Source: Shigella phage CWP003. From it: a stretch of DNA of 64,000 nucleotides. Each line of letters begins with the position of its first letter. Within the stretch, counting starts at the first letter, position 1. The translations under genes and the position numbers were made by a program. The notes under the pieces were generated by a model. That model had not been told where the DNA came from and did not search any database. It was given only the letters and a program-made list of their open reading frames with translations. The DNA is taken from sequence record OL856099. One strand, 5' to 3'. Below, piece after piece: positions 1 through 64,000 of the stretch.

Positions 1-327
1 AGGAATATGACGGTTGCTGTCATTATTTGGTTTAATAATGAGCATAAAAACGATTAGAAAGATGATGGCTGATATACTTAATTCAATCAGCGCGGCCTGA
101 GATATGGATTGATCTTCATGATACTGCTTTTGCATTTCTGCTTTCTTCTGAGCGCAAACTTCAGGCGATATATAATCGCCTTTTGAGTTGCCATAATAAA
201 TCTCGCCATTCTCAGAAATAAGTCTGCCGCAAATATCCGTTTCAGCCTTTGCGCTTGACATCATAATAACGGTGCCGATGATAGCCGCAATGGTCCAGAT
301 TAGCAGTTGCGATAAAGTGTTGTTCAT
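1..327 (-). CDS. Partial CDS (N-terminus in window, 3' end beyond window start); small membrane or secreted protein
   Basis: ATG at complement 327..325 preceded by AAAGAGG; open for 109 codons to the window edge by manual translation; hydrophobic N-terminal segment (LLIWTIAAIIGTVIMM) and a second hydrophobic stretch (AIIFLIVFMLII). Not in the ORF track because it has no stop in the window. Confidence 0.4.
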   Translation of the reverse strand, partial: MNNTLSQLLIWTIAAIIGTVIMMSSAKAETDICGRLISENGEIYYGNSKGDYISPEVCAQKKAEMQKQYHEDQSISQAALIELSISAIIFLIVFMLIIKPNNDSNRHIP

Positions 328-523
328 GATAACCTCTTTAAATTCCCTTCCCGATGTGGGAAGGGTGAATATTATTTTACGCGAAAGAATAAGCGCGTGC
401 CACACAGCGAGTCCCAACGGCCTTCACCATCCCATACCGACCCAATGCCAGCGGTGATTACACCAGCAGAATTGGCGGCATTGGCCCAGGCAAGTCGTTT
501 AAGCTTCCAACTGCACCAACGAT

Positions 524-787
524 TCACAGTTCGCCTCCAGACTTCAAAATTAATCCCGCATATATTATTGCCAGAGCTAAAGGCGCACCGTCGCCAGCCT
601 CTCTATTCTCTTTGATTTGAAGAGTATCTTTTAGGAATTGAAGTTGAACGTTAAACTCATTTTCGATTCCAAGCACAACAGCAAGTTCTTTTACAGAATC
701 TGCATATGCCTTGTCTAGCACTTCTTTTGGTAATGTTAAAGTCAATTCATTCGCCATTTTCTTTCCACTCCACAAATGTACTGCCAC
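524..787 (-). CDS. Hypothetical protein
   Basis: Track ORF; true start may be the internal Met (MANELT...). No recognised motif. Confidence 0.3.
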   Translation of the reverse strand: MAVHLWSGKKMANELTLTLPKEVLDKAYADSVKELAVVLGIENEFNVQLQFLKDTLQIKENREAGDGAPLALAIIYAGLILKSGGEL

Positions 788-968
788 TTGTTTCTCTATT
801 TAGCAGGTATCTGCCGCGCATTCCACGAAGGCTGAACTCAACCGTCGATGGATTAGATTTTGAAAGCCACATCACTTGACCGTCGAACGGTCCGCCAACG
901 CATGTGTATTTGGCCTTTGGCTCACTCCTTTTGGGCCGCTTTGCCCGCTCTTTGATTGATAGTCTCAT
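747..968 (-). CDS. Hypothetical protein
   Basis: Track ORF in a leftward tandem with neighbours. Confidence 0.3.
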   Translation of the reverse strand: MRLSIKERAKRPKRSEPKAKYTCVGGPFDGQVMWLSKSNPSTVEFSLRGMRGRYLLNRETSGSTFVEWKENGE

Positions 969-1183
969 CAGTCTTCACCTTGAGATTCAAGACAAGTAAG
1001 AACAAGCCACGTCATCGGAAGAATCAAAACCAGAGAAATAAGTGACCAAATGGACCAACACAAGATGACAGACTTGAATGTGTGAACGTCGCCAAACGCA
1101 GCAGTGAAACAAAATCCCATTACGAAAGCAATCGCTGTGGAGTGATTATCAATGGCTTTGATGGCGCGGTCGATGAGTTTCAT
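968..1183 (-). CDS. Small membrane protein (two predicted TM helices)
   Basis: Track ORF; hydrophobic stretches AIAFVMGFCFTAAF and LISLVLILPMTWLVL. Confidence 0.4.
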   Translation of the reverse strand: MKLIDRAIKAIDNHSTAIAFVMGFCFTAAFGDVHTFKSVILCWSIWSLISLVLILPMTWLVLTCLESQGED

Positions 1184-1331
1184 ATTACCTCCGGTTTTGA
1201 GTTAATATGATTATAATGCAGAATTTCAGAAAGGCAAACTTTTTGTGAATTTAAATTAAAAAAATGGCCAGAAATAATCTGGCCAAAAAGATCACCCTTT
1301 ATCCACTACTAAGCTGGAATCATAATTTTAC

Positions 1332-1361
1332 TTGATATAGCTGTCTCAAGCAAACTATAAT
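1332..1361 (+). promoter_or_regulatory. Sigma70-like promoter (TTGATA, 18 nt spacer, TATAAT) abutting the annotated terL ATG
   Basis: Read directly from sequence; the -10 ends 1 nt before ATG 1362. Confidence 0.3.
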
Positions 1362-2822
1362 ATGAATAAAATATTAACACATAATTGGAAAGTCATGTAC
1401 CAGTTGAATCCTGCTTTAAGAGAAGTCTGGAAGACGAAAGCGCGATACAAAGTCATATACGGCGGTCGTGCATCTTCCAAATCGCACGATGCCGCTGGTT
1501 TTGCTATTTATTTAGCGGCAAACTTCAAATTAAAATTCCTTTGCGTTCGACAATTCCAGAACAAGATTTCTGAATCAGTATATACGCTATTAAAAGATAA
1601 AATAGAGATTTCTGATTTTAAAGACGAGTTCAACTTATTAAAGAACTCTATCGAACACAAAAGAACAAAATCTGAATTTTTATTTTACGGTATCGCACGC
1701 AACGTTGACGAAATCAAATCAACAGAAGGTGTTGATGTTCTTTGGCTTGAAGAAGCGCATGCACTGACTGAAGAGCAATGGGACATTATTGAGCCGACAA
1801 TTCGTAAGGAAGGGTCCGAAATATGGATCATATTTAACCCTGATGAAGAGGCTGATTTCGTCTACCAGAACTTTGTCATGCGACCGCCGAAAAATGCCAT
1901 CGTTAAGAAGATTAACTGGCAGGACAATCCATTCTTGTCGCAAACAATGCTGGATGTTATCGCTGGCATGTATGAGCGCGACCCGAAAAAGGCAGAACAC
2001 GTTTATGGCGGAGTGCCGAAGACAGGCGGCGATAAGTCGGTCATCAACCGTGCATTCGTCAAAGCCGCGCTAAACCTCCACAAACACCCTACGCTGGGAT
2101 GGAGCTTGTCAGGGTCTAACCGTATAGGCTTCGACGTGGCGGACGACGGCGACGACTTAAACGCCACAGCATTTGTCACAGGCAACGTATTACGTGGCAT
2201 CAAGACATGGGAAGGTCTGGAAGATGAATTGCTTAAGTCCGCAAGCGGAGTCTGGAAAGACGCATTGACATTCGGCGCATCAATCACCTATGACGCCATC
2301 GGTGTTGGTGCATTTGCTGGTTCAAAATTTGATGAGCTTAATGAGTATGCAATCCATGAAAATCCAACATTCCCAAGAATCGAATTTAATGCGTTCAACG
2401 CGCAAGGTGCTGTTGATGATCCTGATGACGTTTTCCTTGAGTTACCACACGTTGAAATACTCAATAAAGACCATTTCGCAAACATAAAAGCGCAAAAATG
2501 GACTGAGATTGCCGAACGATTCAGAAAGACATATGAGTATGCGACAGGGCAGGCCGTATATCCGACTGATGAGTTGATTTCCATTGACACAGACGGCATC
2601 CCAGAACTTGGGATTCCTGCTTGGACTGCGGAAGAGATTGAGACGTTTCTTTTTGAGATGTCAGCGCCGCGCAAAGATACGTCTGTTCTTGGTAAGTTCA
2701 AAGTTGAATCGAAAAAAGATATGGCAAAGCGTGGAGTCAAATCGCCTAACAAAGCGGACGCAGCAATTATGGCATTGATGAAACCAATTGTTGCAGCATC
2801 CGGCTTCTTCTCTAACCTTTAA
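1362..2822 (+). CDS. terL: Terminase large subunit
   Basis: 486 aa; Walker A-like GGRASSKSHDA near the N-terminus, acidic ATPase-coupling region and C-terminal nuclease-like region typical of TerL; sits at the head of the structural module. Start may instead be Met12 (1395). Confidence 0.85.
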   Translation: MNKILTHNWKVMYQLNPALREVWKTKARYKVIYGGRASSKSHDAAGFAIYLAANFKLKFLCVRQFQNKISESVYTLLKDKIEISDFKDEFNLLKNSIEHKRTKSEFLFYGIARNVDEIKSTEGVDVLWLEEAHALTEEQWDIIEPTIRKEGSEIWIIFNPDEEADFVYQNFVMRPPKNAIVKKINWQDNPFLSQTMLDVIAGMYERDPKKAEHVYGGVPKTGGDKSVINRAFVKAALNLHKHPTLGWSLSGSNRIGFDVADDGDDLNATAFVTGNVLRGIKTWEGLEDELLKSASGVWKDALTFGASITYDAIGVGAFAGSKFDELNEYAIHENPTFPRIEFNAFNAQGAVDDPDDVFLELPHVEILNKDHFANIKAQKWTEIAERFRKTYEYATGQAVYPTDELISIDTDGIPELGIPAWTAEEIETFLFEMSAPRKDTSVLGKFKVESKKDMAKRGVKSPNKADAAIMALMKPIVAASGFFSNL

Positions 2823-2825
2823 CAA

Positions 2826-3065
2826 TTAAAGCATTCCGTGCTGAAGGTCGAGCTTTCTTGCGGCAAACGACCTGGCACGGAATCGCTTACCCGCCCTTAC
2901 TGCCTGTCGAATTTTCTTTTGCAAACACTTACGGTCAAAATCGTTGCGGTCGACGGCTTCGAGTAAATCGCGACGCAGTGCACCCAGTGTCGACTTTTCG
3001 GAGACTTCAACGCCCAGCGCGGCTGCAACATCTTTCAAAACATCGAGTTCGGTTAAAGTTCTCAT
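2826..3065 (-). CDS. Small basic protein with SAP/Rho-N-like helix motif
   Basis: 79 aa; LTELDVLKDVAAALGVEVSEKSTLGALRRDLL resembles SAP/Rho_N; lysine/arginine-rich C-terminus; overlaps the upstream gene by 4 nt. Confidence 0.45.
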   Translation of the reverse strand: MRTLTELDVLKDVAAALGVEVSEKSTLGALRRDLLEAVDRNDFDRKCLQKKIRQAVRAGKRFRARSFAARKLDLQHGML

Positions 3066-3478
3066 TTGATAATCCCCTTGATGTCCGATTCTGCCATAAA
3101 GATTGGAGTGCTGCCGCCAGGAACAATCGAGCGCGTGACCTTGTCAAACATATCGTTTTCTTCAACTTGAATACGATAAAATTTATTTTTGGATGAAGAT
3201 GGGCACAATCCCATAAATTTGCCGATGCCGCGAACGCATTCATCTTCAAAGTATACTGTTTCACCTTGAATGGAGTCGATGTCGTCTACTGGATAGACCT
3301 TGCGACCCAATAGCCACTCATCCAAAGTCGCCTGCAAGACGTTGCGCGCATCTAAAATCCACGGGTCAATAGTAGCACCTTCATATCGCGCAGCAGTGGC
3401 CTTTGCCAGTTCTTCATATTCGCATACGTTAACGACTTCGCCGTTGTGCAAGACGACAAATACAATTGTTGTGCTCAT
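3062..3478 (-). CDS. Hypothetical protein, first gene of a convergent two-gene cassette
   Basis: 138 aa track ORF on the opposite strand to flanking terL and portal; no recognised motif. Confidence 0.45.
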   Translation of the reverse strand: MSTTIVFVVLHNGEVVNVCEYEELAKATAARYEGATIDPWILDARNVLQATLDEWLLGRKVYPVDDIDSIQGETVYFEDECVRGIGKFMGLCPSSSKNKFYRIQVEENDMFDKVTRSIVPGGSTPIFMAESDIKGIIK

Positions 3479-3573
3479 TTCAATCTCCTTTCGTTTGGTT
3501 AACTAAAATATAACTCAAAATGATACAAAAGCAAAATATTTTATGAACTATTTATGATCACCATACATATCAT

Positions 3574-3602
3574 TTGCTTACAAACACATGAATATTTATA
3601 AT
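3574..3602 (+). promoter_or_regulatory. Sigma70-like promoter upstream of portal (TTGCTT, 17 nt spacer, TATAAT)
   Basis: Read from sequence in the divergent intergenic region 3479-3640. Confidence 0.4.
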
Positions 3603-3607
3603 ATAGA

Positions 3608-6016
3608 TTGATTCCCTTTCACTGTCAGGTGGCGTTAACAATGAAAATTCTTGGCATAAAACTCTGGGAGAAGACGCAACCAGAAGCCGAACCAGCGGAG
3701 ATGCCGCCAGGCGACCCATTGGCACCGTTTGAACGCCTTGAAAGGCGCGGCAGCGGTCAACGCTGGGAAAAGACTGAAAGCAATCGACCGACCTTTAAAA
3801 CGGTTGATGACTTCCCTTTATATGAGCCTGATATTAATGGCGATGGTGTTGCAATCATAAAAGGTCGTTCAGTCGATTCCGCAACAGTATCCAAAAAGGT
3901 TATGGATAATGCCTTAAAGAACATCAGTTCAGAAGGGCAAGTAAACCCATACACAGTACCTATTCAACTTCAAAACTGGTATTTGTCACAGTCATTCATC
4001 GGCTATCAAGCTTGTGCCATCATCGCACAGCATTGGCTGGTGAACAAGGCGTGTTCCATGGTAGGCCGCGATGCGGTCCGTAAAGGTTGGGAAGTAAAAT
4101 CCAGTTCTGAGTCAGAATTGTCAGTACAGGCAAGCGAACGCCTAAAGCAAATTGATAAAGAATTTAATATCAAAGAGCACTTAGTTGAAGCCGAACGATT
4201 CAAAAATATTTTTGGTATCCGCGTCATCATATTTGATGTGCGTAGCGATGACCCAGAATATTACAGCAAGCCTTTTAACATTGATGGCGTGACAAAGGGG
4301 TCTTATAAGGGAATCATTCAGGTTGACCCTTATTGGATGATGCCGTTTCTGACGTCTGAAAACACAGCAGACCCTGCATCACAGCACTTCTATGACCCAG
4401 AATATTGGGTAATCAGCGGACAACGTTATCATCGCAGCCACCTCATAATCTTGCGCAACGATGAGCCAGCTGATATTCTCAAGCCGACTTATATTTACGG
4501 CGGCATTCCTCTGACTCAGCAGATTTATGAACGCATCTATGCCGCTGAACGTACCGCCAACGAAGCGCCATTGCTGGCGATGTCCAAGCGTACAACGACG
4601 CTGCGGACCGACGTTGACAAGGCTATTGCCAATGAGCGGTCTTTTGCAGAACGTCTGATGATGTGGATCAAGTACCGCGACAACTATGCAGTCAAAGTGC
4701 TTGGCCAAAAAGAAGAGATGGACCAGTTTGACATCAACTTGTCAGACTTCGACAGCATCATCATGAACCAGTACCAGCTTGTGGCCGCAATCGCAAAAGT
4801 TCCGTCGACCAAACTGCTTGGGACTTCGCCAAAAGGCTTTAACGCCACTGGTGAATTCGAGATGGTCAGCTATCACGAAGAGTTGGAAACGTGCCAGCAG
4901 CATGACCTGACAAAAATTCTCGACCGCCATTACAAAATCCTTCTCAAATCAGAAGGGGTGAATGTCGATGTTAAGGTTGCATGGGAACCAGTTGGCTCAC
5001 TTACTGCTACTCAACTTGCAGAAATCAATGATAAGCGAGCCAACACTGGCAAAACTCTTATTGATGCTGGCGTCATTTCTCCTGATGAAGAGCGCGACCG
5101 CATCAAAGACGACAAAAACAGCGGCTACAACCGTCTGCCGGAAGACGCAGCAGAAGAAACCCCAGGGATGTCTCCAGAGAATATGGCATTGCTTGGCAAG
5201 TCTGCTGGTGAAGTCCTGCAAGGTAAGGCCGATATTGAACAGGCGAAAGCTGATGTCGTTAAGATGGGCGGCCAGTTCTATAGCGAAACAGGTATTATGC
5301 CAGAGGGTGCCGCGCGTGGTGAGTTGGCGGAAAACCCTGACAAAGCGCCTGTCGAAATCAACATGGACGATACCGATGATGAATCAAGCCATCAGGTTGA
5401 TGTCCTAACGCAGTTGAAAGAAGGGCTGGAGGGTATTGCGGATTACTACCTGAAAGAAGGTCAGGATGTGGATTTTGACCCTCAAAAAGATTCACGGTCG
5501 GTGCAACCGTCTACCCTTCCAAGCGTTAAAGGACACGTCGTCAACTTACGCCACAACGTGGGTAAAATGGACGCAGCATCATTACCTAAGATGAAGTTGC
5601 ACGGAATGATTCTTGGCATTGAGAATCCGCGAAACAGCATTCGTAGAGGAAACAGCCTTGACGGTGAATGGGCCGTGAAGATGCCGCACCACTACGGATT
5701 CATCAAGGGCACCAAGGGCGCAGACGGTGATGAAGTCGACTGTTTTGTGGGTCCAAATCTTAAGTCGCCGAAAGTCTTTATCGTGAACCAAAACGATAAC
5801 TACTCTGGCGAGTTTGATGAACACAAGTGTATGCTTGGATTCGATTCAGCAGAAGAAGCGAAAGAAGCTTATCAAGCATCATTTGGTAACGGTTGGAACG
5901 GATTCGACTCAATCCACGAATTAGATGTGAACTCATTCAAGGAGTGGTTGAAGGGTGATTGCTCTCAAGCATACGGAGCACTCAATAATCCTACTAATTC
6001 ACCGAAGCAAGGTTGA
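3608..6016 (+). CDS. Portal protein
   Basis: About 790-800 aa; position directly after terL and before a Mu F-like gene. Track start is TTG; a likelier start is ATG 3641 (MKILG) with AGGTGG upstream. Confidence 0.7.
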   Translation: MIPFHCQVALTMKILGIKLWEKTQPEAEPAEMPPGDPLAPFERLERRGSGQRWEKTESNRPTFKTVDDFPLYEPDINGDGVAIIKGRSVDSATVSKKVMDNALKNISSEGQVNPYTVPIQLQNWYLSQSFIGYQACAIIAQHWLVNKACSMVGRDAVRKGWEVKSSSESELSVQASERLKQIDKEFNIKEHLVEAERFKNIFGIRVIIFDVRSDDPEYYSKPFNIDGVTKGSYKGIIQVDPYWMMPFLTSENTADPASQHFYDPEYWVISGQRYHRSHLIILRNDEPADILKPTYIYGGIPLTQQIYERIYAAERTANEAPLLAMSKRTTTLRTDVDKAIANERSFAERLMMWIKYRDNYAVKVLGQKEEMDQFDINLSDFDSIIMNQYQLVAAIAKVPSTKLLGTSPKGFNATGEFEMVSYHEELETCQQHDLTKILDRHYKILLKSEGVNVDVKVAWEPVGSLTATQLAEINDKRANTGKTLIDAGVISPDEERDRIKDDKNSGYNRLPEDAAEETPGMSPENMALLGKSAGEVLQGKADIEQAKADVVKMGGQFYSETGIMPEGAARGELAENPDKAPVEINMDDTDDESSHQVDVLTQLKEGLEGIADYYLKEGQDVDFDPQKDSRSVQPSTLPSVKGHVVNLRHNVGKMDAASLPKMKLHGMILGIENPRNSIRRGNSLDGEWAVKMPHHYGFIKGTKGADGDEVDCFVGPNLKSPKVFIVNQNDNYSGEFDEHKCMLGFDSAEEAKEAYQASFGNGWNGFDSIHELDVNSFKEWLKGDCSQAYGALNNPTNSPKQG

Positions 6017-6017
6017 T

Positions 6018-6869
6018 ATGGCTTTTAAAGCTTCGAAAAAACGTGAACGCCGCGCACCCGATAGAGTCGGGCGCGGCAGTCCGATAATCCCATCAAACGC
6101 TATTGCGATGGCCTACCGTCGTGAGATGAAAGGTCTTTGCTATGCGATGATTGATGACTATCAGGCAGGAATTTCAGAGTGGCTTGAAAAGAAGCAGGTG
6201 CAGAAGTTCTTTGCGCAAGACTCTGCTGATTCAACATTCCAAACTCTTATGAAACGTCTGCAGCTGAAATGGGCAAAGGCGTTTGCTCGTGTTGGGTCGA
6301 AGATTGCCGCTGATTTTATCAAGTCGGTTGAAAAGGGGGCTACTTCTGCTACATTCGCCAGCCTTAAGTCCGCAGGCATAGAAGCGCCAAAGGCCACATA
6401 TAACAAATTCGTTGAGAACACTCTTAGAACAAGCGAGACGTTTAACACGACTCTAGTGACTAAGGTCGGCGAGGATATTCACAACAGAGTGTACGAAGCA
6501 GTCATGCTTTCGCTGACTTCGCCCGACCCAGCCCAGCAAGGCACGTCAGGCATTCAGGCGGCGCTGCGAAACGTAAAACACTTCTCTGCAAAGAGAGTCG
6601 ACTTAATCGCTAAAGACCAGACAAGCAAATTGTATTGCGTTCTAAGCGATGAAAGGATGCGCCAGAATGGAGTTGAAGAATTTGAATGGGCGCACTCAGG
6701 AGCAGGAAAGGAGCCGCGAATCTCTCATGAACATGTCGACGGAATGAGATTCAAACTTGATGACAAGCGTCTATGGGAAGTGGGCGGAGAGTTGAAGTTC
6801 AAAAAGGGTGACATCGGTCCTCCTGGATGGGCGATACACTGCAAGTGCAGAAAAATACCAATCATTTGA
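6018..6869 (+). CDS. Head morphogenesis protein (Mu gpF / SPP1 gp7 family)
   Basis: Start taken at ATG 6018 just after the portal stop; C-terminal region (...GPPGWAIHCKCRKIPII) resembles the conserved F-like C-terminus; portal-adjacent position. Confidence 0.7.
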   Translation: MAFKASKKRERRAPDRVGRGSPIIPSNAIAMAYRREMKGLCYAMIDDYQAGISEWLEKKQVQKFFAQDSADSTFQTLMKRLQLKWAKAFARVGSKIAADFIKSVEKGATSATFASLKSAGIEAPKATYNKFVENTLRTSETFNTTLVTKVGEDIHNRVYEAVMLSLTSPDPAQQGTSGIQAALRNVKHFSAKRVDLIAKDQTSKLYCVLSDERMRQNGVEEFEWAHSGAGKEPRISHEHVDGMRFKLDDKRLWEVGGELKFKKGDIGPPGWAIHCKCRKIPII

Positions 6870-6876
6870 GGTCATT

Positions 6877-7797
6877 ATGACGATACCAATCAGCACGTTT
6901 CCTCTATCTGGACAAACGCCAGTATTGCCTGCTGTATATGCTAACGGTTTGGCGATTGTTTCGGAATTCACATCCGATAAAAACCTGATTGTTCCATTGA
7001 GTCCGCCATTGGCGTCTGGATACAATTCAGTTGGCCAGTTCTTTATGATCGGTAATGATGGCGATTCTACCAGCAAGCCGAATCTGACACTTTCAGTTCC
7101 CAAAATGAACATAACAGACGTGCAGACTGGTTTAACTGCATCTACGATCACCATCGCTTTTGGAGAAGCAGTGATTATAGGCATGGAGTCTGGAGGGTCC
7201 AAGAATGCTGTCGCCGTTAAGGTAGTCAAATCCAGCAGCAACCAATACACACTACCAGCGGCAACGGCTTCTGTTCTTGGCGGCGTCAAAATAGGAAGTG
7301 GCATAAGCGTTGCAGGTGACGGTACAATTAGTGTGACTCAATACTCATTACCGATTGCATCAGCATCAACCTTGGGTGGCATAAAGGTAGGAACGACACT
7401 ATCAATTGATGGTTCTGGCGTCCTTAATGCTGCTGCAAGCACTGTGCAGAACGCAAGCAACAGCGTAAGCAATCCTCCGACAACTCTGGTGAATCTGGCA
7501 ACCTTAAACCTGCCTGCAGGGAAATGGCTTGTGACAGCAAGTCAGTTGACTGTCGCGACAGCAGGAGTTCAAGCGAATACCGGAATTACAGTCAAGCTGT
7601 CAACAAGTAATTCAGATATTACGGATGATGCATTTACAATGTCAGCTGGCATTCGGGCTGCAGGTCGTTTCGGCGGCAATATCCCAACAAAGATAATTAC
7701 TCTTGCCGCGCCTGGCAACGTGTATCTAAACTATCAATGCACAGACGCATTGACATCTACCGTTTACGGACAGATCACCGCAATTAAGTTGAACTAA
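6877..7797 (+). CDS. Structural protein of unknown role
   Basis: Start ATG 6877 (MTIPIST) in frame with track ORF 6808..7797; Ser/Thr/Gly/Val-rich. Confidence 0.45.
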   Translation: MTIPISTFPLSGQTPVLPAVYANGLAIVSEFTSDKNLIVPLSPPLASGYNSVGQFFMIGNDGDSTSKPNLTLSVPKMNITDVQTGLTASTITIAFGEAVIIGMESGGSKNAVAVKVVKSSSNQYTLPAATASVLGGVKIGSGISVAGDGTISVTQYSLPIASASTLGGIKVGTTLSIDGSGVLNAAASTVQNASNSVSNPPTTLVNLATLNLPAGKWLVTASQLTVATAGVQANTGITVKLSTSNSDITDDAFTMSAGIRAAGRFGGNIPTKIITLAAPGNVYLNYQCTDALTSTVYGQITAIKLN

Positions 7798-7807
7798 AGA
7801 GGAAGTT

Positions 7808-7945
7808 ATGCAAAAGATTATTCAGTCACGTTACGTTAAAGTGCGAAATATTAATTGCAACTCTTTGCTTTCTTGGAAATGGGCTGTTTACGACTCGATG
7901 CTGATTGGCGTTTTAGTTGCTGGAGTGCTTTTTAATATTCACTGA
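7808..7945 (+). CDS. Possible small membrane ORF (45 aa)
   Basis: ATG with AGAGGAAG upstream; hydrophobic stretch LIGVLVAGVLF; below the track length cut-off. Confidence 0.2.
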   Translation: MQKIIQSRYVKVRNINCNSLLSWKWAVYDSMLIGVLVAGVLFNIH

Positions 7946-7952
7946 ATCGCCT

Positions 7953-7966
7953 GGCAATGGATTGCC
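7953..7966. other. Perfect palindrome GGCAATGGATTGCC
   Basis: Seen in sequence downstream of the 6877..7797 operon; possible terminator stem or protein-binding site. Confidence 0.35.
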
Positions 7967-7988
7967 GCAGGATTTTACGCGTATAATG

Positions 7989-8256
7989 ACGTATCATCCG
8001 TATCAAGTAAGTAGTTGTTTTCAAAAGAATCTTACGGATGATACGGATGATACGCGTTGCCGCGATACTTTATAGGAATTCAAATAAATTAATTTAAAAT
8101 TATATATCTAATTTAATTTTATTTTTTTATAAACTCTTATATATGAAAAGTATCCGTATCATCCGTATCATCCGTAGCACACCAGTGATAGCGCGGCTTA
8201 TACACTGATACGGATAAAAATACGCCTCATTTTATCCGTATCATCCGTATCACACT
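7989..8256. repeat. Iteron locus 1: tandem and inverted 9-mers ATCCGTATC/GATACGGAT flanking an AT-rich core
   Basis: Seen directly: TATCATCCGTATCA (7991), CTTACGGATGATACGGATGATACG (8031), AT-rich 8080-8150, GTATCCGTATCATCCGTATCATCCGTAGC (8151), TGATACGGATAAAAATACG (8206), TTATCCGTATCATCCGTATCAC (8232). Confidence 0.65.
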
Positions 8257-8309
8257 AATTAAGGCGCGGCTATATCGGTTGTTATACATATTCAAACCAT
8301 AATTATTGT

Positions 8310-8338
8310 TTGCCTAAGTTTTTTTCATTAGATATAAT
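8310..8338 (+). promoter_or_regulatory. Sigma70-like promoter (TTGCCT, 17 nt spacer, TATAAT) for the scaffold/capsid operon
   Basis: Read from sequence about 25 nt upstream of ATG 8362. Confidence 0.45.
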
Positions 8339-8361
8339 ACACAATACTTATTTGAGGGTGG

Positions 8362-9780
8362 ATGCGAATGCAAACGGCACGCGAAATTGACAAAAATGGA
8401 TTCTTGACGATTGTGGGTTGTCCCATTTCGTCATTTGGCATTTTTGATTATTCTGCAGGTCAGGTTGGACTTGATGGTGATCCGAATCGCATCGTAAAAG
8501 TTTATCGCCCAGAGTCAGCGGTGAAAGACCCCGAAGCGATAGATTCATTCAAAAATATCCCTTTCATCGACAATCACGAAATGCTTTCTGGATTCGAAGG
8601 TGATGAGGATAACACAGCACCCGAAGAGTATGGCGTTGATGGCGTTCTAACTGGCAATGTTTATTATGACAAGCCATGGATGCGCGGCGACCTTAAAGTT
8701 TTTAGCCGTCGTCTGAAGAAAGCCATCGATTCTGGAAAGGTTGACTTGTCTTTGGGCTATGACTGTGAATTCATCATACAGTCTGGAGAGTTTGACGGGC
8801 AGCCGTATGAAGTGGTACAGACAACTCTTCGCGGCAACCACATTGCTCTCGTGGACGTTGGTCGAGTACCAGGTGCACGGGTGCTGGATGGTCGTTGCTT
8901 TGACCATCTTTGTTTGACGACTGTAACACCATCCAACGAGGATTTAGACATGCCAAAACCGTTAAAAGGTAAAGCGCGTGATAATGCTGTTGAACAGCTG
9001 AAATCACTGATCCCTGCGCTCGAACAATTTCTGAATGAAGAGAGCACCGAAGCTGCTCATCAGGACGAAGTTGAAGTGAAAGCAGAAGAGAAGGATTCAA
9101 CCGAAGAACGTGAAGAAGTGATGGTTGATCCAGAAGTTAAAGCAGAAGCTGAAGAGACTCCAGAAGGTGAAGAGAAGTTTGAAGTTGAATCTGAATCTCA
9201 CGCTGGCGGCGAGCTTCCGCAACTGATCAGCCAAATCGAAGCACTTATTGCAAAACTGAAAGGTGGCGCGGTAGGTGATGAAGAAGAAGTTGAAGCCGAA
9301 GTCAAAGACGAAGAAGTTGAAGTCAAGGCTGAAGATGTATCACCTTGCGACAAAGCTGAAGATGTGGTTAGCGGCCTGCAAAACAGCAACGTAAAGGGGG
9401 CTTCGGTCGAAAAAGATGACAAACCGACAAAAGCGGCGAAAGCGTCGCCAGGTCCAGCAAAAGGGGAACACTCAATGGCATCTGATTCAGCAGTTGCTGC
9501 TTTCTACGCTGATTCTGCTCGTAAGAATAGCCTCTACCAGCGCCTGTCTAAAGTTGTTGGTGCCTTTGATCATGCAACTATGGACTCCAAGTCCGTAGCG
9601 AAATATGGCGCTAAAAAGTTAGGCTTGAAGTGCGTTGATGGTGCTGAGTTTGACGTGGTGGATAATTATCTGCGCGGCGTTGAACACGGTCAAAAACAGC
9701 GTGTAGTCGCAAAACAAAAGGCCGCTGCGGATTCTGCAGCAACTGACGAAGCATTTGAAGCTTGGTTGAAAGGGGAATAA
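8362..9780 (+). CDS. Head scaffolding protein, possibly fused to an N-terminal protease-like domain
   Basis: 472 aa; globular N-terminal domain of about 200 aa followed by a highly acidic Glu/Lys/Ala-rich helical region; position between the F-like gene and the capsid gene. Confidence 0.55.
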   Translation: MRMQTAREIDKNGFLTIVGCPISSFGIFDYSAGQVGLDGDPNRIVKVYRPESAVKDPEAIDSFKNIPFIDNHEMLSGFEGDEDNTAPEEYGVDGVLTGNVYYDKPWMRGDLKVFSRRLKKAIDSGKVDLSLGYDCEFIIQSGEFDGQPYEVVQTTLRGNHIALVDVGRVPGARVLDGRCFDHLCLTTVTPSNEDLDMPKPLKGKARDNAVEQLKSLIPALEQFLNEESTEAAHQDEVEVKAEEKDSTEEREEVMVDPEVKAEAEETPEGEEKFEVESESHAGGELPQLISQIEALIAKLKGGAVGDEEEVEAEVKDEEVEVKAEDVSPCDKAEDVVSGLQNSNVKGASVEKDDKPTKAAKASPGPAKGEHSMASDSAVAAFYADSARKNSLYQRLSKVVGAFDHATMDSKSVAKYGAKKLGLKCVDGAEFDVVDNYLRGVEHGQKQRVVAKQKAAADSAATDEAFEAWLKGE

Positions 9781-9782
9781 AT

Positions 9783-10400
9783 ATGACTTTCCAAACTAGT
9801 GTAGGCCGTCAATATACAACTGGCTTTCCTGGCGACATCGTTCGCGACGGCCCACAGCGTGGGAAGCCAGGTCGAATCGTTAGCGCCAACGACGGTGCAA
9901 ACGTAAACGCCATCAGCCGTGTGTTTGGTTTTAAAGCTGACGTATCTTTAATGGGTACTGGCCAAACCAAAACTTTGGGCGCGCAGGACTTTGAAGTTGA
10001 GCTGGGCGGCACCAACTACTACGGCATCCTCGGCAATAGCAAGCGTTATGCGCTGTATGGCAACTCTACTGGTCCTTTGGGCGCCAGCATGGTTCTGCCT
10101 CAATATAGCGAAGGCGAGTTCTACGATATGTGCACGGGCCTCGTAGTTGAAGTATTCAACCCTGGCACCAGTCCGCAGACGCTGAACTACGGCGACCTGC
10201 TCGCTTATGTACCTAAAGGCATCTCAAGCGTGAACAACCCGAACAACTTGCCTATCGGTGCAATTATCGCCTATACTGGCTCACTGCCAACTGGCATGGT
10301 TGCCATTCCAGGCGGTATCGTGATTGACCCGACTGCTATTGCCCTTTCCGGCCCAAGCGTCCAGTCTTCCACTTATACCATTGTACAATTGACTCGTTAA
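9783..10400 (+). CDS. Capsid accessory or decoration protein (putative)
   Basis: Start ATG 9783 (MTFQT) right after the scaffold stop; placement between scaffold and capsid. Confidence 0.4.
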   Translation: MTFQTSVGRQYTTGFPGDIVRDGPQRGKPGRIVSANDGANVNAISRVFGFKADVSLMGTGQTKTLGAQDFEVELGGTNYYGILGNSKRYALYGNSTGPLGASMVLPQYSEGEFYDMCTGLVVEVFNPGTSPQTLNYGDLLAYVPKGISSVNNPNNLPIGAIIAYTGSLPTGMVAIPGGIVIDPTAIALSGPSVQSSTYTIVQLTR

Positions 10401-10414
10401 TAGGCAGGTGAATA

Positions 10415-11554
10415 ATGACTCGCATTAGCCAAACACACTCTCGCCTCCCAGCGAGCAAGGTGCGCCCTTTTGATATGCAATCCGTTACCGACGCGGCTGT
10501 TTCCCAGCTTGCTCGTATCGGTATTGTGTTTGATTCCGCGATTGTGCGTGATCAGATTGAGCACTTAAACCGTGCAGGCGCTTTCCGCGTAGGTGACGCC
10601 GCGTTTACCGCGCCGCAGACCACGCCATCAATCCCGACCCCGCTGCAGTTCCTGCAACAGTGGCTGCCTGGCTTCGTCAAAATCATGACCGCTGCCCGTA
10701 AAATTGACGAGCTGGTTGGTATTGACACCGTTGGTCAGTGGGAAGATGCAGAAATCGTTCAGGGCATCGTTGAACCAGCTGGCACCGCAGTTGAATATGG
10801 TGATTTCACCTCTATTCCTCTGGCAAGTTGGAACGTGAACTTTGAACGTCGTTCCATCGTTCGCGGTGAAATGGGCATGGCAGTCGGCATGCTGGAAGAA
10901 GGCCGCGCGTCTGCGATGCGTCTGAACTCCGCAGAGACCAAGCGCCAGCAGGCTGCTGTATCTCTGGAAATCATGCGTAACGCAATCGGCTTCTATGGTT
11001 GGTACAACGGGAACAACCGCACGTTCGGCTTCCTGAATGATCCAAACCTGCCAGCGGCGATGACTTCAAACACCACTTCCGGCTGGGCTACTGCGACCTT
11101 CCAACAGGTGACTGCAGACATCCGTTTGATGGTCCGTCAAATTCGTGTAAACTCTCAGGATCAGATTGATCCAGAGAAGGTTGACATGACTCTGGCGTTG
11201 CCGACCAACTCTATTGATTGGCTGTCAAACACCACCGACTTCGGTATTTCTGTACGTGACTGGATCACCCAGACTTATCCGAAGATGAAGATCAAATCTG
11301 CACCGGAACTCAACGGCGCACTTGGCAGTGACCCGACTTTCCTGAACGTGGCATATCTGTATGCTGATCACATCGATTCCTCGATTGATGGCTCAAGCGA
11401 TGATGGTTCCGTATTCAGTCAGCTGGTCCAGACTAAGTTCATGACTCTGGGCGTTGAGAAACGTGCTAAGAGCTACGTTGAAGACTACGCAAACGCAACA
11501 GCAGGCGTTCTGCTCAAGCGTCCTTTCGCAGTCGTCCGTATGACTGGTATCTAA
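10415..11554 (+). CDS. Major capsid protein (putative)
   Basis: 379 aa; AGGTGA RBS; follows scaffold and accessory genes; stem-loop GGGGCG...CGCCCC follows the stop (11580-11610). Confidence 0.55.
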
Positions 11555-11669
11555 TTGCTGTGATTACACAGTAAAACACATGGGGCGTGGTCGAAAGGCT
11601 TCGCCCCATATCAATAGACCTCAAGGGCTGTAGGGGCTTATCTGAGGCTTATATAAATAGGACTACAAA

Positions 11670-12134
11670 ATGCCAAAATACATCGTTTCAACTATGTCTA
11701 TGTCAGTCAACTACACTTTCTATACGGAAGTGAAAGAAAACCCGAACGCAAAAGCTGGTTCAGGCGCGCTTCCAAATATTCGCAAACAGATTCTGATTAA
11801 GGGCGGCGCTGGTCTTACTTCGGCAACTTCCGGCTTTGGTGAAATGGCAAAAGGCGCTGATGGGGCACCTTTGTGGACTCCTGAAGGAATCGTCACCGTT
11901 GTAAGCGATGCTGATTTTGAACATCTAAAAGATCATCACGTATTCAAGCAGCACCTTGAAAAAGGTCTGGTTAAAGTGGTTAACCACGACATCGTTGGCA
12001 ATCACAAAGCTGTTGCTAAAGAAGTGCGCAGCATGTCAGATGACCCGTTCGCACCTATGACGCGTGAAACTGCTGACAAGCGCATCAAGGTTAAATTGAG
12101 CGGCGAACAAGAAAATGATTTGTTCCGCGTTTAA
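11670..12134 (+). CDS. Virion structural protein (hypothetical)
   Basis: Track ORF in the structural operon. Confidence 0.4.
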   Translation: MPKYIVSTMSMSVNYTFYTEVKENPNAKAGSGALPNIRKQILIKGGAGLTSATSGFGEMAKGADGAPLWTPEGIVTVVSDADFEHLKDHHVFKQHLEKGLVKVVNHDIVGNHKAVAKEVRSMSDDPFAPMTRETADKRIKVKLSGEQENDLFRV

Positions 12135-12139
12135 ATAAG

Positions 12140-12604
12140 GTGAATGCCATGTCATTAGATTACGAAAAGTTCAGAATAAAATTTCCACAGTTTGCTGATC
12201 AGGTAAAATTCCCTGACACAACGCTTCAAGTATTCTATGACATGGCATGTGAATTTATTGAATCACAAGACAGTCCTTGTCGTGTTTTAAATGGCAGTAA
12301 ATTGGAGCTGGCATTGGAATATATGACGGCTCATCTTTTATGCATAGCCACAGACCAACAGGTGTCTGTGTCTTCTGGTGACGGAGTTGAACAAGGCGGC
12401 TTCGTGACTGGTGCAACAATCGGTGACATCACCGTGAATAAGGTAGCGCCGCCAGCAAGTGATGGTTGGGAATACTGGCTTTCAAGCACTCCTTATGGCA
12501 TGGCGCTTTGGGCGTTTCTGCAAGCACTGGCTGTCGGCGGCTTGTCGTTTGGCGGTCTTCCAGAGCGCGAAGGATTTCGTAAAATTGGTGGGGTATTCTG
12601 GTGA
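12140..12604 (+). CDS. Head-tail joining or completion protein (hypothetical)
   Basis: Track ORF; position only. Confidence 0.35.
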   Translation: MNAMSLDYEKFRIKFPQFADQVKFPDTTLQVFYDMACEFIESQDSPCRVLNGSKLELALEYMTAHLLCIATDQQVSVSSGDGVEQGGFVTGATIGDITVNKVAPPASDGWEYWLSSTPYGMALWAFLQALAVGGLSFGGLPEREGFRKIGGVFW

Positions 12605-12987
12605 GGATTCCTGGCGTAAACTTATATCGAGTTGCGACAAAGGTCATCGGTCGCCAACCGATTCAATATTACATGTACAAGGGGCGCACTCTTGATAAAA
12701 TGCGCAACTACGTTACAACTTATGAAGAACCAATCACGCTACTTGCTTCGGTGCAGGCTGTTCTTCGAAATCAATACGTCGAGCTTGGATTAGAGCTTCA
12801 AAAGAACTATGTCAAAATCTGGGTAGACAAAGACATTGTTGACCTTGACCGCGATGCTTCCGGCGACTATTTTGTGTTTGGTGGGAAAACGTATAAAATG
12901 GAAGATGAAACGACATGGTTTGACCAAGATGGTTGGACGTCTTGCCTTGCCGTGGAAGTAAAACAAAGCTTTCCAGTGTCTACTTGA
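12601..12987 (+). CDS. Head-tail joining or completion protein (hypothetical)
   Basis: Track ORF; 4-nt overlap with the previous gene. Confidence 0.35.
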   Translation: MRIPGVNLYRVATKVIGRQPIQYYMYKGRTLDKMRNYVTTYEEPITLLASVQAVLRNQYVELGLELQKNYVKIWVDKDIVDLDRDASGDYFVFGGKTYKMEDETTWFDQDGWTSCLAVEVKQSFPVST

Positions 12988-12988
12988 G

Positions 12989-13570
12989 GTGCATATGACA
13001 GATGTCGACCTGATTGACATGCTGGCAACGAGAATTGAAGAAGGTCTGGCGGCGTATAGTCGTGCAGACCTTTCTGCTGTTCCGGTCCAGAAAAAGTATC
13101 AACCGACTCAACAGGGCATTCCGACTGGTGATCAAATTTGGTTTAACCTTTTATTCTCAGTTCCTTTTGGATGGTCCATGAGGAAAAGTGAATTTGTCAA
13201 TGATGAGTCTCAATTCGTAAACGGCAAATTTAAAGATATTGAAGATCAGATATACGCAACACGTTTTCAAATCAGCGGCTTATTTCCAGAAGTTCCTGGC
13301 AATCCAGAAAAGCCTACTGCTAATGACGTGTTGACTTATTTGGCAAGATTCATAACTCATAAAGCTAATCTGAGAGATTGGTTCAAAAAGCATCAGGCAT
13401 CAGTATATCGAATCGACATGAATAATAATGAAAAGTTTTATGATGACATGTCACAATTCGAATCATTCCCTTCTTTTGATTTAGTAATACTTCACAGAAA
13501 CGCAATTTCAATTGATACTCCTGCAGTGGCAAGAGCTGTTAATAATGATTTGGGTGACGTTCCGGTGTAA
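12989..13570 (+). CDS. Structural protein (hypothetical)
   Basis: Track ORF. Confidence 0.35.
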   Translation: MHMTDVDLIDMLATRIEEGLAAYSRADLSAVPVQKKYQPTQQGIPTGDQIWFNLLFSVPFGWSMRKSEFVNDESQFVNGKFKDIEDQIYATRFQISGLFPEVPGNPEKPTANDVLTYLARFITHKANLRDWFKKHQASVYRIDMNNNEKFYDDMSQFESFPSFDLVILHRNAISIDTPAVARAVNNDLGDVPV

Positions 13571-13571
13571 T

Positions 13572-14057
13572 ATGACAAAATCAAAAATGATAGAAAAACA
13601 GATTAAGGCACTTCAATCTATGAAGGGTCTTACTGTTGAGGCAGGATGGTTTGATTCTACCAGATACCCTTCAGAAACTGGTGGAGAAGGCATGCTGGTG
13701 TCAGAAGTCGCGCGGCTTAACGAGTTTGGTCACATAGCCGTTTTGAACTTTGGACAAGGCCCAGTCAGGGTAGAAGTGCCACCCAGACCATTCATGAGAT
13801 ATGCCTATGAATTATTCGTTAGTGAGCGCAGTGAAATAGAGAATAAAATTGCTAAAAAGATTTTTTCCGGTAAAATAGACGCTAGACAGGCATTGGGTCA
13901 AATTGGGCTTGCGATGGAAGCAAAGATTGTCGAATCAATTAAAAACGGACCGTGGCAACCAAACGCCAGATATACTGTACGTGTGAAGGGATTCGACAAG
14001 CCTTTGATTCACACTAGCCTCATGTGGCAATCTGTCAGCAGCCAAGTCATTAAATAA
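13572..14057 (+). CDS. Structural protein (hypothetical)
   Basis: Start ATG 13572 (MTKSK) after the previous stop; in frame with track ORF 13512..14057. Confidence 0.35.
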   Translation: MTKSKMIEKQIKALQSMKGLTVEAGWFDSTRYPSETGGEGMLVSEVARLNEFGHIAVLNFGQGPVRVEVPPRPFMRYAYELFVSERSEIENKIAKKIFSGKIDARQALGQIGLAMEAKIVESIKNGPWQPNARYTVRVKGFDKPLIHTSLMWQSVSSQVIK

Positions 14058-14069
14058 GAGGACACCGAC

Positions 14070-15608
14070 GTGATCAGTCAATCTCGTTATATTAAAATTG
14101 TATCAGGGGTCGGAGCAGGCGCGGCTGTTGCAGTTCGCAAACTGTCGCTTCGCGTCATGACTTCTAATACAGTTCTGCCGCCAGGCATTGTAGCAGAATT
14201 TTCAACGGCTGATGCTGTTGGATCATATTTCGGTTATTCTTCCGAAGAATATAAGCGCGCAGCATTATATTTTGGATTCATCAGCAAGCAAATTAACTCG
14301 CCTGATTCAATCAGCTTCTCGCGTATTGTTTCAACTGCGATTCCAGCAATGGTCATCGGTGATACTGAGCCTAAAGTGCTTGCTACGTTCCAAGCATTCA
14401 CTGGCGCTATTTTAAGCATCACTTATGATGGCACAGACTACCTGACTGACGCAATTAACCTTTCAGCAGCAACAAGTCTGGCGAATGTGGCTGAACTTCT
14501 GGAAACGGCAATCAATACTAAATTTGCAGCAGAAGGGGGCACGTCGGTGCCTGCACTTGCTGATGCAGAAGTGTATTGGAACGCTAATACTCAGCAGTTC
14601 ACGCTGGAAGCAGCGCCGTCGACCGCTGGCGCAGGCAATCTGTCTATCAACGTCACAGGCCAACCGACCGACCCGTCTCAAGCATTAGGTTGGACCACCA
14701 CTGGCACCGTAACCGTTGCAGGCCAGGGCGTTTCAAGTCCGGTAGAAGCCATCGCGGCATCTGTGGAAATCTCCAACAACTTTGGCTCATTCCTTTTTGC
14801 TGGGGCTGACCGAACTCTGGAAGAAATTACCGCTGTGGCAGCGTGGACTCATTCGCAGAATAATATGTACATGTATTTATTCTCGACTTCGTTCGCTAAT
14901 ATCGGGTCATACTACACCGCTCTGAAAGGGTACTCAGGCGTTGGCATGATGATTCGCGCAACTAACCTTGCAAACGATTACATCGACCAAGCACCTGCTG
15001 AAATCCTCGCGGCGACAAACTATAATACTGTGAATGCGACTCAAAACTACATGTATTATCAGTTTGATACTCGCAACGTGACTGTTTCAACTGACTCTCG
15101 TGCAGACACTGCTGATCAAAACCGTGCTAACTACATCGGTGCAACTCAGCAGGCCGGACAAACCTTGGCATTCTTCCAGCGCGGCGTATTGATGGGCGGG
15201 TCTACCGCAGCAGTTGACATGAATACTTATGCCAACGAGATGTGGCTTAAATCTGCTATCACTTCTCAGCTGTTCAGCATGTTCTTGAATCTTGGTCGCG
15301 TGCCTGCAAACGAAGAAGGTAAAGCGACTGTACAAGCAATGATTCAAGTTGCTGTTGACAATGCGAAGGTTAACGGCACCATCTCTGTTGGCAAGGCGCT
15401 GACTGAGATTCAGAAACAATACATCACGCAAACTTCCGGTGACAGCACTGCTTGGCGGCAGGTTGAAACTATCGGTTACTGGCTGACTGTAGATTTTGAT
15501 ACTGAAACCACTTCCGATGGGCGCACCGAATACTATGCAACATACACGCTAATCTACTCTAAAGATGATGCTGTGCGTCGCGTTGAAGGTCGTGACGTCC
15601 TTATCTAA
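14070..15608 (+). CDS. Putative tail sheath protein
   Basis: 512 aa; GTG start with AAGAGGA RBS; immediately followed by a tube-like gene. Inference from size and order only. Confidence 0.4.
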   Translation: MISQSRYIKIVSGVGAGAAVAVRKLSLRVMTSNTVLPPGIVAEFSTADAVGSYFGYSSEEYKRAALYFGFISKQINSPDSISFSRIVSTAIPAMVIGDTEPKVLATFQAFTGAILSITYDGTDYLTDAINLSAATSLANVAELLETAINTKFAAEGGTSVPALADAEVYWNANTQQFTLEAAPSTAGAGNLSINVTGQPTDPSQALGWTTTGTVTVAGQGVSSPVEAIAASVEISNNFGSFLFAGADRTLEEITAVAAWTHSQNNMYMYLFSTSFANIGSYYTALKGYSGVGMMIRATNLANDYIDQAPAEILAATNYNTVNATQNYMYYQFDTRNVTVSTDSRADTADQNRANYIGATQQAGQTLAFFQRGVLMGGSTAAVDMNTYANEMWLKSAITSQLFSMFLNLGRVPANEEGKATVQAMIQVAVDNAKVNGTISVGKALTEIQKQYITQTSGDSTAWRQVETIGYWLTVDFDTETTSDGRTEYYATYTLIYSKDDAVRRVEGRDVLI

Positions 15609-15655
15609 ATAATTGCCGCCGTAACTGGCGGCCATCTCTCTGAGAGGAATCTGTA

Positions 15656-16123
15656 ATGATTAACGTTTCCGGTTTTGGCGCTTCGATTCGTTTAGTGGCA
15701 TCAAACACTTTTCCAAATGGTGTAACTCTTTCTGATTTCGCAGATGATGCTGATCCGATTGACGCGCCTGATCTTCAAATCTCTGAAGCGGCAATGGGAT
15801 TGAACGGTGACTTGGTAGTCTGGAACCGTGCCAACCCTCTTGAAGTAGGCGTCAACATCATCCCTACTTCTGAAAGCGATGTAAACTTAGATGTTCTGGC
15901 AGCGGCTAACCGTGTAGGCAAGCGCAAGAACTCTGCGAAAGACGTGATCACCCTTATTCTGACCTACCCTTCTGGCATGGTCATCACACTGAACAAGGGA
16001 ACTTTGACTACTGGTTCAGTGATTCCTGGCATCCAGTCTCAGGGTCGTGTAAAAACACGTCAATATCGCTTTAAGTTTGAGAACGTAGTCAAAACTGGCG
16101 TGAGCAACCAAGAGATTTTATAA
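15656..16123 (+). CDS. Putative tail tube protein
   Basis: 155 aa; follows the putative sheath; paralogous to 17074..17571 (shared MxNxSGFGxSIRxVA N-terminus and LITYPxG motif). Confidence 0.45.
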   Translation: MINVSGFGASIRLVASNTFPNGVTLSDFADDADPIDAPDLQISEAAMGLNGDLVVWNRANPLEVGVNIIPTSESDVNLDVLAAANRVGKRKNSAKDVITLILTYPSGMVITLNKGTLTTGSVIPGIQSQGRVKTRQYRFKFENVVKTGVSNQEIL

Positions 16124-16452
16124 TGTATCAAATACCACTTGACAGCGTACCTAACCAGAATATCAGCTTTAACGTTGACGGTGCTTATTGGCAGCTGCAC
16201 ATATTCGCCGCAATTGAGCACATGTGCGCAGATGTTTACCGCAATGGCGAATTGTTGATTCAGGGGGTACGTTGTTTTGGTGGTATACCAATGGTGCCTT
16301 ATAAATATCTCATGATTGGGTACGGCAACTTTATTTTTGACAGCGTACCCGATTATGAGCATTTTAACTCTGGCGGCTGTAATTTATATTACATGTCAGA
16401 ATCTGAGTTGGCTGAATTCCAGAAAACTGCTGAAGCGGAGTTTGCAATTTGA
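16123..16452 (+). CDS. Hypothetical tail protein
   Basis: Track ORF. Confidence 0.35.
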   Translation: MYQIPLDSVPNQNISFNVDGAYWQLHIFAAIEHMCADVYRNGELLIQGVRCFGGIPMVPYKYLMIGYGNFIFDSVPDYEHFNSGGCNLYYMSESELAEFQKTAEAEFAI

Positions 16453-16805
16453 CAACTCTAACGATTGAAGTTAATGATAACAATGACCTTTTTCTGCCTG
16501 ATGGAAGAAATTTGAATATTCTGTCAGGAGAAAAGGCCATGGTACAAGTTATCAAGGCGGCGCATCAAATGCGACTTGGTGAAGACTTGTACGATGTTGA
16601 AAACGGAGTCGATTATTTAGGCACTGTTTTCAAATCGCCCGTTGATGAAGACGGTGCGAGAAAGTCGATTGCAGATGCTATTCTGAAGAAAGCAGACGTT
16701 GCCGGAATCGACTCATTGACTGTCACCATCCAAAACGGTATTCTTGGATTCACCGCTGAAGTGGTGACTATTTATGGCGAACGTATAAAGGTGAGTAATC
16801 AATAA
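16449..16805 (+). CDS. Hypothetical tail protein
   Basis: Track ORF. Confidence 0.35.
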   Translation: MTTLTIEVNDNNDLFLPDGRNLNILSGEKAMVQVIKAAHQMRLGEDLYDVENGVDYLGTVFKSPVDEDGARKSIADAILKKADVAGIDSLTVTIQNGILGFTAEVVTIYGERIKVSNQ

Positions 16806-17071
16806 TGGCACAAGTAATTCATTTTGCTAATGGCGTCATGAAATTTGGCGAAAAATTTGAAGACGCATCGGAATTATTCAAAAAGACTTCAAACCCTGTT
16901 GCGGAGAAGAAAGAACAGGTTGAAGAGAAGGCAGTAGAATCGAAAGTTGATTTCGATTCAATGAGCGTCTCTGAATTGAAGGCTTATGCAAAGGAACATG
17001 AGATTGACATTAAAGGTCTTTCTTATAAGGATGAAATTCTTGCAGCAGTTAAATCTGCATCTGCGGAGTAA
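16805..17071 (+). CDS. Small protein with SAP/Rho_N-like motif
   Basis: 88 aa; MSVSELKAYAKEHEIDIKGLSYKDEILAAV matches the SAP/Rho-N helix-extended-helix pattern. Confidence 0.4.
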   Translation: MAQVIHFANGVMKFGEKFEDASELFKKTSNPVAEKKEQVEEKAVESKVDFDSMSVSELKAYAKEHEIDIKGLSYKDEILAAVKSASAE

Positions 17072-17073
17072 AC

Positions 17074-17571
17074 ATGGTCAATATTAGTGGATTTGGCACA
17101 AGCATTAGAATTGTCGCTCTCCAATCTTTTCCTGTTGGGCTGAATATCAGTTCTTTGTCTGATGACCAGGATTCGCTAATTATTGAGGAAGTTGAATCAG
17201 TAGGCTATCAACTTACTTATGACGGCGGCATTTGTATTTATGACAAGGCCGCCGTCGTTCGCGTATCCATTGCAGTGATCCCAAACACTGAAGACGACAT
17301 AAACCTAAAGCTTTTGCTTTCCGCTCGTAAAGGCGGATTCAAGTGGCTTCCTATACAGGATGTCACATCAATGCTTATTACATATCCTGATGGCGGCAGA
17401 GTAGCATTTTCGAACGGGACCATCATCAGCGGTCCGCTTGGCGACTCCATTGAGCAATCAGGTCGTCGCAAGACAAACAGATACACATTCGTGTTTGCCA
17501 GCTACGGCGGCGCACAGAGTACATCGCAAATTGCAAAAGGCGTGGTGCAGAGCATATTGGGGTCAATTTAA
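17074..17571 (+). CDS. Tail tube-like paralog (possible tube initiator)
   Basis: 165 aa; clear paralogy to 15656..16123. Confidence 0.45.
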   Translation: MVNISGFGTSIRIVALQSFPVGLNISSLSDDQDSLIIEEVESVGYQLTYDGGICIYDKAAVVRVSIAVIPNTEDDINLKLLLSARKGGFKWLPIQDVTSMLITYPDGGRVAFSNGTIISGPLGDSIEQSGRRKTNRYTFVFASYGGAQSTSQIAKGVVQSILGSI

Positions 17572-18104
17572 TGGCTATCGATTTATTGTCATATAGTCTT
17601 TCAAACAGAAGCTTCAAAATAAGAAGCTTCAACCTTGGGGAAGTGTCAACGCTTGGTTGGGCTATTGTTAACGTAAAAATAAGACTCCAAGCAAAGATAT
17701 TCAAAAACCAAAGGGAAGACGGAAGCTATATCGTCGATGGCAGAGTCAAAATGCCTAGAATATTGACTGTGACTGTAATAGCACAGACAAAAAGCGCGTC
17801 CGACGCAATCACAAAGATGTTGCAGAACAGGTCCACGATATACACAATAAATTCTCGTGGGCTAATATTTGAACGTATGGTGCTGCAAAATAACAATTTC
17901 AGCCAAGATGCTGACAATATAACTTCACAACCCATACAACTGGTATTCCACGAAATATTAACACAGCAGGATGTGTCTATTCAAACAGCGCAAGCAGCCG
18001 ACTCAACTGTCATCGAGCGCGGCATAGCTTATATAAAAGAAACCACTGCCAGCGTCACTGGCGTTGCAACAAAGGTGATGAATGGCATCAAGGGGATGTT
18101 CTGA
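17571..18104 (+). CDS. Hypothetical tail protein
   Basis: Track ORF. Confidence 0.35.
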   Translation: MAIDLLSYSLSNRSFKIRSFNLGEVSTLGWAIVNVKIRLQAKIFKNQREDGSYIVDGRVKMPRILTVTVIAQTKSASDAITKMLQNRSTIYTINSRGLIFERMVLQNNNFSQDADNITSQPIQLVFHEILTQQDVSIQTAQAADSTVIERGIAYIKETTASVTGVATKVMNGIKGMF

Positions 18105-18664
18105 TGGACTTTGTTTCGATTCTGCTCTCTGGTCAATCTTTGACCATAACGAATGAGTCAACAGGGATTTCTGTATGGACAAAGCTTTCTCCAGTATCTG
18201 CAGAAATAACATCACCAGCAGAAACCACTCAATTTCCACTTGCTGGAACGGCAATGCAGGTGGTGGAAGTATCAAGCACATCCTCAGTAAGCAATCTACA
18301 GGCGGCAAAAGTAATAATGCCAGCGCACATGGCGCTAAACGTAATTTGCAACGACCAATCGACTATTGAAAACATAATTAATACATTCGACAATGATGAA
18401 GTTACATTTTCAATAACTTCTCGAAGCATAATTGCAAGCAAAATGTCGATGTCTGATGTTGAAATAACTCAGTCAGAAGAAAACCTGAATGGAGTCTCAA
18501 TTGTAATAACATTTGAACAGACGTCATTTAGTATTCAAGGAAGCTTTGACCCTAAACAGTCCGCAGATGAATCGTCAAATGGCGTTGCCATTAAAGAGCC
18601 AGTCAGTTTGACTACAACTGTGAGTTCGTTATATAATAAAATAAAATCAACAGTAGGAATATAA
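18104..18664 (+). CDS. Hypothetical tail protein (possible assembly chaperone)
   Basis: Track ORF; position upstream of tape measure. Confidence 0.35.
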   Translation: MDFVSILLSGQSLTITNESTGISVWTKLSPVSAEITSPAETTQFPLAGTAMQVVEVSSTSSVSNLQAAKVIMPAHMALNVICNDQSTIENIINTFDNDEVTFSITSRSIIASKMSMSDVEITQSEENLNGVSIVITFEQTSFSIQGSFDPKQSADESSNGVAIKEPVSLTTTVSSLYNKIKSTVGI

Positions 18665-18665
18665 A

Positions 18666-19082
18666 ATGAAGATCACCAATAAACAAACTGGTCGTAAAGT
18701 AGAAATTAAAATCAGCAAAATGACTGCGATGGAAGGTTGGAACATACAGCGCCGATTCATCGAATTTGCAATGTCAAAAGACCCTGCATTTCGTTCAGAA
18801 TACACAATGGAAGTATTAAGCTTTGCAAAGGTTGAACTTGATGTAGGGCAAGAAATTCCTCTGAGCACTGGCGCACTTATTGACAACCATCTTGGCGACT
18901 GGGAAAACTTGAAATTGGTTTTCGAAGCGGTGTTGATGGAAAACGGAATAAACCCAGAGACTCATGCTGAACGTGAAGGATACTGGGAACAAGCTGGCGG
19001 CGAAATGGCTGCAGCATTCATTGGCGAATCGATGCGATTAATCGCGCCATTCCTCAGCGGCGAGACTCCAAACAAGGGGTAA
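18666..19082 (+). CDS. Hypothetical tail protein (possible assembly chaperone)
   Basis: Track ORF immediately upstream of tape measure. Confidence 0.35.
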   Translation: MKITNKQTGRKVEIKISKMTAMEGWNIQRRFIEFAMSKDPAFRSEYTMEVLSFAKVELDVGQEIPLSTGALIDNHLGDWENLKLVFEAVLMENGINPETHAEREGYWEQAGGEMAAAFIGESMRLIAPFLSGETPNKG

Positions 19083-19085
19083 ACT

Positions 19086-21266
19086 GTGTCTGACTCATTA
19101 GAAAAATTTGTTCTTCAATATACGGTGGACTTGAAAGAGTCCATCAATCGTCTTGAGCAATTGCAAGATAAGGTTGATCAGACAAATAAAAAGGCAAAGT
19201 CCGCTGGCAAAGACTTCACCGGAGCATTCAAAGATGTGTTCGGTGAGCTGAAGCCTCTCACAGCTGAACTGGGGTCTATTGACGGAATCCTTGCGCGGCT
19301 TACTTATCGCTTTGCCGCGCTCGTCCCTGTTGTCGCAGGATTGGCTGTCGTAGTCAAATCTATCGTTGATGTTCGAAAAGAATACGAAGCGCAAAGGAAG
19401 CTTGGATTTGAAGCAGGTCTTTCACCAATTGGCGTAGAGCAATTACAGCGGCAATTGAATGAAAGTTCAGGCGGAGTTCTTGGTGCGCAAGGGTCAAGGG
19501 ATTTAATCAGCAAGGCTTCTAATCTCGCATTCAATGCATACACCAACCCCGATGTGATGAACAAGGATAACTTGCTGCTGAACAAGATGGGGACCAGTCC
19601 TTTCAACAGTAACGGCGGCATCAAAGACACAAACCAGCTGCTTGATGAAATTGGCACAAAGCTGAGAAGTGTGAATGAGCAAACCGCTCGTGCTATTGGT
19701 GCTCTGGCAGGTTTTACCGCCGATGAAGTCCGTGCGCTTCGTGAGCGAAATCAATCAGTCAAAGAAAGCACCCGTATAAGCGACGAAGAAACGGCGAAGC
19801 TGCAAAGACAGCAGGCTGCGCTTGAAACGATACGAAACAGCATGGGCCAAATTCAAGAAGACTGGCGACGCATTGAACTGGTAATCGGCGAGAACGTGAT
19901 GCCAGCATTCTCGACGCTTGTCAGCAAGACTGCCGATACAGTCGAAGGATTCCAGATGATGTTCCAAAGAATGTCTGATGGATGGTCTGAATTTGTCGAC
20001 AATTTCATCGCTGACTTGAAGCACCCGTTTGATAAACAGGCGGCTGTCAACGAGCGCCACGAGCGTGCCGTTGACAGATGGATCACACAGATGGCAGACG
20101 GCGATGTGAAACGTCAGAGGAACCAGGAGCAAAACGCGGCTGAACAACGCTCTGCGCAAGCACTTTTCACTCGCGACATCAACCTGTTTTCAAGCGCCGT
20201 TTCAACCTTTGCTGGTGTTATTGATGAGCGACAAGCGTGGGCTGCATGGGCTGGTGAGATAGGACGAAGCGCAGGCCAATCCGCAATGCCTGGAACGCCA
20301 GCACTAAGCACTGGTGCGACCGTAGGTAACAACTTGGGGTCAGGCAATCCGACTGCATATGACTCAATCTATGAGGAAGCATCCAAGCGTTATGGAATCC
20401 CTGTTGCGATGATGAAGGCCGTAACAGAAGTCGAATCTGGATTCAACCCAAATGCCGTAAGCGGAGCAGGCGCGACCGGACTGATGCAAATAATGCCTTC
20501 CAACTTCAAGGGTCTTGGCATCACAGACGGTAACGACCCAAGACAAAACATTATGGGCGGCGCTCAACTTCTCAAGGAATATTTAACTGCTGCCAATGGC
20601 GATTGGAATCTTGCTCTGACGATGTATCACGGCGGATACGACCGCAGCGGATGGGGAAAGAACACCCGTGCATATCCTGGCAAGGTCATGGCTGCTCTCG
20701 AACGACAGGCGAATGGAGAATACGCCACGGGAGCGCCGCAAGGTGCACCAGTTACTCCAGTGCTTAGCGGTAGCGGAGCAGAAGCGCCGAAAGGAAGCTA
20801 TGCACCAGTACAAGGCCAATCCCGCCAAACGGTGCAATACAGACAGTTGCAAGAAGCCATTGCAGGATACCTAAACGTGCCAGTTGAGCAGCTGATGCAA
20901 GGGCAAGTTAACAAAGGTGATATTGACTTTGCTCAAACTTACCTTAAACTTGGAACGCAAAGGGATTATATTAAAAACATGCAGCTGGCTTCAACTCCAG
21001 GTGTAAGACCGAACATTCAGGCCGAAGCGATGAAGAATGCTCGTCTTGCGGCATTCCAGCTTGAGGCGTTCCAGAAATACGGCGGCGACCTCTCCGCGAA
21101 TAGTCGACCTGGTGGGCGTGATATTACTATGGGTCAGAAAAACGTTGTCATCAACGTCAACGGCGCTCAAGACCCACGAAGCACGGCTATTGAGACTAAG
21201 CGCGTGCTTGAACAAGATGATATCAACGACATAAACAACCTTACTGCTACACCTTTGAAGTGGTGA
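19086..21266 (+). CDS. Tail tape measure protein with C-terminal lytic transglycosylase (SLT) domain
   Basis: 726 aa; helical N-terminal part with a hydrophobic segment (ALVPVVAGLAVVV); C-terminal region contains SLT-type motifs (EVESGFNPNAVS...GLMQIMPSNF...YHGGY). Confidence 0.6.
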   Translation: MSDSLEKFVLQYTVDLKESINRLEQLQDKVDQTNKKAKSAGKDFTGAFKDVFGELKPLTAELGSIDGILARLTYRFAALVPVVAGLAVVVKSIVDVRKEYEAQRKLGFEAGLSPIGVEQLQRQLNESSGGVLGAQGSRDLISKASNLAFNAYTNPDVMNKDNLLLNKMGTSPFNSNGGIKDTNQLLDEIGTKLRSVNEQTARAIGALAGFTADEVRALRERNQSVKESTRISDEETAKLQRQQAALETIRNSMGQIQEDWRRIELVIGENVMPAFSTLVSKTADTVEGFQMMFQRMSDGWSEFVDNFIADLKHPFDKQAAVNERHERAVDRWITQMADGDVKRQRNQEQNAAEQRSAQALFTRDINLFSSAVSTFAGVIDERQAWAAWAGEIGRSAGQSAMPGTPALSTGATVGNNLGSGNPTAYDSIYEEASKRYGIPVAMMKAVTEVESGFNPNAVSGAGATGLMQIMPSNFKGLGITDGNDPRQNIMGGAQLLKEYLTAANGDWNLALTMYHGGYDRSGWGKNTRAYPGKVMAALERQANGEYATGAPQGAPVTPVLSGSGAEAPKGSYAPVQGQSRQTVQYRQLQEAIAGYLNVPVEQLMQGQVNKGDIDFAQTYLKLGTQRDYIKNMQLASTPGVRPNIQAEAMKNARLAAFQLEAFQKYGGDLSANSRPGGRDITMGQKNVVINVNGAQDPRSTAIETKRVLEQDDINDINNLTATPLKW

Positions 21267-21270
21267 TCAT

Positions 21271-22143
21271 TTGAAAAAGAGAATCCTTAAAGTCACCTTA
21301 TCCATGCCGGATGGCACAAGCCAAGTTCTTGATGAAGGATTGATGCTCAGATGCCGAATCAAAAAGGCAGCACTTTCCGTTCAGAATAAGGCCACGATTG
21401 AAGTCGCAGGATTGACAGGGTACTTGAGAGAGTACCTGCTTTCCAACTTCACGGCATTCAACAAACGTCTGCGTGATCAAGGTCAGTTGGCGGCGAACTA
21501 TGTTAACGTGACTATTGAAGCTGGATACAGAGAGGGGAGCGTAATCAGCAGCAACTTGGTATACAAGGGACAGGTGACGACGGTGGAGATAACAGCGCCG
21601 CCGCCGAATATCGTCATCAGAATCACGTGTTACACAAACCAAATAAACAGAACGAAGTTCATAACTCAAGCCGCGCCATCCAACCCGACTTTCAAAGAGT
21701 TTGTGGAATGGTCTGCAAAACAAATGGACATCGATACTGTTATTTGTGATACGTCGATTAACAATCAGCGACTTGTGAATCCAGGAAGGACGACATATGT
21801 TGCTGCTGCGCTGCTGCTTGAGATCCAGAACTATCAACGCAACTCCATCGCGGCATACATTGATGACGATACGTTAATTGTTAAGGATAAAGACAAAATT
21901 CTAAATCCAGACCAGATTACAGTCATTGAGGAATTTGTCGGAATACCGATGTGGAACGAGTGGGGTGCAGACTTCACTTGTATGTATAACGCAGATTTGA
22001 AGCTTGCACAAGGTGTTAAATTCAAATCAGTCTTAAACCCAAGCTTGAACGACACCACATTTGTCATCATGCAACTTGAATATGATTTAGCAAGTCGTGA
22101 TGATATATTTACGGTGACGGGCGGCGTTGCACCATCGGCATAA
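21271..22143 (+). CDS. Baseplate or tail-tip protein (hypothetical)
   Basis: Track ORF (TTG start per track); position after tape measure. Confidence 0.35.
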   Translation: MKKRILKVTLSMPDGTSQVLDEGLMLRCRIKKAALSVQNKATIEVAGLTGYLREYLLSNFTAFNKRLRDQGQLAANYVNVTIEAGYREGSVISSNLVYKGQVTTVEITAPPPNIVIRITCYTNQINRTKFITQAAPSNPTFKEFVEWSAKQMDIDTVICDTSINNQRLVNPGRTTYVAAALLLEIQNYQRNSIAAYIDDDTLIVKDKDKILNPDQITVIEEFVGIPMWNEWGADFTCMYNADLKLAQGVKFKSVLNPSLNDTTFVIMQLEYDLASRDDIFTVTGGVAPSA

Positions 22144-22145
22144 AT

Positions 22146-22667
22146 ATGAGAAAGAATAAAGTAATTGACTTGTTTGGCGTTACTTATGAAATTCATCAAT
22201 TCAGCGCAATAGATGCATTCGAAATGGTGGACGACATAAGCATATTAACTCCACTTGAATTATTGAGTGAATGTTATGTCATCAAATATGACGGGTCCAA
22301 AGTAAGGCTTAATTCTGAAAAAGTAATTAGTGAGGAAGTGAAAAGCATACCTAATCACTTGCCGCCTAATCTTGTGTTGAAAGTATTAATGGAAGCCGTT
22401 AAAAAGCACAACTTTGGATTCCTTAGCGATTGGAAAGGCACCAAGATTCCAAATAGATTCTTGGCGGATGCACCGACAGTAGAGCCTAATTATCTTGAGC
22501 CAATGGTTGCAAGTCTAATAAATAACGGCCTTGCCTCTTTAAAGGAGTTGGAAGAATACTATTCATTGCGTGATGCATTTGCCATGTTTGATGGTTTAAT
22601 AGCAAAATCACTTAATGAAGCCTACTCAAACGAAGCTGCCATTAAAGAATCAAAGTCAAATCGCTAA
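22146..22667 (+). CDS. Baseplate-associated protein (hypothetical)
   Basis: Track ORF. Confidence 0.35.
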   Translation: MRKNKVIDLFGVTYEIHQFSAIDAFEMVDDISILTPLELLSECYVIKYDGSKVRLNSEKVISEEVKSIPNHLPPNLVLKVLMEAVKKHNFGFLSDWKGTKIPNRFLADAPTVEPNYLEPMVASLINNGLASLKELEEYYSLRDAFAMFDGLIAKSLNEAYSNEAAIKESKSNR

Positions 22668-22724
22668 AATATTGCTTATAGACTCCTTATAGATTATAAT
22701 TTGTTGATCAGATATAAGGAGTCT

Positions 22725-23453
22725 ATGATGGCAGAAAAGTTAACCCAACTTACAAGCCCCAACCAAACTGACAAATCAAGTATGTTTGCCGCGCTTCAGG
22801 GAATGCTGGACCGTGGCAAGTATACCACTGATGGTATGATTCCTGCGCAAGTAATATCTTATGACCGCAAGAAAAATTTAGCAGTCATAAAACCTGTTAT
22901 TCATTTCGTAAGTCTTGATGATAAGCCAGTGGAGCGTCAACCTTTGGTGTCAATTCCGGTACTGGCAATCGGCGGCGGCGGATTCGTGATCAACTTCCCT
23001 TTGAAGGAAGGGGACTTGGGCTGGATATTCGCTGGCGACCGCGAGTTGTCGACATTCCTTGAAGAATTGAAGCCGACTGCGCCTACCAATGGCCGTGTAA
23101 AAACTTTCGCTGATGGACTGTTCATACCGGATGTATTCCGAAAATACACCATAAGCGGAGAGGATGCAGGGTCAATGGTAATTCAATCCCTCAGCGGCGC
23201 TGTGAGAATTGCACTAAGCGATGACTCAATAAACATAACTGCGTCTGCTGGAGTAAACGTCAAGACCCCGATAACCACTATCGATCAACAATTGATAGTA
23301 AATGGAAAGGCAACATTCAATGGTGGGATAGAAGGCAAAGAAGGAACGACGGCAACGCTTCCGACTGGTACAACGGTCGGCGGCATTGATGTATCCACTC
23401 ACGGGCATATCGGTAACGGGCCTGGAAACAGAACTGGGAATATGATAGAATGA
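22725..23453 (+). CDS. Baseplate central spike protein (gpV-like)
   Basis: Start ATG 22725 after an AAGGA RBS; C-terminal ...GIDVSTHGHIGNGPG is an HxH-type spike-tip motif. Confidence 0.45.
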   Translation: MMAEKLTQLTSPNQTDKSSMFAALQGMLDRGKYTTDGMIPAQVISYDRKKNLAVIKPVIHFVSLDDKPVERQPLVSIPVLAIGGGGFVINFPLKEGDLGWIFAGDRELSTFLEELKPTAPTNGRVKTFADGLFIPDVFRKYTISGEDAGSMVIQSLSGAVRIALSDDSINITASAGVNVKTPITTIDQQLIVNGKATFNGGIEGKEGTTATLPTGTTVGGIDVSTHGHIGNGPGNRTGNMIE

Positions 23454-24721
23454 GTGCACAATATTCTTACATAGTAAGCACTGGTGTGATCACCATTGAC
23501 ACGGCAGATTTATTGGCTGATGTTCAAGGTGAATGGATTGAGTCTTTAGGGGTCGGGCTTGATGTTGATGCTTCGACGCCGCAAGGCACGCTAATCGCAA
23601 CAGAAACGTTGGCAAGAACTTCAGTGATGAAGAACAATGCCGAATTGGGAAGTCTCATCAACCCTAACTACTCATATGGAGTATATCTTGATGCAATCGC
23701 GGCGCTTCTTGGTATCGAGCGCACAAAGAACGTAAGCACGATGTTGAAAGGTGTGACTGCAGAGGGAACGCCGCTGCTGGAAATTCCTGCTGGAAGTCTT
23801 CTTACTGATTCAAATGGTACATACTGGTATGTTCTGGAAGACGTTCAAATCACTTCGACTGGCAAGACAAGCAATATGACTCTTGCGTCAAAAGATTATG
23901 GATCATTCACTGTTACGCCTGATGAAGAGTTTACAGTGGTGCAAGGTTATGATGTCATCGGATGGTCAAGAACTTATTCAACGTCGGCAACAACGACCGT
24001 GCCAGGAACACAATACATGAGCGACGGAGCATTAAAGGCCGCTCGTGTTAAGCGTCTTTACCAGCAGGGCATTGCATCGCTTGGTGCCATTCGCGCTCGC
24101 GCCATGTCGGTCGACGGTGTAGAATCTGTGATGGTCGTTGAGAACGACACAGGAGCGCCTGGAACGGTGCGCGGCATCACCTTCTCAACGCCTAACGGTG
24201 TTTGGGTGTGCGCAAGCGGAACATTTGACAAGCAAGTGTTTGCGGAGACGATATTCAAGGCGAAGATGGGCGGTCAACCTTGGGACTTTGGCGCTGCTAA
24301 TCAAGGTGATCCGGTAAACTCGCCTGATGGAATCGAAGTGGTCGATGCAGAATCACAACTGTCTTATTTCGTCAAATTCAACACTGCAGTGATATATGAT
24401 TTGTATGTTGATATAACCGTTTCAAGAGGAACGGCTACCGCTGATGCTGAGTCTATTATTGCCGCTGTACTGAATTACGGCAATGGCAATTTTAACGGTG
24501 AGCAGGGGTATACAGTAGGGCAATCTCAATCTTCTTTTGAAATTGCTTCAGCAGTATCCTGCGAATATCCAGGACTTTACATCAAAGATTGCAAAATTGC
24601 AGCAGTCAAAAGCGGACAGGCAGCGCCAACTTATCCTTCCGATTATGGCAGCGAGTGGATTGCCAATCCATGGGATAAGGCCAATACCATGCGCGGCTTC
24701 ATCAACGTTAAATTTGTGTGA
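23450..24721 (+). CDS. Baseplate wedge protein (J-like, putative)
   Basis: 423 aa; follows the spike gene with a 4-nt overlap; position-based. Confidence 0.4.
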   Translation: MSAQYSYIVSTGVITIDTADLLADVQGEWIESLGVGLDVDASTPQGTLIATETLARTSVMKNNAELGSLINPNYSYGVYLDAIAALLGIERTKNVSTMLKGVTAEGTPLLEIPAGSLLTDSNGTYWYVLEDVQITSTGKTSNMTLASKDYGSFTVTPDEEFTVVQGYDVIGWSRTYSTSATTTVPGTQYMSDGALKAARVKRLYQQGIASLGAIRARAMSVDGVESVMVVENDTGAPGTVRGITFSTPNGVWVCASGTFDKQVFAETIFKAKMGGQPWDFGAANQGDPVNSPDGIEVVDAESQLSYFVKFNTAVIYDLYVDITVSRGTATADAESIIAAVLNYGNGNFNGEQGYTVGQSQSSFEIASAVSCEYPGLYIKDCKIAAVKSGQAAPTYPSDYGSEWIANPWDKANTMRGFINVKFV

Positions 24722-24727
24722 GGAACT

Positions 24728-27466
24728 ATGCAAAAGTTTGACACAAACCTGTTGCAAAACCTTAAGTGGATGCAGAACAACGCGCCAAACATCACATCTT
24801 TGGTTCAGAAGAAGAGTGACTGGTATGAGCGATATCAAGATCAGTTTTGGATTGACTGGTACAAGAACATATTCAACATTGATACTTGTGATGCAATGGG
24901 CATCTATATTTGGTGTGACATCCTATGCATACCAAGGGATTTTGTTGACTTAAGCAACTATGAGCACAACTGGGCGTTTGGACCCACACGCGACAACTTC
25001 GAAGGGCCGGACAATATCGGCGGCAACTTCTTTGGTGCTGGCGGAAAGGTTGTGAAAAACATCGAAGAAGCCCGCATCCTTCTGAAGCTTCGTTATCTGA
25101 CGCTTACAAGTGATGGCCGCATAGAAAGCATCAACCGTATGCTTAAGTGGATTTTCAACCGTGGAGAAGATTGGGATTACTCTTCATCGCGCTACGCATA
25201 TGTGACAGATAATACTCAAGGCGCGGTGTCTTCTTCTGAAGCAACAAACGGCTCATTCCTTCTGTACGACTGGCAGGGGTCAACTGAGATTCAGCACGAT
25301 TATAAACAAGTTCTTTTGAGCCACGGCAACAACGCAGGACTTACCATAAGTGGGGTGGCAGGGACCGTTTCGCGAATGGCACACCCAGACTGGTATTCAT
25401 GGGGCAATGGTTCCGGCGCTGGTATTGTCGGCGGCGATACACGACAATATGGCGGCCCTGACTATTACGGCCAACTGTGCGGTGACTACCCAGGAGAGGC
25501 CATAGAGAATTTCGCCAACGCAGTACGGGTCATCAAGACCGCTTCCAGCGGCGAGCCTGTGTATTCTTTGGCCAATAATCCAAGCGCCCAATCTATTGCG
25601 CTTCCTTCTCAGGCTGGTGTCAACGTTTGCTATAGCTTCTACATAAAAGTGCTTTCTGAAAACGTGGCTTCTGTTTCCGTAACAGAGAACAGTGATGCAT
25701 CGAGTAATGGAAAACTTTTCGACCCAGTGACTGGGCAGTTCAATCTTGACTCTTCTTTGAGTTATTTCATCACAGGCAAGTTCGACGGTGTGAGAAGGGA
25801 ATCAAACCGTGGTGGCATCAAGGCAATCGGCGGCGATTGGTACAGAATCTGGATTGTAGAGCAAACTGCAAACGCTACGGCTGGGGTGAAAACAAGCTTT
25901 TCAATTGAGTTGAAAGCAACTGCCGCTGGATCAACCCAGACTCGCGAATTGCCTGAAGGGTCTGATGCGCTTCTTTTTGGATACTCCATTTGTGTTTGCG
26001 ACCCTGTTCAAAATCCTAATGGGCCTGAGCCTTATTTCTATGGGACTCAAAATCCTCCTGCAGATGGAACGGCAATCCTGTCTGTTACGGCAGGAACGCT
26101 CAACAACATATCTTGCGCAAACGGTCCGTTGACCACAAGGGATGGCGTGGTAGGTGAATCATTCATGCAGCCTGGTTCATCGCTTGCATACTCTGGTTCA
26201 ATCGGCGGCTACCCGTACCCAGGAAACGCAACATTGATTGCAGAGACAGATGGAATCAGACGCTCATGGAACGTTAGCCGACTGGACGGCGTACCGCCGC
26301 CGCCGACCGCTGACTATTACATGGAATATGTCATCGGGCCTTATTTCGCCAACAACTTATCCGACAACTTTAAGACGCTAGTTGGCGACAGGAATGAAGG
26401 ATTCTTGCCAGCAAATGCCGGAATACGTTGGCAGCTTTACCAAGAAGTCGCAGACTTATCTGATATTGATTTGACCGTCAGCAACATAACAGACACGCGA
26501 GTAGGATTCGAAACGGAAGGTGTCGCATGGATTAACACTGACGGCATCATCAGAGTTGGCGGCATAAACGAGTGGCCGTTGAACAACTTCAAAGGTGTTA
26601 TACGACAGCTTGAATCTTTGAAAGGTGTGAACCAAGTTATCGACGGCGCACTTGTCAACGACTATTCAATCTCAAAAGCATCAAGAGATGACTTTGGTCG
26701 TGAAATCCCACGTGCTGCGATCACAAACTACTGGCGATACACACAGCCCAATGACGGCACATCTTTTGGAAATATCGTCAAGGACGGAGATAACACGGTA
26801 ACGGCGACGCCAATCAGCGGTGTGCCCAACCAGTTCCCATCATTCAAGCTTTCCGCTACAATAGGGACTGTGCCAGCGTCCGGCTATGCACGTGCTGTAC
26901 TTGCTACTAAATACACTGGCAACCTGACTGGTCCTTTGTCATTTATCGCAATAGTTAAAAACAACACGGTAAACGGTCAAAAACTTTTCGTAACCGTACC
27001 GGATGGTATGGGCGGCTATATCCCTAAATTCTACAGCATAGGCGCAGGTGATTTGCAACGCATCGAAATTGACCTTGCCGCTGAGATTGTTGCAGGAACG
27101 ACTTGGGATGGTTCGACAGGTGGAATCAGCATTGGTTTGATATCAGGGAAAGACTTGCCGACCGAAGTCGGTACGACTCTTGAACTTGATATTTTAAGCT
27201 TGATGCTTGTTTCTGGTAATACGATGAATGCGCTTGCGATTTCAACAAGCGAAGACTTTGCAAAGAAAACTGCAACTTCTATATACATCAAAAACCCAGG
27301 GTCACTGGCGACTGGAGTTCAATTGATAGCTTCGAATGGGGATGTTGTAGCGACAGTAAACTTTCCAAGAAGTGCTGCTGGCGGTTATGTTTCAAGCATG
27401 AATATAACTGACTCAACTGGTGATTGGGCATCAACCCTTTTATCAAAAATTAAATACATCGTGTAG
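24728..27466 (+). CDS. Large tail fibre or baseplate protein
   Basis: 912 aa; Gly/Ser/Thr-rich; precedes the distal tail fibre gene. Confidence 0.45.
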   Translation: MQKFDTNLLQNLKWMQNNAPNITSLVQKKSDWYERYQDQFWIDWYKNIFNIDTCDAMGIYIWCDILCIPRDFVDLSNYEHNWAFGPTRDNFEGPDNIGGNFFGAGGKVVKNIEEARILLKLRYLTLTSDGRIESINRMLKWIFNRGEDWDYSSSRYAYVTDNTQGAVSSSEATNGSFLLYDWQGSTEIQHDYKQVLLSHGNNAGLTISGVAGTVSRMAHPDWYSWGNGSGAGIVGGDTRQYGGPDYYGQLCGDYPGEAIENFANAVRVIKTASSGEPVYSLANNPSAQSIALPSQAGVNVCYSFYIKVLSENVASVSVTENSDASSNGKLFDPVTGQFNLDSSLSYFITGKFDGVRRESNRGGIKAIGGDWYRIWIVEQTANATAGVKTSFSIELKATAAGSTQTRELPEGSDALLFGYSICVCDPVQNPNGPEPYFYGTQNPPADGTAILSVTAGTLNNISCANGPLTTRDGVVGESFMQPGSSLAYSGSIGGYPYPGNATLIAETDGIRRSWNVSRLDGVPPPPTADYYMEYVIGPYFANNLSDNFKTLVGDRNEGFLPANAGIRWQLYQEVADLSDIDLTVSNITDTRVGFETEGVAWINTDGIIRVGGINEWPLNNFKGVIRQLESLKGVNQVIDGALVNDYSISKASRDDFGREIPRAAITNYWRYTQPNDGTSFGNIVKDGDNTVTATPISGVPNQFPSFKLSATIGTVPASGYARAVLATKYTGNLTGPLSFIAIVKNNTVNGQKLFVTVPDGMGGYIPKFYSIGAGDLQRIEIDLAAEIVAGTTWDGSTGGISIGLISGKDLPTEVGTTLELDILSLMLVSGNTMNALAISTSEDFAKKTATSIYIKNPGSLATGVQLIASNGDVVATVNFPRSAAGGYVSSMNITDSTGDWASTLLSKIKYIV

Positions 27467-27476
27467 AGGAACGGCA

Positions 27477-29261
27477 ATGCCAACACTTATTAACAGACCT
27501 TTCGCGCAAAGCGGTGATGTATCCGTGGTGCCGGATGCAAGCCCAAGCGGTTACGTGAACTTCCAGCGCGGCTACACACCTGACTATGCGCTTGCCCTGG
27601 AGGCTGGAAACGTCGCCGCGAAAGCTGTTGAGCGCGAATCCATGAACTGGTTGCTGAATTTGATTACAGACAACCTTATGTTTATTCAAGATCATGGCGC
27701 TCAACAATATTTCTCTTCTGACTTGAAGCCGGATGGATACCCGAAAAACGCCATCGTAGTAAGCAACTCTGGAACGCCTTCAGCGCCTGAGTGGCGCATC
27801 TTTCAAAGCGTGGTCGACGGCAACACAAGCGCCGTACCAGCCAACGGAGAAACGGAATCTTGGCAGGAATTAACGCTGCCCAGCGAAGCGCGAAAATACA
27901 TTCCGATGCCTGCTGGCGGCGATGCGCAAAACCCGTACTTTGTTCGTGGATTGATTTCAAGTTTTGTGGACTTCGATAATATCACGACTTCCACAACTAT
28001 CGTGATTCAATCCGATTCCGTCGCCGCTCTGTGCTCTAACATCCCGAATGCGGTTGGCGCAACGAAGGTTGCAGGTCGGCTGCAGGTCTGCGCTTGGCAG
28101 GTCGATGCGCAGACCTTTGCCTTGCAGCAATATACATCAATGAATGGCTATTTGTTTACTCGCTCTTATGCTTCTGGTGCTTGGAGTGCTTGGATTCAAA
28201 ATGCCACTGTTCAAGACGTGCAAATTGGAACGCCGAATCTTGCATCAGGTAAAGGAGCGCAAGACATAATCCTTACCGTCCCAGCAGGTTATTCATGGCC
28301 TCCGTCAGCAGGTAGTCGCCTGACAATCGTCAATGATGTAACGACTACCGGACCTGTCACAGTGACCATTGGTGTAAACAAAGTTGCCGTTCTTGGATTC
28401 GACGGCAGCGAGTTGCCAGCTGGCGCTATCGTAGGCCTGTTGCCATTCACCATCATCTATGACGGCACTGTTTGGCGTCTTCTTCAGGCATTCGGCGCGG
28501 CGCAAATCGGCGTTGATGCTACGGAGCCGCAGCAGTTTGTTACCAAAAGGCAACTTGACGCGCTTGCCGCGAAGTTGATTACCATGGGCGACGTATTCGA
28601 AGTTGGTGAGACTCGATTCCTTACCAACGGTACTAACCCAAACACTAAACTGGGCGCTTACGGTCAGGTATGGACAAGGTTGCCTGATAACATGGTGATT
28701 CGCACGTCTGGCACGGCGCGAAACGGTCTTGATACAGGCGGTGCAGACTCTGTTACTCTTACCGCTGCAATGCTTCCACTCCACAATCACAGTGTGAACA
28801 TTACCACGCGACAAAGTGGTCCATGGTCAAATACCACTGGAGACGCAGGCAACCATAACCATATAGGTGATACAAGCCAAAACGGTGCTCACTCTCACGG
28901 TATGGATGCGGCTGGCAACCACCATCACGACAGTGGATGGGGCGAGGCGTTTGCCGACCAAGCTCGATACGGAGTTTATGATGGAACAAACAACAACATT
29001 GGAAGCAGAAAGACGGATTATGATAACTACAAGTTCAACACTTCAACTAACGGCAACCATGTCCACAATATTCAATCTTCTGGTTCACACACCCATGGCT
29101 TGAATATTCAATTTTCCGGCAATCACAGCCACAGCTATACACTTCCCGCTCACACTCACGATGTGGTCGGTAACACTGGCGATGCAGGACAGTCCGTGCC
29201 GACGGCTGTTGCTACTTTGCCGCGATACGTTGTTTTGAATGGCTGGTACAGAAGCGCATAA
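27477..29261 (+). CDS. Tail fibre protein with His-rich HxH repeat tip
   Basis: Start ATG 27477 (AGAGGA RBS) after the previous stop; C-terminus carries repeated HxH motifs (HNHS, GNHNHIG, AHSHG, NHHHD, NHVHN, SHTHG, NHSHS, AHTHD) like metal-binding fibre tips. Confidence 0.6.
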   Translation: MPTLINRPFAQSGDVSVVPDASPSGYVNFQRGYTPDYALALEAGNVAAKAVERESMNWLLNLITDNLMFIQDHGAQQYFSSDLKPDGYPKNAIVVSNSGTPSAPEWRIFQSVVDGNTSAVPANGETESWQELTLPSEARKYIPMPAGGDAQNPYFVRGLISSFVDFDNITTSTTIVIQSDSVAALCSNIPNAVGATKVAGRLQVCAWQVDAQTFALQQYTSMNGYLFTRSYASGAWSAWIQNATVQDVQIGTPNLASGKGAQDIILTVPAGYSWPPSAGSRLTIVNDVTTTGPVTVTIGVNKVAVLGFDGSELPAGAIVGLLPFTIIYDGTVWRLLQAFGAAQIGVDATEPQQFVTKRQLDALAAKLITMGDVFEVGETRFLTNGTNPNTKLGAYGQVWTRLPDNMVIRTSGTARNGLDTGGADSVTLTAAMLPLHNHSVNITTRQSGPWSNTTGDAGNHNHIGDTSQNGAHSHGMDAAGNHHHDSGWGEAFADQARYGVYDGTNNNIGSRKTDYDNYKFNTSTNGNHVHNIQSSGSHTHGLNIQFSGNHSHSYTLPAHTHDVVGNTGDAGQSVPTAVATLPRYVVLNGWYRSA

Positions 29262-29269
29262 GGTGATTT

Positions 29270-29914
29270 ATGATTAATGCAAACGTAATATCTAAAGGGA
29301 CCGGATGCAGCATGGATGTTGCAGAGAAATGGGTGGACCATTTCAAGCAGGCTTGTGAGCACTACGGAATCAAAAGCAAGAATGCCATCGCGGCATTCCT
29401 TGCAAACGTAGGAGTAGAGACGGGCAGCTTGAAGACCTTTGTGGAAAATCTCAACTACTCTGCTCAAGGTCTTGCCAATACATGGCCTAGTCGTTACAGC
29501 GTCAACGGTCGCTCTGGAAGTGCCCCGAACTCATTGGCCCTGTCGATTGCCCGTAAACCTGTGGAAATCGCCAATAATACATATGCAAACCGCATGGGCA
29601 ACGGTTCAGTAGCATCTGGCGACGGTTGGAAGTACCGTGGCCGTGGTGCCATTCAGCTGACTGGAAAGGCCAACTATGCGGAATATACGCGTCAATCAGG
29701 CTATGATGCATTGAACAATCCTGATATTCTGACTGAACCAAAATACATTGCTGACAGCGCGGCATGGTTCTTTAAGAATAGCGGCTGTATTCCTCTTGCG
29801 GATGCAGGAAATTTTGATTCAACCGTTAAGCGGATTAACGGGGCCGCGCCGAACGCAGCAAACCACGGCGAGTTGCGAAGAAAGCGTTACAAGGATGCAT
29901 TAGCAGTTATGTAA
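29270..29914 (+). CDS. Endolysin, glycoside hydrolase family 19-like lysozyme
   Basis: 214 aa; motifs FLANVGVETGSL, NLNYSAQGL, DGWKYRGRGAIQLTGKANY, SAAWFF match GH19 phage endolysins as recalled from memory (no search run). Confidence 0.8.
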   Translation: MINANVISKGTGCSMDVAEKWVDHFKQACEHYGIKSKNAIAAFLANVGVETGSLKTFVENLNYSAQGLANTWPSRYSVNGRSGSAPNSLALSIARKPVEIANNTYANRMGNGSVASGDGWKYRGRGAIQLTGKANYAEYTRQSGYDALNNPDILTEPKYIADSAAWFFKNSGCIPLADAGNFDSTVKRINGAAPNAANHGELRRKRYKDALAVM

Positions 29915-29915
29915 G

Positions 29916-29946
29916 AAAAAGGCCCATATGGGCCTTTGTTTATTTT
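29916..29946. terminator. Bidirectional intrinsic terminator (AAAAAGGCCCATATGGGCCTTTGTTTATTTT)
   Basis: Perfect 6-bp GC stem with 2-nt loop flanked by an A-run and a T-run; lies between convergent genes. Confidence 0.55.
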
Positions 29947-30170
29947 ACGGCTTCAACTTGGACGGGCGGAGCGGAACTTGTATCAATGTCTGGCAAGTCG
30001 AAGTAATACCCCGCCATACCAATTGCACCCACAATCGCGGCCCGTGCCACCTTGTTGCTAATTGACTCCCCAATAAGCTTTACCAACAGGGATAAGATTT
30101 GAGACGTCAAAGCCTTTTTCAGCCTTTTGTTTTCTTCCAAATCTTTCTGCATAACTACCACCCATGTCAA
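29940..30170 (-). CDS. Small membrane protein, holin-like candidate
   Basis: 76 aa; hydrophobic segment AAIVGAIGMAGYYF; convergent with the endolysin. Confidence 0.3.
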   Translation of the reverse strand: MTWVVVMQKDLEENKRLKKALTSQILSLLVKLIGESISNKVARAAIVGAIGMAGYYFDLPDIDTSSAPPVQVEAVK

Positions 30171-30709
30171 CGCACTTCCTGTGTCTTAACATTACCTGAA
30201 GCATCTCTCAAGGGCAGTGGATAGTAGGCCATTTGGTAGTCTGATACGCCTTCAATGTGATAAAACACGATTACGTCTTTGCTGTTGATGAGCATGTTAA
30301 CGACATCTGATTTATCTTCTGGAGTGAGTATTAGTGCGCCGCCTGTCCTGCTGTCTACTGCAACAGGGTATGTCTTGTCGACAAGGCCGCTGTCCAATGT
30401 ATTATACCTGACAACGATTTCAGGGGCATCAACTTTTGCCATTGACATTCCGAACACAAACGACACGACCTGCCGACCGCGATCATTCATTACGCACATC
30501 TTTTCTTTGTCAAATCTTTCTTTTATTACGTCGTATTTATTCCAGCAAAACTCAAATGACTGCCCATTGTTAAAATATCTTGTCAAAACTTTTGCACTTC
30601 CATTCGGCGGCGTAAACATATTTTCAGCCGATGCAGTCTTGGTGAAGAATATAACTGTCAGCATAGCCATGATGATGATCAAAACAATCTTTAATTTGTT
30701 CGCTTTCAT
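30167..30709 (-). CDS. Secreted or periplasmic protein with N-terminal signal peptide
   Basis: 180 aa; N-terminus MKANKLKIVLIIIMAMLTVIFFTKTASAEN fits a signal peptide with an A-x-A cleavage site. Confidence 0.5.
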   Translation of the reverse strand: MKANKLKIVLIIIMAMLTVIFFTKTASAENMFTPPNGSAKVLTRYFNNGQSFEFCWNKYDVIKERFDKEKMCVMNDRGRQVVSFVFGMSMAKVDAPEIVVRYNTLDSGLVDKTYPVAVDSRTGGALILTPEDKSDVVNMLINSKDVIVFYHIEGVSDYQMAYYPLPLRDASGNVKTQEVR

Positions 30710-30780
30710 TATAATTCACCTTTTGATTATGAATATTAATAGTATAGGCTTAAGGTTTTGAAAGTAAATACGCCGAAAGT

Positions 30781-30813
30781 AAATAAAAGAAAAGCCGGAA
30801 ATTTCCGGCTTTA
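30781..30813 (-). terminator. Intrinsic terminator after the ligase gene (AGCCGGAAATTTCCGGCT hairpin)
   Basis: Perfect hairpin; on the minus strand it is followed by a U-rich tract. Confidence 0.5.
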
Positions 30814-30884
30814 TGTATACACTGTATATTAAATTCTAGAAAACGGCGCGATAGATTATACGCAACAATTATTTATCCAGTGTG

Positions 30885-31862
30885 TTAAAAATACTCCATA
30901 TCGGTAATATCACGGAAGCACTTATACAAGGCAGAGCGCGGCACGTCAACTATGCCAAAGTTAAAGAATTTATATGTCAAATACTTGTTTCGATAATTCT
31001 CGCGATTCTCCCAAAGCATTTTTCTCTCTGCCATAGGCATTGAACCAGCGGAGACGCGGAAGGGAATCATTTCACCTTTCTCATCAACATATTTTGGATT
31101 GACAACCACAAATGATCCAAGGTATCCTTTTGCAACTAAGCCTTCAGCCTCTTTCGAACGCTTAGTGCGACCCAACTCATCAATGAATGCTTCGTTGTTA
31201 TTCTCCATCATCTCAACGAAGTCTATGATCAGTCCTTCTTCATCGGTCCACGGCTTGTCCTTCCACACATCACGTGACTTTGGCGTCGCGCGGCCATGCT
31301 TGTATTTGCCCGTCCAAGACTTGCCATACAAGCCTTCATAGCCAAGCTGGTCTGCTTCGATTTGCATCGCCGCGTACTGTTCCATATTTTCGATGTTTCG
31401 ATATTCGAGAGCGCGAAGGAATGGGCGTCGACCATGGTTGATGAGGTGCTGATTGACTTCAGCAACTCTAGCGCGATAGTTTGCATAACGCTTTTCAAAA
31501 GGCAAATCAGGGTCGCTGAAGTCATCAAACACCCACCATGTAAAGTTAGTGATTGCATCAGTGTTCATGCATGCAGTATAGGCCTGTTGCATGACGTTCT
31601 TGTCATTCGGATTACCGTCAATTAGCTCTCCATCAAGTCCGTGAATCAATTCACCCAAGAATAGGAACTCTTTTTTGATTTGAATGTTGCGCAGTGCCAT
31701 GCCGGATGTGCCCATTGGCAAGTTGTCATACGCCATCGCGCGTATTCCATCGACCTTGAAGGATAATCCGCAAGGCAGCGGCACATCTTCGCCGCGCTCG
31801 ATGATTTGTTTACGCTGGCAACCTTTCATTGGTTTTAATGCTTTGATTTCTCCTGCCATCAC
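30885..31862 (-). CDS. ATP-dependent DNA ligase
   Basis: 325 aa; nucleotidyltransferase motif I KVDGIRA (KxDGxR); size typical of phage ligases. Confidence 0.75.
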   Translation of the reverse strand: MMAGEIKALKPMKGCQRKQIIERGEDVPLPCGLSFKVDGIRAMAYDNLPMGTSGMALRNIQIKKEFLFLGELIHGLDGELIDGNPNDKNVMQQAYTACMNTDAITNFTWWVFDDFSDPDLPFEKRYANYRARVAEVNQHLINHGRRPFLRALEYRNIENMEQYAAMQIEADQLGYEGLYGKSWTGKYKHGRATPKSRDVWKDKPWTDEEGLIIDFVEMMENNNEAFIDELGRTKRSKEAEGLVAKGYLGSFVVVNPKYVDEKGEMIPFRVSAGSMPMAERKMLWENRENYRNKYLTYKFFNFGIVDVPRSALYKCFRDITDMEYF

Positions 31863-32452
31863 TCAAACTCCTTATTCATCACTTGTTCCAGCGCATAGGC
31901 ATAAGCCTGATCAGTCGATTTAATAAACGTTCCGTTGTACATCACACCTTTACGGTCCTTGATGTCTTCATAGGCGGCTTGAGCGCAATCAGACAGTCGA
32001 AGTCCATAATCATGCGCTACGCCGGAAAGATAATCGACTGCGGCCATGATAGTGACATCAATATCCATGCTTTGATTTTTAGCAATGGCGTCACCAAGCC
32101 GTCCGAGAGTCTTCGCCAAGCGAAGGATAAAGGAATGAGGGTGAGCGCCTTTGTCAGCGCAACCGCCTCCGTTGATGTCTTCGATTTTTGCACCATTTTG
32201 CGCGGCAAGAATAGTTAACACAACAAGGCAATCACCGATGTCGTCCTTGATTGCGGCTTGCAAATCACAAATGGCCTGCTCTGTATATCCGATTTCAGGG
32301 TCAAAGAACACAAGGTCATGGAGTTGATCCACGTGGTCGGTCAACTCCCCAAACTCGCTAATAAGCTTCGGGTATTGGTCTTTAAGGCCGCAACCTTTGA
32401 TGATGTTACGGTCAGAAGCCCATTGGCGAATGTTTGCATAAATCTGGTTCAT
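31859..32452 (-). CDS. mazG: MazG-like nucleotide pyrophosphohydrolase
   Basis: 197 aa all-helical protein; recalled similarity to phage MazG-family proteins; adjacent to ligase. Confidence 0.6.
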   Translation of the reverse strand: MNQIYANIRQWASDRNIIKGCGLKDQYPKLISEFGELTDHVDQLHDLVFFDPEIGYTEQAICDLQAAIKDDIGDCLVVLTILAAQNGAKIEDINGGGCADKGAHPHSFILRLAKTLGRLGDAIAKNQSMDIDVTIMAAVDYLSGVAHDYGLRLSDCAQAAYEDIKDRKGVMYNGTFIKSTDQAYAYALEQVMNKEFE

Positions 32453-32967
32453 TTATTTTCCTTTGATGCGTTGAATTGGTCGATTTTAATTTTAGCCTGA
32501 TTATAAGTATCAATCAAGCTATTAACTTTCTCTTTTAATCGGTTCGTTTCTGCGGCGAACTGAACAAGAAATCGGACATCCTCTTCTGATAGTCCACAGT
32601 TTCCTTCTGGGATAGAGAGGCGTCCAGTGGTCGCAGAGTAGGGCACACTCCTGAGTAATTCACGGGAACAGCTGAGTTGCTCGCGCAGCTTGATATTCCC
32701 AGACTTGTAACGAGCAATAGTGTCATCAGCAACCAGTTGCGCTTCCTGGCGACCCTTCTCATATGCCGATGCCGATTCAACCTGTAAAGATGCAATTTGC
32801 TCTTCGAGTGCATTTATCTTGTCCTTACGCTCATTAAGCGATGTCAGATATTGATTGTCCTTGGCCAGTGATGCGTTGGTTTGCTGAAGGTCTTCAACGT
32901 ATGATCCAGCGGCGAACGCGCCAACAAGGGCCAGAATCTTCAGTAGCGGTACAATTCTTTCTATCAT
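32449..32967 (-). CDS. i-spanin (Rz-like)
   Basis: 172 aa; N-terminal TM helix (IVPLLKILALVGAFAAGSYV) followed by coiled-coil; fully contains an out-of-frame lipoprotein ORF. Confidence 0.55.
   Translation of the reverse strand: MIERIVPLLKILALVGAFAAGSYVEDLQQTNASLAKDNQYLTSLNERKDKINALEEQIASLQVESASAYEKGRQEAQLVADDTIARYKSGNIKLREQLSCSRELLRSVPYSATTGRLSIPEGNCGLSEEDVRFLVQFAAETNRLKEKVNSLIDTYNQAKIKIDQFNASKENK
32535..32762 (-). CDS. o-spanin (Rz1-like) embedded in the +1 frame of the i-spanin
   Basis: Within track ORF 32535..32813; from internal Met: MRRVARKRNWLLMTLLLVTSLGISSC with a lipobox-like ISSC, then a short proline-containing mature region. Confidence 0.45.
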   Translation of the reverse strand: MRRVARKRNWLLMTLLLVTSLGISSCASNSAVPVNYSGVCPTLRPLDASLSQKETVDYQKRMSDFLFSSPQKRTD

Positions 32968-33024
32968 GATGCACCAGATAAATAAAAGGCCGCCAATCGG
33001 CAGCCTTGTTGATTTGATTGTCGA

Positions 33025-33885
33025 TTAAAACTCTTCTGCGTCGGTCGGAGTTTCATTGACAGGACCAGCGGCACCACTTGCTTCTTCCTGCTTGCTGCGG
33101 TCAATGTTAACGTTGCCGCCAACCACGTCGTTGTGGAATGCTTTGGCGACTTCGTACAGGCCTTTGTCCTGCACCAGACCTTCCAGCTCAAACTTCAGGA
33201 CGGACCAGGTGTTGCCGTCTTTGGACTGAGACGCAGTACCCATGCGAACGATGTTCATGAAGGTCGGCGGCGTTTTCAGGCCCTGCGGAGTCTGAACTTT
33301 CTTCTGCTGCAGAGCGGTCATCAGCATGCGAGACGGCTTGATCATGGAAGAAGTCAGAGACAGCATTGCACTACCAAATTCACCAGTTTCTTCGTTCAAC
33401 AGAATCACGAAGTGGTTACGTGTATCTGCGTAGTAAGGTGATTTCTTCTCGTGCACCTTGCCGTTTTCGTCTGGCACAAACACCTTACCGTTGATCTCAA
33501 CAGCGCGGCCTGCCGCGACTTCTGCATCAACGTGCTCTTTGGTGAATTCACCTTTAAAGCCTTTATCGTCGGACTCGCGACCGCCCCAAAGGATGAAGGT
33601 GCGTTTGAATGCGCAAGGGATGATCTGCACGCCCTTCTTGCCGTCATACAATTCACCAGTAACGGTGTTGTACAGCATACCAGCTTTTGCGCCAGGAACG
33701 TGTTTTGGATCATCTTCGTCGACCATCGGAGACATCTTTTGCAGTACGACGATAAAAGGAATGGCATAAGCGTCGGCATCGGCACCTTCAAAACCAGCGC
33801 CAAAATCGGTCATATCGACAAAATCAGCCATAGCGGACATCTGGGTGTTTTTTGCTGCAACTTCGGTAGTTTCTTTCTTAGACAT
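33025..33885 (-). CDS. Putative ssDNA-binding protein (T7 gp2.5-like architecture)
   Basis: 286 aa; acidic C-terminal tail ending in Phe (...ETPTDAEEF); sits in the replication operon. Architecture-based inference only. Confidence 0.35.
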   Translation of the reverse strand: MSKKETTEVAAKNTQMSAMADFVDMTDFGAGFEGADADAYAIPFIVVLQKMSPMVDEDDPKHVPGAKAGMLYNTVTGELYDGKKGVQIIPCAFKRTFILWGGRESDDKGFKGEFTKEHVDAEVAAGRAVEINGKVFVPDENGKVHEKKSPYYADTRNHFVILLNEETGEFGSAMLSLTSSMIKPSRMLMTALQQKKVQTPQGLKTPPTFMNIVRMGTASQSKDGNTWSVLKFELEGLVQDKGLYEVAKAFHNDVVGGNVNIDRSKQEEASGAAGPVNETPTDAEEF

Positions 33886-33944
33886 TTGGTGTTTTCCTAT
33901 AGTATCAAGTTTCGTGGCAACCTGATTTCAAGATAAAGGTTAAA

Positions 33945-34502
33945 TTACTTTTTGCTTTTAGGCAAGGTTATTTTAGCTTCTTTATACTCAAAAACGCTAA
34001 TATCTTCACTAACTGGATTACCCGCTTCCAGCTGTTCTTTAACAAATGACTTCAGTGTAGCAGAATGAACGCCTTGTTTCAACGTGGCTTCAACACCGTC
34101 TTCACGCAGCGCGGCAACAATCTCTTGCGCTTGCTCGATTTCTTCGCGACCGAACTCAGCCGTGACGCTGGACTTGATCAAGCCGCCGTAACCGTTGTTG
34201 ACGAGCCAATCGAATACCTTCAATTCATTTTCTTTCTTGATTGAAGCATTTACTTTTGACTCGACCTTGATTTTGGTCTTGTCTTCAAGCTTGATTTCGG
34301 ACACGCCAAGCTCATCCATGACGCCAGGAAGCAGAACAGTTTTGATTTCACTGATGCGCTGCTTTTGCATATCAGCTTCATCTTCAAGCTCTGTCAAAGC
34401 TTCTTGGCGTTCTGCCAATTCCGATACTAAGCGCGCAAGGCGCTCTTGAATGCTCTCAGGAGCGACCTGCGGCAAATCATCTTCCCAATTAATATTGCTC
34501 AT
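33945..34502 (-). CDS. Hypothetical acidic protein
   Basis: Track ORF; position in the replication/recombination block. Confidence 0.4.
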   Translation of the reverse strand: MSNINWEDDLPQVAPESIQERLARLVSELAERQEALTELEDEADMQKQRISEIKTVLLPGVMDELGVSEIKLEDKTKIKVESKVNASIKKENELKVFDWLVNNGYGGLIKSSVTAEFGREEIEQAQEIVAALREDGVEATLKQGVHSATLKSFVKEQLEAGNPVSEDISVFEYKEAKITLPKSKK

Positions 34503-34762
34503 ATTTTACCTTCTTGCATTAGCCCTTCAACACGGGTCATTTGATAACGTTCAGGTTTCCAAGCCGCCAAAGCCTTCTCAGCGCCTTTTAAAGTCTTATA
34601 TGCCTTGATGCCAGGCATAATTACGGTATTCACCCCAGCACCGTTGCCATAATCAAACTCTTTTACAACGCGGAACATGCCGTCAATTTCTTTGACCAAA
34701 AGACGTTTGAACGCGATTGCGCCAGTAGCTTCATTTTTGTAACGTTCAAGGATGCGTACCAT
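34499..34762 (-). CDS. Hypothetical protein
   Basis: Track ORF, overlapping the downstream gene by 4 nt. Confidence 0.4.
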   Translation of the reverse strand: MVRILERYKNEATGAIAFKRLLVKEIDGMFRVVKEFDYGNGAGVNTVIMPGIKAYKTLKGAEKALAAWKPERYQMTRVEGLMQEGKI

Positions 34763-34836
34763 TTTGTATTCCTCTATTTCGTTTCGATGAAGTAATTATG
34801 ACTCATCTTCCGTGACAAGTCAAATTATTTTTGATA

Positions 34837-36360
34837 TTAATTCATCTTTTTGCCGTCGAGGATGTGATCAGCAAGCATTGACTTCATACTGAGTGAACGC
34901 TGAATTTCTTCGTCGATGGTATCAACACCAATAAAATCAACATACAACACGCTTGATTTGGTGCCGATGCGGTGATTTCGGTCTTCGGATTGTTTGCGCA
35001 GCTCGTTGTCGTAGTTGCAAGAATAATAAATTGCCAAGTCAGCGGCGGTAAGCGTGATGCCGATGCCTGCCGCTGCAGCGTGGCAAACCAATACCTGTGT
35101 TCCACCATTCGCGACTGTGTTCTTCTGGAAGTCATCAATTAAGAACTCGCGCTGCTCTTTGGACGTTTCACCGTTGTATACACCAGTGACCACGCCTTCA
35201 GACTCAAGCCAGTCCTTAATCTGGTTCATCTCTTCCTTAAAGATGGCCCAAACGATGAATTTGCGCTCTGGGTCGTCTTCCAGCACCCCTTCCACATAAT
35301 CCTTAAAGGCCGTGAATCGTGGGTTGTCTTCCATGTAGACCATCTCATCATACACCTTAACAAAACCGGATGTCACCTGCTTCATCTTAGTGCGCGACGC
35401 GATCATCTCAAACTTGACGTTTTCTTCTTCGCCCTTGTATTCCATCAAATAGTTGTACTCATTCTTGAGTTCATCGTAAACATCGCGTTGTTTAGGCGAC
35501 AACTCGAAGTCAATAAACTTGTACACCTTCTCTGGAAGGTCAGGCAAGTATTCTGCTTTTGTTGCACGAAAATAGTGCGGTTCCATCAGCCGGATAAGCT
35601 TGTCAAGGTTCTTGTACATCGGTCGGCCAAACTGGTCTTTGCGCGGCACTTGCGGAATCCCATAGCCATTGCCGCCGATTTTCTTGAGGATGGCTTGCAT
35701 CTCTGGGTCGTGCGCTTCAAGCAGCACAGTGAATTCAGAGTTAAAGGCACGGAATGATTTGGTGCCGAGCAATCCTGCTTCAAGGAAGTGGTATTGCATG
35801 TAAATATCCGCAGGCGAGCGCGGCAACGGCGTGCCAGAAAGGATTCGACGGGCCTTTGCCAGCCGTCCCAATTCCACAACCTTGATGGAGCGTTTGGCTG
35901 TGTTATTCTTGATGCGCGTTGATTCGTCGATGATCATCAGGCAGCGGTACTTCTTCAAGACCGACTCGATGTGTTGATAACCGACTGGTGTGTTGACAGT
36001 ATCGATGTTGAATGAGAAGATGCGCGCAGGCACTTCGCCTTCGGGGTAGTGATCAGCAAACATCTTCTCCCAAAGCGCCTTGCCCTTTTTAGTTTTCATC
36101 TTGTCGTTGCCGCGCCAGTAGTGCCCAATCCACTTGATGGAAAGGTGCTCTGGCGCTTCACGACGAATCCAGTTTGAGTGGACACCGTTTGGAGCGATGA
36201 CTACCATGGCATCGAACGCGCCAGCGGTGAAGTGCTTTTCAAACTCTGCCAAAGCGGTCCAAGTTTTACCAAGACCCTGTTCCATGAAATAGGCAAAGTA
36301 TTTTCTGCGGCCTGCTTTATCAAGCGCCAGAAGCTGGTGGCGCATCCCTTGTGTTTTCAT
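34837..36360 (-). CDS. SNF2-family helicase / DNA-dependent ATPase
   Basis: 507 aa; Walker A-like GLGKT, DExx-like MIIDESTRIKN, SNF2-type ILSGTPLPRSPADIY. Confidence 0.8.
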   Translation of the reverse strand: MKTQGMRHQLLALDKAGRRKYFAYFMEQGLGKTWTALAEFEKHFTAGAFDAMVVIAPNGVHSNWIRREAPEHLSIKWIGHYWRGNDKMKTKKGKALWEKMFADHYPEGEVPARIFSFNIDTVNTPVGYQHIESVLKKYRCLMIIDESTRIKNNTAKRSIKVVELGRLAKARRILSGTPLPRSPADIYMQYHFLEAGLLGTKSFRAFNSEFTVLLEAHDPEMQAILKKIGGNGYGIPQVPRKDQFGRPMYKNLDKLIRLMEPHYFRATKAEYLPDLPEKVYKFIDFELSPKQRDVYDELKNEYNYLMEYKGEEENVKFEMIASRTKMKQVTSGFVKVYDEMVYMEDNPRFTAFKDYVEGVLEDDPERKFIVWAIFKEEMNQIKDWLESEGVVTGVYNGETSKEQREFLIDDFQKNTVANGGTQVLVCHAAAAGIGITLTAADLAIYYSCNYDNELRKQSEDRNHRIGTKSSVLYVDFIGVDTIDEEIQRSLSMKSMLADHILDGKKMN

Positions 36361-36779
36361 GACAATTCCTCTAAATACTTGATGATGTGATGAATAGTGC
36401 CCTTCACGATTATCTCACGTTGAACGTCTGCAATATTATAACGCTTTAATTCAATCGAAGGGTGGACTAAATAAAACATCTTCTCAGAATCGACTTTAAG
36501 CAAAACAAATGATGGGTATTTCCAATCATTCCACGAAGAAAGAAAGCTGCACTGACCTTTCTCAAATGCATTTCTGAAAGGTGCAGTGGTGGCCCTTGCA
36601 GGCCACGATTCAAAGAACTTCATTTCAAGCCAAAAGCCGCGCCCTTTCCGGTTGGTGCCGATTACGTCCGGCACACCATCACCCGTCATTGATTCGATTC
36701 TTTGAAGCTTCAAGATTGATTCTGAATGCTTCTTCAAAGGCACGAATATGTATTTCTGTTCACGGTTATTTGTTGCCAT
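36357..36779 (-). CDS. VRR-NUC domain nuclease
   Basis: 140 aa; GVPDVIG...GFWLEMKF matches the PD-(D/E)xK-like VRR-NUC core; coupled to SNF2 as is typical. Confidence 0.65.
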   Translation of the reverse strand: MATNNREQKYIFVPLKKHSESILKLQRIESMTGDGVPDVIGTNRKGRGFWLEMKFFESWPARATTAPFRNAFEKGQCSFLSSWNDWKYPSFVLLKVDSEKMFYLVHPSIELKRYNIADVQREIIVKGTIHHIIKYLEELS

Positions 36780-39663
36780 CTGGATACACCTGTTTGATCA
36801 CGTCGACGATAAACATGTCAATACCTTCAAGCTTGCGGCCTTTCATCAGAAAGAATGCGCCGTTCCCGACGTTCTCTGCAATGTACTTACCGTATTTCTG
36901 GAACTTCTCTGGGCGAATCCTGAAGCGCATTGGCGAGTCGGTCGAATCGTCCTTGCACATAAGGTCAATGAACTGAGTCTCAAGCTTGTTTCCATACTGG
37001 TCAAACTCTGCGTAGCGGCCATCAGCTTGAAGACCCTTTTTAAGTTTGCCGTGCTTTGTATAAATGCCGCGCTCAAGACGTTTACGGATGCGTGTCGCTT
37101 CGTTCTCGTCAGCCAGCACTTTCTTGGTCAACTTGCCGATTACTATTGCACGCTCGTCATCGCCGACTTCCTTCATCTGGCGTATTGAAGCACCGGAAGT
37201 AACGCCAATCAGATAGGGGTCATTATACGCCCAGCCAAACTTGGTGTGCATCTCTGTAAGGTCGCCGTATTTGACTTCAGCATTGGCCAATGCATCCTTT
37301 TGTTTTTGCGTTAAGGTTCCGGCTTCACGCGCTTCGATGTACTTCATCGCCTTCACCATTCCGTACCCTTTGGCATTCATTATGCCGCCGATTAGCTTTC
37401 CGTTAGCGATGGTCCAGTTCATTGAAGAGTGATCAGGGTCGATTGGCACATAATCCACGCCTTCCTTTGCAAGTTCACGTAATATCGCAATCGTCTGGTC
37501 TTCGTCCTTAGCAGCGCGTAAGCAAGCAGCGGCAAATTCCAACGGGTAGTGTCGTTTAAGCCACAAGGTCCAGTAAGTCACGACCGCGTATGACACGGAG
37601 TGTGACTTGTTAAAGCCCCATGACCCGAACGTCGCCATCGCCTGCCAAAGCTTTCTTGCATCCGCTTCCGGTACGCCGTTATTTATTGCGCCTGCAACGA
37701 AGTCTTCGCCAAGCTTGTTAAAGTATTCCTCACCCTTACGACCTGACATCGCCTTACGCACAGCTGACGTTTTCGCCCAGTCGAATGAACCAATCTCTTT
37801 AACCACGGCCATGATTTGCTCTTGGTAAAGAAACACGCCATAAGTCTCTTTTAAGTACGGCTCAAGCTGCGGCACGTCGTACTCAATCGGCGCACGTCCT
37901 GCCGCGCGTTCAATGTATTTCTGGGCCATACCGGACGACAACGGGCCAGGTCGGCCAAGTGCTGTCAGGTTATCGATTTTGTTAAAGTTATCAACGTGCA
38001 CAAAGTTGGTCACTGAGCGTACAGCGTCGCCTTCAAACTGGAAGATGCCTGACATCTTGTTTTCGTTAAGGATGTCAAGGACGCTTTGGTCATCAAGCTT
38101 GATTCCGTACAGCGTTTCAGCATCTATCACGCCAGTATCAGAAATGATTCCGAGGGTGCGAAGACCCAATGCATCAAGCTTCAAAAGGTTAAGGTATTCG
38201 CTGTCAGGCTTATCAATTTGTGCAATCCCTTCCGCCGTTACCGTACAGTAATCAGAGATTGGGTCATTACAAACGATGATTCCCGCTGCGTGAACGCCAG
38301 TGTGGGAAGGGTGAATCTCAAGGTCACCCATGCATCGCGCGGCATCGGGATATTTAGCCACAAACTCTTGGCCCGTGGTCGTTGTTGCAAAGGTGTCCTC
38401 CAGGCCGTGGCCATAACGGGCGTCACCGGATGAGTATTCAAGCAATGCGTTTTTAATGTTGGCCGTTTCGTGATATCCAATGTTGAATTTCTTACCAACC
38501 TGAGCCATTACTGAGTTGGCCTTAAGCGTGTTGATGTTGCCAAGTTTTGCAACGTTCATTTCGCCGTATTTTTCTTTAAGGTAATCAAACACCATATAGC
38601 GTTTGGTATCCTCAAAGTCAATATCAATATCAGGAAGGTCTGCGCGGCTTACGTCAATGAATCGGGCAAACAGTAGCTTATACGGGATTGGGTCGACCTC
38701 CGTGATGCCGAGGCAATAACAAACCAGTGAACCAGCCGATGAGCCGCGAGCGGGTCCGACGAGCATTTTTGTTTTTGCGAATCGTACAAGGTCCGCTACC
38801 ACCAGAAAGTATGAGTCGAAATCTTTCAGCTGAATCTGGTGAATCTCTTCGTTGAATCGGTCCTCATATTCCTGAGTCCATTCTTTGATGTGACCTGCCT
38901 TAAGGCGGTACTCCATCCCCTCACGAGCAAGCTTTACCATGTCACCAGCAAGGTGGATAATCGGTGCCTTGCGCAGCTTCAGGTCAAGCCCAACGATTCC
39001 ATTTGCAATATCAACCGCATTGGCCGTTGCTTGATTCAACTCGTCTTCGGTCAGGATTCCTTTAAGCTGTTTGCGCAAGTCTTCCGCGTCAACGATGCAG
39101 TGCGGCTTAACCGTGTCTCGAACTTCCCATGCATAAGCAAAGTCAACGTGCTCAGGTGAAGGCATGTGGTTGTATCCGGTTAAAACCAGCGGCCTTCCGT
39201 TGCTGCGGTGAGCCAATACCTGGCGCTTGGCCAAAAGGAACGATGATGGGTTGACGTCTATATAATCATAGTCCTCTGGCCGCAGCAGCTCCACGGCCCC
39301 GCCACAGAATTTAACGACGCCATCGAGCGCCCCGAACTCTGCACGGGTCAGTCCGCCGCGCTGTGTTGCAAGCGTGGTCGCGTTGTAAAAGGATTTCAGG
39401 TCAAGCGCCAATATCCAAGCCTTCGGTTTGAATCCCTTTTTCGGGTCCGCATCAGGGTCAATGATTGGAATCTCCATACCGAACATAGGCTTGATATCAT
39501 TCTTCTGACATTCCTTTTCCCATCGAACGTGACCCCATGTATTGTTATCAACTAATGCCGCGACTTCGCAGCCCAACTCTTTGAGCCGTGCTATAATTTC
39601 AGGATGCCGTCCATATACTTCTTTGAACGTGTAACCGCTGCGAACTCTCAATTGTGGAAACAT
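36766..39663 (-). CDS. dnaE: DNA polymerase III alpha-like replicative polymerase (DnaE family, PHP domain)
   Basis: 965 aa; N-terminal PHP-like region (VRSGYTFKEVYGRH) and overall DnaE-like core. Confidence 0.8.
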   Translation of the reverse strand: MFPQLRVRSGYTFKEVYGRHPEIIARLKELGCEVAALVDNNTWGHVRWEKECQKNDIKPMFGMEIPIIDPDADPKKGFKPKAWILALDLKSFYNATTLATQRGGLTRAEFGALDGVVKFCGGAVELLRPEDYDYIDVNPSSFLLAKRQVLAHRSNGRPLVLTGYNHMPSPEHVDFAYAWEVRDTVKPHCIVDAEDLRKQLKGILTEDELNQATANAVDIANGIVGLDLKLRKAPIIHLAGDMVKLAREGMEYRLKAGHIKEWTQEYEDRFNEEIHQIQLKDFDSYFLVVADLVRFAKTKMLVGPARGSSAGSLVCYCLGITEVDPIPYKLLFARFIDVSRADLPDIDIDFEDTKRYMVFDYLKEKYGEMNVAKLGNINTLKANSVMAQVGKKFNIGYHETANIKNALLEYSSGDARYGHGLEDTFATTTTGQEFVAKYPDAARCMGDLEIHPSHTGVHAAGIIVCNDPISDYCTVTAEGIAQIDKPDSEYLNLLKLDALGLRTLGIISDTGVIDAETLYGIKLDDQSVLDILNENKMSGIFQFEGDAVRSVTNFVHVDNFNKIDNLTALGRPGPLSSGMAQKYIERAAGRAPIEYDVPQLEPYLKETYGVFLYQEQIMAVVKEIGSFDWAKTSAVRKAMSGRKGEEYFNKLGEDFVAGAINNGVPEADARKLWQAMATFGSWGFNKSHSVSYAVVTYWTLWLKRHYPLEFAAACLRAAKDEDQTIAILRELAKEGVDYVPIDPDHSSMNWTIANGKLIGGIMNAKGYGMVKAMKYIEAREAGTLTQKQKDALANAEVKYGDLTEMHTKFGWAYNDPYLIGVTSGASIRQMKEVGDDERAIVIGKLTKKVLADENEATRIRKRLERGIYTKHGKLKKGLQADGRYAEFDQYGNKLETQFIDLMCKDDSTDSPMRFRIRPEKFQKYGKYIAENVGNGAFFLMKGRKLEGIDMFIVDVIKQVYPDGNK

Positions 39664-40205
39664 TATTTACTCCAGATGTCATATACGCCAATTTGTTGGC
39701 AGACTTTGTGCAGTAATATTACGTCGTCTAATGCACGGTGTTTCTGTTCATATTTTCCGAAATATAATTCATACAGCTCTTGAAGCTTAACTCTTCGGCC
39801 AAAAATAGGCAAGGTTTGCTCGACTGTACAAATGTTTATTTCTGGAAAATTAACATCACCAAGTGTAAGACCTTCGCGCTGTAGTGCATAATCAAGAATG
39901 TTCTTATCGAACGCATGGTTGTGCGCGATAGTTGCATCAGTCTTCTTGAAGATTTCTTTTAGCTGCGGAACGAAATGGATGAATGGTGGATTGCACTCAA
40001 GGTCTTCATTTGTTAATCCGGTAATCTTTGTGATGATTTCTTCAATCACAATTTCAGGATTAATTATGAACTCGAAAGTTTCAAGAATCTCTTTTCCATC
40101 CGTCAACAGGCCTGCAAATTCAATAGGGCGCGGCTGCATCCCAAGCGGCGCTTTCGGGTGCACGGTTAATCCGGTTGTTTCGAAGTCATAAGGGAGAAAT
40201 AACAC
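39663..40205 (-). CDS. DnaQ-like 3'-5' exonuclease (epsilon-like proofreader)
   Basis: 180 aa; Exo I motif LPYDFETTGL, later ...HNHAFDKNILD and ...HRALDDV; stop overlaps the dnaE start by 1 nt. Confidence 0.75.
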   Translation of the reverse strand: MLFLPYDFETTGLTVHPKAPLGMQPRPIEFAGLLTDGKEILETFEFIINPEIVIEEIITKITGLTNEDLECNPPFIHFVPQLKEIFKKTDATIAHNHAFDKNILDYALQREGLTLGDVNFPEINICTVEQTLPIFGRRVKLQELYELYFGKYEQKHRALDDVILLHKVCQQIGVYDIWSK

Positions 40206-40259
40206 ATTAGCCTCCTACAAAAAGGCCGCCCATTAGGACGGCCACAGATTCACGATTCG

Positions 40260-40811
40260 TTATACAGTGTACGGAGTACCGTCTTGATTCAACCGCACGA
40301 TGAACTTAAGGTCGACACCAATGATTTCACGCGTATCAAAGATCACATAGTTGTAACGACGCTGACCAGCAATGTTTGGGTTGGTGTGAGAGTCGGTCAC
40401 AACTTCCTGCGCAACCTGAATGCCTTCTTCTTTAAAGAACTTGCGCCATTCAGCAAGTTCAGCGGCAGTCACGTGCATACCAAGATGGCTAACCTGATTG
40501 TCGTGCGCATCGATGTATTCGATGTTTTCGTGAATCCAGTTGCAACCTTTTGTATAGTCAAGAATTTCAAGCTCAAGAGGCTTACCAGCTCCGCCATCGG
40601 TGCCGTTGCCAGCCTGATAGTTGAAGCGCAAGTCAGCTTCGTTGGTGCAATCGCCGCGCTGACCCTTAAAGACATCAGCTTCAAATACGCGACCAGTAGC
40701 AACAACGTGATCATGGAACCATTCTGTCAGGCCGATTTTAGCCAGGAAATTCTGTGCGCGCTGAGCACCTGGAATTGACAGGGCGATTTGTTCAATTTTA
40801 AAATGTGGCAT
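40260..40811 (-). CDS. Hypothetical protein (possible small-molecule-binding enzyme)
   Basis: 183 aa track ORF at the edge of the enzyme cluster; no confident motif. Confidence 0.4.
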   Translation of the reverse strand: MPHFKIEQIALSIPGAQRAQNFLAKIGLTEWFHDHVVATGRVFEADVFKGQRGDCTNEADLRFNYQAGNGTDGGAGKPLELEILDYTKGCNWIHENIEYIDAHDNQVSHLGMHVTAAELAEWRKFFKEEGIQVAQEVVTDSHTNPNIAGQRRYNYVIFDTREIIGVDLKFIVRLNQDGTPYTV

Positions 40812-40901
40812 TTTGTTTCCTTAATTAAATATTATTGATTAATTACTGTGTTGTCTTCGTCCTGTTTTTCAGGAGCAGCGACAACTTCAAATGTTCTTGA
40901 T

Positions 40902-41585
40902 TTATTTACCAAATGGAATATCAGTACCAGACATAAAGCGCCATGCGCCCGTAATTAAGATATGGCGAATGAAGTCAGCAATTACTTGCGGCTCAGTCTC
41001 CAATCCATTCATCAGCGCCTTTTTCTGGTATTCAGCAGCATACTCAGGAGTCCAGCCGCGAGTCGCGCAAACAGCATCTTCAATCTGTTTGGACATGCCA
41101 GTACCACGTAGCTTGTTAGGACTAATAGAGAATACCGTGATCCCGTATTTAGGCGTAAGCTCGTGAGCCATCTGCTTGCTAATCATGAGCGCAGCAGCCT
41201 TGGAAGCATTATAACACAAGCTGGACGTCATAGGAATATGCGCAGCGTTGGAAACGATGTTGATCACAAAACCTTTGTTGTCAATAAGACTTTTCAGCGC
41301 GGCCTGAGTCGTGTTGACGAAAGAGAAGGCGTTGGTGTGCATAACGCGATTGAACTCTTCGTAGTTAACATCTTCGAACCAGTTGTTGGAGTTGACGCCA
41401 GCGCAGTTGATCAAGCCTTCTACGTCGTATTGAGAGAGAAGCTCTTTCATCTGTTTCGCGTTACGGATGTCATAGCCGTTCTCCAAATCAATACCGACAA
41501 CTTCATGACCGTAAGCGCCAAGGGTGTCAAAAATGGATTTACCAAGACCGGAATTGCAGCCAGTTACAACAATTACTTTTTTCAT
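40902..41585 (-). CDS. Short-chain dehydrogenase/reductase (SDR)
   Basis: 227 aa; cofactor-binding TGCNSGLGKSI (TGxxxGxG) and catalytic YNASKAA (YxxxK). Confidence 0.75.
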   Translation of the reverse strand: MKKVIVVTGCNSGLGKSIFDTLGAYGHEVVGIDLENGYDIRNAKQMKELLSQYDVEGLINCAGVNSNNWFEDVNYEEFNRVMHTNAFSFVNTTQAALKSLIDNKGFVINIVSNAAHIPMTSSLCYNASKAAALMISKQMAHELTPKYGITVFSISPNKLRGTGMSKQIEDAVCATRGWTPEYAAEYQKKALMNGLETEPQVIADFIRHILITGAWRFMSGTDIPFGK

Positions 41586-41650
41586 TTATTTATCCTTTTT
41601 GGACTTCGTTTCGATGAGATAAATATAACTCATCGAAACGCACAAGTAAA

Positions 41651-42523
41651 CTATTTATTGAAATTAATATTATGGGTGTTGACAAGACGTTCACACATGG
41701 CGCTGTAAACACCATCATCGTGTATTGAGTCTTCGTGCTTCAGGCCGCTGATTGCGAAGCGTGTAAGCTTGACAATCTTAAGCTCGAACAGATGCCACAT
41801 GTGGTAGTCTTCCGGCGTTTTCAACGTCACGCCATTAGGGAAAAGCACCTGCATAACCTGACCTACCATCACAGCGTTATCGCCATAGACCGCGTTGCGC
41901 TCACGGAAGGTTGCTGCCATCGCATCAAGAATATCGGCGGCAGTTGCCGGAGATTGTTCAACTTCCACAGCCTTAGTCTCTTCTTGCCCTGTTGCACTTG
42001 GATCAATTGCTAATTGTTGCACCACTTCACCTGCCTTGCAAAGATTAAATGTAAAAGCGATTTTATTTTGAGCAACGGAATTATAATACAATGCTTCATC
42101 TTGCATCCGCGCGAGTACGTCTTGTCGGTCGTCGAATACATTGATGATTCGATAATCGCCGTGCCGCAATGCGTGCGACAGCCATGCAGATTTCATAATA
42201 GTTGATGGACGTTTGTCGCCATAGTCTCTCATCTTGATTGTAAATTCATCAAAAGGGAAAACATTGTCCAGACGTTCAAAAGTCACTTGTCTGTATTTTT
42301 CTGGCCTTGCAGTCCAATATTCAACCGCCTCACCGCGAAGAGAGGCCGACTCTACTGCTGATGCAATGTGAGGATAGAACTGATCATAACCAATACCGCT
42401 GTGATAATCATCATAGTCTGACAACGGACCTGCCACCTTGATGCGGTCTAAGCGCCAACGGTCATCAAACAGCGTTCCGTCAAGGTCGAATACGTTTAAG
42501 ATTTCGCTGTTTTTAATGCTCAT
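41651..42523 (-). CDS. HAD-superfamily phosphatase
   Basis: 290 aa; motif I VFDLDGTLFDD (DxDGT) near the N-terminus. Confidence 0.6.
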   Translation of the reverse strand: MSIKNSEILNVFDLDGTLFDDRWRLDRIKVAGPLSDYDDYHSGIGYDQFYPHIASAVESASLRGEAVEYWTARPEKYRQVTFERLDNVFPFDEFTIKMRDYGDKRPSTIMKSAWLSHALRHGDYRIINVFDDRQDVLARMQDEALYYNSVAQNKIAFTFNLCKAGEVVQQLAIDPSATGQEETKAVEVEQSPATAADILDAMAATFRERNAVYGDNAVMVGQVMQVLFPNGVTLKTPEDYHMWHLFELKIVKLTRFAISGLKHEDSIHDDGVYSAMCERLVNTHNINFNK

Positions 42524-43323
42524 CCTTTTGATACTCCATCTTTAGCAACTGGATTGTTGGTGATTGGCATCGCACTCCAAAACTGGATGCGCAACTCTTC
42601 TTGCTGTGCCGTGGTATCCATCCAATCACGATACCAAGGGCAATGGGCTTTACCGTGACGAGGAAATGCGCACTTACCCATACCAATGCATTGCGGCTGC
42701 AGTAATGGATTCGCCCAAGGGTGCACCTTGAGGACTTCCGCAACCATTGCGCGGAATACTTCTTGATACTCTCCTTGCGTGCGCGTGCACAAGCGGTTTG
42801 ACGCCATCTGCTGCAGCGTGCGCAAGTTGAACTTTGCCATGATATGCGTTTGCATATTAGAAGGCAACACGGCACGTGCATCTTGAATCTCTGCGCCAGC
42901 CGCGCGAAGCTCTTGATACAAAGCGTCGATAGTCGCCATCGCATCATCCCACTTCTCTGCCAGTTCAGCTGCCTTCTCGTCATGGCGAGTCCATCCCTTT
43001 GGATCATCCTCTGGGTAAGTGAATTTAGCAGGACGAATCGCATCAAATGCAGACGACTCCTGAGCGCGGCTGGTGCGTTCTTGATATGCGCCTGTGCGTG
43101 TGCGTACCATCTGATGGGTCATGTTCTTTGATACAGCTGTGATATCAAAGATATAGTCCACAAAGTCAAAAGGCGACTTGATTGTATCAAGCATGTAGCG
43201 CCAATGCTCTTGCTTCTCTGATTCCGTCATCTCAGAGACAGGCTTACCAGTCATGCGCGTGTTCTTTGTTTCCAGCAAAAGGTCAAGTGCATCTTGGGTG
43301 TATCGAATTAATTCAACTTTCAT
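42520..43323 (-). CDS. ThyX-like flavin-dependent thymidylate synthase homolog with divergent signature
   Basis: 267 aa; VRTRTGAYQERTSRAQ aligns to the ThyX signature RHR-x7-S-x-R with His-to-Thr and Ser-to-Thr changes; a second ThyX-like stretch LRTLQQMASNRLCTRTQGEYQEVFRAM. From memory of the family, not a search. Confidence 0.55.
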   Translation of the reverse strand: MKVELIRYTQDALDLLLETKNTRMTGKPVSEMTESEKQEHWRYMLDTIKSPFDFVDYIFDITAVSKNMTHQMVRTRTGAYQERTSRAQESSAFDAIRPAKFTYPEDDPKGWTRHDEKAAELAEKWDDAMATIDALYQELRAAGAEIQDARAVLPSNMQTHIMAKFNLRTLQQMASNRLCTRTQGEYQEVFRAMVAEVLKVHPWANPLLQPQCIGMGKCAFPRHGKAHCPWYRDWMDTTAQQEELRIQFWSAMPITNNPVAKDGVSKG

Positions 43324-43336
43324 TTTAATTGTCCTA

Positions 43337-43783
43337 TTAACGGTAATTCACTAGTTGCTGATCACCAGAGAAGGTGCAATGATAAACGAATTGTGCGTTA
43401 TAAAGCAACTGAAAACTTTTCTTTGGTTCATTATTAGAACTCATTGATGTAAAGATTTCTGCACCAGAACGGTTTTCACCAATCAGATTGATAAAGCCGC
43501 CAGTTGAACGAGGTTGAACGAAAGTGAAACGTTGCATCCACGGAGTCCGGTTGACACCTTTTCCGGTGAATCCTTGAATCTGAATATTCAGACCTTCTTG
43601 CTCATTCACACCGATGTAAGTGGTAATCTTCGCACCAGTCGTTGCTGCGGTCTTACCGTCCATCGCTTCGCAATCGTAAACAGCGATTGAATCGGAAGTA
43701 CGGATGGCGGCTTCAGTCGCTTCCATATACATGGTGCCGAGAATAGCAGTTGCGGCAAGCGCGATTCCAGTGATTCGTTTCAT
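43337..43783 (-). CDS. Secreted protein with signal peptide (function unknown)
   Basis: 148 aa; N-terminus MKRITGIALAATAILGTMYMEA; no enzyme motif recognised. Confidence 0.5.
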   Translation of the reverse strand: MKRITGIALAATAILGTMYMEATEAAIRTSDSIAVYDCEAMDGKTAATTGAKITTYIGVNEQEGLNIQIQGFTGKGVNRTPWMQRFTFVQPRSTGGFINLIGENRSGAEIFTSMSSNNEPKKSFQLLYNAQFVYHCTFSGDQQLVNYR

Positions 43784-43848
43784 TTTCGTTTCCTCTATGA
43801 GTTCTGCTTCAATGATTAAAGTATACGCCCATTGAAGCAGAAAGCAAA

Positions 43849-44844
43849 TTATTTATTAGCAATATAAGCAAATTTTTGATAGTTATTTGCTTTGATGAGT
43901 TTTTCGACTTCAACAAGGTCATGAGCGACGTCATCAAGCAAGATATTGCGCCAGGTCGCGAATCGACCGACACTAAACACGTTTAAATCCATAGTCAGCT
44001 GCAGGAGTAGGGCGTGTCGCAAGTCTTTCGGAATGTCGACAATCTTGCCATATTTCTGGTCGACCTTTTCAACTTCTTCAAGAGCAATGTCACTCCATGA
44101 AAGGCCAAAGGCCGTCAACACTTCGTCGACTTCTGCGCGCAGCTTCATGTCACGGTAACGAGTGATGCCGCCTGCGGCTTCAACTGCAGCTTCACTCACG
44201 CTGACCAAAGGAATTGTTTCAATGATAAGCGTGTCACCAGTAATTGATGCGCGGTAAGTTCTGACGGAGTAGTCAGGGAAGTAAATTGTCTGATACAAAT
44301 CACACTTACGTTTAATCTTAAAGCGGTAAACGCGAATGTTTGCTTTATCAAATGAGAAATCAAGCTTTTGATCAATTCCAGCAAGCTTCATCATGACTGG
44401 CAGCGGCGACGTGTTGATGATTGGCGTCTCGCTATAGCCGCAAAGAGTATCAACCGGAGTATTAAAGAATATGCGGTCACCCAGTTTGTCGACAAGCTGA
44501 TCATAAAAGTCATCAGGCGCAATATAACGCGTTGCAGTCTTAAGCTTCATGATTGAACGGCTGCCAAATTGATTGGTGACCTTCATGGAATACATATTGG
44601 CAAGGTTGATTGGGCAATGGTCGTGATAGTAGTTGCCGCGAAAATACACAGCCTTGTCAACTGTCACGGCCTTAAAAGGGATTCCGGTAATACGGCTTAC
44701 TTCTTCGCCGCGAAAGCGTAGCAGCGCCTTGTGCTGTTGCGCTCGTTCCCCTGCTTCGTACACAATAGAGTTCGGGAAGTGACACGCGGTGATAAGTCCT
44801 GCCAATCCGCCGCCGATAATCATTACAGGTTGTTTCATGTTCAT
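43849..44844 (-). CDS. FAD/NAD(P)-binding Rossmann-fold oxidoreductase
   Basis: 331 aa; N-terminal dinucleotide-binding motif VMIIGGGLAGL (GxGxxG). Confidence 0.6.
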   Translation of the reverse strand: MNMKQPVMIIGGGLAGLITACHFPNSIVYEAGERAQQHKALLRFRGEEVSRITGIPFKAVTVDKAVYFRGNYYHDHCPINLANMYSMKVTNQFGSRSIMKLKTATRYIAPDDFYDQLVDKLGDRIFFNTPVDTLCGYSETPIINTSPLPVMMKLAGIDQKLDFSFDKANIRVYRFKIKRKCDLYQTIYFPDYSVRTYRASITGDTLIIETIPLVSVSEAAVEAAGGITRYRDMKLRAEVDEVLTAFGLSWSDIALEEVEKVDQKYGKIVDIPKDLRHALLLQLTMDLNVFSVGRFATWRNILLDDVAHDLVEVEKLIKANNYQKFAYIANK

Positions 44845-44976
44845 TTGTCCTTTGTGGGTGATATGAGAAGTATAATAGCTAAATTATTTTACAGCAACAA
44901 GTCATTTTATTTAGTACAGATGAAAAAAGACCCACAACAAGTGTGGGTCAATTACCGCTGCATAACCGTCCTAAGG

Positions 44977-45822
44977 TTATTCCGCTTGATCACCGTCTTC
45001 GGCATCTTCGTTGGGTTCAACATCGACAAACTCGATGTGGCCCATCTCTTCCAGCTTGCTCAGGTAGGAGCGAACGGAAGCGCCAAACAGTTGATCTTTA
45101 ACTTTTTCGCCCAGCTCATCGATAGACTGCGCCACGCCAACTTCGCCTTCTTTGATCGCCGCCAGAACGCGTCCACGGGTGGAATGCTCTTGCGGCTGGC
45201 TCAGGCCATTGCCAGTGTAGATGAAGTGAGTAGCTTTTGCACGACGTTGACCGTTTGCCTTTTTAGCGGCCTTACGTTCTGCGATGGCTTTGCGACGTTC
45301 TTCAGCTTCTTTCTTACGCTGTTCTTTCTGTTGTTCTGCAGCTTCTTTCGCCGCAATCTTAGCAGCTTCACGCTCTGCCTTGCGTTTCGCTTTAGCTTCT
45401 TCTTTGGCCTTCTCTTTTTCGGCCTTCGCTGCAGCACGGGCTTGATCACGCTCTGCTTTCTTAGCAGCAGCTTGTTCAGCTTTCAGGCGCTTGGCTTCTT
45501 CTTTAGCCTTTGCCTTTTCGATTTCTTTTGCTGCTTTAGCGGCTTCACGCTCTGCTTTCTTAGCAGCAGCCTTTTCTGCACGCTCTTTAGCTTTCTTAGC
45601 TGCTTCTTCAGCACGCTTCTGAGCCTTCTCATCAGCAGCCTGCTTGCGTTTCAGGGCAGCTTCTTCACGCTTGGCTTGTTTTTCCTGCTCACGCTTCTGG
45701 CGTTTTTCTTCGGCTTCTTTCTTTTTAGCCAGACGTTTTTCTTCAGCCACGCGACGGCGTTCTGCTGCAGCTGCTTGCTTTTCTTCTTTAGATAATACTT
45801 TGATTGCTTCGGCCATATTCAC
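44977..45822 (-). CDS. Lys/Ala/Glu-rich histone H1-like protein with globular C-terminal domain
   Basis: 281 aa; about 180 residues of KAAE/KAKE-type repeats, then a globular C-terminal region and an acidic tail (EDAEDGDQAE). Confidence 0.55.
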   Translation of the reverse strand: MNMAEAIKVLSKEEKQAAAAERRRVAEEKRLAKKKEAEEKRQKREQEKQAKREEAALKRKQAADEKAQKRAEEAAKKAKERAEKAAAKKAEREAAKAAKEIEKAKAKEEAKRLKAEQAAAKKAERDQARAAAKAEKEKAKEEAKAKRKAEREAAKIAAKEAAEQQKEQRKKEAEERRKAIAERKAAKKANGQRRAKATHFIYTGNGLSQPQEHSTRGRVLAAIKEGEVGVAQSIDELGEKVKDQLFGASVRSYLSKLEEMGHIEFVDVEPNEDAEDGDQAE

Positions 45823-45975
45823 AGTCCTTAAATAAATTAGTTTATTTTATATTCCCCGTTTGGGATAACTTAATTATGCCTTCAGTCGCCGCCAGTAGCA
45901 ACTAAAAACTCTGGCGGCAATGCCACTTTAATTAAACTGATTTTCAGTTTTATTTTTCGTAAATTTACGTCAACA

Positions 45976-47160
45976 TTAACGCGCTTTCAAATCACGGTAC
46001 ACGGTCAGATTCTTCTTAGCGCGGGTGATGGCTGTGTACATCATCTTGGCATACGGAACGCCGCGCAAGATTTCTTCTAGCACGCACACATTGTCCCACT
46101 CGCTGCCTTGCGATTTGTGCACCGTTATGACATAGCCATAGTCCATGCCTCCAACAGCGCGTTGAGCCTCTTTGCGCACTTCCTGATCAGTAGAGAAGGA
46201 AAGAGGATTTATCTTCACCTTTATATCTTTGCCATCGGTAAGCGAGCGCAAATTGACATACATGATTTCATTAGACTCGTCTTCATCCCTTTCAAAGTCC
46301 GGTACTGGCTCATAACTAATAACAATCCCTTGCTCGCCATTACAGAATCCTGGACCGTGTTGATTGAATGTGCAAATAACTTTCTCGCCGATTCCTGGCA
46401 TTGGCGTTATACGTCCGCTCACTTGGCGCAATAATGAATTCCATTTATCTTTGGTGCTATTATAAGAGCAAATAATTTGATCATCTTCGCCCATGAATTT
46501 CTTCAGTGCGGTAACGCGCGGCGATTCAGCCAACACCTTTACGTCATCGTATTCACGCGGAGGAAGTCGGTTGCCCTGTCGCACGAAGAAGGAAGCGCGG
46601 ATTATGTTTGACTCTTTCCCCTGCCGCATGATTTCGGTTAACAGTACGTCAACGGCATCTTCAGTGAAGTAGGCGGCGGCTTTTACCGGAGGGACTTGTC
46701 CAATGTCGCCTAATGCCAGGACAGGGATGCGGTGATCAAGAAGGCGCTCTGTGTCCCACTCACCGACCATTGAAGCTTCATCAAGGACGACAAGGTGCGG
46801 CCTTTCATCAAGCGTTGACTTTCTTGCGAAGATTGGTTCATTGTCATCGTTAACGCCGCGCACGTTATAGATGAACTGGTGAAGGGTCTTAGCGCCACGA
46901 CAACCTTTTTGCTTTAATCGGCTGGCGGCCTTTCCGGTCGGCGCAATATAAATGGCACCGTACTCACCGACACAACGGCGCACAATCTCACGCGCAATAG
47001 AGGTTTTACCTGTTCCTGCATAGCCAGCGATGAAAAACACGCGCTTCGTCGTTTTACCGTCCTGCAATCGCTTGTACCATGCAACGGCCTTTTCGATGGC
47101 ATCAATCTGTTGCGCGTTGAACTGAATCACTGGCTCATTATTAAATTCTGGAATGTTCAT
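45976..47160 (-). CDS. SF1 DNA helicase (RecD/Dda/Pif1-like)
   Basis: 394 aa; Walker A GYAGTGKTS, Walker B-like VVLDEASMV. Confidence 0.75.
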   Translation of the reverse strand: MNIPEFNNEPVIQFNAQQIDAIEKAVAWYKRLQDGKTTKRVFFIAGYAGTGKTSIAREIVRRCVGEYGAIYIAPTGKAASRLKQKGCRGAKTLHQFIYNVRGVNDDNEPIFARKSTLDERPHLVVLDEASMVGEWDTERLLDHRIPVLALGDIGQVPPVKAAAYFTEDAVDVLLTEIMRQGKESNIIRASFFVRQGNRLPPREYDDVKVLAESPRVTALKKFMGEDDQIICSYNSTKDKWNSLLRQVSGRITPMPGIGEKVICTFNQHGPGFCNGEQGIVISYEPVPDFERDEDESNEIMYVNLRSLTDGKDIKVKINPLSFSTDQEVRKEAQRAVGGMDYGYVITVHKSQGSEWDNVCVLEEILRGVPYAKMMYTAITRAKKNLTVYRDLKAR

Positions 47161-47486
47161 TATAACTCCACTACGCTTTCAAGGTCCAGATATACTGGAA
47201 TAAAATGGCAATCTTCTTTTCGTTCAAACATCTCACCGTCAACGTGACTGAAGAAAACAGTCGTGTTTGGTATCTTCCACCCTTTCTCGTCGCGCACCAG
47301 GTACGCCATGGATTCAACAGGGATGTAAAGCGATACCGGATTTGCGGCAAAGATGAATTTGATTCTGTCTGGTTGACCCAGGAATCGCATAATTGTAAGA
47401 CTTGAATTCAGTCTTGTATTAAGGAAGGACTCAACGATTCCGACGTGTGTCGCACGTTCGCGTTGCTTCGTATCTTTTTCGTTCAT
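47160..47486 (-). CDS. Hypothetical protein, first gene of the leftward replication operon
   Basis: 108 aa track ORF directly downstream of a leftward promoter. Confidence 0.45.
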   Translation of the reverse strand: MNEKDTKQRERATHVGIVESFLNTRLNSSLTIMRFLGQPDRIKFIFAANPVSLYIPVESMAYLVRDEKGWKIPNTTVFFSHVDGEMFERKEDCHFIPVYLDLESVVEL

Positions 47487-47524
47487 TTCAGGCGACCTTT
47501 GTTAGTGCGGAAATATTTTCTGAT

Positions 47525-47553
47525 AGTATAATTGCAGATATAGTATAAAGCAA
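47525..47553 (-). promoter_or_regulatory. Leftward sigma70-like promoter (TTGCTT, 17 nt spacer, TATACT on the minus strand)
   Basis: Read from the reverse complement of the divergent intergenic region. Confidence 0.4.
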
Positions 47554-47589
47554 AGTAAATCGAAATTGTGAACTAAATGGTAAATATTG

Positions 47590-47617
47590 TTGACTTTGTA
47601 TCACTCAATATTATACT
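47590..47617 (+). promoter_or_regulatory. Rightward sigma70-like promoter (TTGACT, 16 nt spacer, TATACT)
   Basis: Read from sequence about 30 nt upstream of ATG 47647, with AAGGAAAG RBS. Confidence 0.45.
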
Positions 47618-47646
47618 GCAGGTATTGATCACCGAAGGAAAGAAAG

Positions 47647-48729
47647 ATGGCTAGTTTAAGAGAAGAAGCAAAAATAATCGAAGAGTTTTTGACGGAACTC
47701 CAAAGAGGCATTCCAGAAGATGAACGCGTCATGACCGTGTTTGCTCCTGAAGCAACAGTGCAGACTGACGAGCGCGGCAAAAAGATTAACAGCAGCTTCT
47801 GGCCTAAGCCTTGGAAGCTTGGCAAGCCGCTGATGCAACATCAGAACGGTTACGCCTGCATAAGTTCAATGCGTAAGTCTCCCAACCCAAAGACAGGCGA
47901 GATGCGATACTGGCGCACGGAATCGGCTTTCGGTCATGGCATGGCGATGATGGTCGACGACATCGGACACGGTAAAGGGTCCAAAGGCGATTTGGATTTG
48001 GAGTTCTTTTTCGAGCGCCTAAAACCAACCGTCATTGTCGAGACTTCGCCGAACAACCACCAGCTGTGGTACTTCTTTAAAGACCCGATTGACCATCTTA
48101 TCCAGTTCAAGGCATTTCTTGGGTCTTTCGTAAACATGGTACTCAAGAAGGGCGGCGACAACACGATTAAAGATGTGACGCGCGTTGGCCGTGTTCCTGG
48201 GTGTATCAACAACAAACGTGTGACTCACGACGGACCTTACAAATATGTCGATGAGAACGGCGACCCGTTCCGCTGCCGACTTGTTCATGCAGACTACTCT
48301 TTGCGCTACACAATCGAAGAGATTTGCCAAGCCTTCGGTTTCCACGTCGTTATGCCGCAAAAGCGTGAAATTCAAATCGACGTTGACGAATACAAATATG
48401 ACGCTGTTTGGTATAAGATAGCCCAGCAAATCCTTGCGCGCAATAAGATGGGCGAAGGGTCCGATGGCGATGTGGTTGAAAACATGTCAGGTAAATGCCG
48501 CATCATCTGTCCTTGGGGTGAAGAGCACACCAACGGCGACCCATACGGCGCTTATTTTCGCGGCCCAATCCCTGGCGCTGAACATGAATTCGTTTTCGGT
48601 TGCGCTCACGACTGCCACCGGAAAGGGGAAGGCAAGAAAGGATGGACCGCTTTTGTTGAAGCAGTAGTTATGCCTTATATTGAGAATCAACTTGATATGA
48701 TAAATCGTCGCGCAGGTGGCATAAAATAG
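47647..48729 (+). CDS. Primase-polymerase (archaeo-eukaryotic primase-like) with C-terminal zinc-binding region
   Basis: 360 aa; MMVDDIGHG (hhhDxD-like), SPNNHQLWYFF (sxH-like), C-terminal Cys/His cluster (CRIICPWGEEH...CAHDCH). From memory of AEP motifs. Confidence 0.5.
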   Translation: MASLREEAKIIEEFLTELQRGIPEDERVMTVFAPEATVQTDERGKKINSSFWPKPWKLGKPLMQHQNGYACISSMRKSPNPKTGEMRYWRTESAFGHGMAMMVDDIGHGKGSKGDLDLEFFFERLKPTVIVETSPNNHQLWYFFKDPIDHLIQFKAFLGSFVNMVLKKGGDNTIKDVTRVGRVPGCINNKRVTHDGPYKYVDENGDPFRCRLVHADYSLRYTIEEICQAFGFHVVMPQKREIQIDVDEYKYDAVWYKIAQQILARNKMGEGSDGDVVENMSGKCRIICPWGEEHTNGDPYGAYFRGPIPGAEHEFVFGCAHDCHRKGEGKKGWTAFVEAVVMPYIENQLDMINRRAGGIK

Positions 48730-48787
48730 TTTGCTTTTATTTTTCTAGCAACTATAATCATTTTATGAACTGAAGCAGAGGTGATTT

Positions 48788-48934
48788 ATGCAAAGCGAAG
48801 AATTGAACATCGAGCTTGAAGGTCTGTTAAATTCGTTAGAACCTAAGCACGTAGAGCTTCCCACCCTTGAAGGTGTCATGGCTCACCACCAATCGGCTGC
48901 GGCCAAACACTACTCTGAATTTGTTAAGGAATAA
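48788..48934 (+). CDS. Small hypothetical protein (48 aa)
   Basis: ATG with GAGGTGA RBS; below the track cut-off. Confidence 0.3.
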   Translation: MQSEELNIELEGLLNSLEPKHVELPTLEGVMAHHQSAAAKHYSEFVKE

Positions 48935-48936
48935 AA

Positions 48937-49227
48937 ATGAACGAACCAAAAATGATGACCACTGAAGAAGCACAAAAACTTCGCGTGGAGAACGAGCTGA
49001 AGCTTGTCAATGAAATTCTTCCTCTGTTTAAAGGCTATGCGGTTGAAGAAGTCGTTGGCGCAATCCTTAATGTGTCGACTCACGTGGCGATGAATCTGAA
49101 TGCAGAGCGTTTCAATACTTTGCTGACGATCAACAACTTTACTGTCAGTGCGACATTTACCGTTGAGCCAGTCAATTTTGAAGAGGCTGCAGCCGCGATT
49201 CAACAACAGAGAAATCAAGAGGTGTAG
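48937..49227 (+). CDS. Hypothetical early protein
   Basis: Track ORF. Confidence 0.45.
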   Translation: MNEPKMMTTEEAQKLRVENELKLVNEILPLFKGYAVEEVVGAILNVSTHVAMNLNAERFNTLLTINNFTVSATFTVEPVNFEEAAAAIQQQRNQEV

Positions 49228-49492
49228 CATGGGCGCTTTCCGCAACGAGTTCATTTGGAACGTTACAAGCAGTCTTTCGACTTGTCCTAACTGTACGAGC
49301 GATGTTATCAAGGTGCGGCAGCATCGCAATGCAGAGGAAGGTGCCTGGGAGGACGGCGACCTTGTAGAGTGCCAGTGCTGCTCTCACGAAGGCGTGGTGG
49401 AGCTTTACGCCGGAGAAGGTTGCCCACCAGCAGACCGTTCAGCACGCGTTGAATGGGATGCGACAGACTCCATCGGTGATACTCAACAGTAA
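49228..49492 (+). CDS. Small zinc-ribbon protein
   Basis: Start ATG 49228 (MGAFRNE) in frame with track ORF 49148..49492; CPNC...CQCC cysteine pairs. Confidence 0.4.
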
Positions 49493-49611
49493 ATTTAGGT
49501 ATAGATACATATGAAAGCCGTAAAGAAATACACATTAATCATTTCCCTTGTAATCATCCTGGGGCTATTATATGTATTGGATATGGCATATTATTTGGCA
49601 GGGGTGAGTAA

Positions 49612-49902
49612 ATGAATATTGTAATTCTTTATGGTGAGAATATCAGCGATGACGACATCGAAGTTGCCGTTGATGTTTACGGTATCGATGAGGTGAAACG
49701 TGTTGAAGAAATTAATGGCTCAAATCTTAATGAGATTGCCAAAGAAGCTGGTTGCCCTTCTGAAGAGATTCTGGTGGTTACTAACGATGACCTGTCTTCT
49801 ATGGATTGTTTGCGTCGCATCTTCACCGATTGCCAATACCTTCATTCTGTTCAGTCAGTAAACAAATTGAGAAAGGCATACGCTGACCAATTTCCTTGCT
49901 GA
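49612..49902 (+). CDS. Hypothetical early protein
   Basis: Track ORF with GGGGTGAG upstream. Confidence 0.45.
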   Translation: MNIVILYGENISDDDIEVAVDVYGIDEVKRVEEINGSNLNEIAKEAGCPSEEILVVTNDDLSSMDCLRRIFTDCQYLHSVQSVNKLRKAYADQFPC

Positions 49903-50038
49903 TAGTTCACCAGTTATATTGCTTTAAACTGAGTTTTACTATATTAATATACAACGCCAGATTTCTGGCGTTTATTTACCGCACCCTGAAAGGATATATC
50001 CATGCAACAATATAACAAAGCCGTATCAGGAGGATTAA

Positions 50039-51709
50039 ATGTCAATTGAACATGACAATCTTCCAGAGGATACAGGTGATGAATTTGGTGCAATCTTTGA
50101 CGAAATTCAAGACGCTGGTGTTTCAGAAGAAATGCAAGCGGCAGAGCAGCAAGGCACCAGAGCTAAAATCAGCCTACAGCACAAGGCTGTTGAGAAAGAT
50201 GCAGAGCGCATGGAATGCTACGGTGAAGAAGACTTGGTTGAAAGAGCACGTTTGCTCGCCTCACTTCAGGTAATCAAGTTCCCTCATTATAAACCGACGA
50301 AAGATGATTTTGTTCTTCAGGCGGACCGGACGAGTGACATGAACCGTTATGCGGTTTTCGACGCGTTGTTTGATAAGGGAAGCGGCATCGTCCCATTCCC
50401 TCACAAAGATACTTTTCGTGGACGCTTAGTCGACCATCGCGGCGAAACATTCACCGACCGGACGTTGGAAGTCACAGAGATAGTTGCCGCTGTCGATGCA
50501 GCAGGCCTGTCCAACCCAAACTCACGTCAGGTCGCTCAATCCTATAAGGAATGGGCCATGCGTTATCAGCGCGACGACCTGATGGACTTCTTCTACAAGA
50601 AGCTTCCTGAATGGGACGGTACTGCGCGCATTGAGAAATACCTTATCGAGCTATTCCGACCGTTCGATACAGAGTTAAACCGACAAATCGGTGTGTATTT
50701 TTGGCTATCGCTCTATAACCGCCTGACCAACCCTGGCTGTCAAGCGCCAATCTCCATCGCGCTCATCGGCGGCCAGAACGCAGGGAAGAGTTATTTTAGT
50801 AAGCTGCTTTGCGAAGCTATTATGAACGACCGCCACGCAACACCGATTCCGTTGAACTTGGCCGCGCAGAACTTCAACCCGTTCTTGCGAGCTATTACGG
50901 GTCGCTCAATTATCGCGAACGTTGGCGAGATGACGGGCTTTAAAAAGGCCGACATCGAAAACATGAAGGCATTCCTGACTAAGACGGAAGATGACCTGGA
51001 CTTCAAATTTGAAGACACGCAGGTCAAACCACGCCAGTGGATTGCTATCATGGACGGCAACGAATACGCAGGCATGCAGCGTGACGATACGGGCAACCGT
51101 CGTGTGTATCCTATCTTTGTTGGCCAACTCGCCGACAAGGACGGGCAACCGAACTGGTCAAAAGACTTCCAAGCTGACCTTTCCACTTTGAAAGAAGACG
51201 TTTGGCAACTGATGGCTGAGTGTGCTGCGTGGATGGAGAAGCACGGCGAAGCAGGTTACAACGCGTTTGTCGGTGAAACGTCTCGCATGCTTACTGAGTT
51301 CAGTAAGAACGAAATGGAACGCGCTCGCGGCGTTATCCGTGATGAGATGGTCGACAACGACCTTGTTGAAGTCGTCATTACCGCGCCTTATGACCGACAT
51401 CACAGCGGACGCTGGCACATCACCAGTGGTGCAATCGCTATGGGATTCAGAGCTAAGTGCGGCAAGTCGCCTTTCTCACGTACCCTTGCGCCGCACATGT
51501 CGAAGCTTGGATTTGAGCCTGCAACCTATCGCAACCAGCGCGGCTACTTTACGCCGCTGATTAAGAATGAAGCAGGGGAATACATTTCTGACTTGATGAC
51601 TATCTTAGCGTATCTTATTCGCGACGAGTCTGACCCTGAAGATATTGAATTCTTGAAGAAGGTTATTGAACGCAAACGTTCTTTAGGAAGAGATAAGGAT
51701 GAATTCTGA
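50039..51709 (+). CDS. VirE/D5-like P-loop NTPase (primase-associated helicase)
   Basis: 556 aa; central Walker A IGGQNAGKS with a downstream acidic Walker B-like stretch. Confidence 0.65.
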   Translation: MSIEHDNLPEDTGDEFGAIFDEIQDAGVSEEMQAAEQQGTRAKISLQHKAVEKDAERMECYGEEDLVERARLLASLQVIKFPHYKPTKDDFVLQADRTSDMNRYAVFDALFDKGSGIVPFPHKDTFRGRLVDHRGETFTDRTLEVTEIVAAVDAAGLSNPNSRQVAQSYKEWAMRYQRDDLMDFFYKKLPEWDGTARIEKYLIELFRPFDTELNRQIGVYFWLSLYNRLTNPGCQAPISIALIGGQNAGKSYFSKLLCEAIMNDRHATPIPLNLAAQNFNPFLRAITGRSIIANVGEMTGFKKADIENMKAFLTKTEDDLDFKFEDTQVKPRQWIAIMDGNEYAGMQRDDTGNRRVYPIFVGQLADKDGQPNWSKDFQADLSTLKEDVWQLMAECAAWMEKHGEAGYNAFVGETSRMLTEFSKNEMERARGVIRDEMVDNDLVEVVITAPYDRHHSGRWHITSGAIAMGFRAKCGKSPFSRTLAPHMSKLGFEPATYRNQRGYFTPLIKNEAGEYISDLMTILAYLIRDESDPEDIEFLKKVIERKRSLGRDKDEF

Positions 51710-52356
51710 TGAATAAAGCAATCAACATCGCTAAATTCTTTCAACATCTCGGTGAACTGAACAAAGAGAGTGACGTTCACGGAGAAGAAATGAACCGGAT
51801 GATTTCAACCGTGTTGCGTGGTTTTGGTTACGATAAGGACTCAATCACCTGTAAGCGCACGAAGCTTGTCGATGAGACATACCTTTACTACGTTGAATTG
51901 CGCGTAGGCAAAGATTTGATGATCATCGACCCTAAATTGGAAGGGGCGCACTGTTTTGGCGCTCACCCTCGTGCGAGTGAATTCAAGGGTCGCGGTCGCA
52001 ACCGACTCCAGAAGCTTGATGATGCAGGCGACCTGAACATCTCGATGTTCCTCAAAGAGTTCCTTGCTCTGCCGAAGGTTGCATCTTCAACGGGCCGTGA
52101 TGACCTGTGCAAGATTGGATTCAGAACTAAAGATTTGCGCAATGCGCTACGCAAGAAGGGATTTGTGCCTTCTTATGATAACGTCGCCGCGCTGATGGCT
52201 TCCATGGAGGAAGCTGAAGCAATGGACAAGGTGCGCGGCTATTTCCTGAATACAGGCTACACAATGTATGAGTGGCACACCAAAGGATTGACGGTCGCCG
52301 ACTTCATCTATTCATTAGAGCAGAAGTATGTACGCAATATGCAGGCCACAGGATAA
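51709..52356 (+). CDS. Hypothetical early protein
   Basis: Track ORF, overlapping the upstream stop. Confidence 0.45.
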   Translation: MNKAINIAKFFQHLGELNKESDVHGEEMNRMISTVLRGFGYDKDSITCKRTKLVDETYLYYVELRVGKDLMIIDPKLEGAHCFGAHPRASEFKGRGRNRLQKLDDAGDLNISMFLKEFLALPKVASSTGRDDLCKIGFRTKDLRNALRKKGFVPSYDNVAALMASMEEAEAMDKVRGYFLNTGYTMYEWHTKGLTVADFIYSLEQKYVRNMQATG

Positions 52357-52395
52357 TTATCATCAAAATATTTGCTTTTCTGACGAGGTGATATT

Positions 52396-52620
52396 ATGAT
52401 TAATTTAGACAGGATTGAGTTAGCACTTAGTACCTTAATCAAATATTACCAGTTTGCTTTTAAGGCTAGTTTATTTGGCTTGTTCAATCCTCATCAAGCA
52501 GCAAAGGCGCGAAGCAATGCCAACCGCCTGCGCTGCACTGGTATAGTCATCCACGACCGGATATTGACAGAGGGTAGATTCAGCCATGAATACACAAGGG
52601 AGAATAACAAAGCAACGTAG
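52396..52620 (+). CDS. Hypothetical small protein
   Basis: Track ORF; GAGGTGA RBS. Confidence 0.4.
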   Translation: MINLDRIELALSTLIKYYQFAFKASLFGLFNPHQAAKARSNANRLRCTGIVIHDRILTEGRFSHEYTRENNKAT

Positions 52621-52791
52621 AGCTTTACAAGTCCTCATCCACTACCTGACACGCCTTTATCCAACGGCGCACGAGCAGAATCCATCAACTGGTCACCTGT
52701 TTAAGCGCCGTAACCTTTCGTTGAAAACATTCGCTTTAATCCAATACGACCGCTACCTGGACGGGCGCTACTGTGGCCCGAAGGACTCACT

Positions 52792-53070
52792 ATGATTACT
52801 ACATACAAAGTGTTCTTTGTCAAGTGCACATCATCGATTGATGACCAGTTTACTGCTGGAAAGAATTATCCCGTGATTTCTGAGTCAAGACTAGATATAA
52901 TCTTGAACGATCATGAAATCTATGAGCCGATGCCAGCAACTGCGTTTGATGTTATCGGTCACGTTCGGATTAAGACGAATATTGAAACGATGCATGACCC
53001 GTTGTTCAAGAAGCAGATTAAGAATGCCATGCAAGACTTTTGCGCAGCAATGTTTAAATACTATAAGTGA
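52792..53070 (+). CDS. Hypothetical small protein
   Basis: Track ORF. Confidence 0.4.
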   Translation: MITTYKVFFVKCTSSIDDQFTAGKNYPVISESRLDIILNDHEIYEPMPATAFDVIGHVRIKTNIETMHDPLFKKQIKNAMQDFCAAMFKYYK

Positions 53071-53447
53071 GTTGAAGATGAGAAAGAAAACTCTTAAGGC
53101 TGGGGACCGCATCCGTTGGATGTCAGGACAGAATATGCGCGCAGGCACCATCCTTGAGCTGGATCAATACCTTACTGATTCGCGTGGTCGCAATCACTAT
53201 CGCGTTCGAATCGATACGGTAAAAGAAGATGACAAGTCACTGGTTGGTGAAGTGGTCATCGTTACTCCACGTCAAATTAAGGCGGCTTGCGAAGCATGAA
53301 TAAATTTCAGTTCAAAGATAACAAGATCAGTAAAGCAGACGCAATCAAGCAGCTTCGCCGCGTACTTGAAGCCAGCGGCCATACAAAAGAGCGTGCACGC
53401 GTCTTAGCCAAAGAACATTATAAACGTTTTGTGTCACAAATCAGAGG

Positions 53448-53801
53448 TTGACCATGGCTCATGTTAAAGATGAAACGCTGTATGGCGCAGAGATTAAGAA
53501 GCGCGTGCGTGAGATGGCTGAAGGCGGTACGTTGATACCGTCGCGAGTCCGCTGCGACCACGTGATTGGCGTGTCCGGTACGAAGGAGATGGGCGTGTTG
53601 GTAAAAGACATTCGCGTTGGCGATGTCATGGTCATCGACCGACAAGCGCGAGTTGTTATCCAGGTGCAACCGAACGATGATGAAGGATGTGTCCTATTGA
53701 AGCTGAAGAAGCTTTCATCCAGCCCAGCAAAGGCCGTCATCAAGAAGGTCTGGCCCGAAGGATTACGCAAACTCATTCGTCGACCAGTGGAGAATGCATA
53801 A
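53448..53801 (+). CDS. Hypothetical small protein
   Basis: Track ORF; the real start may be an internal ATG. Confidence 0.4.
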   Translation: MTMAHVKDETLYGAEIKKRVREMAEGGTLIPSRVRCDHVIGVSGTKEMGVLVKDIRVGDVMVIDRQARVVIQVQPNDDEGCVLLKLKKLSSSPAKAVIKKVWPEGLRKLIRRPVENA

Positions 53802-54079
53802 TGAATAAAGATACCTTCAACGAAAGATTGGCGAAATTTGAAAAAGAGCAAGGTGAAAGGCCGTTAAAAGTACGTTTGAATGTTGATAGAAATTACGGTT
53901 TGGACATTCAGACTTATAGCTTGTGGCTGGTAGGTCGTTCGAGCTTTGACGATGCATTAATAATGGGAGTTGACACGCTTTTCTTAGAAAGATTTAAAAG
54001 CAATAAAAAGGCTATCGATTGCTTATCACGATATGAAAAATGGCTTGTTAAGTATTATAAAGAACGGGAGAATGTATAA
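53801..54079 (+). CDS. Hypothetical small protein
   Basis: In frame with track ORF 53687..54079; start placed at the ATG overlapping the upstream stop. Confidence 0.4.
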   Translation: MNKDTFNERLAKFEKEQGERPLKVRLNVDRNYGLDIQTYSLWLVGRSSFDDALIMGVDTLFLERFKSNKKAIDCLSRYEKWLVKYYKERENV

Positions 54080-54315
54080 TGGAAGATTATATTAATTCTA
54101 TGTACATGGCATTCTATGTCGTGCAACTTCCCAATGGCGCGGTATTTTATGGCGAGTATACCTTTGACGTTCAATATGACGTCTCAGAGCGTACAGTGTT
54201 AACAAGGGAGTTGATTGCGGACCTTAAGGACGACATCAAGCGCGTCGCGCGGCAGCAGTTCAATTTGGATGACACCGTCATCGTTCGAATTACCGGAATA
54301 ACAGAGGTGCAGTGA
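54079..54315 (+). CDS. Hypothetical small protein
   Basis: Track ORF. Confidence 0.4.
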   Translation: MEDYINSMYMAFYVVQLPNGAVFYGEYTFDVQYDVSERTVLTRELIADLKDDIKRVARQQFNLDDTVIVRITGITEVQ

Positions 54316-54644
54316 TGACCCGTGATCAGATACTCGCCGCGCATGAGCGTGGGTTGATAAAGGAAGTGTGGAAGAAGGCCAATGCCTTTGCTGATTCTTA
54401 TTACTTCTTAAAGAAGTGCATCAAGCAAAACGCAAAGATGGATAACACTGTATTGACATTCAACCTTTTGTCTAACGGAGCGAAGCTTGATGCAATATGC
54501 GGTTGCAGAATTGCCAGTGTGATGTTTGAACGAGGTGCTCACAAAGACTCTTTCTTCTATCAATTCTCTCACCGGACGGGTGATACAAAGATAACAAGGA
54601 CGCGTGAAGAGCTGGAGATTGACCTACTCCACTATGTAAAATGA
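54312..54644 (+). CDS. Hypothetical small protein
   Basis: Track ORF, followed by a terminator. Confidence 0.45.
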   Translation: MMTRDQILAAHERGLIKEVWKKANAFADSYYFLKKCIKQNAKMDNTVLTFNLLSNGAKLDAICGCRIASVMFERGAHKDSFFYQFSHRTGDTKITRTREELEIDLLHYVK

Positions 54645-54650
54645 ATATCA

Positions 54651-54683
54651 AAAAGGTGAGCTAAATGCTTGCCTTTTCTTTTA
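54651..54683 (+). terminator. Intrinsic terminator (AAGGUGAGC stem, UAAAU loop, U-run), copy 1 of a repeated terminator-promoter cassette
   Basis: 9-bp stem with two G-U wobbles followed by TTTTCTTTT; near-identical copy at 56164. Confidence 0.55.
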
Positions 54684-54697
54684 TCAATACTTATACT
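54669..54697 (+). promoter_or_regulatory. Promoter overlapping the terminator (TTGCCT, 17 nt spacer, TATACT)
   Basis: -35 lies inside the terminator 3' stem; same TTGCCT -35 as the scaffold promoter at 8310. Confidence 0.4.
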
Positions 54698-54729
54698 CTT
54701 TTCATCAAGACTAACAAGCGAGGTGAATT

Positions 54730-54978
54730 ATGGAACGTTATATAGATGCAGAGTGCTTGATAAGTGCAGGTTTGAATGAGGCTGTAGAAGGAAGTAAATA
54801 TGCCATCTGTCAATCTGATTATCCGTACAAAGATACTTTTTGGATTGAATTTGGATCAAAAGGGAGTAAGCACCACGTCACTTATGACGTTTGGAAAGCA
54901 CCAAGCGGACTTTTTTACATTTTAAAACGTCATTGCCAGCCAGAGTCAGGCGCATTGGCCATATTCAAGGAGGTGTGA
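54730..54978 (+). CDS. Hypothetical small protein
   Basis: Track ORF with GAGGTGA RBS. Confidence 0.45.
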   Translation: MERYIDAECLISAGLNEAVEGSKYAICQSDYPYKDTFWIEFGSKGSKHHVTYDVWKAPSGLFYILKRHCQPESGALAIFKEV

Positions 54979-54980
54979 TT

Positions 54981-55298
54981 ATGATTTACTTAGGCATCGA
55001 CAAGGAACAAGACGAGCGGTTAGGAAGCGTATTAAACGTGGACTTAAACACATCTGTACACATCAAGCCTTGGCCAGAGGCGCACCCCGACGTAGTTGTA
55101 CCCGTTGCGCCTTGGGCGCGTTACGTTGCCATTGACAATGATGGACTTGTCCATTGTTACTCAGAAAAGCCGACATACTTCGAAAAGTATCACCAATGGC
55201 TTATGACTGGATGGGCATTGGTGCGCTGTTGCGGCGAAGTCGGTCTGGAAGGCTGGAGCTTCGAGGCCAGTGAATCGTGTGTCGAGGTGCAATTATGA
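54981..55298 (+). CDS. Hypothetical small protein
   Basis: Start ATG 54981 (AAGGAGGTG RBS) in frame with track ORF 54891..55298. Confidence 0.45.
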   Translation: MIYLGIDKEQDERLGSVLNVDLNTSVHIKPWPEAHPDVVVPVAPWARYVAIDNDGLVHCYSEKPTYFEKYHQWLMTGWALVRCCGEVGLEGWSFEASESCVEVQL

Positions 55299-55513
55299 AT
55301 GCCGCGCTGGGTAAGTTGTCTTTTAACAAGCGCAATGAGCTGCGCATGGTATCGCGCTTTCAACAAACGCATTTATCACTAATCAAGATTGCAAACAAGG
55401 CCTACTCTCTAAATTGTCCTGAAGAAGAATGGAAAGAATTGAATGAGCGTCGTAAACAATTACAAAAGGCTGCATTCAAGCTGCAGCAATATGCTATGGA
55501 GTATGCAAAATGA
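55295..55513 (+). CDS. Hypothetical small protein
   Basis: Start ATG 55295 in frame with track ORF 55277..55513. Confidence 0.4.
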   Translation: MNAALGKLSFNKRNELRMVSRFQQTHLSLIKIANKAYSLNCPEEEWKELNERRKQLQKAAFKLQQYAMEYAK

Positions 55514-55902
55514 GAATGAAACGTTGCCCGTATTGCCACGATGTGATGCGTCTATCACACGAAGGATTTGTTAATCACATGAATGGCTGTGATAAGAATC
55601 CTAGAAATGAAAGCAACCTTGAAGAAAGAATGTTTCTGGTGTCATTCAAGTATTCAGCTTATGACGCGCAACTGGCTTACGGTGCGAGCGGTGCACCAAG
55701 TGCTATTAACTGCCCAACGACATTGAGAAGTGACATCGACTCAATCCAACTTGCGGCTTGGATTAACGTTAAGGAAGGAATCACGCCGCACTTTATCGCG
55801 CGCATCCAATCCCAGATTCTACAAATCAAGCGCGAATACAACCGTGACATCACTGAAGTGAAGGTGCTTTCCATTACGCCGATGAATAAGGAGTTGCCGT
55901 GA
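55510..55902 (+). CDS. Small protein with N-terminal zinc-finger-like motif
   Basis: CPYCHDV...HMNGC near the N-terminus. Confidence 0.4.
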   Translation: MRMKRCPYCHDVMRLSHEGFVNHMNGCDKNPRNESNLEERMFLVSFKYSAYDAQLAYGASGAPSAINCPTTLRSDIDSIQLAAWINVKEGITPHFIARIQSQILQIKREYNRDITEVKVLSITPMNKELP

Positions 55903-56159
55903 ACAAGGGTCCGATGACTAAGTTAGCCGTTGCCGCGCGGAAGCTTCGACAAGCCGTTAATGGGTCGCGGCCCGTGGTGTTAACACTCGACGATGCAAAG
56001 GCACTGGTAGAGCTACTCGACGAGCACAACCGACGCAAGAATCTGGAGAACACATTACGCTGGCGCGTCACTCCAGCCGGGCGGGAGAGCGAGAAGAAAG
56101 CTTACTTGCGACGCAAACTAAGGTCAGTCGGCCTCCACGAAGAGGCGAAGAAGATTTGA
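55899..56159 (+). CDS. Hypothetical small basic protein
   Basis: Track ORF followed by terminator copy 2. Confidence 0.4.
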   Translation: MNKGPMTKLAVAARKLRQAVNGSRPVVLTLDDAKALVELLDEHNRRKNLENTLRWRVTPAGRESEKKAYLRRKLRSVGLHEEAKKI

Positions 56160-56163
56160 TTCA

Positions 56164-56196
56164 AAAAGGTGAGCTAAATGCTTGCCTTTTTATTTA
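56164..56196 (+). terminator. Intrinsic terminator, copy 2 of the repeated cassette
   Basis: Same stem-loop as 54651..54683 followed by TTTTTATTT. Confidence 0.55.
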
Positions 56197-56209
56197 CCTG
56201 TATTATACT
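56182..56209 (+). promoter_or_regulatory. Promoter overlapping terminator copy 2 (TTGCCT, 16 nt spacer, TATACT)
   Basis: Read from sequence. Confidence 0.4.
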
Positions 56210-56237
56210 TATTTCATCAAGCAAAGGAGAATTGATT

Positions 56238-56543
56238 ATGAGTTATGACGAAAGGTTTGGCAGAAGCGGATTATTTCATGACGCTGTACACAAAGACAGC
56301 CAAGATGTTGTCTGCGTAGCATTTAATGAATCTTATTACGGCGTGTTCAAGCCGTTTAAGGTCGGTGAGACATACGAATTGTTTCACGGCTGGTTGACGC
56401 GTCGCAACAACTTGCCTGATATGGAAGTATGGTGGATAGAATACAAGGGTCAGGCTCATCGGTGCAAAGTTGTAGAGATGCACGGCGTCAAATACTATCA
56501 ATCTATTATCAGCGGCTTTGTTTTTAAAGAGGGTGAGCTATGA
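56238..56543 (+). CDS. Hypothetical small protein
   Basis: Start ATG 56238 (AAGGAGA RBS); track ORF 56178..56543 begins inside the terminator loop and is probably too long. Confidence 0.45.
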   Translation: MSYDERFGRSGLFHDAVHKDSQDVVCVAFNESYYGVFKPFKVGETYELFHGWLTRRNNLPDMEVWWIEYKGQAHRCKVVEMHGVKYYQSIISGFVFKEGEL

Positions 56544-56845
56544 GTACAGAAGCAATGAAGAAAAAGGTTTTGAACGCTTTGCAAGAAGCCGTGAACTGTG
56601 GTGCCATTAAAACGTTCACAGAAAGGAACGTCGGTGAAGTGACGGTGCACGGATTTAACAATAACAAAAATGGAATTGCAGCCATCATGCTTTTAAAGAA
56701 TAGCGATGACACATTCATCCTTTACGTTGGCGGATATGAGCTTATCGTTGATGATTTGTTTATCACTTGCGCTGACGGCCTTAACCCGATGTTAACGTTC
56801 GAGCGTCGCGGCATCCGTGTTGCAACATTTGGAGGGAAGTTATGA
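56540..56845 (+). CDS. Hypothetical small protein
   Basis: Track ORF. Confidence 0.4.
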   Translation: MSTEAMKKKVLNALQEAVNCGAIKTFTERNVGEVTVHGFNNNKNGIAAIMLLKNSDDTFILYVGGYELIVDDLFITCADGLNPMLTFERRGIRVATFGGKL

Positions 56846-57027
56846 GTACCGAAGTCCACAACGCATCAGCCTTGGTAAGCTTTTACCGTAACAAAGGCGT
56901 GTCGCTCGTTAAAACGCCGCAAGGGATGTTGTTCTTTGGCACGCGATTCCTGAAAGCATCGGAGCGTGAAACGCTGTCCAAGTTCGACCAGAAAACATTA
57001 CACGCAGTTTGGAGAAGACAACAATGA
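56842..57027 (+). CDS. Hypothetical small protein
   Basis: Track ORF. Confidence 0.35.
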   Translation: MSTEVHNASALVSFYRNKGVSLVKTPQGMLFFGTRFLKASERETLSKFDQKTLHAVWRRQQ

Positions 57028-57317
57028 GACTAAGCCTAGCGCAAATTCAAACATTGTACCGAATGGAAGATGGAACGCCATACATGCTGCGCGGCGACCG
57101 CAAGAAGGCTTATGAAAAGCGGCCATCACTGTTCCACGACATCAATGCGCCGTCAATCCCTGTCTTATTCCGGTTGGGCCTTGTTGATTGGGCAGCGCCA
57201 GGAGAGAAAGACCCGACGCGCTATTCATCCGTGGTGATGACAAAAGCAGGTCGCGCGGCATTAAAAGAAATTAAAGAGAGTATGGCTGGAGGTAAATATT
57301 ATGGCATCAAATCTTAA
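57024..57317 (+). CDS. Hypothetical small protein
   Basis: In frame with track ORF 57009..57317. Confidence 0.4.
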   Translation: MRLSLAQIQTLYRMEDGTPYMLRGDRKKAYEKRPSLFHDINAPSIPVLFRLGLVDWAAPGEKDPTRYSSVVMTKAGRAALKEIKESMAGGKYYGIKS

Positions 57318-57537
57318 AGCCCGTTTATTATTCATCAAGCCGCATGTGCCGTATAAGATTAGCAAACGCACCTGGCTTAATATTTACAACCGCAGCGGCG
57401 ACCGTTGCTTGTACAAGGCGAAGCGACGCAAGAAGGTATATTTAAAAGCGGTGATGTCGAAGCCCGTCGATGCATTCACCATCGGCGAAAATGAATTGTC
57501 AATCGGCTATCAAATTGAACTCGGAGTAAAGAAATGA
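57301..57537 (+). CDS. Hypothetical small basic protein
   Basis: Track ORF. Confidence 0.35.
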   Translation: MASNLKARLLFIKPHVPYKISKRTWLNIYNRSGDRCLYKAKRRKKVYLKAVMSKPVDAFTIGENELSIGYQIELGVKK

Positions 57538-58043
57538 AAATCGAACAACTCGAAGCAGTATTGGAAATGGCCGTAAAGGCAGGCGCAATCAAAAGCTATC
57601 GTCGCGAGAAGTCAGATAGCGACAGGGTGTTTTGTCGCAACTTCTATATCGTCGGCAACCTTAACGACCACTACGCCATCGAGTGGTATATTAACATAAT
57701 GACCCTTAAGTCGCGCACAATGGAGCTTTGGTGCGATGACATCTGTCTTTCGAATACTCACCCAAGCTATGATGTCGCCCTGGCATTCTATCACGGAAGC
57801 CGTCAACCTGTCGCCCACATCGGTGAGAAGCATGAGCATCTTAAGGCGCAACCAGAGGAATCAATGGAAGGCTGGATTGAATGGGCTGGCGGCGAGAATC
57901 CGGTGCCTGGTAAGAAGGTCAAGTATAAGTTGCGCGACGGCGATGAATCAAGAAAGCCTGTTCTTTCAGATGATTTGAGATGGGAGATGGTTGACGATTC
58001 TTATGCAGCTGACATCATCGCTTATCGCGTCGTGGAGGAATGA
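57534..58043 (+). CDS. Early protein with conserved C-terminal W-x2-W-GGENPVPG...DIIAYRVV module
   Basis: Shares a C-terminal module of about 55 aa with 58927..59502. Confidence 0.5.
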   Translation: MKIEQLEAVLEMAVKAGAIKSYRREKSDSDRVFCRNFYIVGNLNDHYAIEWYINIMTLKSRTMELWCDDICLSNTHPSYDVALAFYHGSRQPVAHIGEKHEHLKAQPEESMEGWIEWAGGENPVPGKKVKYKLRDGDESRKPVLSDDLRWEMVDDSYAADIIAYRVVEE

Positions 58044-58384
58044 TGGAAGAGCAAGAAGGCCGTGAACTAACGTTCGACGAGCAAATGAAAGAGCTTCAGC
58101 GCACATCGCCTCTGCGCGGTAAGGTTGTTGACATTGAGGCGAGCGAATCCAATCTCACCAAGTGGCGGCTCAAGTGCACCAGCACAAGCAAGGATATGTT
58201 AAGCTTCAAAGTCGGTCAGACTTATTTGCTTTATGAGGCAAAAGGACTTATTATTGATGGAAGGCAAATTGTCTTCACGGTCGTCAACGGGATGCGTTGG
58301 TTCGTGAAGCGTGATGTCGAGGGTCGTGACATGTTTGTCGCAGGCTTTCCAGAAGCAAGATTCCAATTGGAGAAGATTAAATGA
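58040..58384 (+). CDS. Hypothetical small protein
   Basis: Track ORF. Confidence 0.4.
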   Translation: MMEEQEGRELTFDEQMKELQRTSPLRGKVVDIEASESNLTKWRLKCTSTSKDMLSFKVGQTYLLYEAKGLIIDGRQIVFTVVNGMRWFVKRDVEGRDMFVAGFPEARFQLEKIK

Positions 58385-58713
58385 AATTGAAATGGTATGT
58401 GGACCCTGAGCCAACAGGCCAATACAGGTCATTCCAACGTCGCGGCTGGCCGACTTGTTACAACGGTAATCCCGATAAAGAAGATTGCGAGCTGCTTGCC
58501 GCCATCGTAAGCCTCGACCATCACGGCTATGAAGGCCACTACGCGAGAGCAACCAACCTTCGGCTCAAGGTGCGCATCCATTTCAAGGTCGCAGGCGAGG
58601 ACCGCACCGGACTCTCCAAGGAAGAGTTCAGCAGCATCGCTGAAGCAAAGGCATGGCTCAAGGCATTCTATAAGAACAACCCTAAATTCTATCCAACTAA
58701 GGATGCGTCATGA
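58381..58713 (+). CDS. Hypothetical small protein
   Basis: Track ORF. Confidence 0.4.
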   Translation: MKLKWYVDPEPTGQYRSFQRRGWPTCYNGNPDKEDCELLAAIVSLDHHGYEGHYARATNLRLKVRIHFKVAGEDRTGLSKEEFSSIAEAKAWLKAFYKNNPKFYPTKDAS

Positions 58714-58943
58714 CCGATAAACAATACGCAGTCGGGCAGCGTGACATCGAGCAACTCGACGAGGGCGGCTATTATACGCGCCACATCTATGCCATGACGC
58801 ATGAAGGACTTTACAGCAAGTCTGACATCGCTGCTGAACTGGCCCATCGTGACTTGCAAATTGACATGTTGCGTCTTGCTCTTGAGAAGCAAACACAAAT
58901 CGCCATCGAAATTTTGGAGAAGTTAAATGATACAACGTTATGA
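58710..58943 (+). CDS. Hypothetical small protein
   Basis: Track ORF. Confidence 0.4.
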   Translation: MTDKQYAVGQRDIEQLDEGGYYTRHIYAMTHEGLYSKSDIAAELAHRDLQIDMLRLALEKQTQIAIEILEKLNDTTL

Positions 58944-59502
58944 TGTTGATTATTGCACGCAGCACGCTTGCACATGCGAAGTTGTAAAGGATGATGAAGG
59001 CGGCTATGTTGAATATGAGGACTATGCCGCGTTGGAAGCGAAATACAGTGAAGTAAAAAGTCGCGTCGAGCTGGAAGCGAAACATAGTGAAGTTAAAACG
59101 TATGCAGTAAACTGCAACGACGCGTGGCTTAATACAAAGGGTGATGACACCTCTGGTTCATATGTCAAGTTTTCTGATTATGCCGCGCTGGAAGCGAAAT
59201 ATAGTGAAGCGCAACGCGAGTTGGTTGCATTACGCTCACAGGTCCGTGATGCATCGGCGCTCGTTAAGCAGTTGCACGATGTTGTTGCTACTATAGTCGT
59301 GGATGTTGATGCGCCGAAGGAAGAAGCGTGGACCGTGTGGCACGGTGGAGAGAATCCGGTGCCTGGGGAAATGGTTGAATACAAGCTGCGCAATGGAGAA
59401 GATAAAGTGCTGTCAAGACTCTCTGACCATCTTCACTGGGGTCATATAGGCGCGTTAAAGGGCAGCGACATCATCGCTTATCGGGTCGTTAAGGAGGGGT
59501 GA
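58927..59502 (+). CDS. Early protein with internal DYAALEAKYSE repeats and the shared C-terminal module
   Basis: Three copies of (E/S)DYAALEAKYSE-like repeats; C-terminus WTVWHGGENPVPGEMVEYKLRNGED...DIIAYRVVKEG. Confidence 0.5.
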   Translation: MIQRYDVDYCTQHACTCEVVKDDEGGYVEYEDYAALEAKYSEVKSRVELEAKHSEVKTYAVNCNDAWLNTKGDDTSGSYVKFSDYAALEAKYSEAQRELVALRSQVRDASALVKQLHDVVATIVVDVDAPKEEAWTVWHGGENPVPGEMVEYKLRNGEDKVLSRLSDHLHWGHIGALKGSDIIAYRVVKEG

Positions 59503-60035
59503 TGGGTAACAATGCAGGATGGGGCAAGCCGCGATACTCCAAACTTGCCCACTACTTTGACAATGGCGAACAAATCAGCTTGTGCGGCAAATTCAATAAG
59601 GGCAATACGGAGTTGACCGACTCTCAAGAAATGGAGTCAAGTTTAACAATTGGTGATTGCGCGAAGTGTCGCAAGGCATTATATGAATTATTAACTCTAA
59701 AGGGATTGAAAGTTGCAAAATCAAGGGATGAATGGGTCATGAACGTCTGTGAAGGGAATACAGAATTAATGGATGAATGGCTAAAGACGGATGCGGTCAA
59801 TGCCATATTCAAAAGGAATTATAAGACCTGTATGCGTTACAAGATGAAAGATGATATTATTTTTATGGTATTATCTTATTCAAGGAACACAACGGACGTC
59901 AAAAAGCTTCGACAATATCGCCACAAGGTCATGTGTGAATTGCGCCGTTTAGGAGTGATTGTTGATAATAATGTCATTAAAACGGAGTTGGAGAAGCGGG
60001 ATAAAAGGAATGGTGACTGGAAGGTCAGCGGATAA
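59499..60035 (+). CDS. Hypothetical protein with N-terminal Cys pairs (possible zinc ribbon)
   Basis: Track ORF; ...LCGKF...DCAKCRKA. Confidence 0.4.
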   Translation: MMGNNAGWGKPRYSKLAHYFDNGEQISLCGKFNKGNTELTDSQEMESSLTIGDCAKCRKALYELLTLKGLKVAKSRDEWVMNVCEGNTELMDEWLKTDAVNAIFKRNYKTCMRYKMKDDIIFMVLSYSRNTTDVKKLRQYRHKVMCELRRLGVIVDNNVIKTELEKRDKRNGDWKVSG

Positions 60036-60300
60036 AGAACACTGTATTGCGTGTTTTGAATAATGGGATGTGTACAATTGGTCGCTTTACGCGGCCTTTT
60101 GTTGTTGTTTGGGTCGTGTTTCGTGATTGAATAATTATGAGGCGATGTTTTATTTATTAATTGTGCGGAAATATTTAGAAATATATATAGACAGGATTGT
60201 TAATATTTTAATAGTGTATGGCTATCGGTCCGTGGTGTTTGTTAGGAATTATCTATGGATTGAAATTTTAGTGTCGTGAAACGTGGTGTTTGAACATATT

Positions 60301-60660
60301 TGATACGCGTAAAATACGGCTAAAAATTAAGCGTATCATGGCTGCAGGCCGCGCCGTTCCTGGATTCCTCTTTTCCAAATTGGTACACCCTTACGTCATG
60401 ATACGTCATGGTTTTTTATCCGTATCAGTGTACAGCCCTTGCCGCGCCTGGCTTGTACATTAATCTTACGGATGATACGGATAAAACTGGGCATCGTTAT
60501 ATATATAATTTGAAAAATTAATTAACTCCATTTTGAATTAATTTAAATTAATTTTTTTCTACATCCTCATACTTATGTTAATTTATATATAACGTATTAT
60601 CCGTAAGATATAAGTAAAAACAAAGACTTGCGGCAATACGGATGATACGTCATGATACGC
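60301..60660. repeat. Iteron locus 2: GATACGGAT/ATCCGTATC and GATACGTCATG repeats around an AT-rich core; shares a 21-mer with locus 1
   Basis: Seen directly: ACGTCATGATACGTCATGG, TTTTATCCGTATCAG, AATCTTACGGATGATACGGAT (identical to 8029-8049), AT-rich 60490-60590, TTATCCGTAAGAT, CAATACGGATGATACGTCATGATACGC. Confidence 0.65.
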
Positions 60661-60806
60661 TTCAACCAGCCAGTAGCGGCTAAGTCATTGATTTGCATAA
60701 CAAGCGGCGAAAGGGATGGACTTCTTTTATACGTATCAAACAGTACACCACGCACCACGGTCCGATATTCATTCAGCACTATGATTTATGTACGTTTACA
60801 GCCAAT

Positions 60807-60835
60807 TTGAACATCAATCTGCACTTGAATATAAT
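60807..60835 (+). promoter_or_regulatory. Sigma70-like promoter (TTGAAC, 17 nt spacer, TATAAT)
   Basis: Read from sequence; followed by two tandem TTGCACTAT motifs overlapping the RBS and ATG of the downstream gene. Confidence 0.45.
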
Positions 60836-60887
60836 GTTCAATCATTATATAATTCACACTATTAATTTGCACTATGGGATTTGCACT

Positions 60888-61361
60888 ATGAGTCAAGATT
60901 ATGTAGCAATGCCTGAAGACTTTGAAGACCCGCGATTTGCAGAGCATAATCAGGCATTATTCGATGAGTTCATCGACCTTGTTATTCAGGGCCATGACAT
61001 GCGCGCAGCTTTTGCACTAGTATTTGGCATGGAGGTTGCGACCGATAACTACACTGGCCAGCGAATCCTGTGCACTCAGCGCAATCCGTACTACAAGATG
61101 CGCTACAAAAAGCGTATGGAAGAGATGCCATTGAAGGAATTGTGGAGCGTAAAGAGTTCCATTCACAATTTAGTGAAGCTTGTGCGTGATCCAGAAGTCG
61201 CAGCATCAGCCAAGCTTAATGCCATTCGTGAACTGAATATCATCTACGGCATTACGATGATTGATGAAAACGGCAATAGTAAAATGGGCCGTTCCATGGA
61301 TGATTTCTACAAGGATTTTGGAGAGGCGGCCAAAGAGGGTGAGCAATTCTCCCGCCACTAG
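60888..61361 (+). CDS. Small helical DNA-binding-like protein (possible regulator or small terminase-like protein)
   Basis: 157 aa from ATG 60888 in frame with track ORF 60693..61361; central stretch IDLVIQGHDMRAAFALVFGMEVATDNYTGQRIL reads as an HTH-like segment. Functional call speculative. Confidence 0.4.
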   Translation: MSQDYVAMPEDFEDPRFAEHNQALFDEFIDLVIQGHDMRAAFALVFGMEVATDNYTGQRILCTQRNPYYKMRYKKRMEEMPLKELWSVKSSIHNLVKLVRDPEVAASAKLNAIRELNIIYGITMIDENGNSKMGRSMDDFYKDFGEAAKEGEQFSRH

Positions 61362-61380
61362 CCAATTTGCACTATAAAAC

Positions 61381-61414
61381 GGCCCTAGAACACATTTTCT
61401 CCACTTCTAGGGCC
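61381..61414. other. Perfect 10-bp hairpin (GGCCCTAGAA...TTCTAGGGCC, 14-nt loop) just after a motif copy
   Basis: Seen in sequence; no U-run follows on the plus strand. Confidence 0.4.
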
Positions 61415-61475
61415 ATCGGTAATACGACGGGGAAGGCTGCAACCATAAACGCGTTAGAAAGTGTATTATTATAAG

Positions 61476-61739
61476 TCATCTTTTAGTCACTTTACGTAAC
61501 AATTTACGACCTTCCGCCGTCCAGTCGAACGACTCCACCAGCAAATTTGCACTATAACCTAAGACGATGCGCCCTTTCTCGTTATCTACCCGCCAACAAG
61601 TCTCAAATAGCATTCGATTTGCACTATTAACTATCGCCGCAACGCGCGTTGGGTAAGCGCAATTTGCACTATGGTCATAAAGGGATAAGGTGCGACCACT
61701 TCCGATGGACAACGTAGCGATGAGAATAAGCGTATTCAT
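61476..61739 (-). CDS. Possible small ORF overlapping three motif copies (each read as Ser-Ala-Asn)
   Basis: Track ORF; GGTGG RBS before the ATG; coding status uncertain because the repeated motif dominates. Confidence 0.3.
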   Translation of the reverse strand: MNTLILIATLSIGSGRTLSLYDHSANCAYPTRVAAIVNSANRMLFETCWRVDNEKGRIVLGYSANLLVESFDWTAEGRKLLRKVTKR

Positions 61740-61789
61740 AAGCCACCAATTTGCACTATGAAAAGCGACCCCGAAGGGCCGCCATTCGA

Positions 61790-62416
61790 TTAGATAATCT
61801 GGAAGGTGTAGGACTTGTTGCCGAACTCGAAGTTCAAGCGTCCCGCTTCTTTAAGCTTCATGCGGAAGCGAATGTGCTTGCTATCCGGTAAGCCCAGCGC
61901 GGCGAACGCTACGCGGACTGATTTGAACTCGCCTACACCCTCGACCATAACGGCGTTACGGGTGAGACGCTTTTGCGCCACTTCCTTGTTATCCCAACTT
62001 TTTGCAATACCTTCGCTATTCGAACGGCGATGGGAAGGAGTTCCATTTTGCACTACGCAACTTGCACTATCGTTTAGGCCGCTTTTAACGAAGGCTTCAT
62101 ACTCTTCGTCGGTCATCGCGTCGAGTTCTTCCTGGGTCGGCTCGGCCTTTTTGACGACCGCACGCGCCTTATGCGTTTTTACATCGCTGGACACTTCCTC
62201 GCGCGGCTTCGCGTCTGGGATGGGCGATTCGTTGGACGGCTCATCGAGCGCGTTTAAGGACTCGATTAACGCGATTACGCGAGTCTCGGCGGTCCGGCGG
62301 TCCGCAAACTTCTTAATCGGTTTTGAGCCGGAATTTGCATTATAGAATGCAACGAGGTCGGCGGTCTTAGTTGCGATAACGTCGCCGCTAGTAGAAAAGC
62401 GATTTAAGCTAACCAT
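61790..62416 (-). CDS. Hypothetical protein (basic/acidic mixed), CpG-rich codon usage
   Basis: 208 aa track ORF; TAGGAG RBS 7 nt before the ATG; contains motif copies at 62048, 62062 and 62335. Confidence 0.5.
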   Translation of the reverse strand: MVSLNRFSTSGDVIATKTADLVAFYNANSGSKPIKKFADRRTAETRVIALIESLNALDEPSNESPIPDAKPREEVSSDVKTHKARAVVKKAEPTQEELDAMTDEEYEAFVKSGLNDSASCVVQNGTPSHRRSNSEGIAKSWDNKEVAQKRLTRNAVMVEGVGEFKSVRVAFAALGLPDSKHIRFRMKLKEAGRLNFEFGNKSYTFQII

Positions 62417-62496
62417 AATAAACTCCTATTTGTTAGGGCGCTAGGCGCGAAAGAATTTTATTAAAGCGCCGCGCACGACGCTCTAAAAATCCTCTC

Positions 62497-62811
62497 TTAC
62501 TCTTCGTCGTCTTCGATTAATTCGAGGGCGAAGGCGTAAGCTTTGCTATCGTAATTAACTAAAACGGCGAGTTCGAACTCGTTAATAAACGCCGTTTTAC
62601 CGCATAAATTTAATTCCGCATCGACTTCGAAGAATCCGTTTTCGTCGCGCTCTAAGCGAGAAGCAGCGAGTTGCTCGATTACCGTCGCGTCGTTAATTTC
62701 TTCGCCTAAGCGAACGCCGGAGAATTTCGCGAGAATTTCGCCGTAAGTAAGCGTAACGCCCTGGACTTCGGCGGTTGCGTTTTCGAGGGTAAAGCGGGTA
62801 ACGATAGCCAT
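62497..62811 (-). CDS. Small acidic protein
   Basis: 104 aa; TAGGAG RBS; acidic C-terminus (ELIEDDEE). Confidence 0.5.
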   Translation of the reverse strand: MAIVTRFTLENATAEVQGVTLTYGEILAKFSGVRLGEEINDATVIEQLAASRLERDENGFFEVDAELNLCGKTAFINEFELAVLVNYDSKAYAFALELIEDDEE

Positions 62812-62951
62812 AACAAACTCCTAGTTGGGAGAGGCGTTAACGACCTATTCGTTAACTCATCCCGTCCCGATATGAGTACATTATAATATAGTGTAGAAAA
62901 AAGTAAAGCACTTTTTCGATAAAAATGCGATAAATTATTTTATCTTTTTTC

Positions 62952-62979
62952 TTTACTTCTTCGTACACTCGCGTATACT
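62952..62979 (+). promoter_or_regulatory. Promoter A (TTTACT, 16 nt spacer, TATACT) followed by conserved box GTTTATATCGAGACGGG
   Basis: Read from sequence; paralogous to promoter B. Confidence 0.45.
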
Positions 62980-63035
62980 TGTTTATATCGAGACGGGCGA
63001 TGGCCCTTTCTTCTACTAGCATCGGGAGCTTTATT

Positions 63036-63338
63036 ATGACTACTTTAATCTCTTCCATCCTTACTTACGACGAAGACCGCTTAACCGTTCGCTCTCTTAT
63101 CGCCGCCGTTAACGCGGAACTCGAAACTAGCATTATTAAAGCGCGCGCCGTCGCCTTCGTCGGCCTTTCCTTCGACGATATTAAGTATGCAGAGTATAGC
63201 GCCATTCGCGTCGTTACTACCGACGATAACGCCGTTACCCTTATCGAGACGGTTACGCCTCGCGGCGAAGCGTTAATTATCGTCGAGTATATCGACGTAG
63301 AAGGCGATAAAGCTTATAAATATTTTATCGCAGAATAA
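63036..63338 (+). CDS. Small hypothetical protein
   Basis: 100 aa from ATG 63036 in frame with track ORF 62979..63338; CpG-rich codons. Confidence 0.45.
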   Translation: MTTLISSILTYDEDRLTVRSLIAAVNAELETSIIKARAVAFVGLSFDDIKYAEYSAIRVVTTDDNAVTLIETVTPRGEALIIVEYIDVEGDKAYKYFIAE

Positions 63339-63350
63339 CGAAAAAAGTGC

Positions 63351-63379
63351 TTTACTTCTTCGTACACTAAGACTATAAT
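63351..63379 (+). promoter_or_regulatory. Promoter B (TTTACT, 17 nt spacer, TATAAT) followed by conserved box GTTTTATATCGAGAGGGG and a 5'-UTR hairpin
   Basis: Read from sequence; hairpin GGTAGCGA-ATAGG-TCGCTACC at 63412-63432. Confidence 0.45.
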
Positions 63380-63446
63380 GTTTTATATCGAGAGGGGATG
63401 AGGTAGCGAATAGGTCGCTACCCTCCCGACTAACTAGGAGAATATT

Positions 63447-63737
63447 ATGATTACTTTAGCCGCTATCCGTTCCGCTCGCGTCGAAACTTCCGAAAACTCT
63501 AACGTATTTGGCGAAAAACTTAAAAACGTTTATCTCTTTAACGTAGATGCGACTATCGAAGAGCTTCATAGTCCTATCGATTTTAGCGAATTTACGGAAC
63601 TCGAAGAGGAAGATATTACTACCTTCCGCGTTACTATCGAAGGTAAGGTTTATTTTGCTACGGAGTTCGGCGGCGAATATCTCGCGGTATCCGAAGGCGA
63701 AGGCCGTTACTCTTTCTTTAAAATCGTCTCCTTATAA
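63447..63737 (+). CDS. Small acidic hypothetical protein
   Basis: 96 aa track ORF with AGGAGAA RBS. Confidence 0.45.
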   Translation: MITLAAIRSARVETSENSNVFGEKLKNVYLFNVDATIEELHSPIDFSEFTELEEEDITTFRVTIEGKVYFATEFGGEYLAVSEGEGRYSFFKIVSL

Positions 63738-63901
63738 TACCCTTCCGTTACTAATAGGCCGCGCTTAGTCGCGGCTTTTCTTCGTCCCTATCTCGATGCG
63801 CTTCTCCGCGAAAACTCCTTTATCCTTCCCTTCTTCGTCGCATAATCTTCGTCGAGATGCGCCTTAGTTCGCATAACAGGTATTACGTTAAATGGAGAAC
63901 A

Positions 63902-63975
63902 TCGCGTAAGTCCTTGTTTTATATAGACACCTATATCGGACCGTTAGGGAGGGTCGCGTAAGTCGTTGTTTTATA
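63902..63975. repeat. Two direct 22-bp repeats TCGCGTAAGTC(C/G)TTGTTTTATA
   Basis: Seen directly at 63902-63923 and 63954-63975; contain the same GTTTTATA core as the boxes downstream of promoters A and B. Confidence 0.5.
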
Positions 63976-64000
63976 AAGGCGCAAAACTTTCCCTTCGTTC

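Follow-up and report, generated by a model that had tools for sequence, protein, structure and literature searches.

The cassette of six minus-strand genes at positions 40,260 to 44,844 of a 64,000-nt stretch of the Shigella phage CWP003 genome (OL856099, a Wifcevirus; this whole stretch is referred to here as the window) is probably a new flavoenzyme-based pyrimidine or DNA modification module, a reading to which we assign a probability of about 0.55. It is also the best candidate for the genes behind the sugar-like thymine modifications of related Pseudomonas phages. A C5-modified thymidine, if made, would shield the phage DNA from restriction. The original prediction for this region, a multi-step pathway leading to a non-canonical pyrimidine or sugar-nucleotide, finds partial support in the clade-wide changes to the ThyX protein, in the co-inheritance of the genes, in the modified thymidine of related phages and in the restriction resistance of Wifceviruses, but the secreted protein it included lies outside the conserved set and the ThyX arginines are kept.

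Organisation of the cassette

Each of the predicted ORFs was found on the minus strand at its expected position, although they number six and not the five consecutive genes first counted. The set is flanked on both sides by strong terminator-like hairpins, and the annotation of phage Mansfield places terminators at both corresponding positions. Its location inside a replication operon was confirmed: genes for an exonuclease and a DnaE-type polymerase adjoin the cassette, and the operon also encodes a ligase, helicases and a MazG-like protein. The features are as follows:

44929..44949, minus strand: terminator-like hairpin at the upstream cassette boundary, 8-bp stem and T-run, between the genes for a Lys/Ala-rich protein and the FAD protein
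43849..44844, minus strand: FAD-binding flavoprotein, 331 aa, phrog_4828, a distinct phage family
43337..43783, minus strand: 148-aa ORF with a signal-peptide-like N terminus, no family match
42520..43323, minus strand: variant ThyX, 267 aa, Pfam Thy1 E 2.9e-30
41651..42523, minus strand: HAD phosphatase with four-helix domain, 290 aa, Pfam HAD_PNKP E 5.4e-8
40902..41585, minus strand: classical SDR, 227 aa, adh_short E 1e-31, phrog_3142
40260..40811, minus strand: putative VOC (glyoxalase/dioxygenase-fold) protein, 183 aa, from family-level Glyoxalase_4 matches and the depositors' InterPro annotation
40224..40243, minus strand: terminator-like hairpin at the downstream cassette boundary, 8-bp stem with 7 GC pairs and T-run, between the VOC and exonuclease genes
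39663-40205, minus strand: DnaQ-like proofreading exonuclease, downstream of the cassette
36766-39663, minus strand: DnaE-type polymerase, downstream of the cassette
31859..32452, minus strand: MazG-like nucleotide pyrophosphatase, phrog_1992 E 5e-63, in the same replication operon

The ThyX and HAD genes overlap by 4 nt. The HAD protein had been described simply as a HAD phosphatase, which agrees with its score of 33.5 bits against PF25109 (cut-off 27.6) and with the DxDxT nucleophile, present as DLDGT (residues 13-17, 42473-42487), in a capless N-terminal domain of the PNKP type; overlooked was a second, C-terminal four-helix domain resembling DUF6378/DUF3310 (~41654-41956), which is more conserved than the N-terminal HAD part. 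The SDR was correctly recognised, and scores 110.4 bits against PF00106 with the classical cofactor (TGCNSGLG, residues 8-15) and catalytic (YNASK, residues 125-129) motifs. The 183-aa protein, previously listed as an unknown, is a putative member of the VOC/glyoxalase superfamily, judged from its family, 7 of 11 members of which match Pfam Glyoxalase_4 (best E 9.3e-6); the window protein itself reaches E 0.09, and a sequence search of solved structures (PDB) returned no relative for it. The 148-aa ORF is the secreted protein of the original prediction. It was seen in Wifcevirus loci only, its place being taken in Pbunaviruses by five small ORFs, and it is probably a Wifcevirus-specific insertion and not a member of the pathway. 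The MazG-like pyrophosphatase, which is present too in Pseudomonas phage F8 and Gordonia phage Ranch, may serve as an accessory that controls the nucleotide pool.

The variant ThyX and its partner flavoprotein

The ThyX protein matches Pfam PF02511 over its full length (105.9 bits, cut-off 24.8; profile positions 2-191 of 191) but falls short of the NCBIfam equivalog TIGR02170 (81.8 bits, cut-off 87.9). In place of the signature RHR-x7-S-x-R-Y, alignments show RTR-x7-T-S-R-A throughout the clade, and the deviation had been read exactly: residues 74-87 (43063-43104) are RTRTGAYQERTSRA. In T. maritima numbering the clade-wide changes are H79T, Y91A, H53I and S88T, whereas the H, S and R-Y are retained in an alignment of T. 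maritima ThyX with four control phage ThyX proteins, which themselves carry KHQ or KHK where RHR is expected. The RHR residues of ThyX bind FAD, with the His among the contacts, and the Tyr acts as a "lid" that covers uracil C5 and flavin N5 (PMC6514825); deviant-motif ThyX proteins have been reported as functional, to judge from the title of a study cited in the same paper. Which catalytic residues survive had been left to an alignment with known ThyX proteins, and the answer is divided. The RHR histidine, the lid tyrosine and the His53 equivalent are lost, but the dUMP-binding arginines are all kept, with R74, R76, R86, R150 and R177 invariant and aligning with R78, R80, R90, R147 and R174 of T. 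maritima. The likeness to the T. maritima, M. tuberculosis and H. pylori enzymes lies in the FAD- and dUMP-binding positions (Q71, R74, R76, R86, R150, R168, R177 and Q183-x-E185), and the differences in His to Thr and Ser to Thr within the motif, Tyr to Ala at the lid, Ile at the position of T. maritima His53, and Gln in place of Glu144. The cassette protein further adds four clade-specific, conserved cysteines (Cys179, Cys212, Cys218 and Cys228) and a clade-specific C-terminal extension of ~60 aa that terminates in NPVAKDG, and it is tied to a partner flavoprotein. With its arginines intact, the protein may, as judged from sequence, be a working thymidylate synthase that simply makes dTMP.

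The partner flavoprotein matched no Pfam or NCBIfam model even at E<=10, UGM models (Pfam GLF) included; its PDB sequence-profile match covers only the dinucleotide-binding motif, and hhalign against E. coli Glf aligned the first 20 residues alone. The fold looks UGM/PPOX/amine-oxidase-like. The protein shares with UDP-galactopyranose mutase (Glf/UGM) an N-terminal GxGxxG followed by Glu, here GGGLAG at residues 11-16 (44797-44814), and the part compared at the C terminus, a GR...Y/W...D motif, reads GRFATWRNILLDDV (43927-43968), its family pattern G-R-[FL]-A-x-[WY]-[RK]...D-x-V resembling GRLAEYKYYDMHQVI of E. coli Glf. An independent HHpred match to 1I8T recorded in the phage Mansfield annotation supports the UGM likeness. 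The protein has 331 aa against 367 in E. coli Glf, a difference of ~35 residues.

Co-inheritance and modified thymidine in related phages

A tblastn search of 50,697 phage records detected the flavoprotein in 361 and the ThyX clade (E<=1e-20) in 363, with an identical genus breakdown; T. maritima ThyX as query found 2142 records, with Pseudomonas outside the top genera. Hosts of the phages that carry the flavoprotein include Pseudomonas, Xanthomonas, Rhizobium, Ralstonia and others, and the FAD, ThyX and HAD genes also occur together in a Cronobacter podophage, a 40-kb Ralstonia phage and 206-kb Rhizobium phages. Across unrelated phage types, this ThyX, the UGM-like flavoprotein and the HAD protein are inherited together almost one-to-one. 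Synteny was scored in 45 metagenomic IMG/VR loci that continue for 6 kb or more downstream of the FAD gene, where ThyX was present in 44, the HAD domain in 42, the four-helix domain in 44 and the exonuclease and DnaE genes in 44. The SDR and VOC genes occurred as a pair (32 and 33 of the 45 loci, respectively), and the dominant, almost invariant order was FAD, ThyX, HAD with four-helix domain, (SDR, VOC), exonuclease, DnaE. Because the identical genes and order are shared by dozens of phage contigs that are only distantly related, the grouping is not due to chance; the synteny could reflect vertical inheritance of one replication module and not functional coupling. Microbacterium and Gordonia phages possess an analogous set, comprising an FAD protein in which the GR..W..D motif recurs, a HAD protein, DnaE and a long ThyX-like protein that carries RQR, in addition to matches to the SDR (E 1e-23 to 1e-28), VOC (E 4.5e-13) and four-helix domain (E 1.7e-18).

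The virion DNA of Pbunavirus phages F8 and 14-1 has been reported to contain a sugar-derived hypermodified thymidine, in a 2025 END nuclease preprint (PMC12191111) that assigns the modification to no biosynthetic genes. Derivatives of 362 and 390 Da were interpreted as a tetritol and an aldopentose derivative, with approximately a quarter of T modified, in a TG context (PMC12191111). Both phages encode orthologues of the FAD, ThyX and HAD/four-helix proteins in the order of the cassette, with exonuclease and DnaE genes adjoining. The adducts of F8 and 14-1 differ, even though the two phages share 97% identity in the FAD protein and 94% in ThyX. The partial, TG-specific replacement in F8 implies a sequence-recognising step on DNA, for which the cassette offers no evident DNA-recognising enzyme. 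The Pseudomonas Pbunaviruses lack the SDR and VOC genes, whereas the Wifcevirus cassette has both. The phenotypes also differ, as the Pbunavirus modification leaves EcoRI sites cleavable (PMC12191111) whereas Wifceviruses are EcoRI- and EcoRV-resistant in vivo (PMC11990801). The Wifceviruses Bas98-101 resist restriction-modification systems and have no known mechanism of protection (PMC11990801). The window contains 13 EcoRI and 6 EcoRV sites, so site avoidance is not the cause of this resistance. The Wifcevirus pattern of resistance to EcoRI and EcoRV with sensitivity to EcoP1 does not fit a TG motif.

Proposed pathway and its alternatives

The most likely product of the module would be a thymidine bearing a sugar- or polyol-derived group on C5, similar to that of the Pbunaviruses. 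The variant ThyX is predicted to bind dUMP, as its phosphate- and uracil-binding arginines are all kept, together with reduced FAD, and would install or activate the C5 carbon. Replacement of the lid Tyr by Ala and loss of the His53 equivalent would leave the reactive site between C5 and N5 open, so that a nucleophile might intercept the exocyclic-methylene stage or the site might take a carbon donor bulkier than methylene-folate. The sugar part would then fall to the UGM-like flavoprotein, which could form a UGM-type sugar adduct at flavin N5 or dehydrogenate its substrate in the manner of PPOX and amine oxidases. The capless HAD phosphatase would dephosphorylate a sugar-phosphate-derived side chain or the nucleotide, and the SDR and VOC proteins may tune the side chain in its redox state or its stereochemistry; since both are absent from the Pseudomonas Pbunaviruses, Wifceviruses are expected to make a product distinct from the F8 and 14-1 nucleosides. 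The adjacent DnaE and exonuclease would replicate DNA that already contains the modified base or later receives it.

A more conventional account, which we regard as unlikely though worth weighing, is that the genes are an ordinary nucleotide-supply and repair set in a phage with canonical DNA, with ThyX a thymidylate synthase of divergent sequence but normal function that raises dTTP for rapid replication, the HAD protein a nucleotidase or PNKP-like 3'-phosphatase for DNA ends, and the FAD, SDR and VOC proteins auxiliary redox or detoxification enzymes. The strong Thy1 match, the retained dUMP-binding arginines and the company of ligase, helicases, DnaE and MazG-like protein are consistent with this, as are the depositors' gene names (thymidylate synthase, polynucleotide kinase/phosphatase and FabG-like reductase) and the KHQ and KHK deviations of other phage ThyX proteins. 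It does not explain why the lid Tyr, the RHR His and the His53 equivalent have all been lost together, nor the sub-threshold TIGR02170 score, and gives no account of why a UGM-like flavoprotein belonging to no described family tracks this ThyX clade one-to-one in myoviruses, podoviruses and jumbo phages. F8 and 14-1, moreover, do have hypermodified thymidine, and the only other recognisable enzymes in the annotated F8 genome are replication proteins, an endolysin and the MazG-like pyrophosphatase.

If modification is instead placed entirely on DNA, the FAD protein would oxidise the thymine methyl group at specific sites, a polyol or sugar would be added, the HAD, SDR and VOC proteins would process the attached group, and ThyX would be a normal dTMP supplier. 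The replacement of approximately a quarter of T in F8, specific to TG, points to such a post-replicative, sequence-specific step, and T followed by G makes up 26.4% of T in the window. Dehydrogenating enzymes (PPOX, amine oxidases) are among the fold neighbours of the FAD protein, which is basic (pI 8.5) with many invariant Arg and Lys residues, and capless PNKP-type HAD phosphatases usually act on macromolecules. We nonetheless consider this scheme improbable: we know of no flavoprotein that oxidises thymine in DNA, domain searches found no DNA-binding or base-flipping domain, and neither the four cysteines nor the way in which the ThyX active site is remodelled in this clade would be explained. 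It seems very unlikely that the enzymes act on host metabolites or envelope sugars, diverting a nucleotide-sugar pool or remodelling surface glycans, with restriction resistance arising from other unrecognised proteins. The Wifcevirus receptor is the O16 O-antigen (PMC11990801), and genes for UGM and a galactofuranosyltransferase lie in the K-12 O16 cluster. Together with the UGM-like fold, the generic small-molecule folds of the SDR and VOC proteins, which could in principle act on sugars, and the putatively exported 148-aa protein, this lends the idea some appeal. The wide host spread of the FAD protein, however, indicates that it is not tied to a single glycan, and its gene is consistently grouped with ThyX and replication genes across loci. 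The exported ORF is lineage-specific, and the SDR is of the short classical type and not the extended NDP-sugar type, its Epimerase and RmlD matches being limited to the N-terminal Rossmann part.

As a modification module, the cassette can be compared with the known thymidine hypermodification pathways of SP10, PhiW-14, ViI, M6 and PaMx11, which employ a ThyA-type dUMP hydroxymethylase, a 5-hmdU DNA kinase and aGPT-Pplase transferases, together with PLP, radical-SAM or FAD tailoring enzymes (PMC8989533, PMC12191111). Neither the proteins of the operon nor the annotated genomes of Wifceviruses and F8, in a scan that took in some of the small hypothetical proteins, yielded a recognisable ThyA-type dUMP hydroxymethylase, P-loop 5-hmdU kinase, aGPT-Pplase, PLP, radical-SAM or TET/JBP enzyme or glycosyltransferase. 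The synthase of the cassette is of the ThyX and not the ThyA type, and the group appended in its Pbunavirus relatives is sugar-like and not amino-acid-derived. What the systems share is a thymidylate-synthase-superfamily enzyme beside tailoring enzymes that include a flavoprotein, set among replication genes, with the same predicted outcome, in which part of the thymidine is replaced by a C5-substituted form and restriction is thereby blocked (PMC8989533, PMC12191111).

Composition of the cassette and its flanking genes

The region at 40260-44844 is 100% identical to the corresponding region of the Wifcevirus Escherichia phage vB_EcoM_WFH, and 93-98% identical to that of ~25 further Wifcevirus genomes. 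The original prediction of a minus-strand enzyme gene cluster at this position was correct, except that it counted five genes where six ORFs are present. The ThyX, HAD_PNKP and adh_short assignments were confirmed by Pfam and PHROG scans.

ORFs of the cassette
43849-44844, minus strand: FAD/Rossmann protein, 331 aa
43337-43783, minus strand: ORF with a signal-peptide-like N terminus, 148 aa
42520-43323, minus strand: ThyX homologue, 267 aa
41651-42523, minus strand: HAD phosphatase carrying an additional C-terminal domain, 290 aa
40902-41585, minus strand: classical SDR, 227 aa
40260-40811, minus strand: probable VOC protein, 183 aa

The ThyX and HAD genes overlap by 4 nt, and strong terminator-like hairpins (44949-44929 and 40243-40224) exactly bracket the six ORFs; the curated annotation of phage Mansfield has a terminator at each of the corresponding places. 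The cassette is followed at its 3' side by a DnaQ-like exonuclease and a DnaE polymerase, and preceded at its 5' side by genes for a Lys/Ala/Glu-rich protein and for a Dda-like helicase. The former protein (44977-45822, minus strand; phrog_4765) is a histone-H1-like protein of 281 aa (K51, A65, E51, R25; pI 9.6) with a conserved C-terminal ~90 aa. In most of the related loci, those of the Pbunaviruses included, its gene is the direct 5' neighbour of the FAD gene, and it could be a DNA-coating protein tied to the module. The opposite strand has a 354-aa ORF at 44731-45795, which was rejected as a low-complexity artefact. The 148-aa ORF between the FAD and ThyX genes occurs only in the Wifceviruses, five small ORFs occupying this position in the Pbunaviruses, and may be a moron, e.g., a superinfection-exclusion gene. 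Elsewhere in the replication operon, Pfam matches were obtained for two conserved proteins, to Pam3_Gp34 (33025-33885, minus strand, E = 4e-86) and to a DUF7307/Pam3 gp33-like protein (33945-34502, minus strand, E = 2.6e-37).

The cassette proteins

Residues of the ThyX homologue were read from its alignment to Thermotoga maritima ThyX and from clade alignments. Q71, R74, R76, R86, R150, R168, R177, Q183 and E185, the counterparts of FAD- and dUMP-binding residues in solved ThyX enzymes, are retained. The His of the RHR motif is replaced by Thr75, the motif Ser by Thr84, the Tyr following S-x-R by Ala87, and Glu144 by Gln; Ile stands at the counterpart of T. maritima His53, a residue whose role was reportedly described by Koehn et al. 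in 2012. The RHR residues of ThyX form hydrogen bonds to the phosphate and ribityl groups of FAD, and the tyrosine forms a "lid" above uracil C5 and flavin N5 (PMC6514825). His, Ser and R-Y are retained in T. maritima ThyX and in all four control phage ThyX proteins (from Yersinia, Escherichia EcM-vB1, Rheinheimera and Synechococcus phages), which have no FAD-protein partner; KHQ or KHK replaces RHR in three of these four. Against TIGR02170 the homologue scores 81.8 bits, under the 87.9-bit equivalog cut-off, and a tblastn query with T. maritima ThyX returned 2142 phage records with Pseudomonas (292 Pbunavirus records) outside the top genera. By these residues, controls, score and search result, the ThyX homologue is a member of a distinct, remodelled clade that is predicted still to be able to bind a uridine mononucleotide. 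The protein contains exactly four Cys residues (179, 212, 218 and 228), all of which are conserved, together with a C-terminal extension, in the long-form clade; short forms lack both the extension and Cys179. This pattern suggests a putative Cys4 metal site (Zn or Fe-S) near the catalytic Arg177.

The sole PHROG match of the FAD protein is to a family of unknown function, and sequence and profile searches of Pfam, NCBIfam and PDB detected only its GxGxxG motif. Alignment by hhalign to Glf, the UDP-galactopyranose mutase (UGM) of E. coli, covered 20 residues, and an exhaustive profile search with the family recovered only its own members, of ~300 aa, with no bridge to a characterised family. 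The family, a new one among flavoproteins, comprises 1138 clusters at 50% identity.

In the HAD phosphatase, the HAD domain belongs to the capless PNKP/LNS2 type. Conservation is higher in the ~100-aa C-terminal domain of this protein (41654-41956, minus strand) than in the HAD domain; AF2 modelled the C-terminal domain as a four-helix bundle (pLDDT 90), for which structure comparison found no informative neighbour. Its orthologues show recurrent sub-threshold matches to DUF6378, and the Cronobacter orthologue a significant match to DUF3310; in Ralstonia phage PY059YO380 the domain is apparently a separate ORF. The 183-aa protein probably belongs to the VOC superfamily, with a Glyoxalase_4 match in 7 of 11 family members; a family-profile search found no PDB relative. 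The SDR and VOC genes always occur together and are missing from the Pseudomonas Pbunaviruses.

Distribution and gene order in other phages

By tblastn, 361 of 50,697 phage records contain the FAD protein and 363 contain a ThyX of this clade (E ≤ 1e-20); the two sets break down identically by genus. In the Pbunaviruses, the FAD, ThyX and HAD/four-helix genes adjoin the exonuclease and DnaE genes, and the FAD/ThyX/HAD trio is also clustered in a Cronobacter podophage, a 40-kb Ralstonia phage and 206-kb Rhizobium phages. Homing-endonuclease genes (Seg-like, HNH) were observed in or beside this block in two distantly related phages, Rhizobium phage RHph_TM2_3B (7909-8559) and Cronobacter phage Ss1 (9271-9717). 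A scan of IMG/VR yielded 489 relatives, and the 45 loci extending 6 kb or more 3' of the FAD gene were used as a synteny sample. ThyX was present in 44 of these, HAD in 42, the four-helix domain in 44, SDR in 32, VOC in 33 and exonuclease with DnaE in 44. The order FAD>ThyX>HAD>four-helix>SDR>VOC>exonuclease>DnaE is dominant (27/45 loci), with nine more loci alike except for the absence of SDR and VOC. These neighbourhood counts derive from strict single-pass searches, which replaced a jackhmmer version that showed drift.

Next to DnaE, phages of Microbacterium (Krampusvirus) and of Gordonia (Lambovirus) have a comparable set, consisting of an FAD protein (with the motifs GAQYLH and GRYG.WKKG), HAD, SDR, VOC and a free-standing four-helix protein, which in Microbacterium phage TinyMiny (g59) matches the domain of the window with E = 1.7e-18. 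The ThyX-like proteins of these actinophages are unusually long (467 and 351 aa), with RQR for RHR and Phe for the lid Tyr.

Actinophage loci
Microbacterium phage TinyMiny, 4775-8091: gene set; 7444-8091: four-helix domain region
Gordonia phage Ranch, 2802-6693: gene set; 4481-4813: four-helix domain region
Actinophage sequence L012, 23290-24693: long ThyX-like protein
Actinophage sequence L013, 667-1722: long ThyX-like protein

Modified DNA, a proposed pathway and known systems

According to a 2025 preprint (PMC12191111), thymidine derivatives with masses of 362 and 390 Da occur in virion DNA of the Pseudomonas Pbunaviruses F8 and 14-1, where they take the place of about one in four T residues, in a TG context. 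Its authors interpreted them as derivatives of a tetritol and of a cyclised aldopentose, and described phages such as F8 and 14-1 as being without known modification genes. Arithmetically, 362 equals dU + pentose - H2O + 2H and 390 equals dU + hexose - H2O, so that both masses would be compatible with a C5-C-linked sugar chain and equally with an O-linked hmdU adduct. Our literature search found no paper connecting the cassette genes with modification. In F8 and Bas99, beyond replication proteins and the endolysin, a MazG-like pyrophosphatase was the only recognisable enzyme left, and no further enzymes turned up when the larger hypothetical proteins of F8 were scanned. The Wifceviruses Bas98-101 resist restriction, including by EcoRI and EcoRV, without a known mechanism (PMC11990801). 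The window contains 13 EcoRI, 6 EcoRV and 5 EcoKI sites, and site avoidance therefore does not explain this resistance. Sites for HindIII and for ApaLI, FspI, NdeI and BsgI, enzymes with TG in their recognition sequences, are likewise present in the window. Per-strand counts over the 64 kb depart from expectation for GATC (93 observed vs 247 expected), TCTAGA (1 vs 18) and AAGCTT (56 vs 18).

With a probability of roughly 55%, we read the cassette as a flavoenzyme-based module for pyrimidine-nucleotide or DNA modification, whose product would be akin to the sugar-substituted thymidines of the Pbunaviruses. In the mechanism that we infer, the variant ThyX would still bind dUMP and flavin while the space above C5 and N5 is left open, the UGM-like FAD protein would plausibly handle the sugar moiety, the HAD phosphatase would take off a phosphate, and SDR and VOC would tailor the side chain. 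Such tailoring predicts a different adduct in the Wifceviruses. In both the ThyX and UGM enzyme classes, N5 of the reduced flavin serves as a covalent carrier of carbon. An unprecedented flavin-based carbon addition, in which the lid-less ThyX and the UGM-like flavoprotein join a sugar-derived chain to C5 of deoxyuridine ahead of HAD dephosphorylation and SDR/VOC tailoring, is an unlikely route; its linkage would be a C-C bond or would run via the ThyX methylene intermediate.

Several points weigh against the modification module. The synteny possibly reflects one replication module inherited vertically. The cassette might also be an ordinary dTMP-supply and repair set, a reading in which we place less confidence. 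The TG specificity in F8 implies recognition at the DNA level, for which the cassette offers no obvious candidate. The FAD protein alone might perform the modification, wholly on DNA, which we likewise rate below the joint action of the cassette enzymes. The TG motif is also mismatched with the Wifcevirus restriction pattern, and the F8 and 14-1 adducts differ despite nearly identical enzymes (94-97% identity; 81% for HAD and 78-89% for the small ORFs); comparison of the two phages for a determinant of this difference gave nothing decisive. Action of the cassette on host glycans or metabolites, finally, is considered less probable than modification of pyrimidine nucleotides or DNA.

If the flavin-based carbon addition were true, the module would be the missing biosynthetic route of Pbunavirus DNA hypermodification, would account for the unexplained genome protection of the Wifceviruses, and would reach across more than a thousand phage lineages, actinophages included; with 1138 FAD-family clusters, the candidate module is widespread. 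Pbunaviruses rank among the phages used most often for therapy against Pseudomonas, and the Wifceviruses are coliphages that replicate fast and resist restriction. If the modification genes were known, the host range of these phages and their susceptibility to nucleases that depend on modification, such as the END family, would be explained, and concrete genes can now be named for knock-out or transplant. The hypermodified T of F8 and 14-1 and the restriction resistance of Bas98-101 are brought under a single, directly testable hypothesis, with a possible new reaction type for flavin and thymidylate-synthase enzymology.

Thymidine hypermodification in phages is a known kind of system, yet the cassette gene set shares none of its known components. 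No ThyA-type hydroxymethylase, 5-hmdU kinase, aGPT-Pplase, TET/JBP enzyme or glycosyltransferase was recognised in the operon or in the annotated Wifcevirus and F8 genomes, and there is a real chance that the cassette encodes new chemistry. Its core consists instead of the remodelled ThyX together with a flavoprotein whose family is new.

Follow-up and report, generated by a model that had tools for sequence, protein, structure and literature searches.

A phage gene lying between an oxidoreductase gene and thyX encodes a predicted exported beta-barrel protein with a possible role in envelope protection

The locus described here raises the question of why a phage should encode a small protein with an apparent signal peptide inside a replication and nucleotide-metabolism operon. 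The window, meaning the whole stretch of 64,000 nucleotides that was analysed, is 99.9% identical to Escherichia phage vB_EcoM_WFH (genus Wifcevirus), in which the gene is HOV51_gp066, annotated as 'hypothetical protein' (NC_048194). It is called gp066 below. The initial annotation had predicted a 148-aa protein at 43337-43783, and an open reading frame was confirmed at exactly those coordinates. The coding strand, which had been left unstated, is the minus strand. The gene and its immediate surroundings are as follows.

43849-44844, minus strand: gp067, the upstream neighbour, a putative flavoenzyme of Rossmann type (GGGLAG), phrog_4828
43791-43795, minus strand: Shine-Dalgarno sequence GAGGA, read from the sequence, 7 nt 5' of the gp066 ATG
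43337-43783, minus strand: gp066 coding sequence, 148 codons plus a TAA stop at 43337-43339, with an ATG start
42520-43323, minus strand: gp065, the downstream neighbour, a ThyX homologue (PF02511, E 2.9e-30) that starts 13 nt past the gp066 stop

The gene was found in 28 of 28 Wifcevirus records at an amino acid identity of at least 95.9%. Comparison with the orthologues of phages vB_Eco4M-7 and ECML-117 revealed 17-20 synonymous and 3-6 non-synonymous differences, corresponding to a dN/dS of 0.04-0.09, which is similar to that of the surrounding enzymes. Strong Shine-Dalgarno sequences are also present at the equivalent position of homologous loci. Because of this conservation across the genus, the low dN/dS and the Shine-Dalgarno site, gp066 is virtually certain to be a genuine gene under selection. 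Two antisense open reading frames (43514-43690 and 43704-43835) were treated as spurious, since the selection signal sits in the minus frame, and a search of both strands of 43200-44000 against Rfam gave no match.

The N terminus of the gp066 product was then considered together with those of its homologues. The predicted protein divides into two parts.

43709-43783, minus strand: predicted Sec signal peptide, codons 1-25, made up of MKR, ITGIALAATAILGTM and YMEATEA, with cleavage placed after Ala25 (TEA/A) from hydropathy and the -3/-1 rule
43340-43708, minus strand: mature domain, residues 26-148 (123 aa, 13.6 kDa, pI 8.0), predicted to form an eight-stranded beta-barrel with one short helix

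The n-region of gp066 (MKR) carries a charge of +2, and in eight homologues the net charge ahead of the hydrophobic core is +1 to +3. The h-region comprises 15 uncharged residues with a mean Kyte-Doolittle value of 1.82, while the corresponding segments of the homologues are 11-16 residues long (mean 2.0-3.1), shorter than a stable membrane span. The aligned cleavage sites read TEA/A in gp066 and VGA/A, VGA/G, ANA/A, ADA/Q, SFA/A (twice) and VHA/E in the relatives, so that Ala at -1 and A, V, S or T at -3 are found in all eight divergent family members, and Pro is absent from -3 to +1. The homologues that retain this tripartite N terminus and small-x-Ala site are only 17-36% identical to gp066, and between subfamilies it is the n/h/c layout that is kept and not the sequence of the segment itself. 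In the AlphaFold model described below, residues 1-24 lie outside the fold with a pLDDT below 50. The N terminus proposed as a signal peptide in the initial annotation shows all the sequence features expected of a cleaved Sec leader, and a cleavable leader of the signal peptidase I type is strongly supported as a prediction. Given the N terminus kept in the eight homologues, two invariant cysteines and the position of residues 1-24 outside the fold, the protein is very probably exported to the periplasm. Modification as a lipoprotein was considered and rejected: no lipobox ([LVI][ASTVI][GAS]C) is present at the end of the h-region, and gp066 has no Cys ahead of residue 38. Some homologues do have a Cys within the h-region, preceded by F or L, and it is not conserved.

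It could be that the hydrophobic N terminus is no export signal and that the product is a cytoplasmic or virion protein. An in-house signal-peptide heuristic, passed by 15 of the 257 ORFs of at least 60 aa tested, gives false positives of just this kind; it was used descriptively only, because the Rossmann N-termini of gp063 and gp067 also pass. However, the conserved layout and the Ala at -1 across divergent homologues, together with an N-terminal segment that is unstructured in the model, make this reading extremely improbable. The virion form of the argument is further opposed by published mass spectrometry of phage preparations, in which lists of 33 and 28 proteins include products of neighbouring genes and lack the orthologues vBEco4M7_81 and PI34_gp79, although such absence is no proof (PMC7048862). 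The same lists speak against a conserved structural component, which had been named beforehand as the outcome that would tell against a host-interaction gene.

An AlphaFold2 model of gp066 built from nine sequences, which replaced an earlier one built from three (pLDDT 62.7), gave a pLDDT of 74 and a pTM of 0.65, with a value of ~82 over the mature part, and contained eight strands and one helix. The confidence of the model was moderate. As modelled, mature gp066 is probably a compact eight-stranded up-and-down beta-barrel. The sole invariant residues of the mature domain are Cys38, where strand 1 ends, and Cys136, where strand 8 begins, and these are placed in the model so that they could form a disulfide. 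Such a putative Cys38-Cys136 bond would be a mark of a periplasmic protein. A lipocalin-like fold had been suggested as one to look for, and the outcome of the modelling and fold search, a small up-and-down beta-barrel, does belong to a broad class that includes the lipocalins. The fold matches were Cap15, designed barrels, PliC and lipocalins, with PhiA and BtaiB as further periplasmic barrel inhibitors alongside PliC; these matches are generic for small barrels, with identities of at most 13%, and Cap15 (a cytoplasmic ligand-binding barrel) and membrane barrels reach scores at least equal to those of the inhibitors. A search of the BFVD viral fold collection returned the Wifcevirus orthologue itself as the sole match.

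Two alternatives concern the barrel itself. The first is that gp066 is an eight-stranded outer-membrane barrel inserted by BAM, as are Lom, Ail or OmpX. This is very improbable: the mature domain across the family spans 101-123 aa against 135-213 residues in the matched natural outer-membrane barrels, several predicted strands are only 6-8 residues long, and the Cys pair is invariant. Moreover, no Ail_Lom or OMP_b-brl Pfam match was obtained at E<=10, in four of the eight sequence types the aromatic residue is followed by a terminal K or R, so that there is no canonical beta-signal, and the rmsd of the model is 3.5-3.7 to outer-membrane proteins as opposed to 2.4-2.8 to soluble barrels. The second is that the barrel binds a small ligand, in the manner of lipocalins, avidins, YceI or Cap15, and sequesters or carries a periplasmic metabolite, lipid or signal. 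There is no Pfam lipocalin or avidin match at E<=10, the identities to known barrels are all as low as those given above, and a mature domain of just 101-108 aa in several homologues leaves little room for a cavity. The rapid divergence of gp066, described below, would also be more in keeping with binding to a protein than to an unchanging small ligand, and this reading is regarded as fairly improbable.

The relatives of gp066 form nine sequence clusters, all from phages. Searches of gp066 and all homologues against Pfam (E<=10), PHROGs, NCBIfam and PADLOC gave nothing significant, and the family profile searched against all PDB chains (E<=10) returned four unrelated chance hits with E of about 1. 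No relative was found in bacteria among 185,579 species-representative genomes, and IMG/VR contained nothing beyond the known Wifcevirus and Kyle genomes. A small, phage-only family made up of Wifcevirus, Kylevirus and a few metagenomic relatives is strongly supported, and the homology searches tied it to no function. One member, KYLE_77, is linked to the family weakly (hhalign probability 16.5%). In Pantoea phage Kyle the gene has undergone a tandem duplication, each copy having its own copy of the promoter. A literature search on Pbunavirus transcriptomics and the paper on synthetic vB_Eco4M-7 yielded no information about gp066.

In all nine clusters the gene occupies the same slot, between a gene for a Rossmann-type oxidoreductase and thyX. 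The identification of the downstream neighbour as ThyX-like was borne out by the PF02511 match. That of the upstream neighbour as an FAD enzyme was upheld in part: gp067 has an N-terminal GGGLAG dinucleotide-binding motif and its homologues have been labelled 'oxidoreductase', 'UDP-galactopyranose mutase' or 'putative flavoenzyme' by depositors, but phrog_4828 is a group of unknown function and gp067 has no sequence match in Pfam or the PDB. The family gene is the first after a conserved sigma-70-like promoter, except in the loci designated L014 and L015, where it is second, behind a 46-aa ORF. Two elements of the promoter region were defined.

43820-43847, minus strand: sigma-70-like promoter TTGCTT-N16-TATACT, with the -35 at 43842-43847 and the -10 at 43820-43825, just past the gp067 stop
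43802-43842, minus strand: perfect 13-nt inverted repeat from a repeat search, with arms at 43830-43842 and 43802-43814 flanking the -10 hexamer

The pattern TTGCTTN{15,17}TATAMT occurs six times in the window against 0.06 expected, and is also found ahead of structural-looking genes. A promoter-like element stands at the equivalent place in L002, L004, Kyle (twice), PA1, L013, L014, phiKTN6, Hera and Carpasina, and in phiKTN6 it is annotated as a promoter. The inverted repeat folds as RNA at -19.3 kcal/mol (z -3.56), and in L002, L004 and Kyle-like phages different inverted repeats surround the equivalent -10. The repeat is a candidate operator, or may act as an RNA hairpin in read-through transcripts.

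The content of the slot varies between relatives. It is empty in Carpasina and Gekk3-15, while in Hera, SMP, TropicalSun and phiKTN6 it holds small genes that are unrelated to gp066 and whose products are not exported. The flanking module itself, comprising oxidoreductase, thyX, HAD, SDR and glyoxalase-like genes, is found without gp066 in Pbunavirus, Myosmarvirus, Carpasinavirus and an Aeromonas phage, and is conserved across over 300 phage genomes from which the family is absent. This pattern of presence and absence fits an accessory, host-interaction or exclusion role, and it led to the conclusion, held with considerable confidence, that gp066 is an accessory gene independent of the neighbouring enzymes.

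A periplasmic component tied to those enzymes had been offered as one account of the gene, and in this form the suggestion would make gp066 the partner of the oxidoreductase, ThyX, the HAD phosphatase, the SDR or the glyoxalase-like protein. The strict co-location in nine of nine clusters and the likely co-transcription with thyX, from which gp066 is separated by the 13-nt gap with no terminator detected in a terminator scan, are what such a partnership would lead one to expect. The occurrence of the same module without gp066 runs counter to it, as does the comparison with L002, in which the gp066 homologue is 32% identical and the flanking proteins are 70-89% identical, except for the HAD protein at 48%. 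In addition, the enzymes all lack an export signal, save that the N-termini of gp063 and gp067 pass the crude heuristic. The suggestion was not supported, and a partnership with the enzymes is highly improbable.

The other account offered at the outset, that of a moron, fared better in one respect: the slot is variable. Nevertheless, gp066 is not a classical moron, as it shares the conserved promoter of the operon, has no terminator of its own and is not foreign in composition (GC 44.5% against 46.2 +/- 4.3% for the window), and its position is stable across lineages as distant as Wifcevirus and Kylevirus.

The low identity to the L002 homologue marks gp066 as fast-diverging, which is typical of proteins that bind variable partners. 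Within Wifcevirus, however, it is nearly invariant, and this is contrary to what an ongoing arms race inside the genus would predict.

One interpretation of these data is that gp066 would be transcribed from the sigma-70-like promoter together with the nucleotide-metabolism operon, and the protein then exported, to act in the periplasm as a stoichiometric binder or inhibitor of a target on the envelope side. The infected cell might thereby be protected from secondary attack, whether by superinfection exclusion or against lysis from without. In a concrete version, gp066 would block the murein transglycosylase that incoming sibling phages carry in their virions, or some other component of their entry. 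Bacterial PliC/MliC barrels inhibit lysozymes. Among phage proteins, T4 Spackle, made early and located in the periplasm, inhibits the gp5 lysozyme (PMC7677548), and T5 Llp, which is exposed to the periplasm, blocks FhuA (PMC9586334). The 79-kDa murein transglycosylase vBEco4M7_57, a possible target, was detected by mass spectrometry in the same phage preparations, whose protein lists do not include the gp066 orthologues (PMC7048862). Taken as a whole, an exported accessory barrel that protects the envelope as a periplasmic binder or inhibitor is put forward as the best explanation, but tentatively, and the specific function in superinfection exclusion or entry blocking is possible though doubtful. 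A bolder form would make the family a new class of phage-borne periplasmic beta-barrel inhibitor that reached the PliC/MliC architecture, in which a disulfide would join the N- and C-terminal parts of a small eight-stranded barrel, by convergence and neutralises the tail enzyme with which incoming phages degrade murein, or another of their envelope-crossing components; this would amount to Spackle-like exclusion on an unrelated fold, with the promoter -10 inside a perfect palindrome, and is unlikely.

Two further roles for an exported phage protein were weighed. As a lysis-control factor comparable to the periplasmic domain of the T4 RI antiholin, gp066 would modulate a holin, endolysin or spanin, or sense superinfection. 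It is of the right kind, being small and predicted to be exported, and the BASEL paper reports very rapid lysis by Wifcevirus. The gene is, however, set in a replication and nucleotide-metabolism operon over 10 kb away from the two ORFs of the window whose N-termini most resemble membrane anchors (30167-30709 and 32449-32967), and most relatives lack the family, which leaves a lysis role improbable. In a counter-defence role, the target inhibited by gp066 would be an enzyme in the periplasm or outer membrane of the host that otherwise limits infection or traps progeny, examples being a nuclease, a protease or O-antigen assembly. The predicted export, the restriction of the family to relatives infecting Escherichia and Pantoea, the O-antigen dependence of Wifcevirus (BASEL paper) and the presence of the periplasmic inhibitors named above among the fold matches are all consistent with such a role, but no specific target is indicated and no known inhibitor proved homologous to gp066, so that this role has only a small chance of being correct.

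Protection of the infected envelope by gp066, if it occurs, would be of practical interest. Wifcevirus phages are candidate agents for controlling and detecting E. coli O157 and are included in the BASEL reference collection, and most of their genes are still without assigned function. For one conserved 'hypothetical protein' the analysis now gives a predicted location (the periplasm), the class of the predicted fold and a place in phage evolution (accessory, fast-evolving and bound to one slot), so that gp066 can be tested directly as a candidate factor in superinfection exclusion or in protection of the envelope. Exclusion factors bear on the design of phage cocktails because an excluded phage is wasted. 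The analysis also separates gp066 from the oxidoreductase-ThyX-HAD-SDR-glyoxalase module, which may serve in the modification of nucleotides or DNA and whose role is a question of its own.

Among known systems, some of the closest to gp066 are the MliC/PliC lysozyme inhibitors (PF09864; PDB 2f09, 3f6z, 3oe3 and 4mir) and Brucella PhiA. The comparison was prompted by the RSGAEIF motif of gp066 and its Cys pattern. Membership of the MliC/PliC family at the sequence level was rejected: hhalign of the family profile against the 2f09/3f6z/4mir profile gave a probability of 0.9%, and neither full-length nor mature sequences gave a Pfam match to MliC/PliC at E<=10. The motif S-x-S-G-A-x-Y, which marks the MliC/PliC loop that inserts into lysozyme, is likewise not conserved, being represented by RSGAEIF in gp066, where it lies at the start of a predicted strand, and by QQGAEIT, QRGVRLT, KSAELL, KSKELT and KSSELT in the homologues. 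Calycin-type and minimal barrels (E. coli Blc, avidins, Cap15 and de novo designed proteins) differ in that they are no more than 13% identical to gp066 and give no profile match. Cap15 is moreover cytoplasmic and membrane-anchored, and lipocalins are ~160 aa long with a C-terminal helix that the gp066 model lacks. The lipocalin G-x-W motif is absent from the gp066 N terminus, and the sole Trp is W82, in the fourth predicted strand.

The T5 Llp and T1 Cor lipoproteins resemble the proposed gp066 product as small phage proteins acting from the periplasmic side, and Llp has an internal disulfide comparable with the putative one of gp066 (PMC9586334). Llp is, however, a 61-aa protein lipidated at Cys1 and encoded beside the gene for the receptor-binding protein (PMC9586334), whereas gp066 has no Cys at the predicted cleavage site, is twice as long and belongs to a replication and nucleotide-metabolism operon. 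The profile search of PDB chains revealed no sequence relationship between the gp066 family and Llp. With the morons of temperate phages, such as lambda lom and bor, gp066 shares a non-essential-looking gene in a variable position, a promoter just upstream and a predicted envelope protein. It differs from them in that the genus Wifcevirus consists of lytic myoviruses, the upstream promoter is that of the entire thyX operon with no terminator of gp066's own, and the gene is neither foreign in composition nor unstable in position across genera.

T4 Spackle (gp61.3) differs in fold, its crystal structure being helical and gp066 a predicted all-beta barrel; it shows no sequence similarity to gp066 in the profile search of all PDB chains and is not among the listed fold matches. 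The likeness is one of setting: Spackle is small and exported, comes from a virulent E. coli myovirus and has its gene away from those for structural proteins, a combination that gp066 is predicted to share.

Escherichia phage vB_EcoM_WFH, of the genus Wifcevirus, matches the 4-kb stretch around gp066 at 99.9% identity; the 28 phage records that reach 90% or more all belong to Wifcevirus. The gene (43337-43783, minus strand) is HOV51_gp066, and has been annotated before now only as 'hypothetical protein'. Its ATG is preceded by GAGGA at a spacing of 7 nt, and tblastn located it in 28 of 28 Wifcevirus records at 95.9-100% amino acid identity. Comparison with vB_Eco4M-7 and ECML-117 (Nei-Gojobori) gave 17-20 synonymous and 3-6 nonsynonymous differences and a dN/dS of 0.04-0.09, which falls inside the range seen for the surrounding enzymes. 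GC content was 44.5% (window mean 46.2 +/- 4.3%), and Rfam returned no match on either strand of the region. That gp066 is a real, selected gene is strongly supported.

A search of 5.8 billion proteins matched only gp066's own cluster, and HMMER, run exhaustively over 1.84 billion representatives, gave one distant relative, P0002 (35% identity, E 6.6e-5). Homologues P0003-P0008 were gained from two iterated profile searches, and KYLE_76, KYLE_77 and one PA1 ORF were placed in the group by reading the syntenic slot, between the gp067 homologue and thyX, in Pantoea phages Kyle and PA1. Alignment of the Wifcevirus-type and Kyle-type profiles with hhalign gave a probability of 78% (E 1.8e-5); the tie of KYLE_77 to the family is weaker (hhalign 16.5%). 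The GTG start annotated for KYLE_77 (Kyle locus L008, 5966-6412) is probably an error: the annotated 5' extension contains a TTGACG-N17-GATAAT promoter, and translation most likely begins at an ATG further downstream (MKRFIIAAA...), which would make the product a 125-aa signal-peptide protein identical to P0008. No gp066 relative was found in 185,579 bacterial species genomes, and a phage-only family is strongly supported. Neither Pfam nor PHROG has a model for it, and none of its members has been characterised. Phage genomes commonly carry small exported ORFans, and gp066 represents a family that is new but of a known kind; nothing here contradicts expectation, and the lead is solid, if ordinary to moderately interesting.

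Two terminator-like hairpins bound a block of six co-directional genes, all on the minus strand:
44949-44929, minus: terminator-like hairpin
gp067, minus: 331 aa, GGGLAG Rossmann motif, phrog_4828
gp066, minus: 43337-43783
gp065, 42520-43323, minus: ThyX (PF02511, E 2.9e-30)
gp064, minus: HAD/PNKP-type phosphatase
gp063, 40902-41585, minus: SDR
gp062, 40260-40811, minus: weak glyoxalase-like signal
40243-40224, minus: terminator-like hairpin

Replication genes surround the block: upstream lies a Dda-like helicase, and a DEDDh exonuclease and Pol III alpha follow downstream. The gp066 stop lies 13 nt from the thyX start with no terminator between. Upstream of gp066, a 65-nt gap contains a promoter-like TTGCTT-N16-TATACT (43847-43820, minus), one of six copies of TTGCTT-N15-17-TATAMT in the window (0.06 expected):
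43820-43847, minus
3574-3602, plus
14264-14291, minus
22672-22700, plus
47525-47553, minus
48731-48758, plus

These copies stand upstream of both replication-type and structural-looking genes, and the element is a phage-wide promoter-like consensus, missed by a standard sigma-70 scan because the -35 fits at just 3/6 positions. A promoter-like element occupied the equivalent position in every relative examined (for example TTGACA-N17-GATAAT in PA1 and TTGCTT-N16-TATACT in loci L002 and L004); in phiKTN6 the element before the slot is annotated as a promoter, and Kyle has one copy per gp066-type paralogue. Within the thyX operon, gp066 is thus the gene nearest the promoter. In every lineage an inverted repeat of differing sequence overlaps or abuts the -10 before the slot:
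43802-43842, window: perfect 13-nt repeat bracketing the -10 (RNA fold -19.3 kcal/mol, z -3.56)
~1695-1735, L002: AAGGGTTAT/ATAACCCTT
~9045-9085, L004: GTTGGGTTAT/ATAACCCAAC
~5975-5990 and ~6432-6447, L008: Kyle-like, GCTCA-AGGA-TGAGC

This repeat could serve as an operator or as a hairpin for RNA processing.

Homologues of gp067 were present in 361 phage records, 292 of them Pseudomonas phages (mostly Pbunavirus) and the remainder from Serratia, Xanthomonas, Rhizobium, Pantoea, Erwinia, Aeromonas, Salmonella and others. The order kept was helicase, 'TolA-like', oxidoreductase, slot, ThyX, HAD, SDR, glyoxalase-like, exonuclease and Pol III alpha; phiKTN6 keeps this order without an SDR or glyoxalase-like gene at the locus. 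Every gp066 family member (window, L002, L004-L007, Kyle, PA1, L013, L014 and L015) lies between the gp067 homologue and thyX, and the content of this slot varied:
Xanthomonas phage Carpasina and Aeromonas phage Gekk3-15: empty
Serratia phages Hera and SMP: one non-exported ORF, 86 aa
Erwinia phage TropicalSun: one non-exported ORF, 117 aa
Pbunavirus phiKTN6: five small non-exported ORFs
Wifcevirus: one gp066-type gene
metagenomic L002, L013, L014 and L015: one gp066-type gene plus 1-3 extra small ORFs
Kyle: two tandem gp066-type paralogues

A gp066-type gene is thus present in some relatives, with the slot empty or unrelated in others, the presence/absence comparison that the initial annotation had called for, and an accessory slot is strongly supported. 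It had also been suggested that gp066 is a periplasmic partner of the neighbouring enzymes. This was not supported and is very unlikely, since phages that keep the enzymes, in the same order, may have the slot empty or otherwise filled; the enzymes are therefore independent of gp066. Between the window and L002, gp066 was 32% identical, compared with 70-89% for flanking proteins and 48% for the HAD protein, making it by sequence the fastest-evolving member of the block in this comparison; rapid divergence between lineages is strongly supported.

In Salmonella phage vB_SeEM_UALMA_PCSE1 (L024, 4584-4913) the slot holds, directly upstream of thyX, a 109-aa ORF that starts with TTG and carries no annotation. 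Its N terminus is signal- or lipoprotein-like (MARFGFVLLIISFCSCAGQ...), and no similarity to the gp066 family was evident; proteins targeted to the envelope may be recruited to this slot again and again. Between WFH and ECML-117, thyX (window 42520-43323 versus L017 3961-4764) showed ~41 nonsynonymous differences (dN/dS 0.19), against 1-14 in flanking genes, which suggests a recombinant or mosaic segment within the genus. The oxidoreductase (phrog_4828), ThyX, HAD/PNKP phosphatase, SDR and glyoxalase-like block (40260-44844, minus) adjoins replication genes and is conserved in Wifcevirus, Kylevirus, Myosmarvirus, Carpasinavirus and others (L008-L011, L023-L026); Pbunavirus phiKTN6 has its first three genes but neither the SDR nor the glyoxalase-like one. 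Since the BASEL paper credits Wifcevirus with 'considerable resistance to restriction', the block may act in modifying nucleotides or DNA.

Published mass spectrometry of phage preparations listed 33 proteins for vB_Eco4M-7 and 28 for ECML-117, and the gp066 orthologues vBEco4M7_81 and PI34_gp79 were missing from these lists (PMC7048862). That gp066 is non-structural, in the sense of not being a detected virion protein, is strongly supported. Neighbours were detected, namely _77 (glyoxalase-like; gp062, with high scores), gp76 (SDR; gp063), and _83 and gp81 ('TolA'; the Lys/Ala/Glu-rich gp068, 44977-45822) (PMC7048862). The 'TolA-like' protein is annotated as structural in Pbunavirus and Myosmarvirus; enzyme-like proteins of a replication block in particle preparations are odd.

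Export was judged from comparative evidence among homologues. The gp066 N terminus reads MKR, ITGIALAATAILGTM, YMEATEA-AIR (hyphen at the predicted cleavage site). All homologues (17-36% identity to gp066) retain a positive start and an uncharged hydrophobic core, and despite this divergence all family members have Ala at -1 and A/V/S/T at -3 (TEA-A, VGA-A, VGA-G, ANA-A, ADA-Q, SFA-A twice, VHA-E). A conserved lipobox was absent from all family sequences. The only invariant alignment columns were M1, K2, C38 and C136, both cysteines being in the mature part. Both AlphaFold models leave residues 1 to 24-29 outside the fold, at pLDDT <50. The protein is thus predicted, with considerable confidence, to be exported, and a non-exported gp066 is highly improbable. 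Elsewhere in the window, ORFs 30167-30709 and 32449-32967 (both minus) have strong hydrophobic signal-anchor-like N-termini (MKANKLKIVLIIIMAMLTVIFF... and MIERIVPLLKILALVGAFAAGSYV...) and may encode lysis or envelope proteins.

AlphaFold gave a weak model from three sequences (pLDDT 62.7) and, from nine, a mean pLDDT of 74 and pTM of 0.65, with four of five models agreeing and block means of 82-90 across residues 31-90. The nine-sequence model contains:
residues 28-40, 52-59, 65-73, 80-94, 97-103, 109-114, 123-128 and 132-147: eight predicted strands
residues 43-49: one short predicted helix

A meander barrel closes by pairing its first strand antiparallel with its last, and because of this C38 (end of strand 1) would sit beside C136 (start of strand 8), making a closing disulfide plausible. 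The prediction of a small disulfide-capable barrel for the mature protein is strongly supported. Sequence identities to fold matches were all <=13%. Foldseek with the first model matched lipocalins, NanoLuc/FABP-like proteins and designed barrels (E 0.01-0.1), and BFVD returned the Wifcevirus orthologue only. The earlier 'lipocalin-like' guess thus holds for barrel class and for nothing closer. Ligand binding is an improbable role, and an outer-membrane barrel is very improbable.

Where small exported non-lysis proteins of virulent coliphages have a known role, it is mostly to exclude superinfecting phage or to block receptors, and small periplasmic barrels recur as stoichiometric cell-wall hydrolase inhibitors (PliC, MliC, PhiA). 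T4 Spackle inhibits gp5 lysozyme (PMC7677548), and FhuA is blocked from its periplasmic side by T5 Llp (PMC9586334). A 79-kDa murein transglycosylase detected by mass spectrometry in Wifcevirus preparations (PMC7048862) is a plausible candidate target. Because of the Spackle and Llp precedents, the inhibitor barrels and this possible target, the most likely function, proposed tentatively, is that exported gp066 would act as a periplasmic binder or inhibitor and so protect the infected cell against secondary attack. Counter-defence and control of lysis are both unlikely alternatives.

The gp066 segment RSGAEIF resembles SGA-x-Y, a motif invariant in MliC/PliC, and the cysteine patterns are similar. 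A MliC/PliC profile built from PDB sequences 2f09, 3f6z and 4mir was compared with the gp066 mature-domain family profile. The hhalign probability was 0.9% and RSGAEIF is unconserved within the gp066 family, and membership was rejected. The T6SS immunity protein BtaiB also has a barrel similar to the small periplasmic inhibitor barrels, and the likeness left between gp066 and MliC/PliC is one of architecture.

Follow-up and report, generated by a model that had tools for sequence, protein, structure and literature searches.

The window analysed here is a 64,000-nt stretch of Shigella phage CWP003 (OL856099), and the gene with which we are concerned lies on its minus strand. A preliminary description of this DNA had assigned the gene to positions 44977-45822; we confirmed the minus-strand open reading frame 44977..45822 in the sequence, but its upstream start was not upheld. 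An AAGGA Shine-Dalgarno sequence is located 2 nt from the GTG at 45822 and 8 nt from the ATG at 45816, and the ATG is the start in all annotated relatives (840 nt, 279 aa). Because the GTG is too near the Shine-Dalgarno sequence and the annotated records begin at the ATG, we take the latter to be the true start (Table 1). The surrounding 3.5 kb of the window agree to 100% with Wifcevirus WFH (OZ035737) and to 99.9% with Escherichia phage vB_EcoM_WFH (NC_048194). Phages of the Wifcevirus WFH type are virulent E. coli myoviruses of 68 to 71 kb and are distant relatives of the PB1-like phages (Pbunavirus) of Pseudomonas (PMC11990801). The window gene product, which equals HOV51_gp068 of phage WFH, is called gp068 throughout, and residue numbers and values given for WFH refer to this protein. 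It is named a hypothetical protein in the WFH RefSeq record, while its orthologs in the FEC19, ECML-117, vB_Eco4M-7, and Ro157lw records carry the label “TolA protein,” as do family members in the MTx and BcepF1 records. Residues 1 to 279 align with positions 14 to 271 (of 294) of the PHROGs profile phrog_4765, which is labelled as of unknown function (E = 2.1e-83); a Pfam search with the full protein returned no family at E ≤ 0.1.

Table 1. Features of the gp068 locus (positions in the 64,000-nt window)
Feature	Position	Strand	Description or basis
Dda-like SF1B helicase gene, upstream neighbour	45976..47160	-	AAA_30 and UvrD_C_2 domains; phrog_325
Intergenic spacer, 159 nt, helicase gene to gp068	45817..45975	-	About 4 variable positions among 7 genomes
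GC-rich hairpin within spacer	45888-45918	-	Sequence
Sigma-70-like promoter candidate, TTGCTA-17-CATAAT	45873..45901	-	Pattern match and conservation
gp068 coding sequence	44977..45816	-	279 aa, 31.2 kDa, pI 9.6; open reading frame call, Shine-Dalgarno spacing, annotated relatives
N-terminal peptide MAEAIKVL and S/T-x-x-E helix N-capping box (L-S9-K-E-E12)	45781..45816	-	Family sequences; helix predicted from residue 10
Charged helix, residues 10-186	45259..45789	-	AlphaFold2 prediction, composition
Basic arm and winged-helix-like domain, residues 191-264	45025..45246	-	Family alignment, AlphaFold2, fold comparison
Acidic tail, residues 265-279, predicted disordered, net charge -7	44980..45024	-	Composition, AlphaFold2
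Intrinsic terminator, 8-bp stem then TTTTTT, directly past the stop codon	44929..44949	-	Hairpin and annotations
331-aa protein gene, downstream neighbour	43849..44844	-	phrog_4828 (labelled unknown function); GGGLAG dinucleotide-binding motif
Antisense 354-aa open reading frame	44731..45795	+	Compositional artefact, not a gene; substitution pattern and codon phase

The long open reading frame on the opposite strand required separate attention, because DadIII-1, a functional antisense-overlapping gene that adjoins the Dda helicase gene in Pbunaviruses, sets a precedent in related phages (PMC12390725). This 354-aa plus-strand frame shares codon phase with gp068, so that antisense stops can arise solely from the sense codons TTA, CTA, or TCA, and gp068 has only one such codon (codon 8). 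Among seven Wifcevirus genomes the gp068 coding sequence contains 77 variable sites, 69 of which fall at sense codon position 3, and synonymous and nonsynonymous codon differences, summed over genome pairs, stand at 551:42 in the sense frame versus 80:513 in the antisense frame. This substitution pattern rules out a functional antisense gene opposite gp068, and together with the codon phase and the single stop-capable codon it bears out the earlier view of the plus-strand frame as an artefact. The antisense frame is equally open (0 to 1 stops) in homologs from five genera, including phages of Pseudomonas, Vibrio, Xanthomonas, and Serratia, an openness that we ascribe to codon composition.

Within the genus, the locus hardly varies. 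All 28 Wifcevirus records carry it at the same length and with at least 95% identity, and the coding sequence is exactly 840 nt in each of the seven genomes compared. Residues 1 to 198 show no amino acid change among these seven genomes, while codons 1 to 190 carry 45 variable nucleotides; the seven replacements that do occur all lie in residues 199 to 270. gp068 is thus a real gene under strong purifying selection. The DNA-level repeat analysis that had been proposed as a check for copy-number instability found no sign of it within the genus: Tandem Repeats Finder (TRF) detected only a two-copy 15-mer, other repeats are degenerate (60 to 90% identity), and the constant length of the locus likewise excludes an unstable tandem repeat. 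Nor did we find any strong 7- or 11-residue periodicity in the protein.

The overall architecture given in the preliminary description, namely, a long K/A/E-rich helix followed by a globular C-terminal domain and an acidic tail, agrees with both the composition and the AlphaFold2 model. Residues 1 to 205 are 29% A, 23% K, 19% E, and 11% R, with a net charge of +28. In the model (11-sequence alignment, mean pLDDT of 85), residues 10 to 186 are predicted to form one unbroken helix of ca. 177 residues, which would measure ca. 26.5 nm if fully extended; it is rich in A, K, E, and R, and bulky hydrophobic residues make up only ca. 3% of it. A capping box of the form L-T/S-x-E-Q/E precedes the helix in most family members (LSKEE in WFH, LTKEQ or LTAEQ elsewhere), and in about one-third of them a His-rich peptide lies ahead of this box. 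Between genera the sequence and length of the helix vary (from ca. 30 to 250 residues), with its composition being kept. The constraint within the genus, the capping box, and the retained composition accord better with a rod of defined structure than with a disordered tail.

What kind of rod this might be was considered in terms of known helical elements. A classical coiled coil can be dismissed, as bulky hydrophobics account for 1 to 14% of the segment in the family and no heptad frame has an a/d occupancy above 0.23. The predicted continuous helix therefore lacks a hydrophobic seam, as expected of a single alpha-helix (SAH). SAH spacers of the ER/K type occur in myosin VI and X, INCENP, and caldesmon. 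Like these spacers, and like domain II of TolA, the gp068 segment is a long, hydrophobic-poor A/K/E/R helix, predicted to be continuous, whose length varies while its composition is kept. A clean ER/K SAH signature was nevertheless not obtained: enrichment of opposite charges at i/i+4 beyond that expected from composition is weak and inconsistent across the family (z scores of 2.1 in WFH, 2.2 in PB1, and 4.5 in the Vibrio phage JSF39 but -0.9 to -1.7 in other members), and the Ala content, ca. 25 to 30%, is above that of classical ER/K motifs. With a net charge of +25, the WFH helix is itself an outlier; in most members the helix is roughly charge neutral (net 0 to +13), PB1 gp69 is net -5 overall (72 K+R versus 77 D+E), and acidic residues constitute 17 to 27% of the segment across full-length members. 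It follows that electrostatic coating of DNA by the helix cannot be the conserved mechanism. The conserved property of the helix is that of a stiff, soluble, charged rod.

It is this helix that presumably gave rise to the TolA annotations, through low-complexity BLAST matches. An envelope-spanning, TolA-like protein, which the preliminary description had named as the finding that would overturn its own interpretation, was not borne out. The one point in favour of the database name is that the helix is similar in composition to TolA domain II. The membrane anchor of TolA has no counterpart in gp068, where the maximum 19-residue Kyte-Doolittle mean is 0.61 (and ≤1.32 in more than 30 family members), leaving no hydrophobic segment; there is no Pfam or NCBIfam TolA match; and the C-terminal domain is winged-helix-like rather than a TolA/TonB C-domain. 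Membership in the TolA family is therefore refuted, and we consider it extremely improbable that gp068 spans the envelope in the manner of TolA.

Residues 191 to 264 are the only part of the protein that is conserved in sequence across the whole family. In the AlphaFold2 model, residues 197 to 264 form a compact domain of the order beta-alpha-beta-alpha-alpha-beta (strand 197-200, helix 213-222, strand 229-231, helices 232-238 and 248-257, and strand 261-264), and residues 186 to 279 modelled alone gave the same domain, with a core pLDDT of ca. 90 and a pTM of 0.69. The predicted three-helix bundle and beta wing, along with structural similarity to solved winged-helix domains, argue for a winged-helix fold. 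The closest fold relatives include the winged helices of RPA32C, PriA, ORC, ScpB, the kleisin C-terminal domain (C-WHD), and PolB1-binding protein 2, as well as the repressors MecI/BlaI, ArsR, and Fur; matches to protein-binding domains (RPA32C, PolB1-binding protein 2, kleisin, and ScpB) score level with those to DNA-binding ones. Single-sequence and profile searches found no sequence link to solved structures, and a Pfam search with the domain returned nothing at E ≤ 10 except DUF6240. Kinship with the nucleoid protein YejK/NA37 was considered and rejected: only 3 of 23 family members match PF04245, all below threshold (best E = 0.005), the family profile matches 9be2 at E = 0.31, and hhalign gave 25.7% probability over 37 columns that stop short of the recognition helix.

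The domain is preceded by a conserved basic arm (RRAKATH..YTG.G.S.PQ..S.RG) and contains a putative recognition helix, SVRSYLSKLEE. In an alignment of 23 diverse C-terminal regions, R192, Q209, S212, R214, G227, R249, and K254 (WFH numbering) are invariant and R191, T196, G204, G215, I232, L252, and L255 are nearly so. Most of the invariant residues are basic or polar; these positions map to the N-terminal arm, to the helix 1 N-cap, and to a single face of the third helix. We infer that this surface is a ligand contact and that the ligand would most simply be nucleic acid. The acidic tail that follows is common in the family, often ending in -AE, and residues 206 to 279 of gp068 as a whole carry a net charge of -11.

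The spacer upstream of gp068 is nearly invariant, with ca. 4 variable positions in 159 nt versus 77 in the 840 nt of coding sequence (seven genomes). The promoter match within it is, taken alone, weak evidence, because promoter-like sites in the wider region are no more numerous than expected from shuffled sequence. In PB1-like phages the spacer is similar in length and contains a candidate of its own (TTCCCT-17-GATAAT, picked by eye in the alignment). The strong intrinsic terminator appears among the annotations of the WFH, WFC, Mansfield, and MTx records, and PB1 has an equivalent hairpin; a search of the conserved spacer for known RNA elements found none. Judging from the conserved spacer, the promoter-like site, and the terminator, gp068 appears to be a self-contained unit in both genera.

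Codon usage is equally distinctive. Every one of the 25 Arg codons of gp068 is CGT or CGC, CTG accounts for 9 of 10 Leu codons, and GCT and GAA are overrepresented. The codon adaptation index (CAI), calculated with the Sharp-Li E. coli weights, is 0.576, which ranks gp068 first among the 92 genes of the window (z = 3.3); the gene for the major head protein (phrog_264) reaches 0.524. When gp068 was recoded with phage-wide synonymous usage, the CAI fell to 0.363 ± 0.025, with a maximum of 0.487 in 2,000 trials. Such codon usage is strong evidence that gp068 is very highly expressed, and expression at this level would imply a stoichiometric rather than a catalytic role.

Mass spectrometry of orthologs, published by Necel et al. 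in 2020, bears directly on this prediction. [quoted passage not shown] Our in silico trypsin digest yields only 7 peptides of 7 to 35 residues, with a maximum coverage of 32.6%, so that detection in vB_Eco4M-7 was effectively saturating. Since all 7 observable peptides were found, with a score comparable to those of the portal and capsid proteins, the ortholog is evidently both expressed and abundant. In ECML-117, by comparison, the ortholog gp81 was represented by 2 peptides and a score of 3.2 (3.21), versus 110 for the capsid protein (PMC7048862).

A score above those of the major capsid and sheath proteins in CsCl-purified particles, its weak detection in ECML-117, a codon adaptation comparable to that of structural genes, and the name “putative structural protein” that several Pbunavirus records give to the homolog might all be taken to mean that gp068 is part of the virion, perhaps internal and associated with DNA in the head, possibly delivered with the genome, or otherwise bound to the particle. 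We think this somewhat unlikely. The ratio of ortholog to capsid score is 1.28 in vB_Eco4M-7 but 0.03 in ECML-117, ca. 40-fold apart in two close relatives; protein scores are only semiquantitative, but a component of fixed stoichiometry should not behave in this way, and the ratios for a Pam3-gp34-like protein are nearly equal in the two phages (0.55 and 0.57). Other, clearly nonstructural proteins were present in the same vB_Eco4M-7 preparation, and the varying ratio suggests a copurified, abundant, and possibly DNA-bound protein rather than a fixed structural part. Consistent with this, the homolog is absent from the list of 31 proteins identified in LiCl- and DNase-treated particles of the Pbunavirus SCUT-S1, the gp numbers sought for it do not occur in the E217 cryo-electron microscopy (cryo-EM) paper, and “TolA” does not occur in the Pa193 cryo-EM paper. 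We could trace no experimental origin for the structural label; the original 14-1 record lists ORF66 simply as a hypothetical protein. Moreover, gp068 is situated in the replication module behind a sigma-70-like promoter candidate and not with the late genes.

The composition of that module is informative. Beyond the neighbours listed in Table 1, the genes farther downstream encode ThyX, a polynucleotide kinase, a FabG-like reductase, a Pol III epsilon-like exonuclease, a Pol III alpha-like polymerase, and an SNF2-family translocase (with SNF2-rel_dom and Helicase_C domains in WFH) of a kind that the authors of the Banzai study likened to nucleosome-sliding enzymes. The preliminary description had set gp068 in a replication operon; these neighbours confirm its placement in the replication module, although it has a promoter-like site and a terminator of its own. 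The order Dda-like helicase, gp068 homolog, phrog_4828 is kept in PB1, JG024, the Xanthomonas phage Carpasina, and the Serratia phage MTx; in JSF39 the block of nucleotide metabolism genes is missing, and an unannotated 394-aa helicase open reading frame precedes the gp068 homolog. We surveyed 12 loci by tblastn, including 8 uncultivated viral contigs. A Dda-like helicase gene lies upstream of the family gene in 10 of the 10 loci with enough sequence, representing at least 6 lineages, and a phrog_4828 homolog lies downstream in 10 of the 11 loci that clearly carry the domain. As small extra genes are inserted between helicase and family gene in two contigs, we regard the helicase link as a conserved neighbourhood and not as obligatory cotranscription. 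The annotation of the curated BASEL Wifcevirus genome includes no single-stranded DNA-binding protein (SSB), sliding clamp, or other accessory protein that binds DNA, and Pfam searches found none among the module proteins examined. Iterons or arrays of binding sites were likewise not found near gp068 or at the GC-skew minimum.

The constancy of the helicase neighbour raises the possibility that gp068 is a tether or adaptor of the replisome, in which the winged helix would bind a phage protein (e.g., the Dda-like helicase, the Pol III alpha-type polymerase, or the SNF2-like translocase) and the helix would act as an ER/K-type spacer setting the distance to a partner of the N-terminal peptide. 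A protein ligand would agree with the equal scores of protein-binding winged helices, and the invariance of the exposed recognition-helix face across phages of very different hosts is what a conserved protein partner would impose. The scarcity of hydrophobic residues in the helix, the charge pairing that is significant in some members, and the variable, often His-rich N termini can be read in the same way. However, the highest codon adaptation in the genome is more than a tether for a few replisomes would require, the salt-bridge signal is absent or negative in several members, the supposed second site amounts to only 8 residues in WFH, and the genes inserted in some contigs part the family gene from the helicase. 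On balance, we give this possibility a minor share of the probability.

The family is narrow. By tblastn, the domain (residues 191 to 279) is present in 356 phage records, 293 of them from Pseudomonas phages (including PB1 gp69/ORF66, 14-1 ORF66, JG024 gp67, and E217) and others from phages of Serratia, Pantoea, Burkholderia, Xanthomonas, Erwinia, Salmonella, and Vibrio. When 1.84 billion representative proteins were searched exhaustively with HMMER, only 26 clusters were recovered (E ≤ 1e-3); a word-indexed homolog search gave 8 usable homologs with the full-length query and only fragments with the C-terminal domain. Full-length members range from 116 to 354 aa, and in every one of them the domain is C-terminal to a charged helix. 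The family is confined to virulent phages. This restriction, the common acidic tail, the kleisin and ScpB winged helices among the fold matches, and the wealth of anti-defence genes near the locus in this phage group (PMC12390725) could be accommodated if the winged-helix head or the acidic tail of a rod-shaped protein sequestered a conserved host factor, such as a nucleoid protein or an SMC-type complex, during host takeover. We nonetheless consider such a role improbable. Apart from a marginal match of the domain to the Csa3 wHTH, no defence or anti-defence model was matched, and the hosts extend from Vibrio to Xanthomonas, so that a single target would have to be very conserved. Furthermore, in contrast to typical accessory anti-defence genes, this gene occurs in all of the genomes examined, and its conservation equals that of core replication enzymes (41 to 63% identity for the domain across loci versus 49 to 56% for the helicase).

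The interpretation that we favour, although tentatively, is that gp068 is an abundant accessory protein of the replication module that associates with DNA and acts stoichiometrically. We prefer it because of the purifying selection on the gene, its top-ranking CAI, the mass spectrometry of its orthologs, the predicted winged-helix-like fold, and the basic and polar character of the invariant residues, and also because of the narrow family, the helicase synteny, the failure to detect an SSB or clamp, and the self-contained expression unit. According to this scheme, the basic arm and winged-helix domain would be the functional head, docking on DNA either generically or at a structure or DNA-bound feature common to all these phages, and the ca. 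26-nm charged, hydrophobic-poor helix would project from it as a stiff spacer, with an acidic tail that may mask or modulate the basic head. Present in stoichiometric amounts, gp068 might then coat, organize, or shield the replicating phage DNA, as phi29 p6 or SPO1 TF1 do, and this nonenzymatic role would be common to Wifcevirus, Pbunavirus, and related phages. The DNA-coating or nucleoid-remodelling function proposed in the preliminary description thus finds partial support, with the exception of the electrostatic coating by the helix itself.

Several known proteins invite comparison. phi29 p6 and SPO1 TF1 are abundant, phage-encoded, histone-like proteins of DNA architecture; p6 has an acidic C-terminal region but neither a winged helix nor a long rod, and TF1 is an HU-fold dimer. 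Like them, gp068 is a small to medium-sized, apparently nonenzymatic protein that seems to be very highly expressed and linked to replication, with a proposed stoichiometric action on the phage genome and a predicted capacity for DNA binding; it has no relationship of sequence or fold to either protein. The label “histone H1-like” also had some merit, inasmuch as a winged-helix-class globular domain, a Lys/Ala-rich segment, abundance, and (in gp068) the replication context do recall the linker histones H1 and H5. Homology to H1 was not sustained: none of 23 family members has a Pfam Linker_histone match, structural comparison with H1 globular domains gave no significant match, and the order of the domains is reversed. 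Moreover, the K/A-rich part of gp068 is a predicted stable helix with ca. 20% Glu/Asp, close to neutral outside WFH, and not a disordered polycationic tail.

One more far-reaching, and in our estimation rather improbable, version of the DNA-associated role is that these phages possess a minimal chromatin. Here, very many copies of gp068 would cover the replicating phage DNA, their 26-nm helices projecting from the duplex as bristles, and would provide either a steric shield or an organizing scaffold to counter host nucleases and nucleoid proteins. Ahead of replication and transcription, this coat would be cleared or slid along by the co-conserved Dda-like helicase and by the SNF2/Ino80-like translocase of the module.

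Some of what is reported here is already known: the gene and its family are in the databases, albeit under misleading names, and the winged helix and the TolA-II/SAH-like rod are familiar building blocks. Our literature search found no description of the combination of winged helix and rod, of its restriction to this clade, or of the extreme expression signature. As the names “TolA” and “structural protein” are wrong or unsupported, correction of the annotation would be useful in any case. In therapy, the Pbunaviruses rank with the most widely used Pseudomonas phages; replication of Wifceviruses is reported to be exceptionally fast (PMC11990801), and the strongest expression signature in the window, above that of the major capsid gene, belongs to gp068. 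If gp068 does prove to be an abundant DNA-associated factor, it would represent a new architectural class beside phi29 p6 and SPO1 TF1 and would bear on the replication, genome protection, and engineering of these phages.

The N terminus of the target family (phrog_4765) is variable. In about one-third of its members, a His-rich peptide (for example, MSHGHEHGHHQGHHNAQ) precedes the helix capping box, the S/T-x-x-E motif that starts the long helix; the WFH protein has no such peptide. It is because of this peptide that we propose a metal- or partner-binding N terminus in the members that carry it, as their sequence suggests.

The spacer upstream of the target gene folds more stably than its shuffled counterparts (z, -2.74), and a comparison with Rfam matched no family. 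The region containing the hairpin could be an attenuator, a terminator, or an operator governing the highly expressed target gene. On the other side of this gene, the phrog_4828 protein carries an N-terminal dinucleotide-binding motif (IIGGGLAGL), had no match in Pfam, and in one record (Mansfield) is named UDP-galactopyranose mutase. Its gene adjoins ThyX in every lineage except Vibrio JSF39, and the product could be a flavoenzyme with a role in the metabolism of nucleotides or DNA.

In Vibrio phage JSF39, we found an ORF with 49% identity to the Dda-like helicase of WFH (E value, 1e-107) that is not annotated in the deposited record, an annotation gap. Some uncultivated relatives have small moron-like genes separating the helicase from the target gene, and one of these inserted genes encodes a lipoprotein-type signal sequence (MNRLLIALSFALLTSGC). 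The replication module also contains the gene for an SNF2-family translocase, the Pbunavirus ortholog of which has been compared to the Ino80/CHD1L chromatin remodellers (PMC12390725). The cumulative GC-skew minimum (ca. 47.0 to 47.6 kb) coincides with the divergent intergenic region, where ATAGTATAA is present as a duplicate and a promoter-like site (TTGACT-16-TATACT) occurs; a search of this region for an iteron array found none. The region could be an origin, or it could simply be the point at which the direction of transcription switches.

Coordinates of the features discussed
Feature	Location	Strand	Remarks
Pam3_Gp34-like protein, 286 aa	window 33025-33885	-	PF23977, phrog_2402
SNF2-family translocase, 507 aa	window 34837-36360	-	SNF2-rel_dom + Helicase_C
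183-aa protein	window 40260-40811	-	CAI 0.471, rank 4
phrog_4828 protein, 331 aa	window 43849-44844	-	universal downstream neighbour of target gene
Spacer upstream of target gene	window 45817-45975	-	near-invariant among Wifceviruses
GC-rich hairpin in spacer, 8 bp	window 45888-45918	-	overlaps candidate -35 box
Divergent intergenic region	window 47487-47646		between Dda operon and RepB-type primase
Dda-like helicase ORF, 394 aa	L004:2230-3414	+	Vibrio phage JSF39, PV834959
Small moron-like gene insertion	L022:2535-3044	+	between helicase and target gene
Family members with His-rich N terminus	L019:3503-4276, L022:3461-4282		P0008, P0009, P0011, P0012, P0015, P0022, P0024, P0025

Two further proteins can be set beside published mass spectrometry. 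The 183-aa protein, which matched nothing in Pfam, PHROG, or PDB, is probably, by size and gene order only, the 20.8-kDa "glyoxalase family protein" strongly detected (score, 718) in vB_Eco4M-7 preparations (PMC7048862). The same study observed a 31.2-kDa protein in CsCl-purified vB_Eco4M-7 and ECML-117 (PMC7048862), and its score relative to that of the capsid protein was nearly constant (0.55 and 0.57); on mass and gene order only, we take it to be the ortholog of the Pam3_Gp34-like protein, whose gene has the second-highest CAI in the window (0.561). SCUT-S1 particles contain a 32-kDa protein encoded at a similar genome position. The Pam3_Gp34-like protein may be a true component of the virion whose gene lies outside the structural module.
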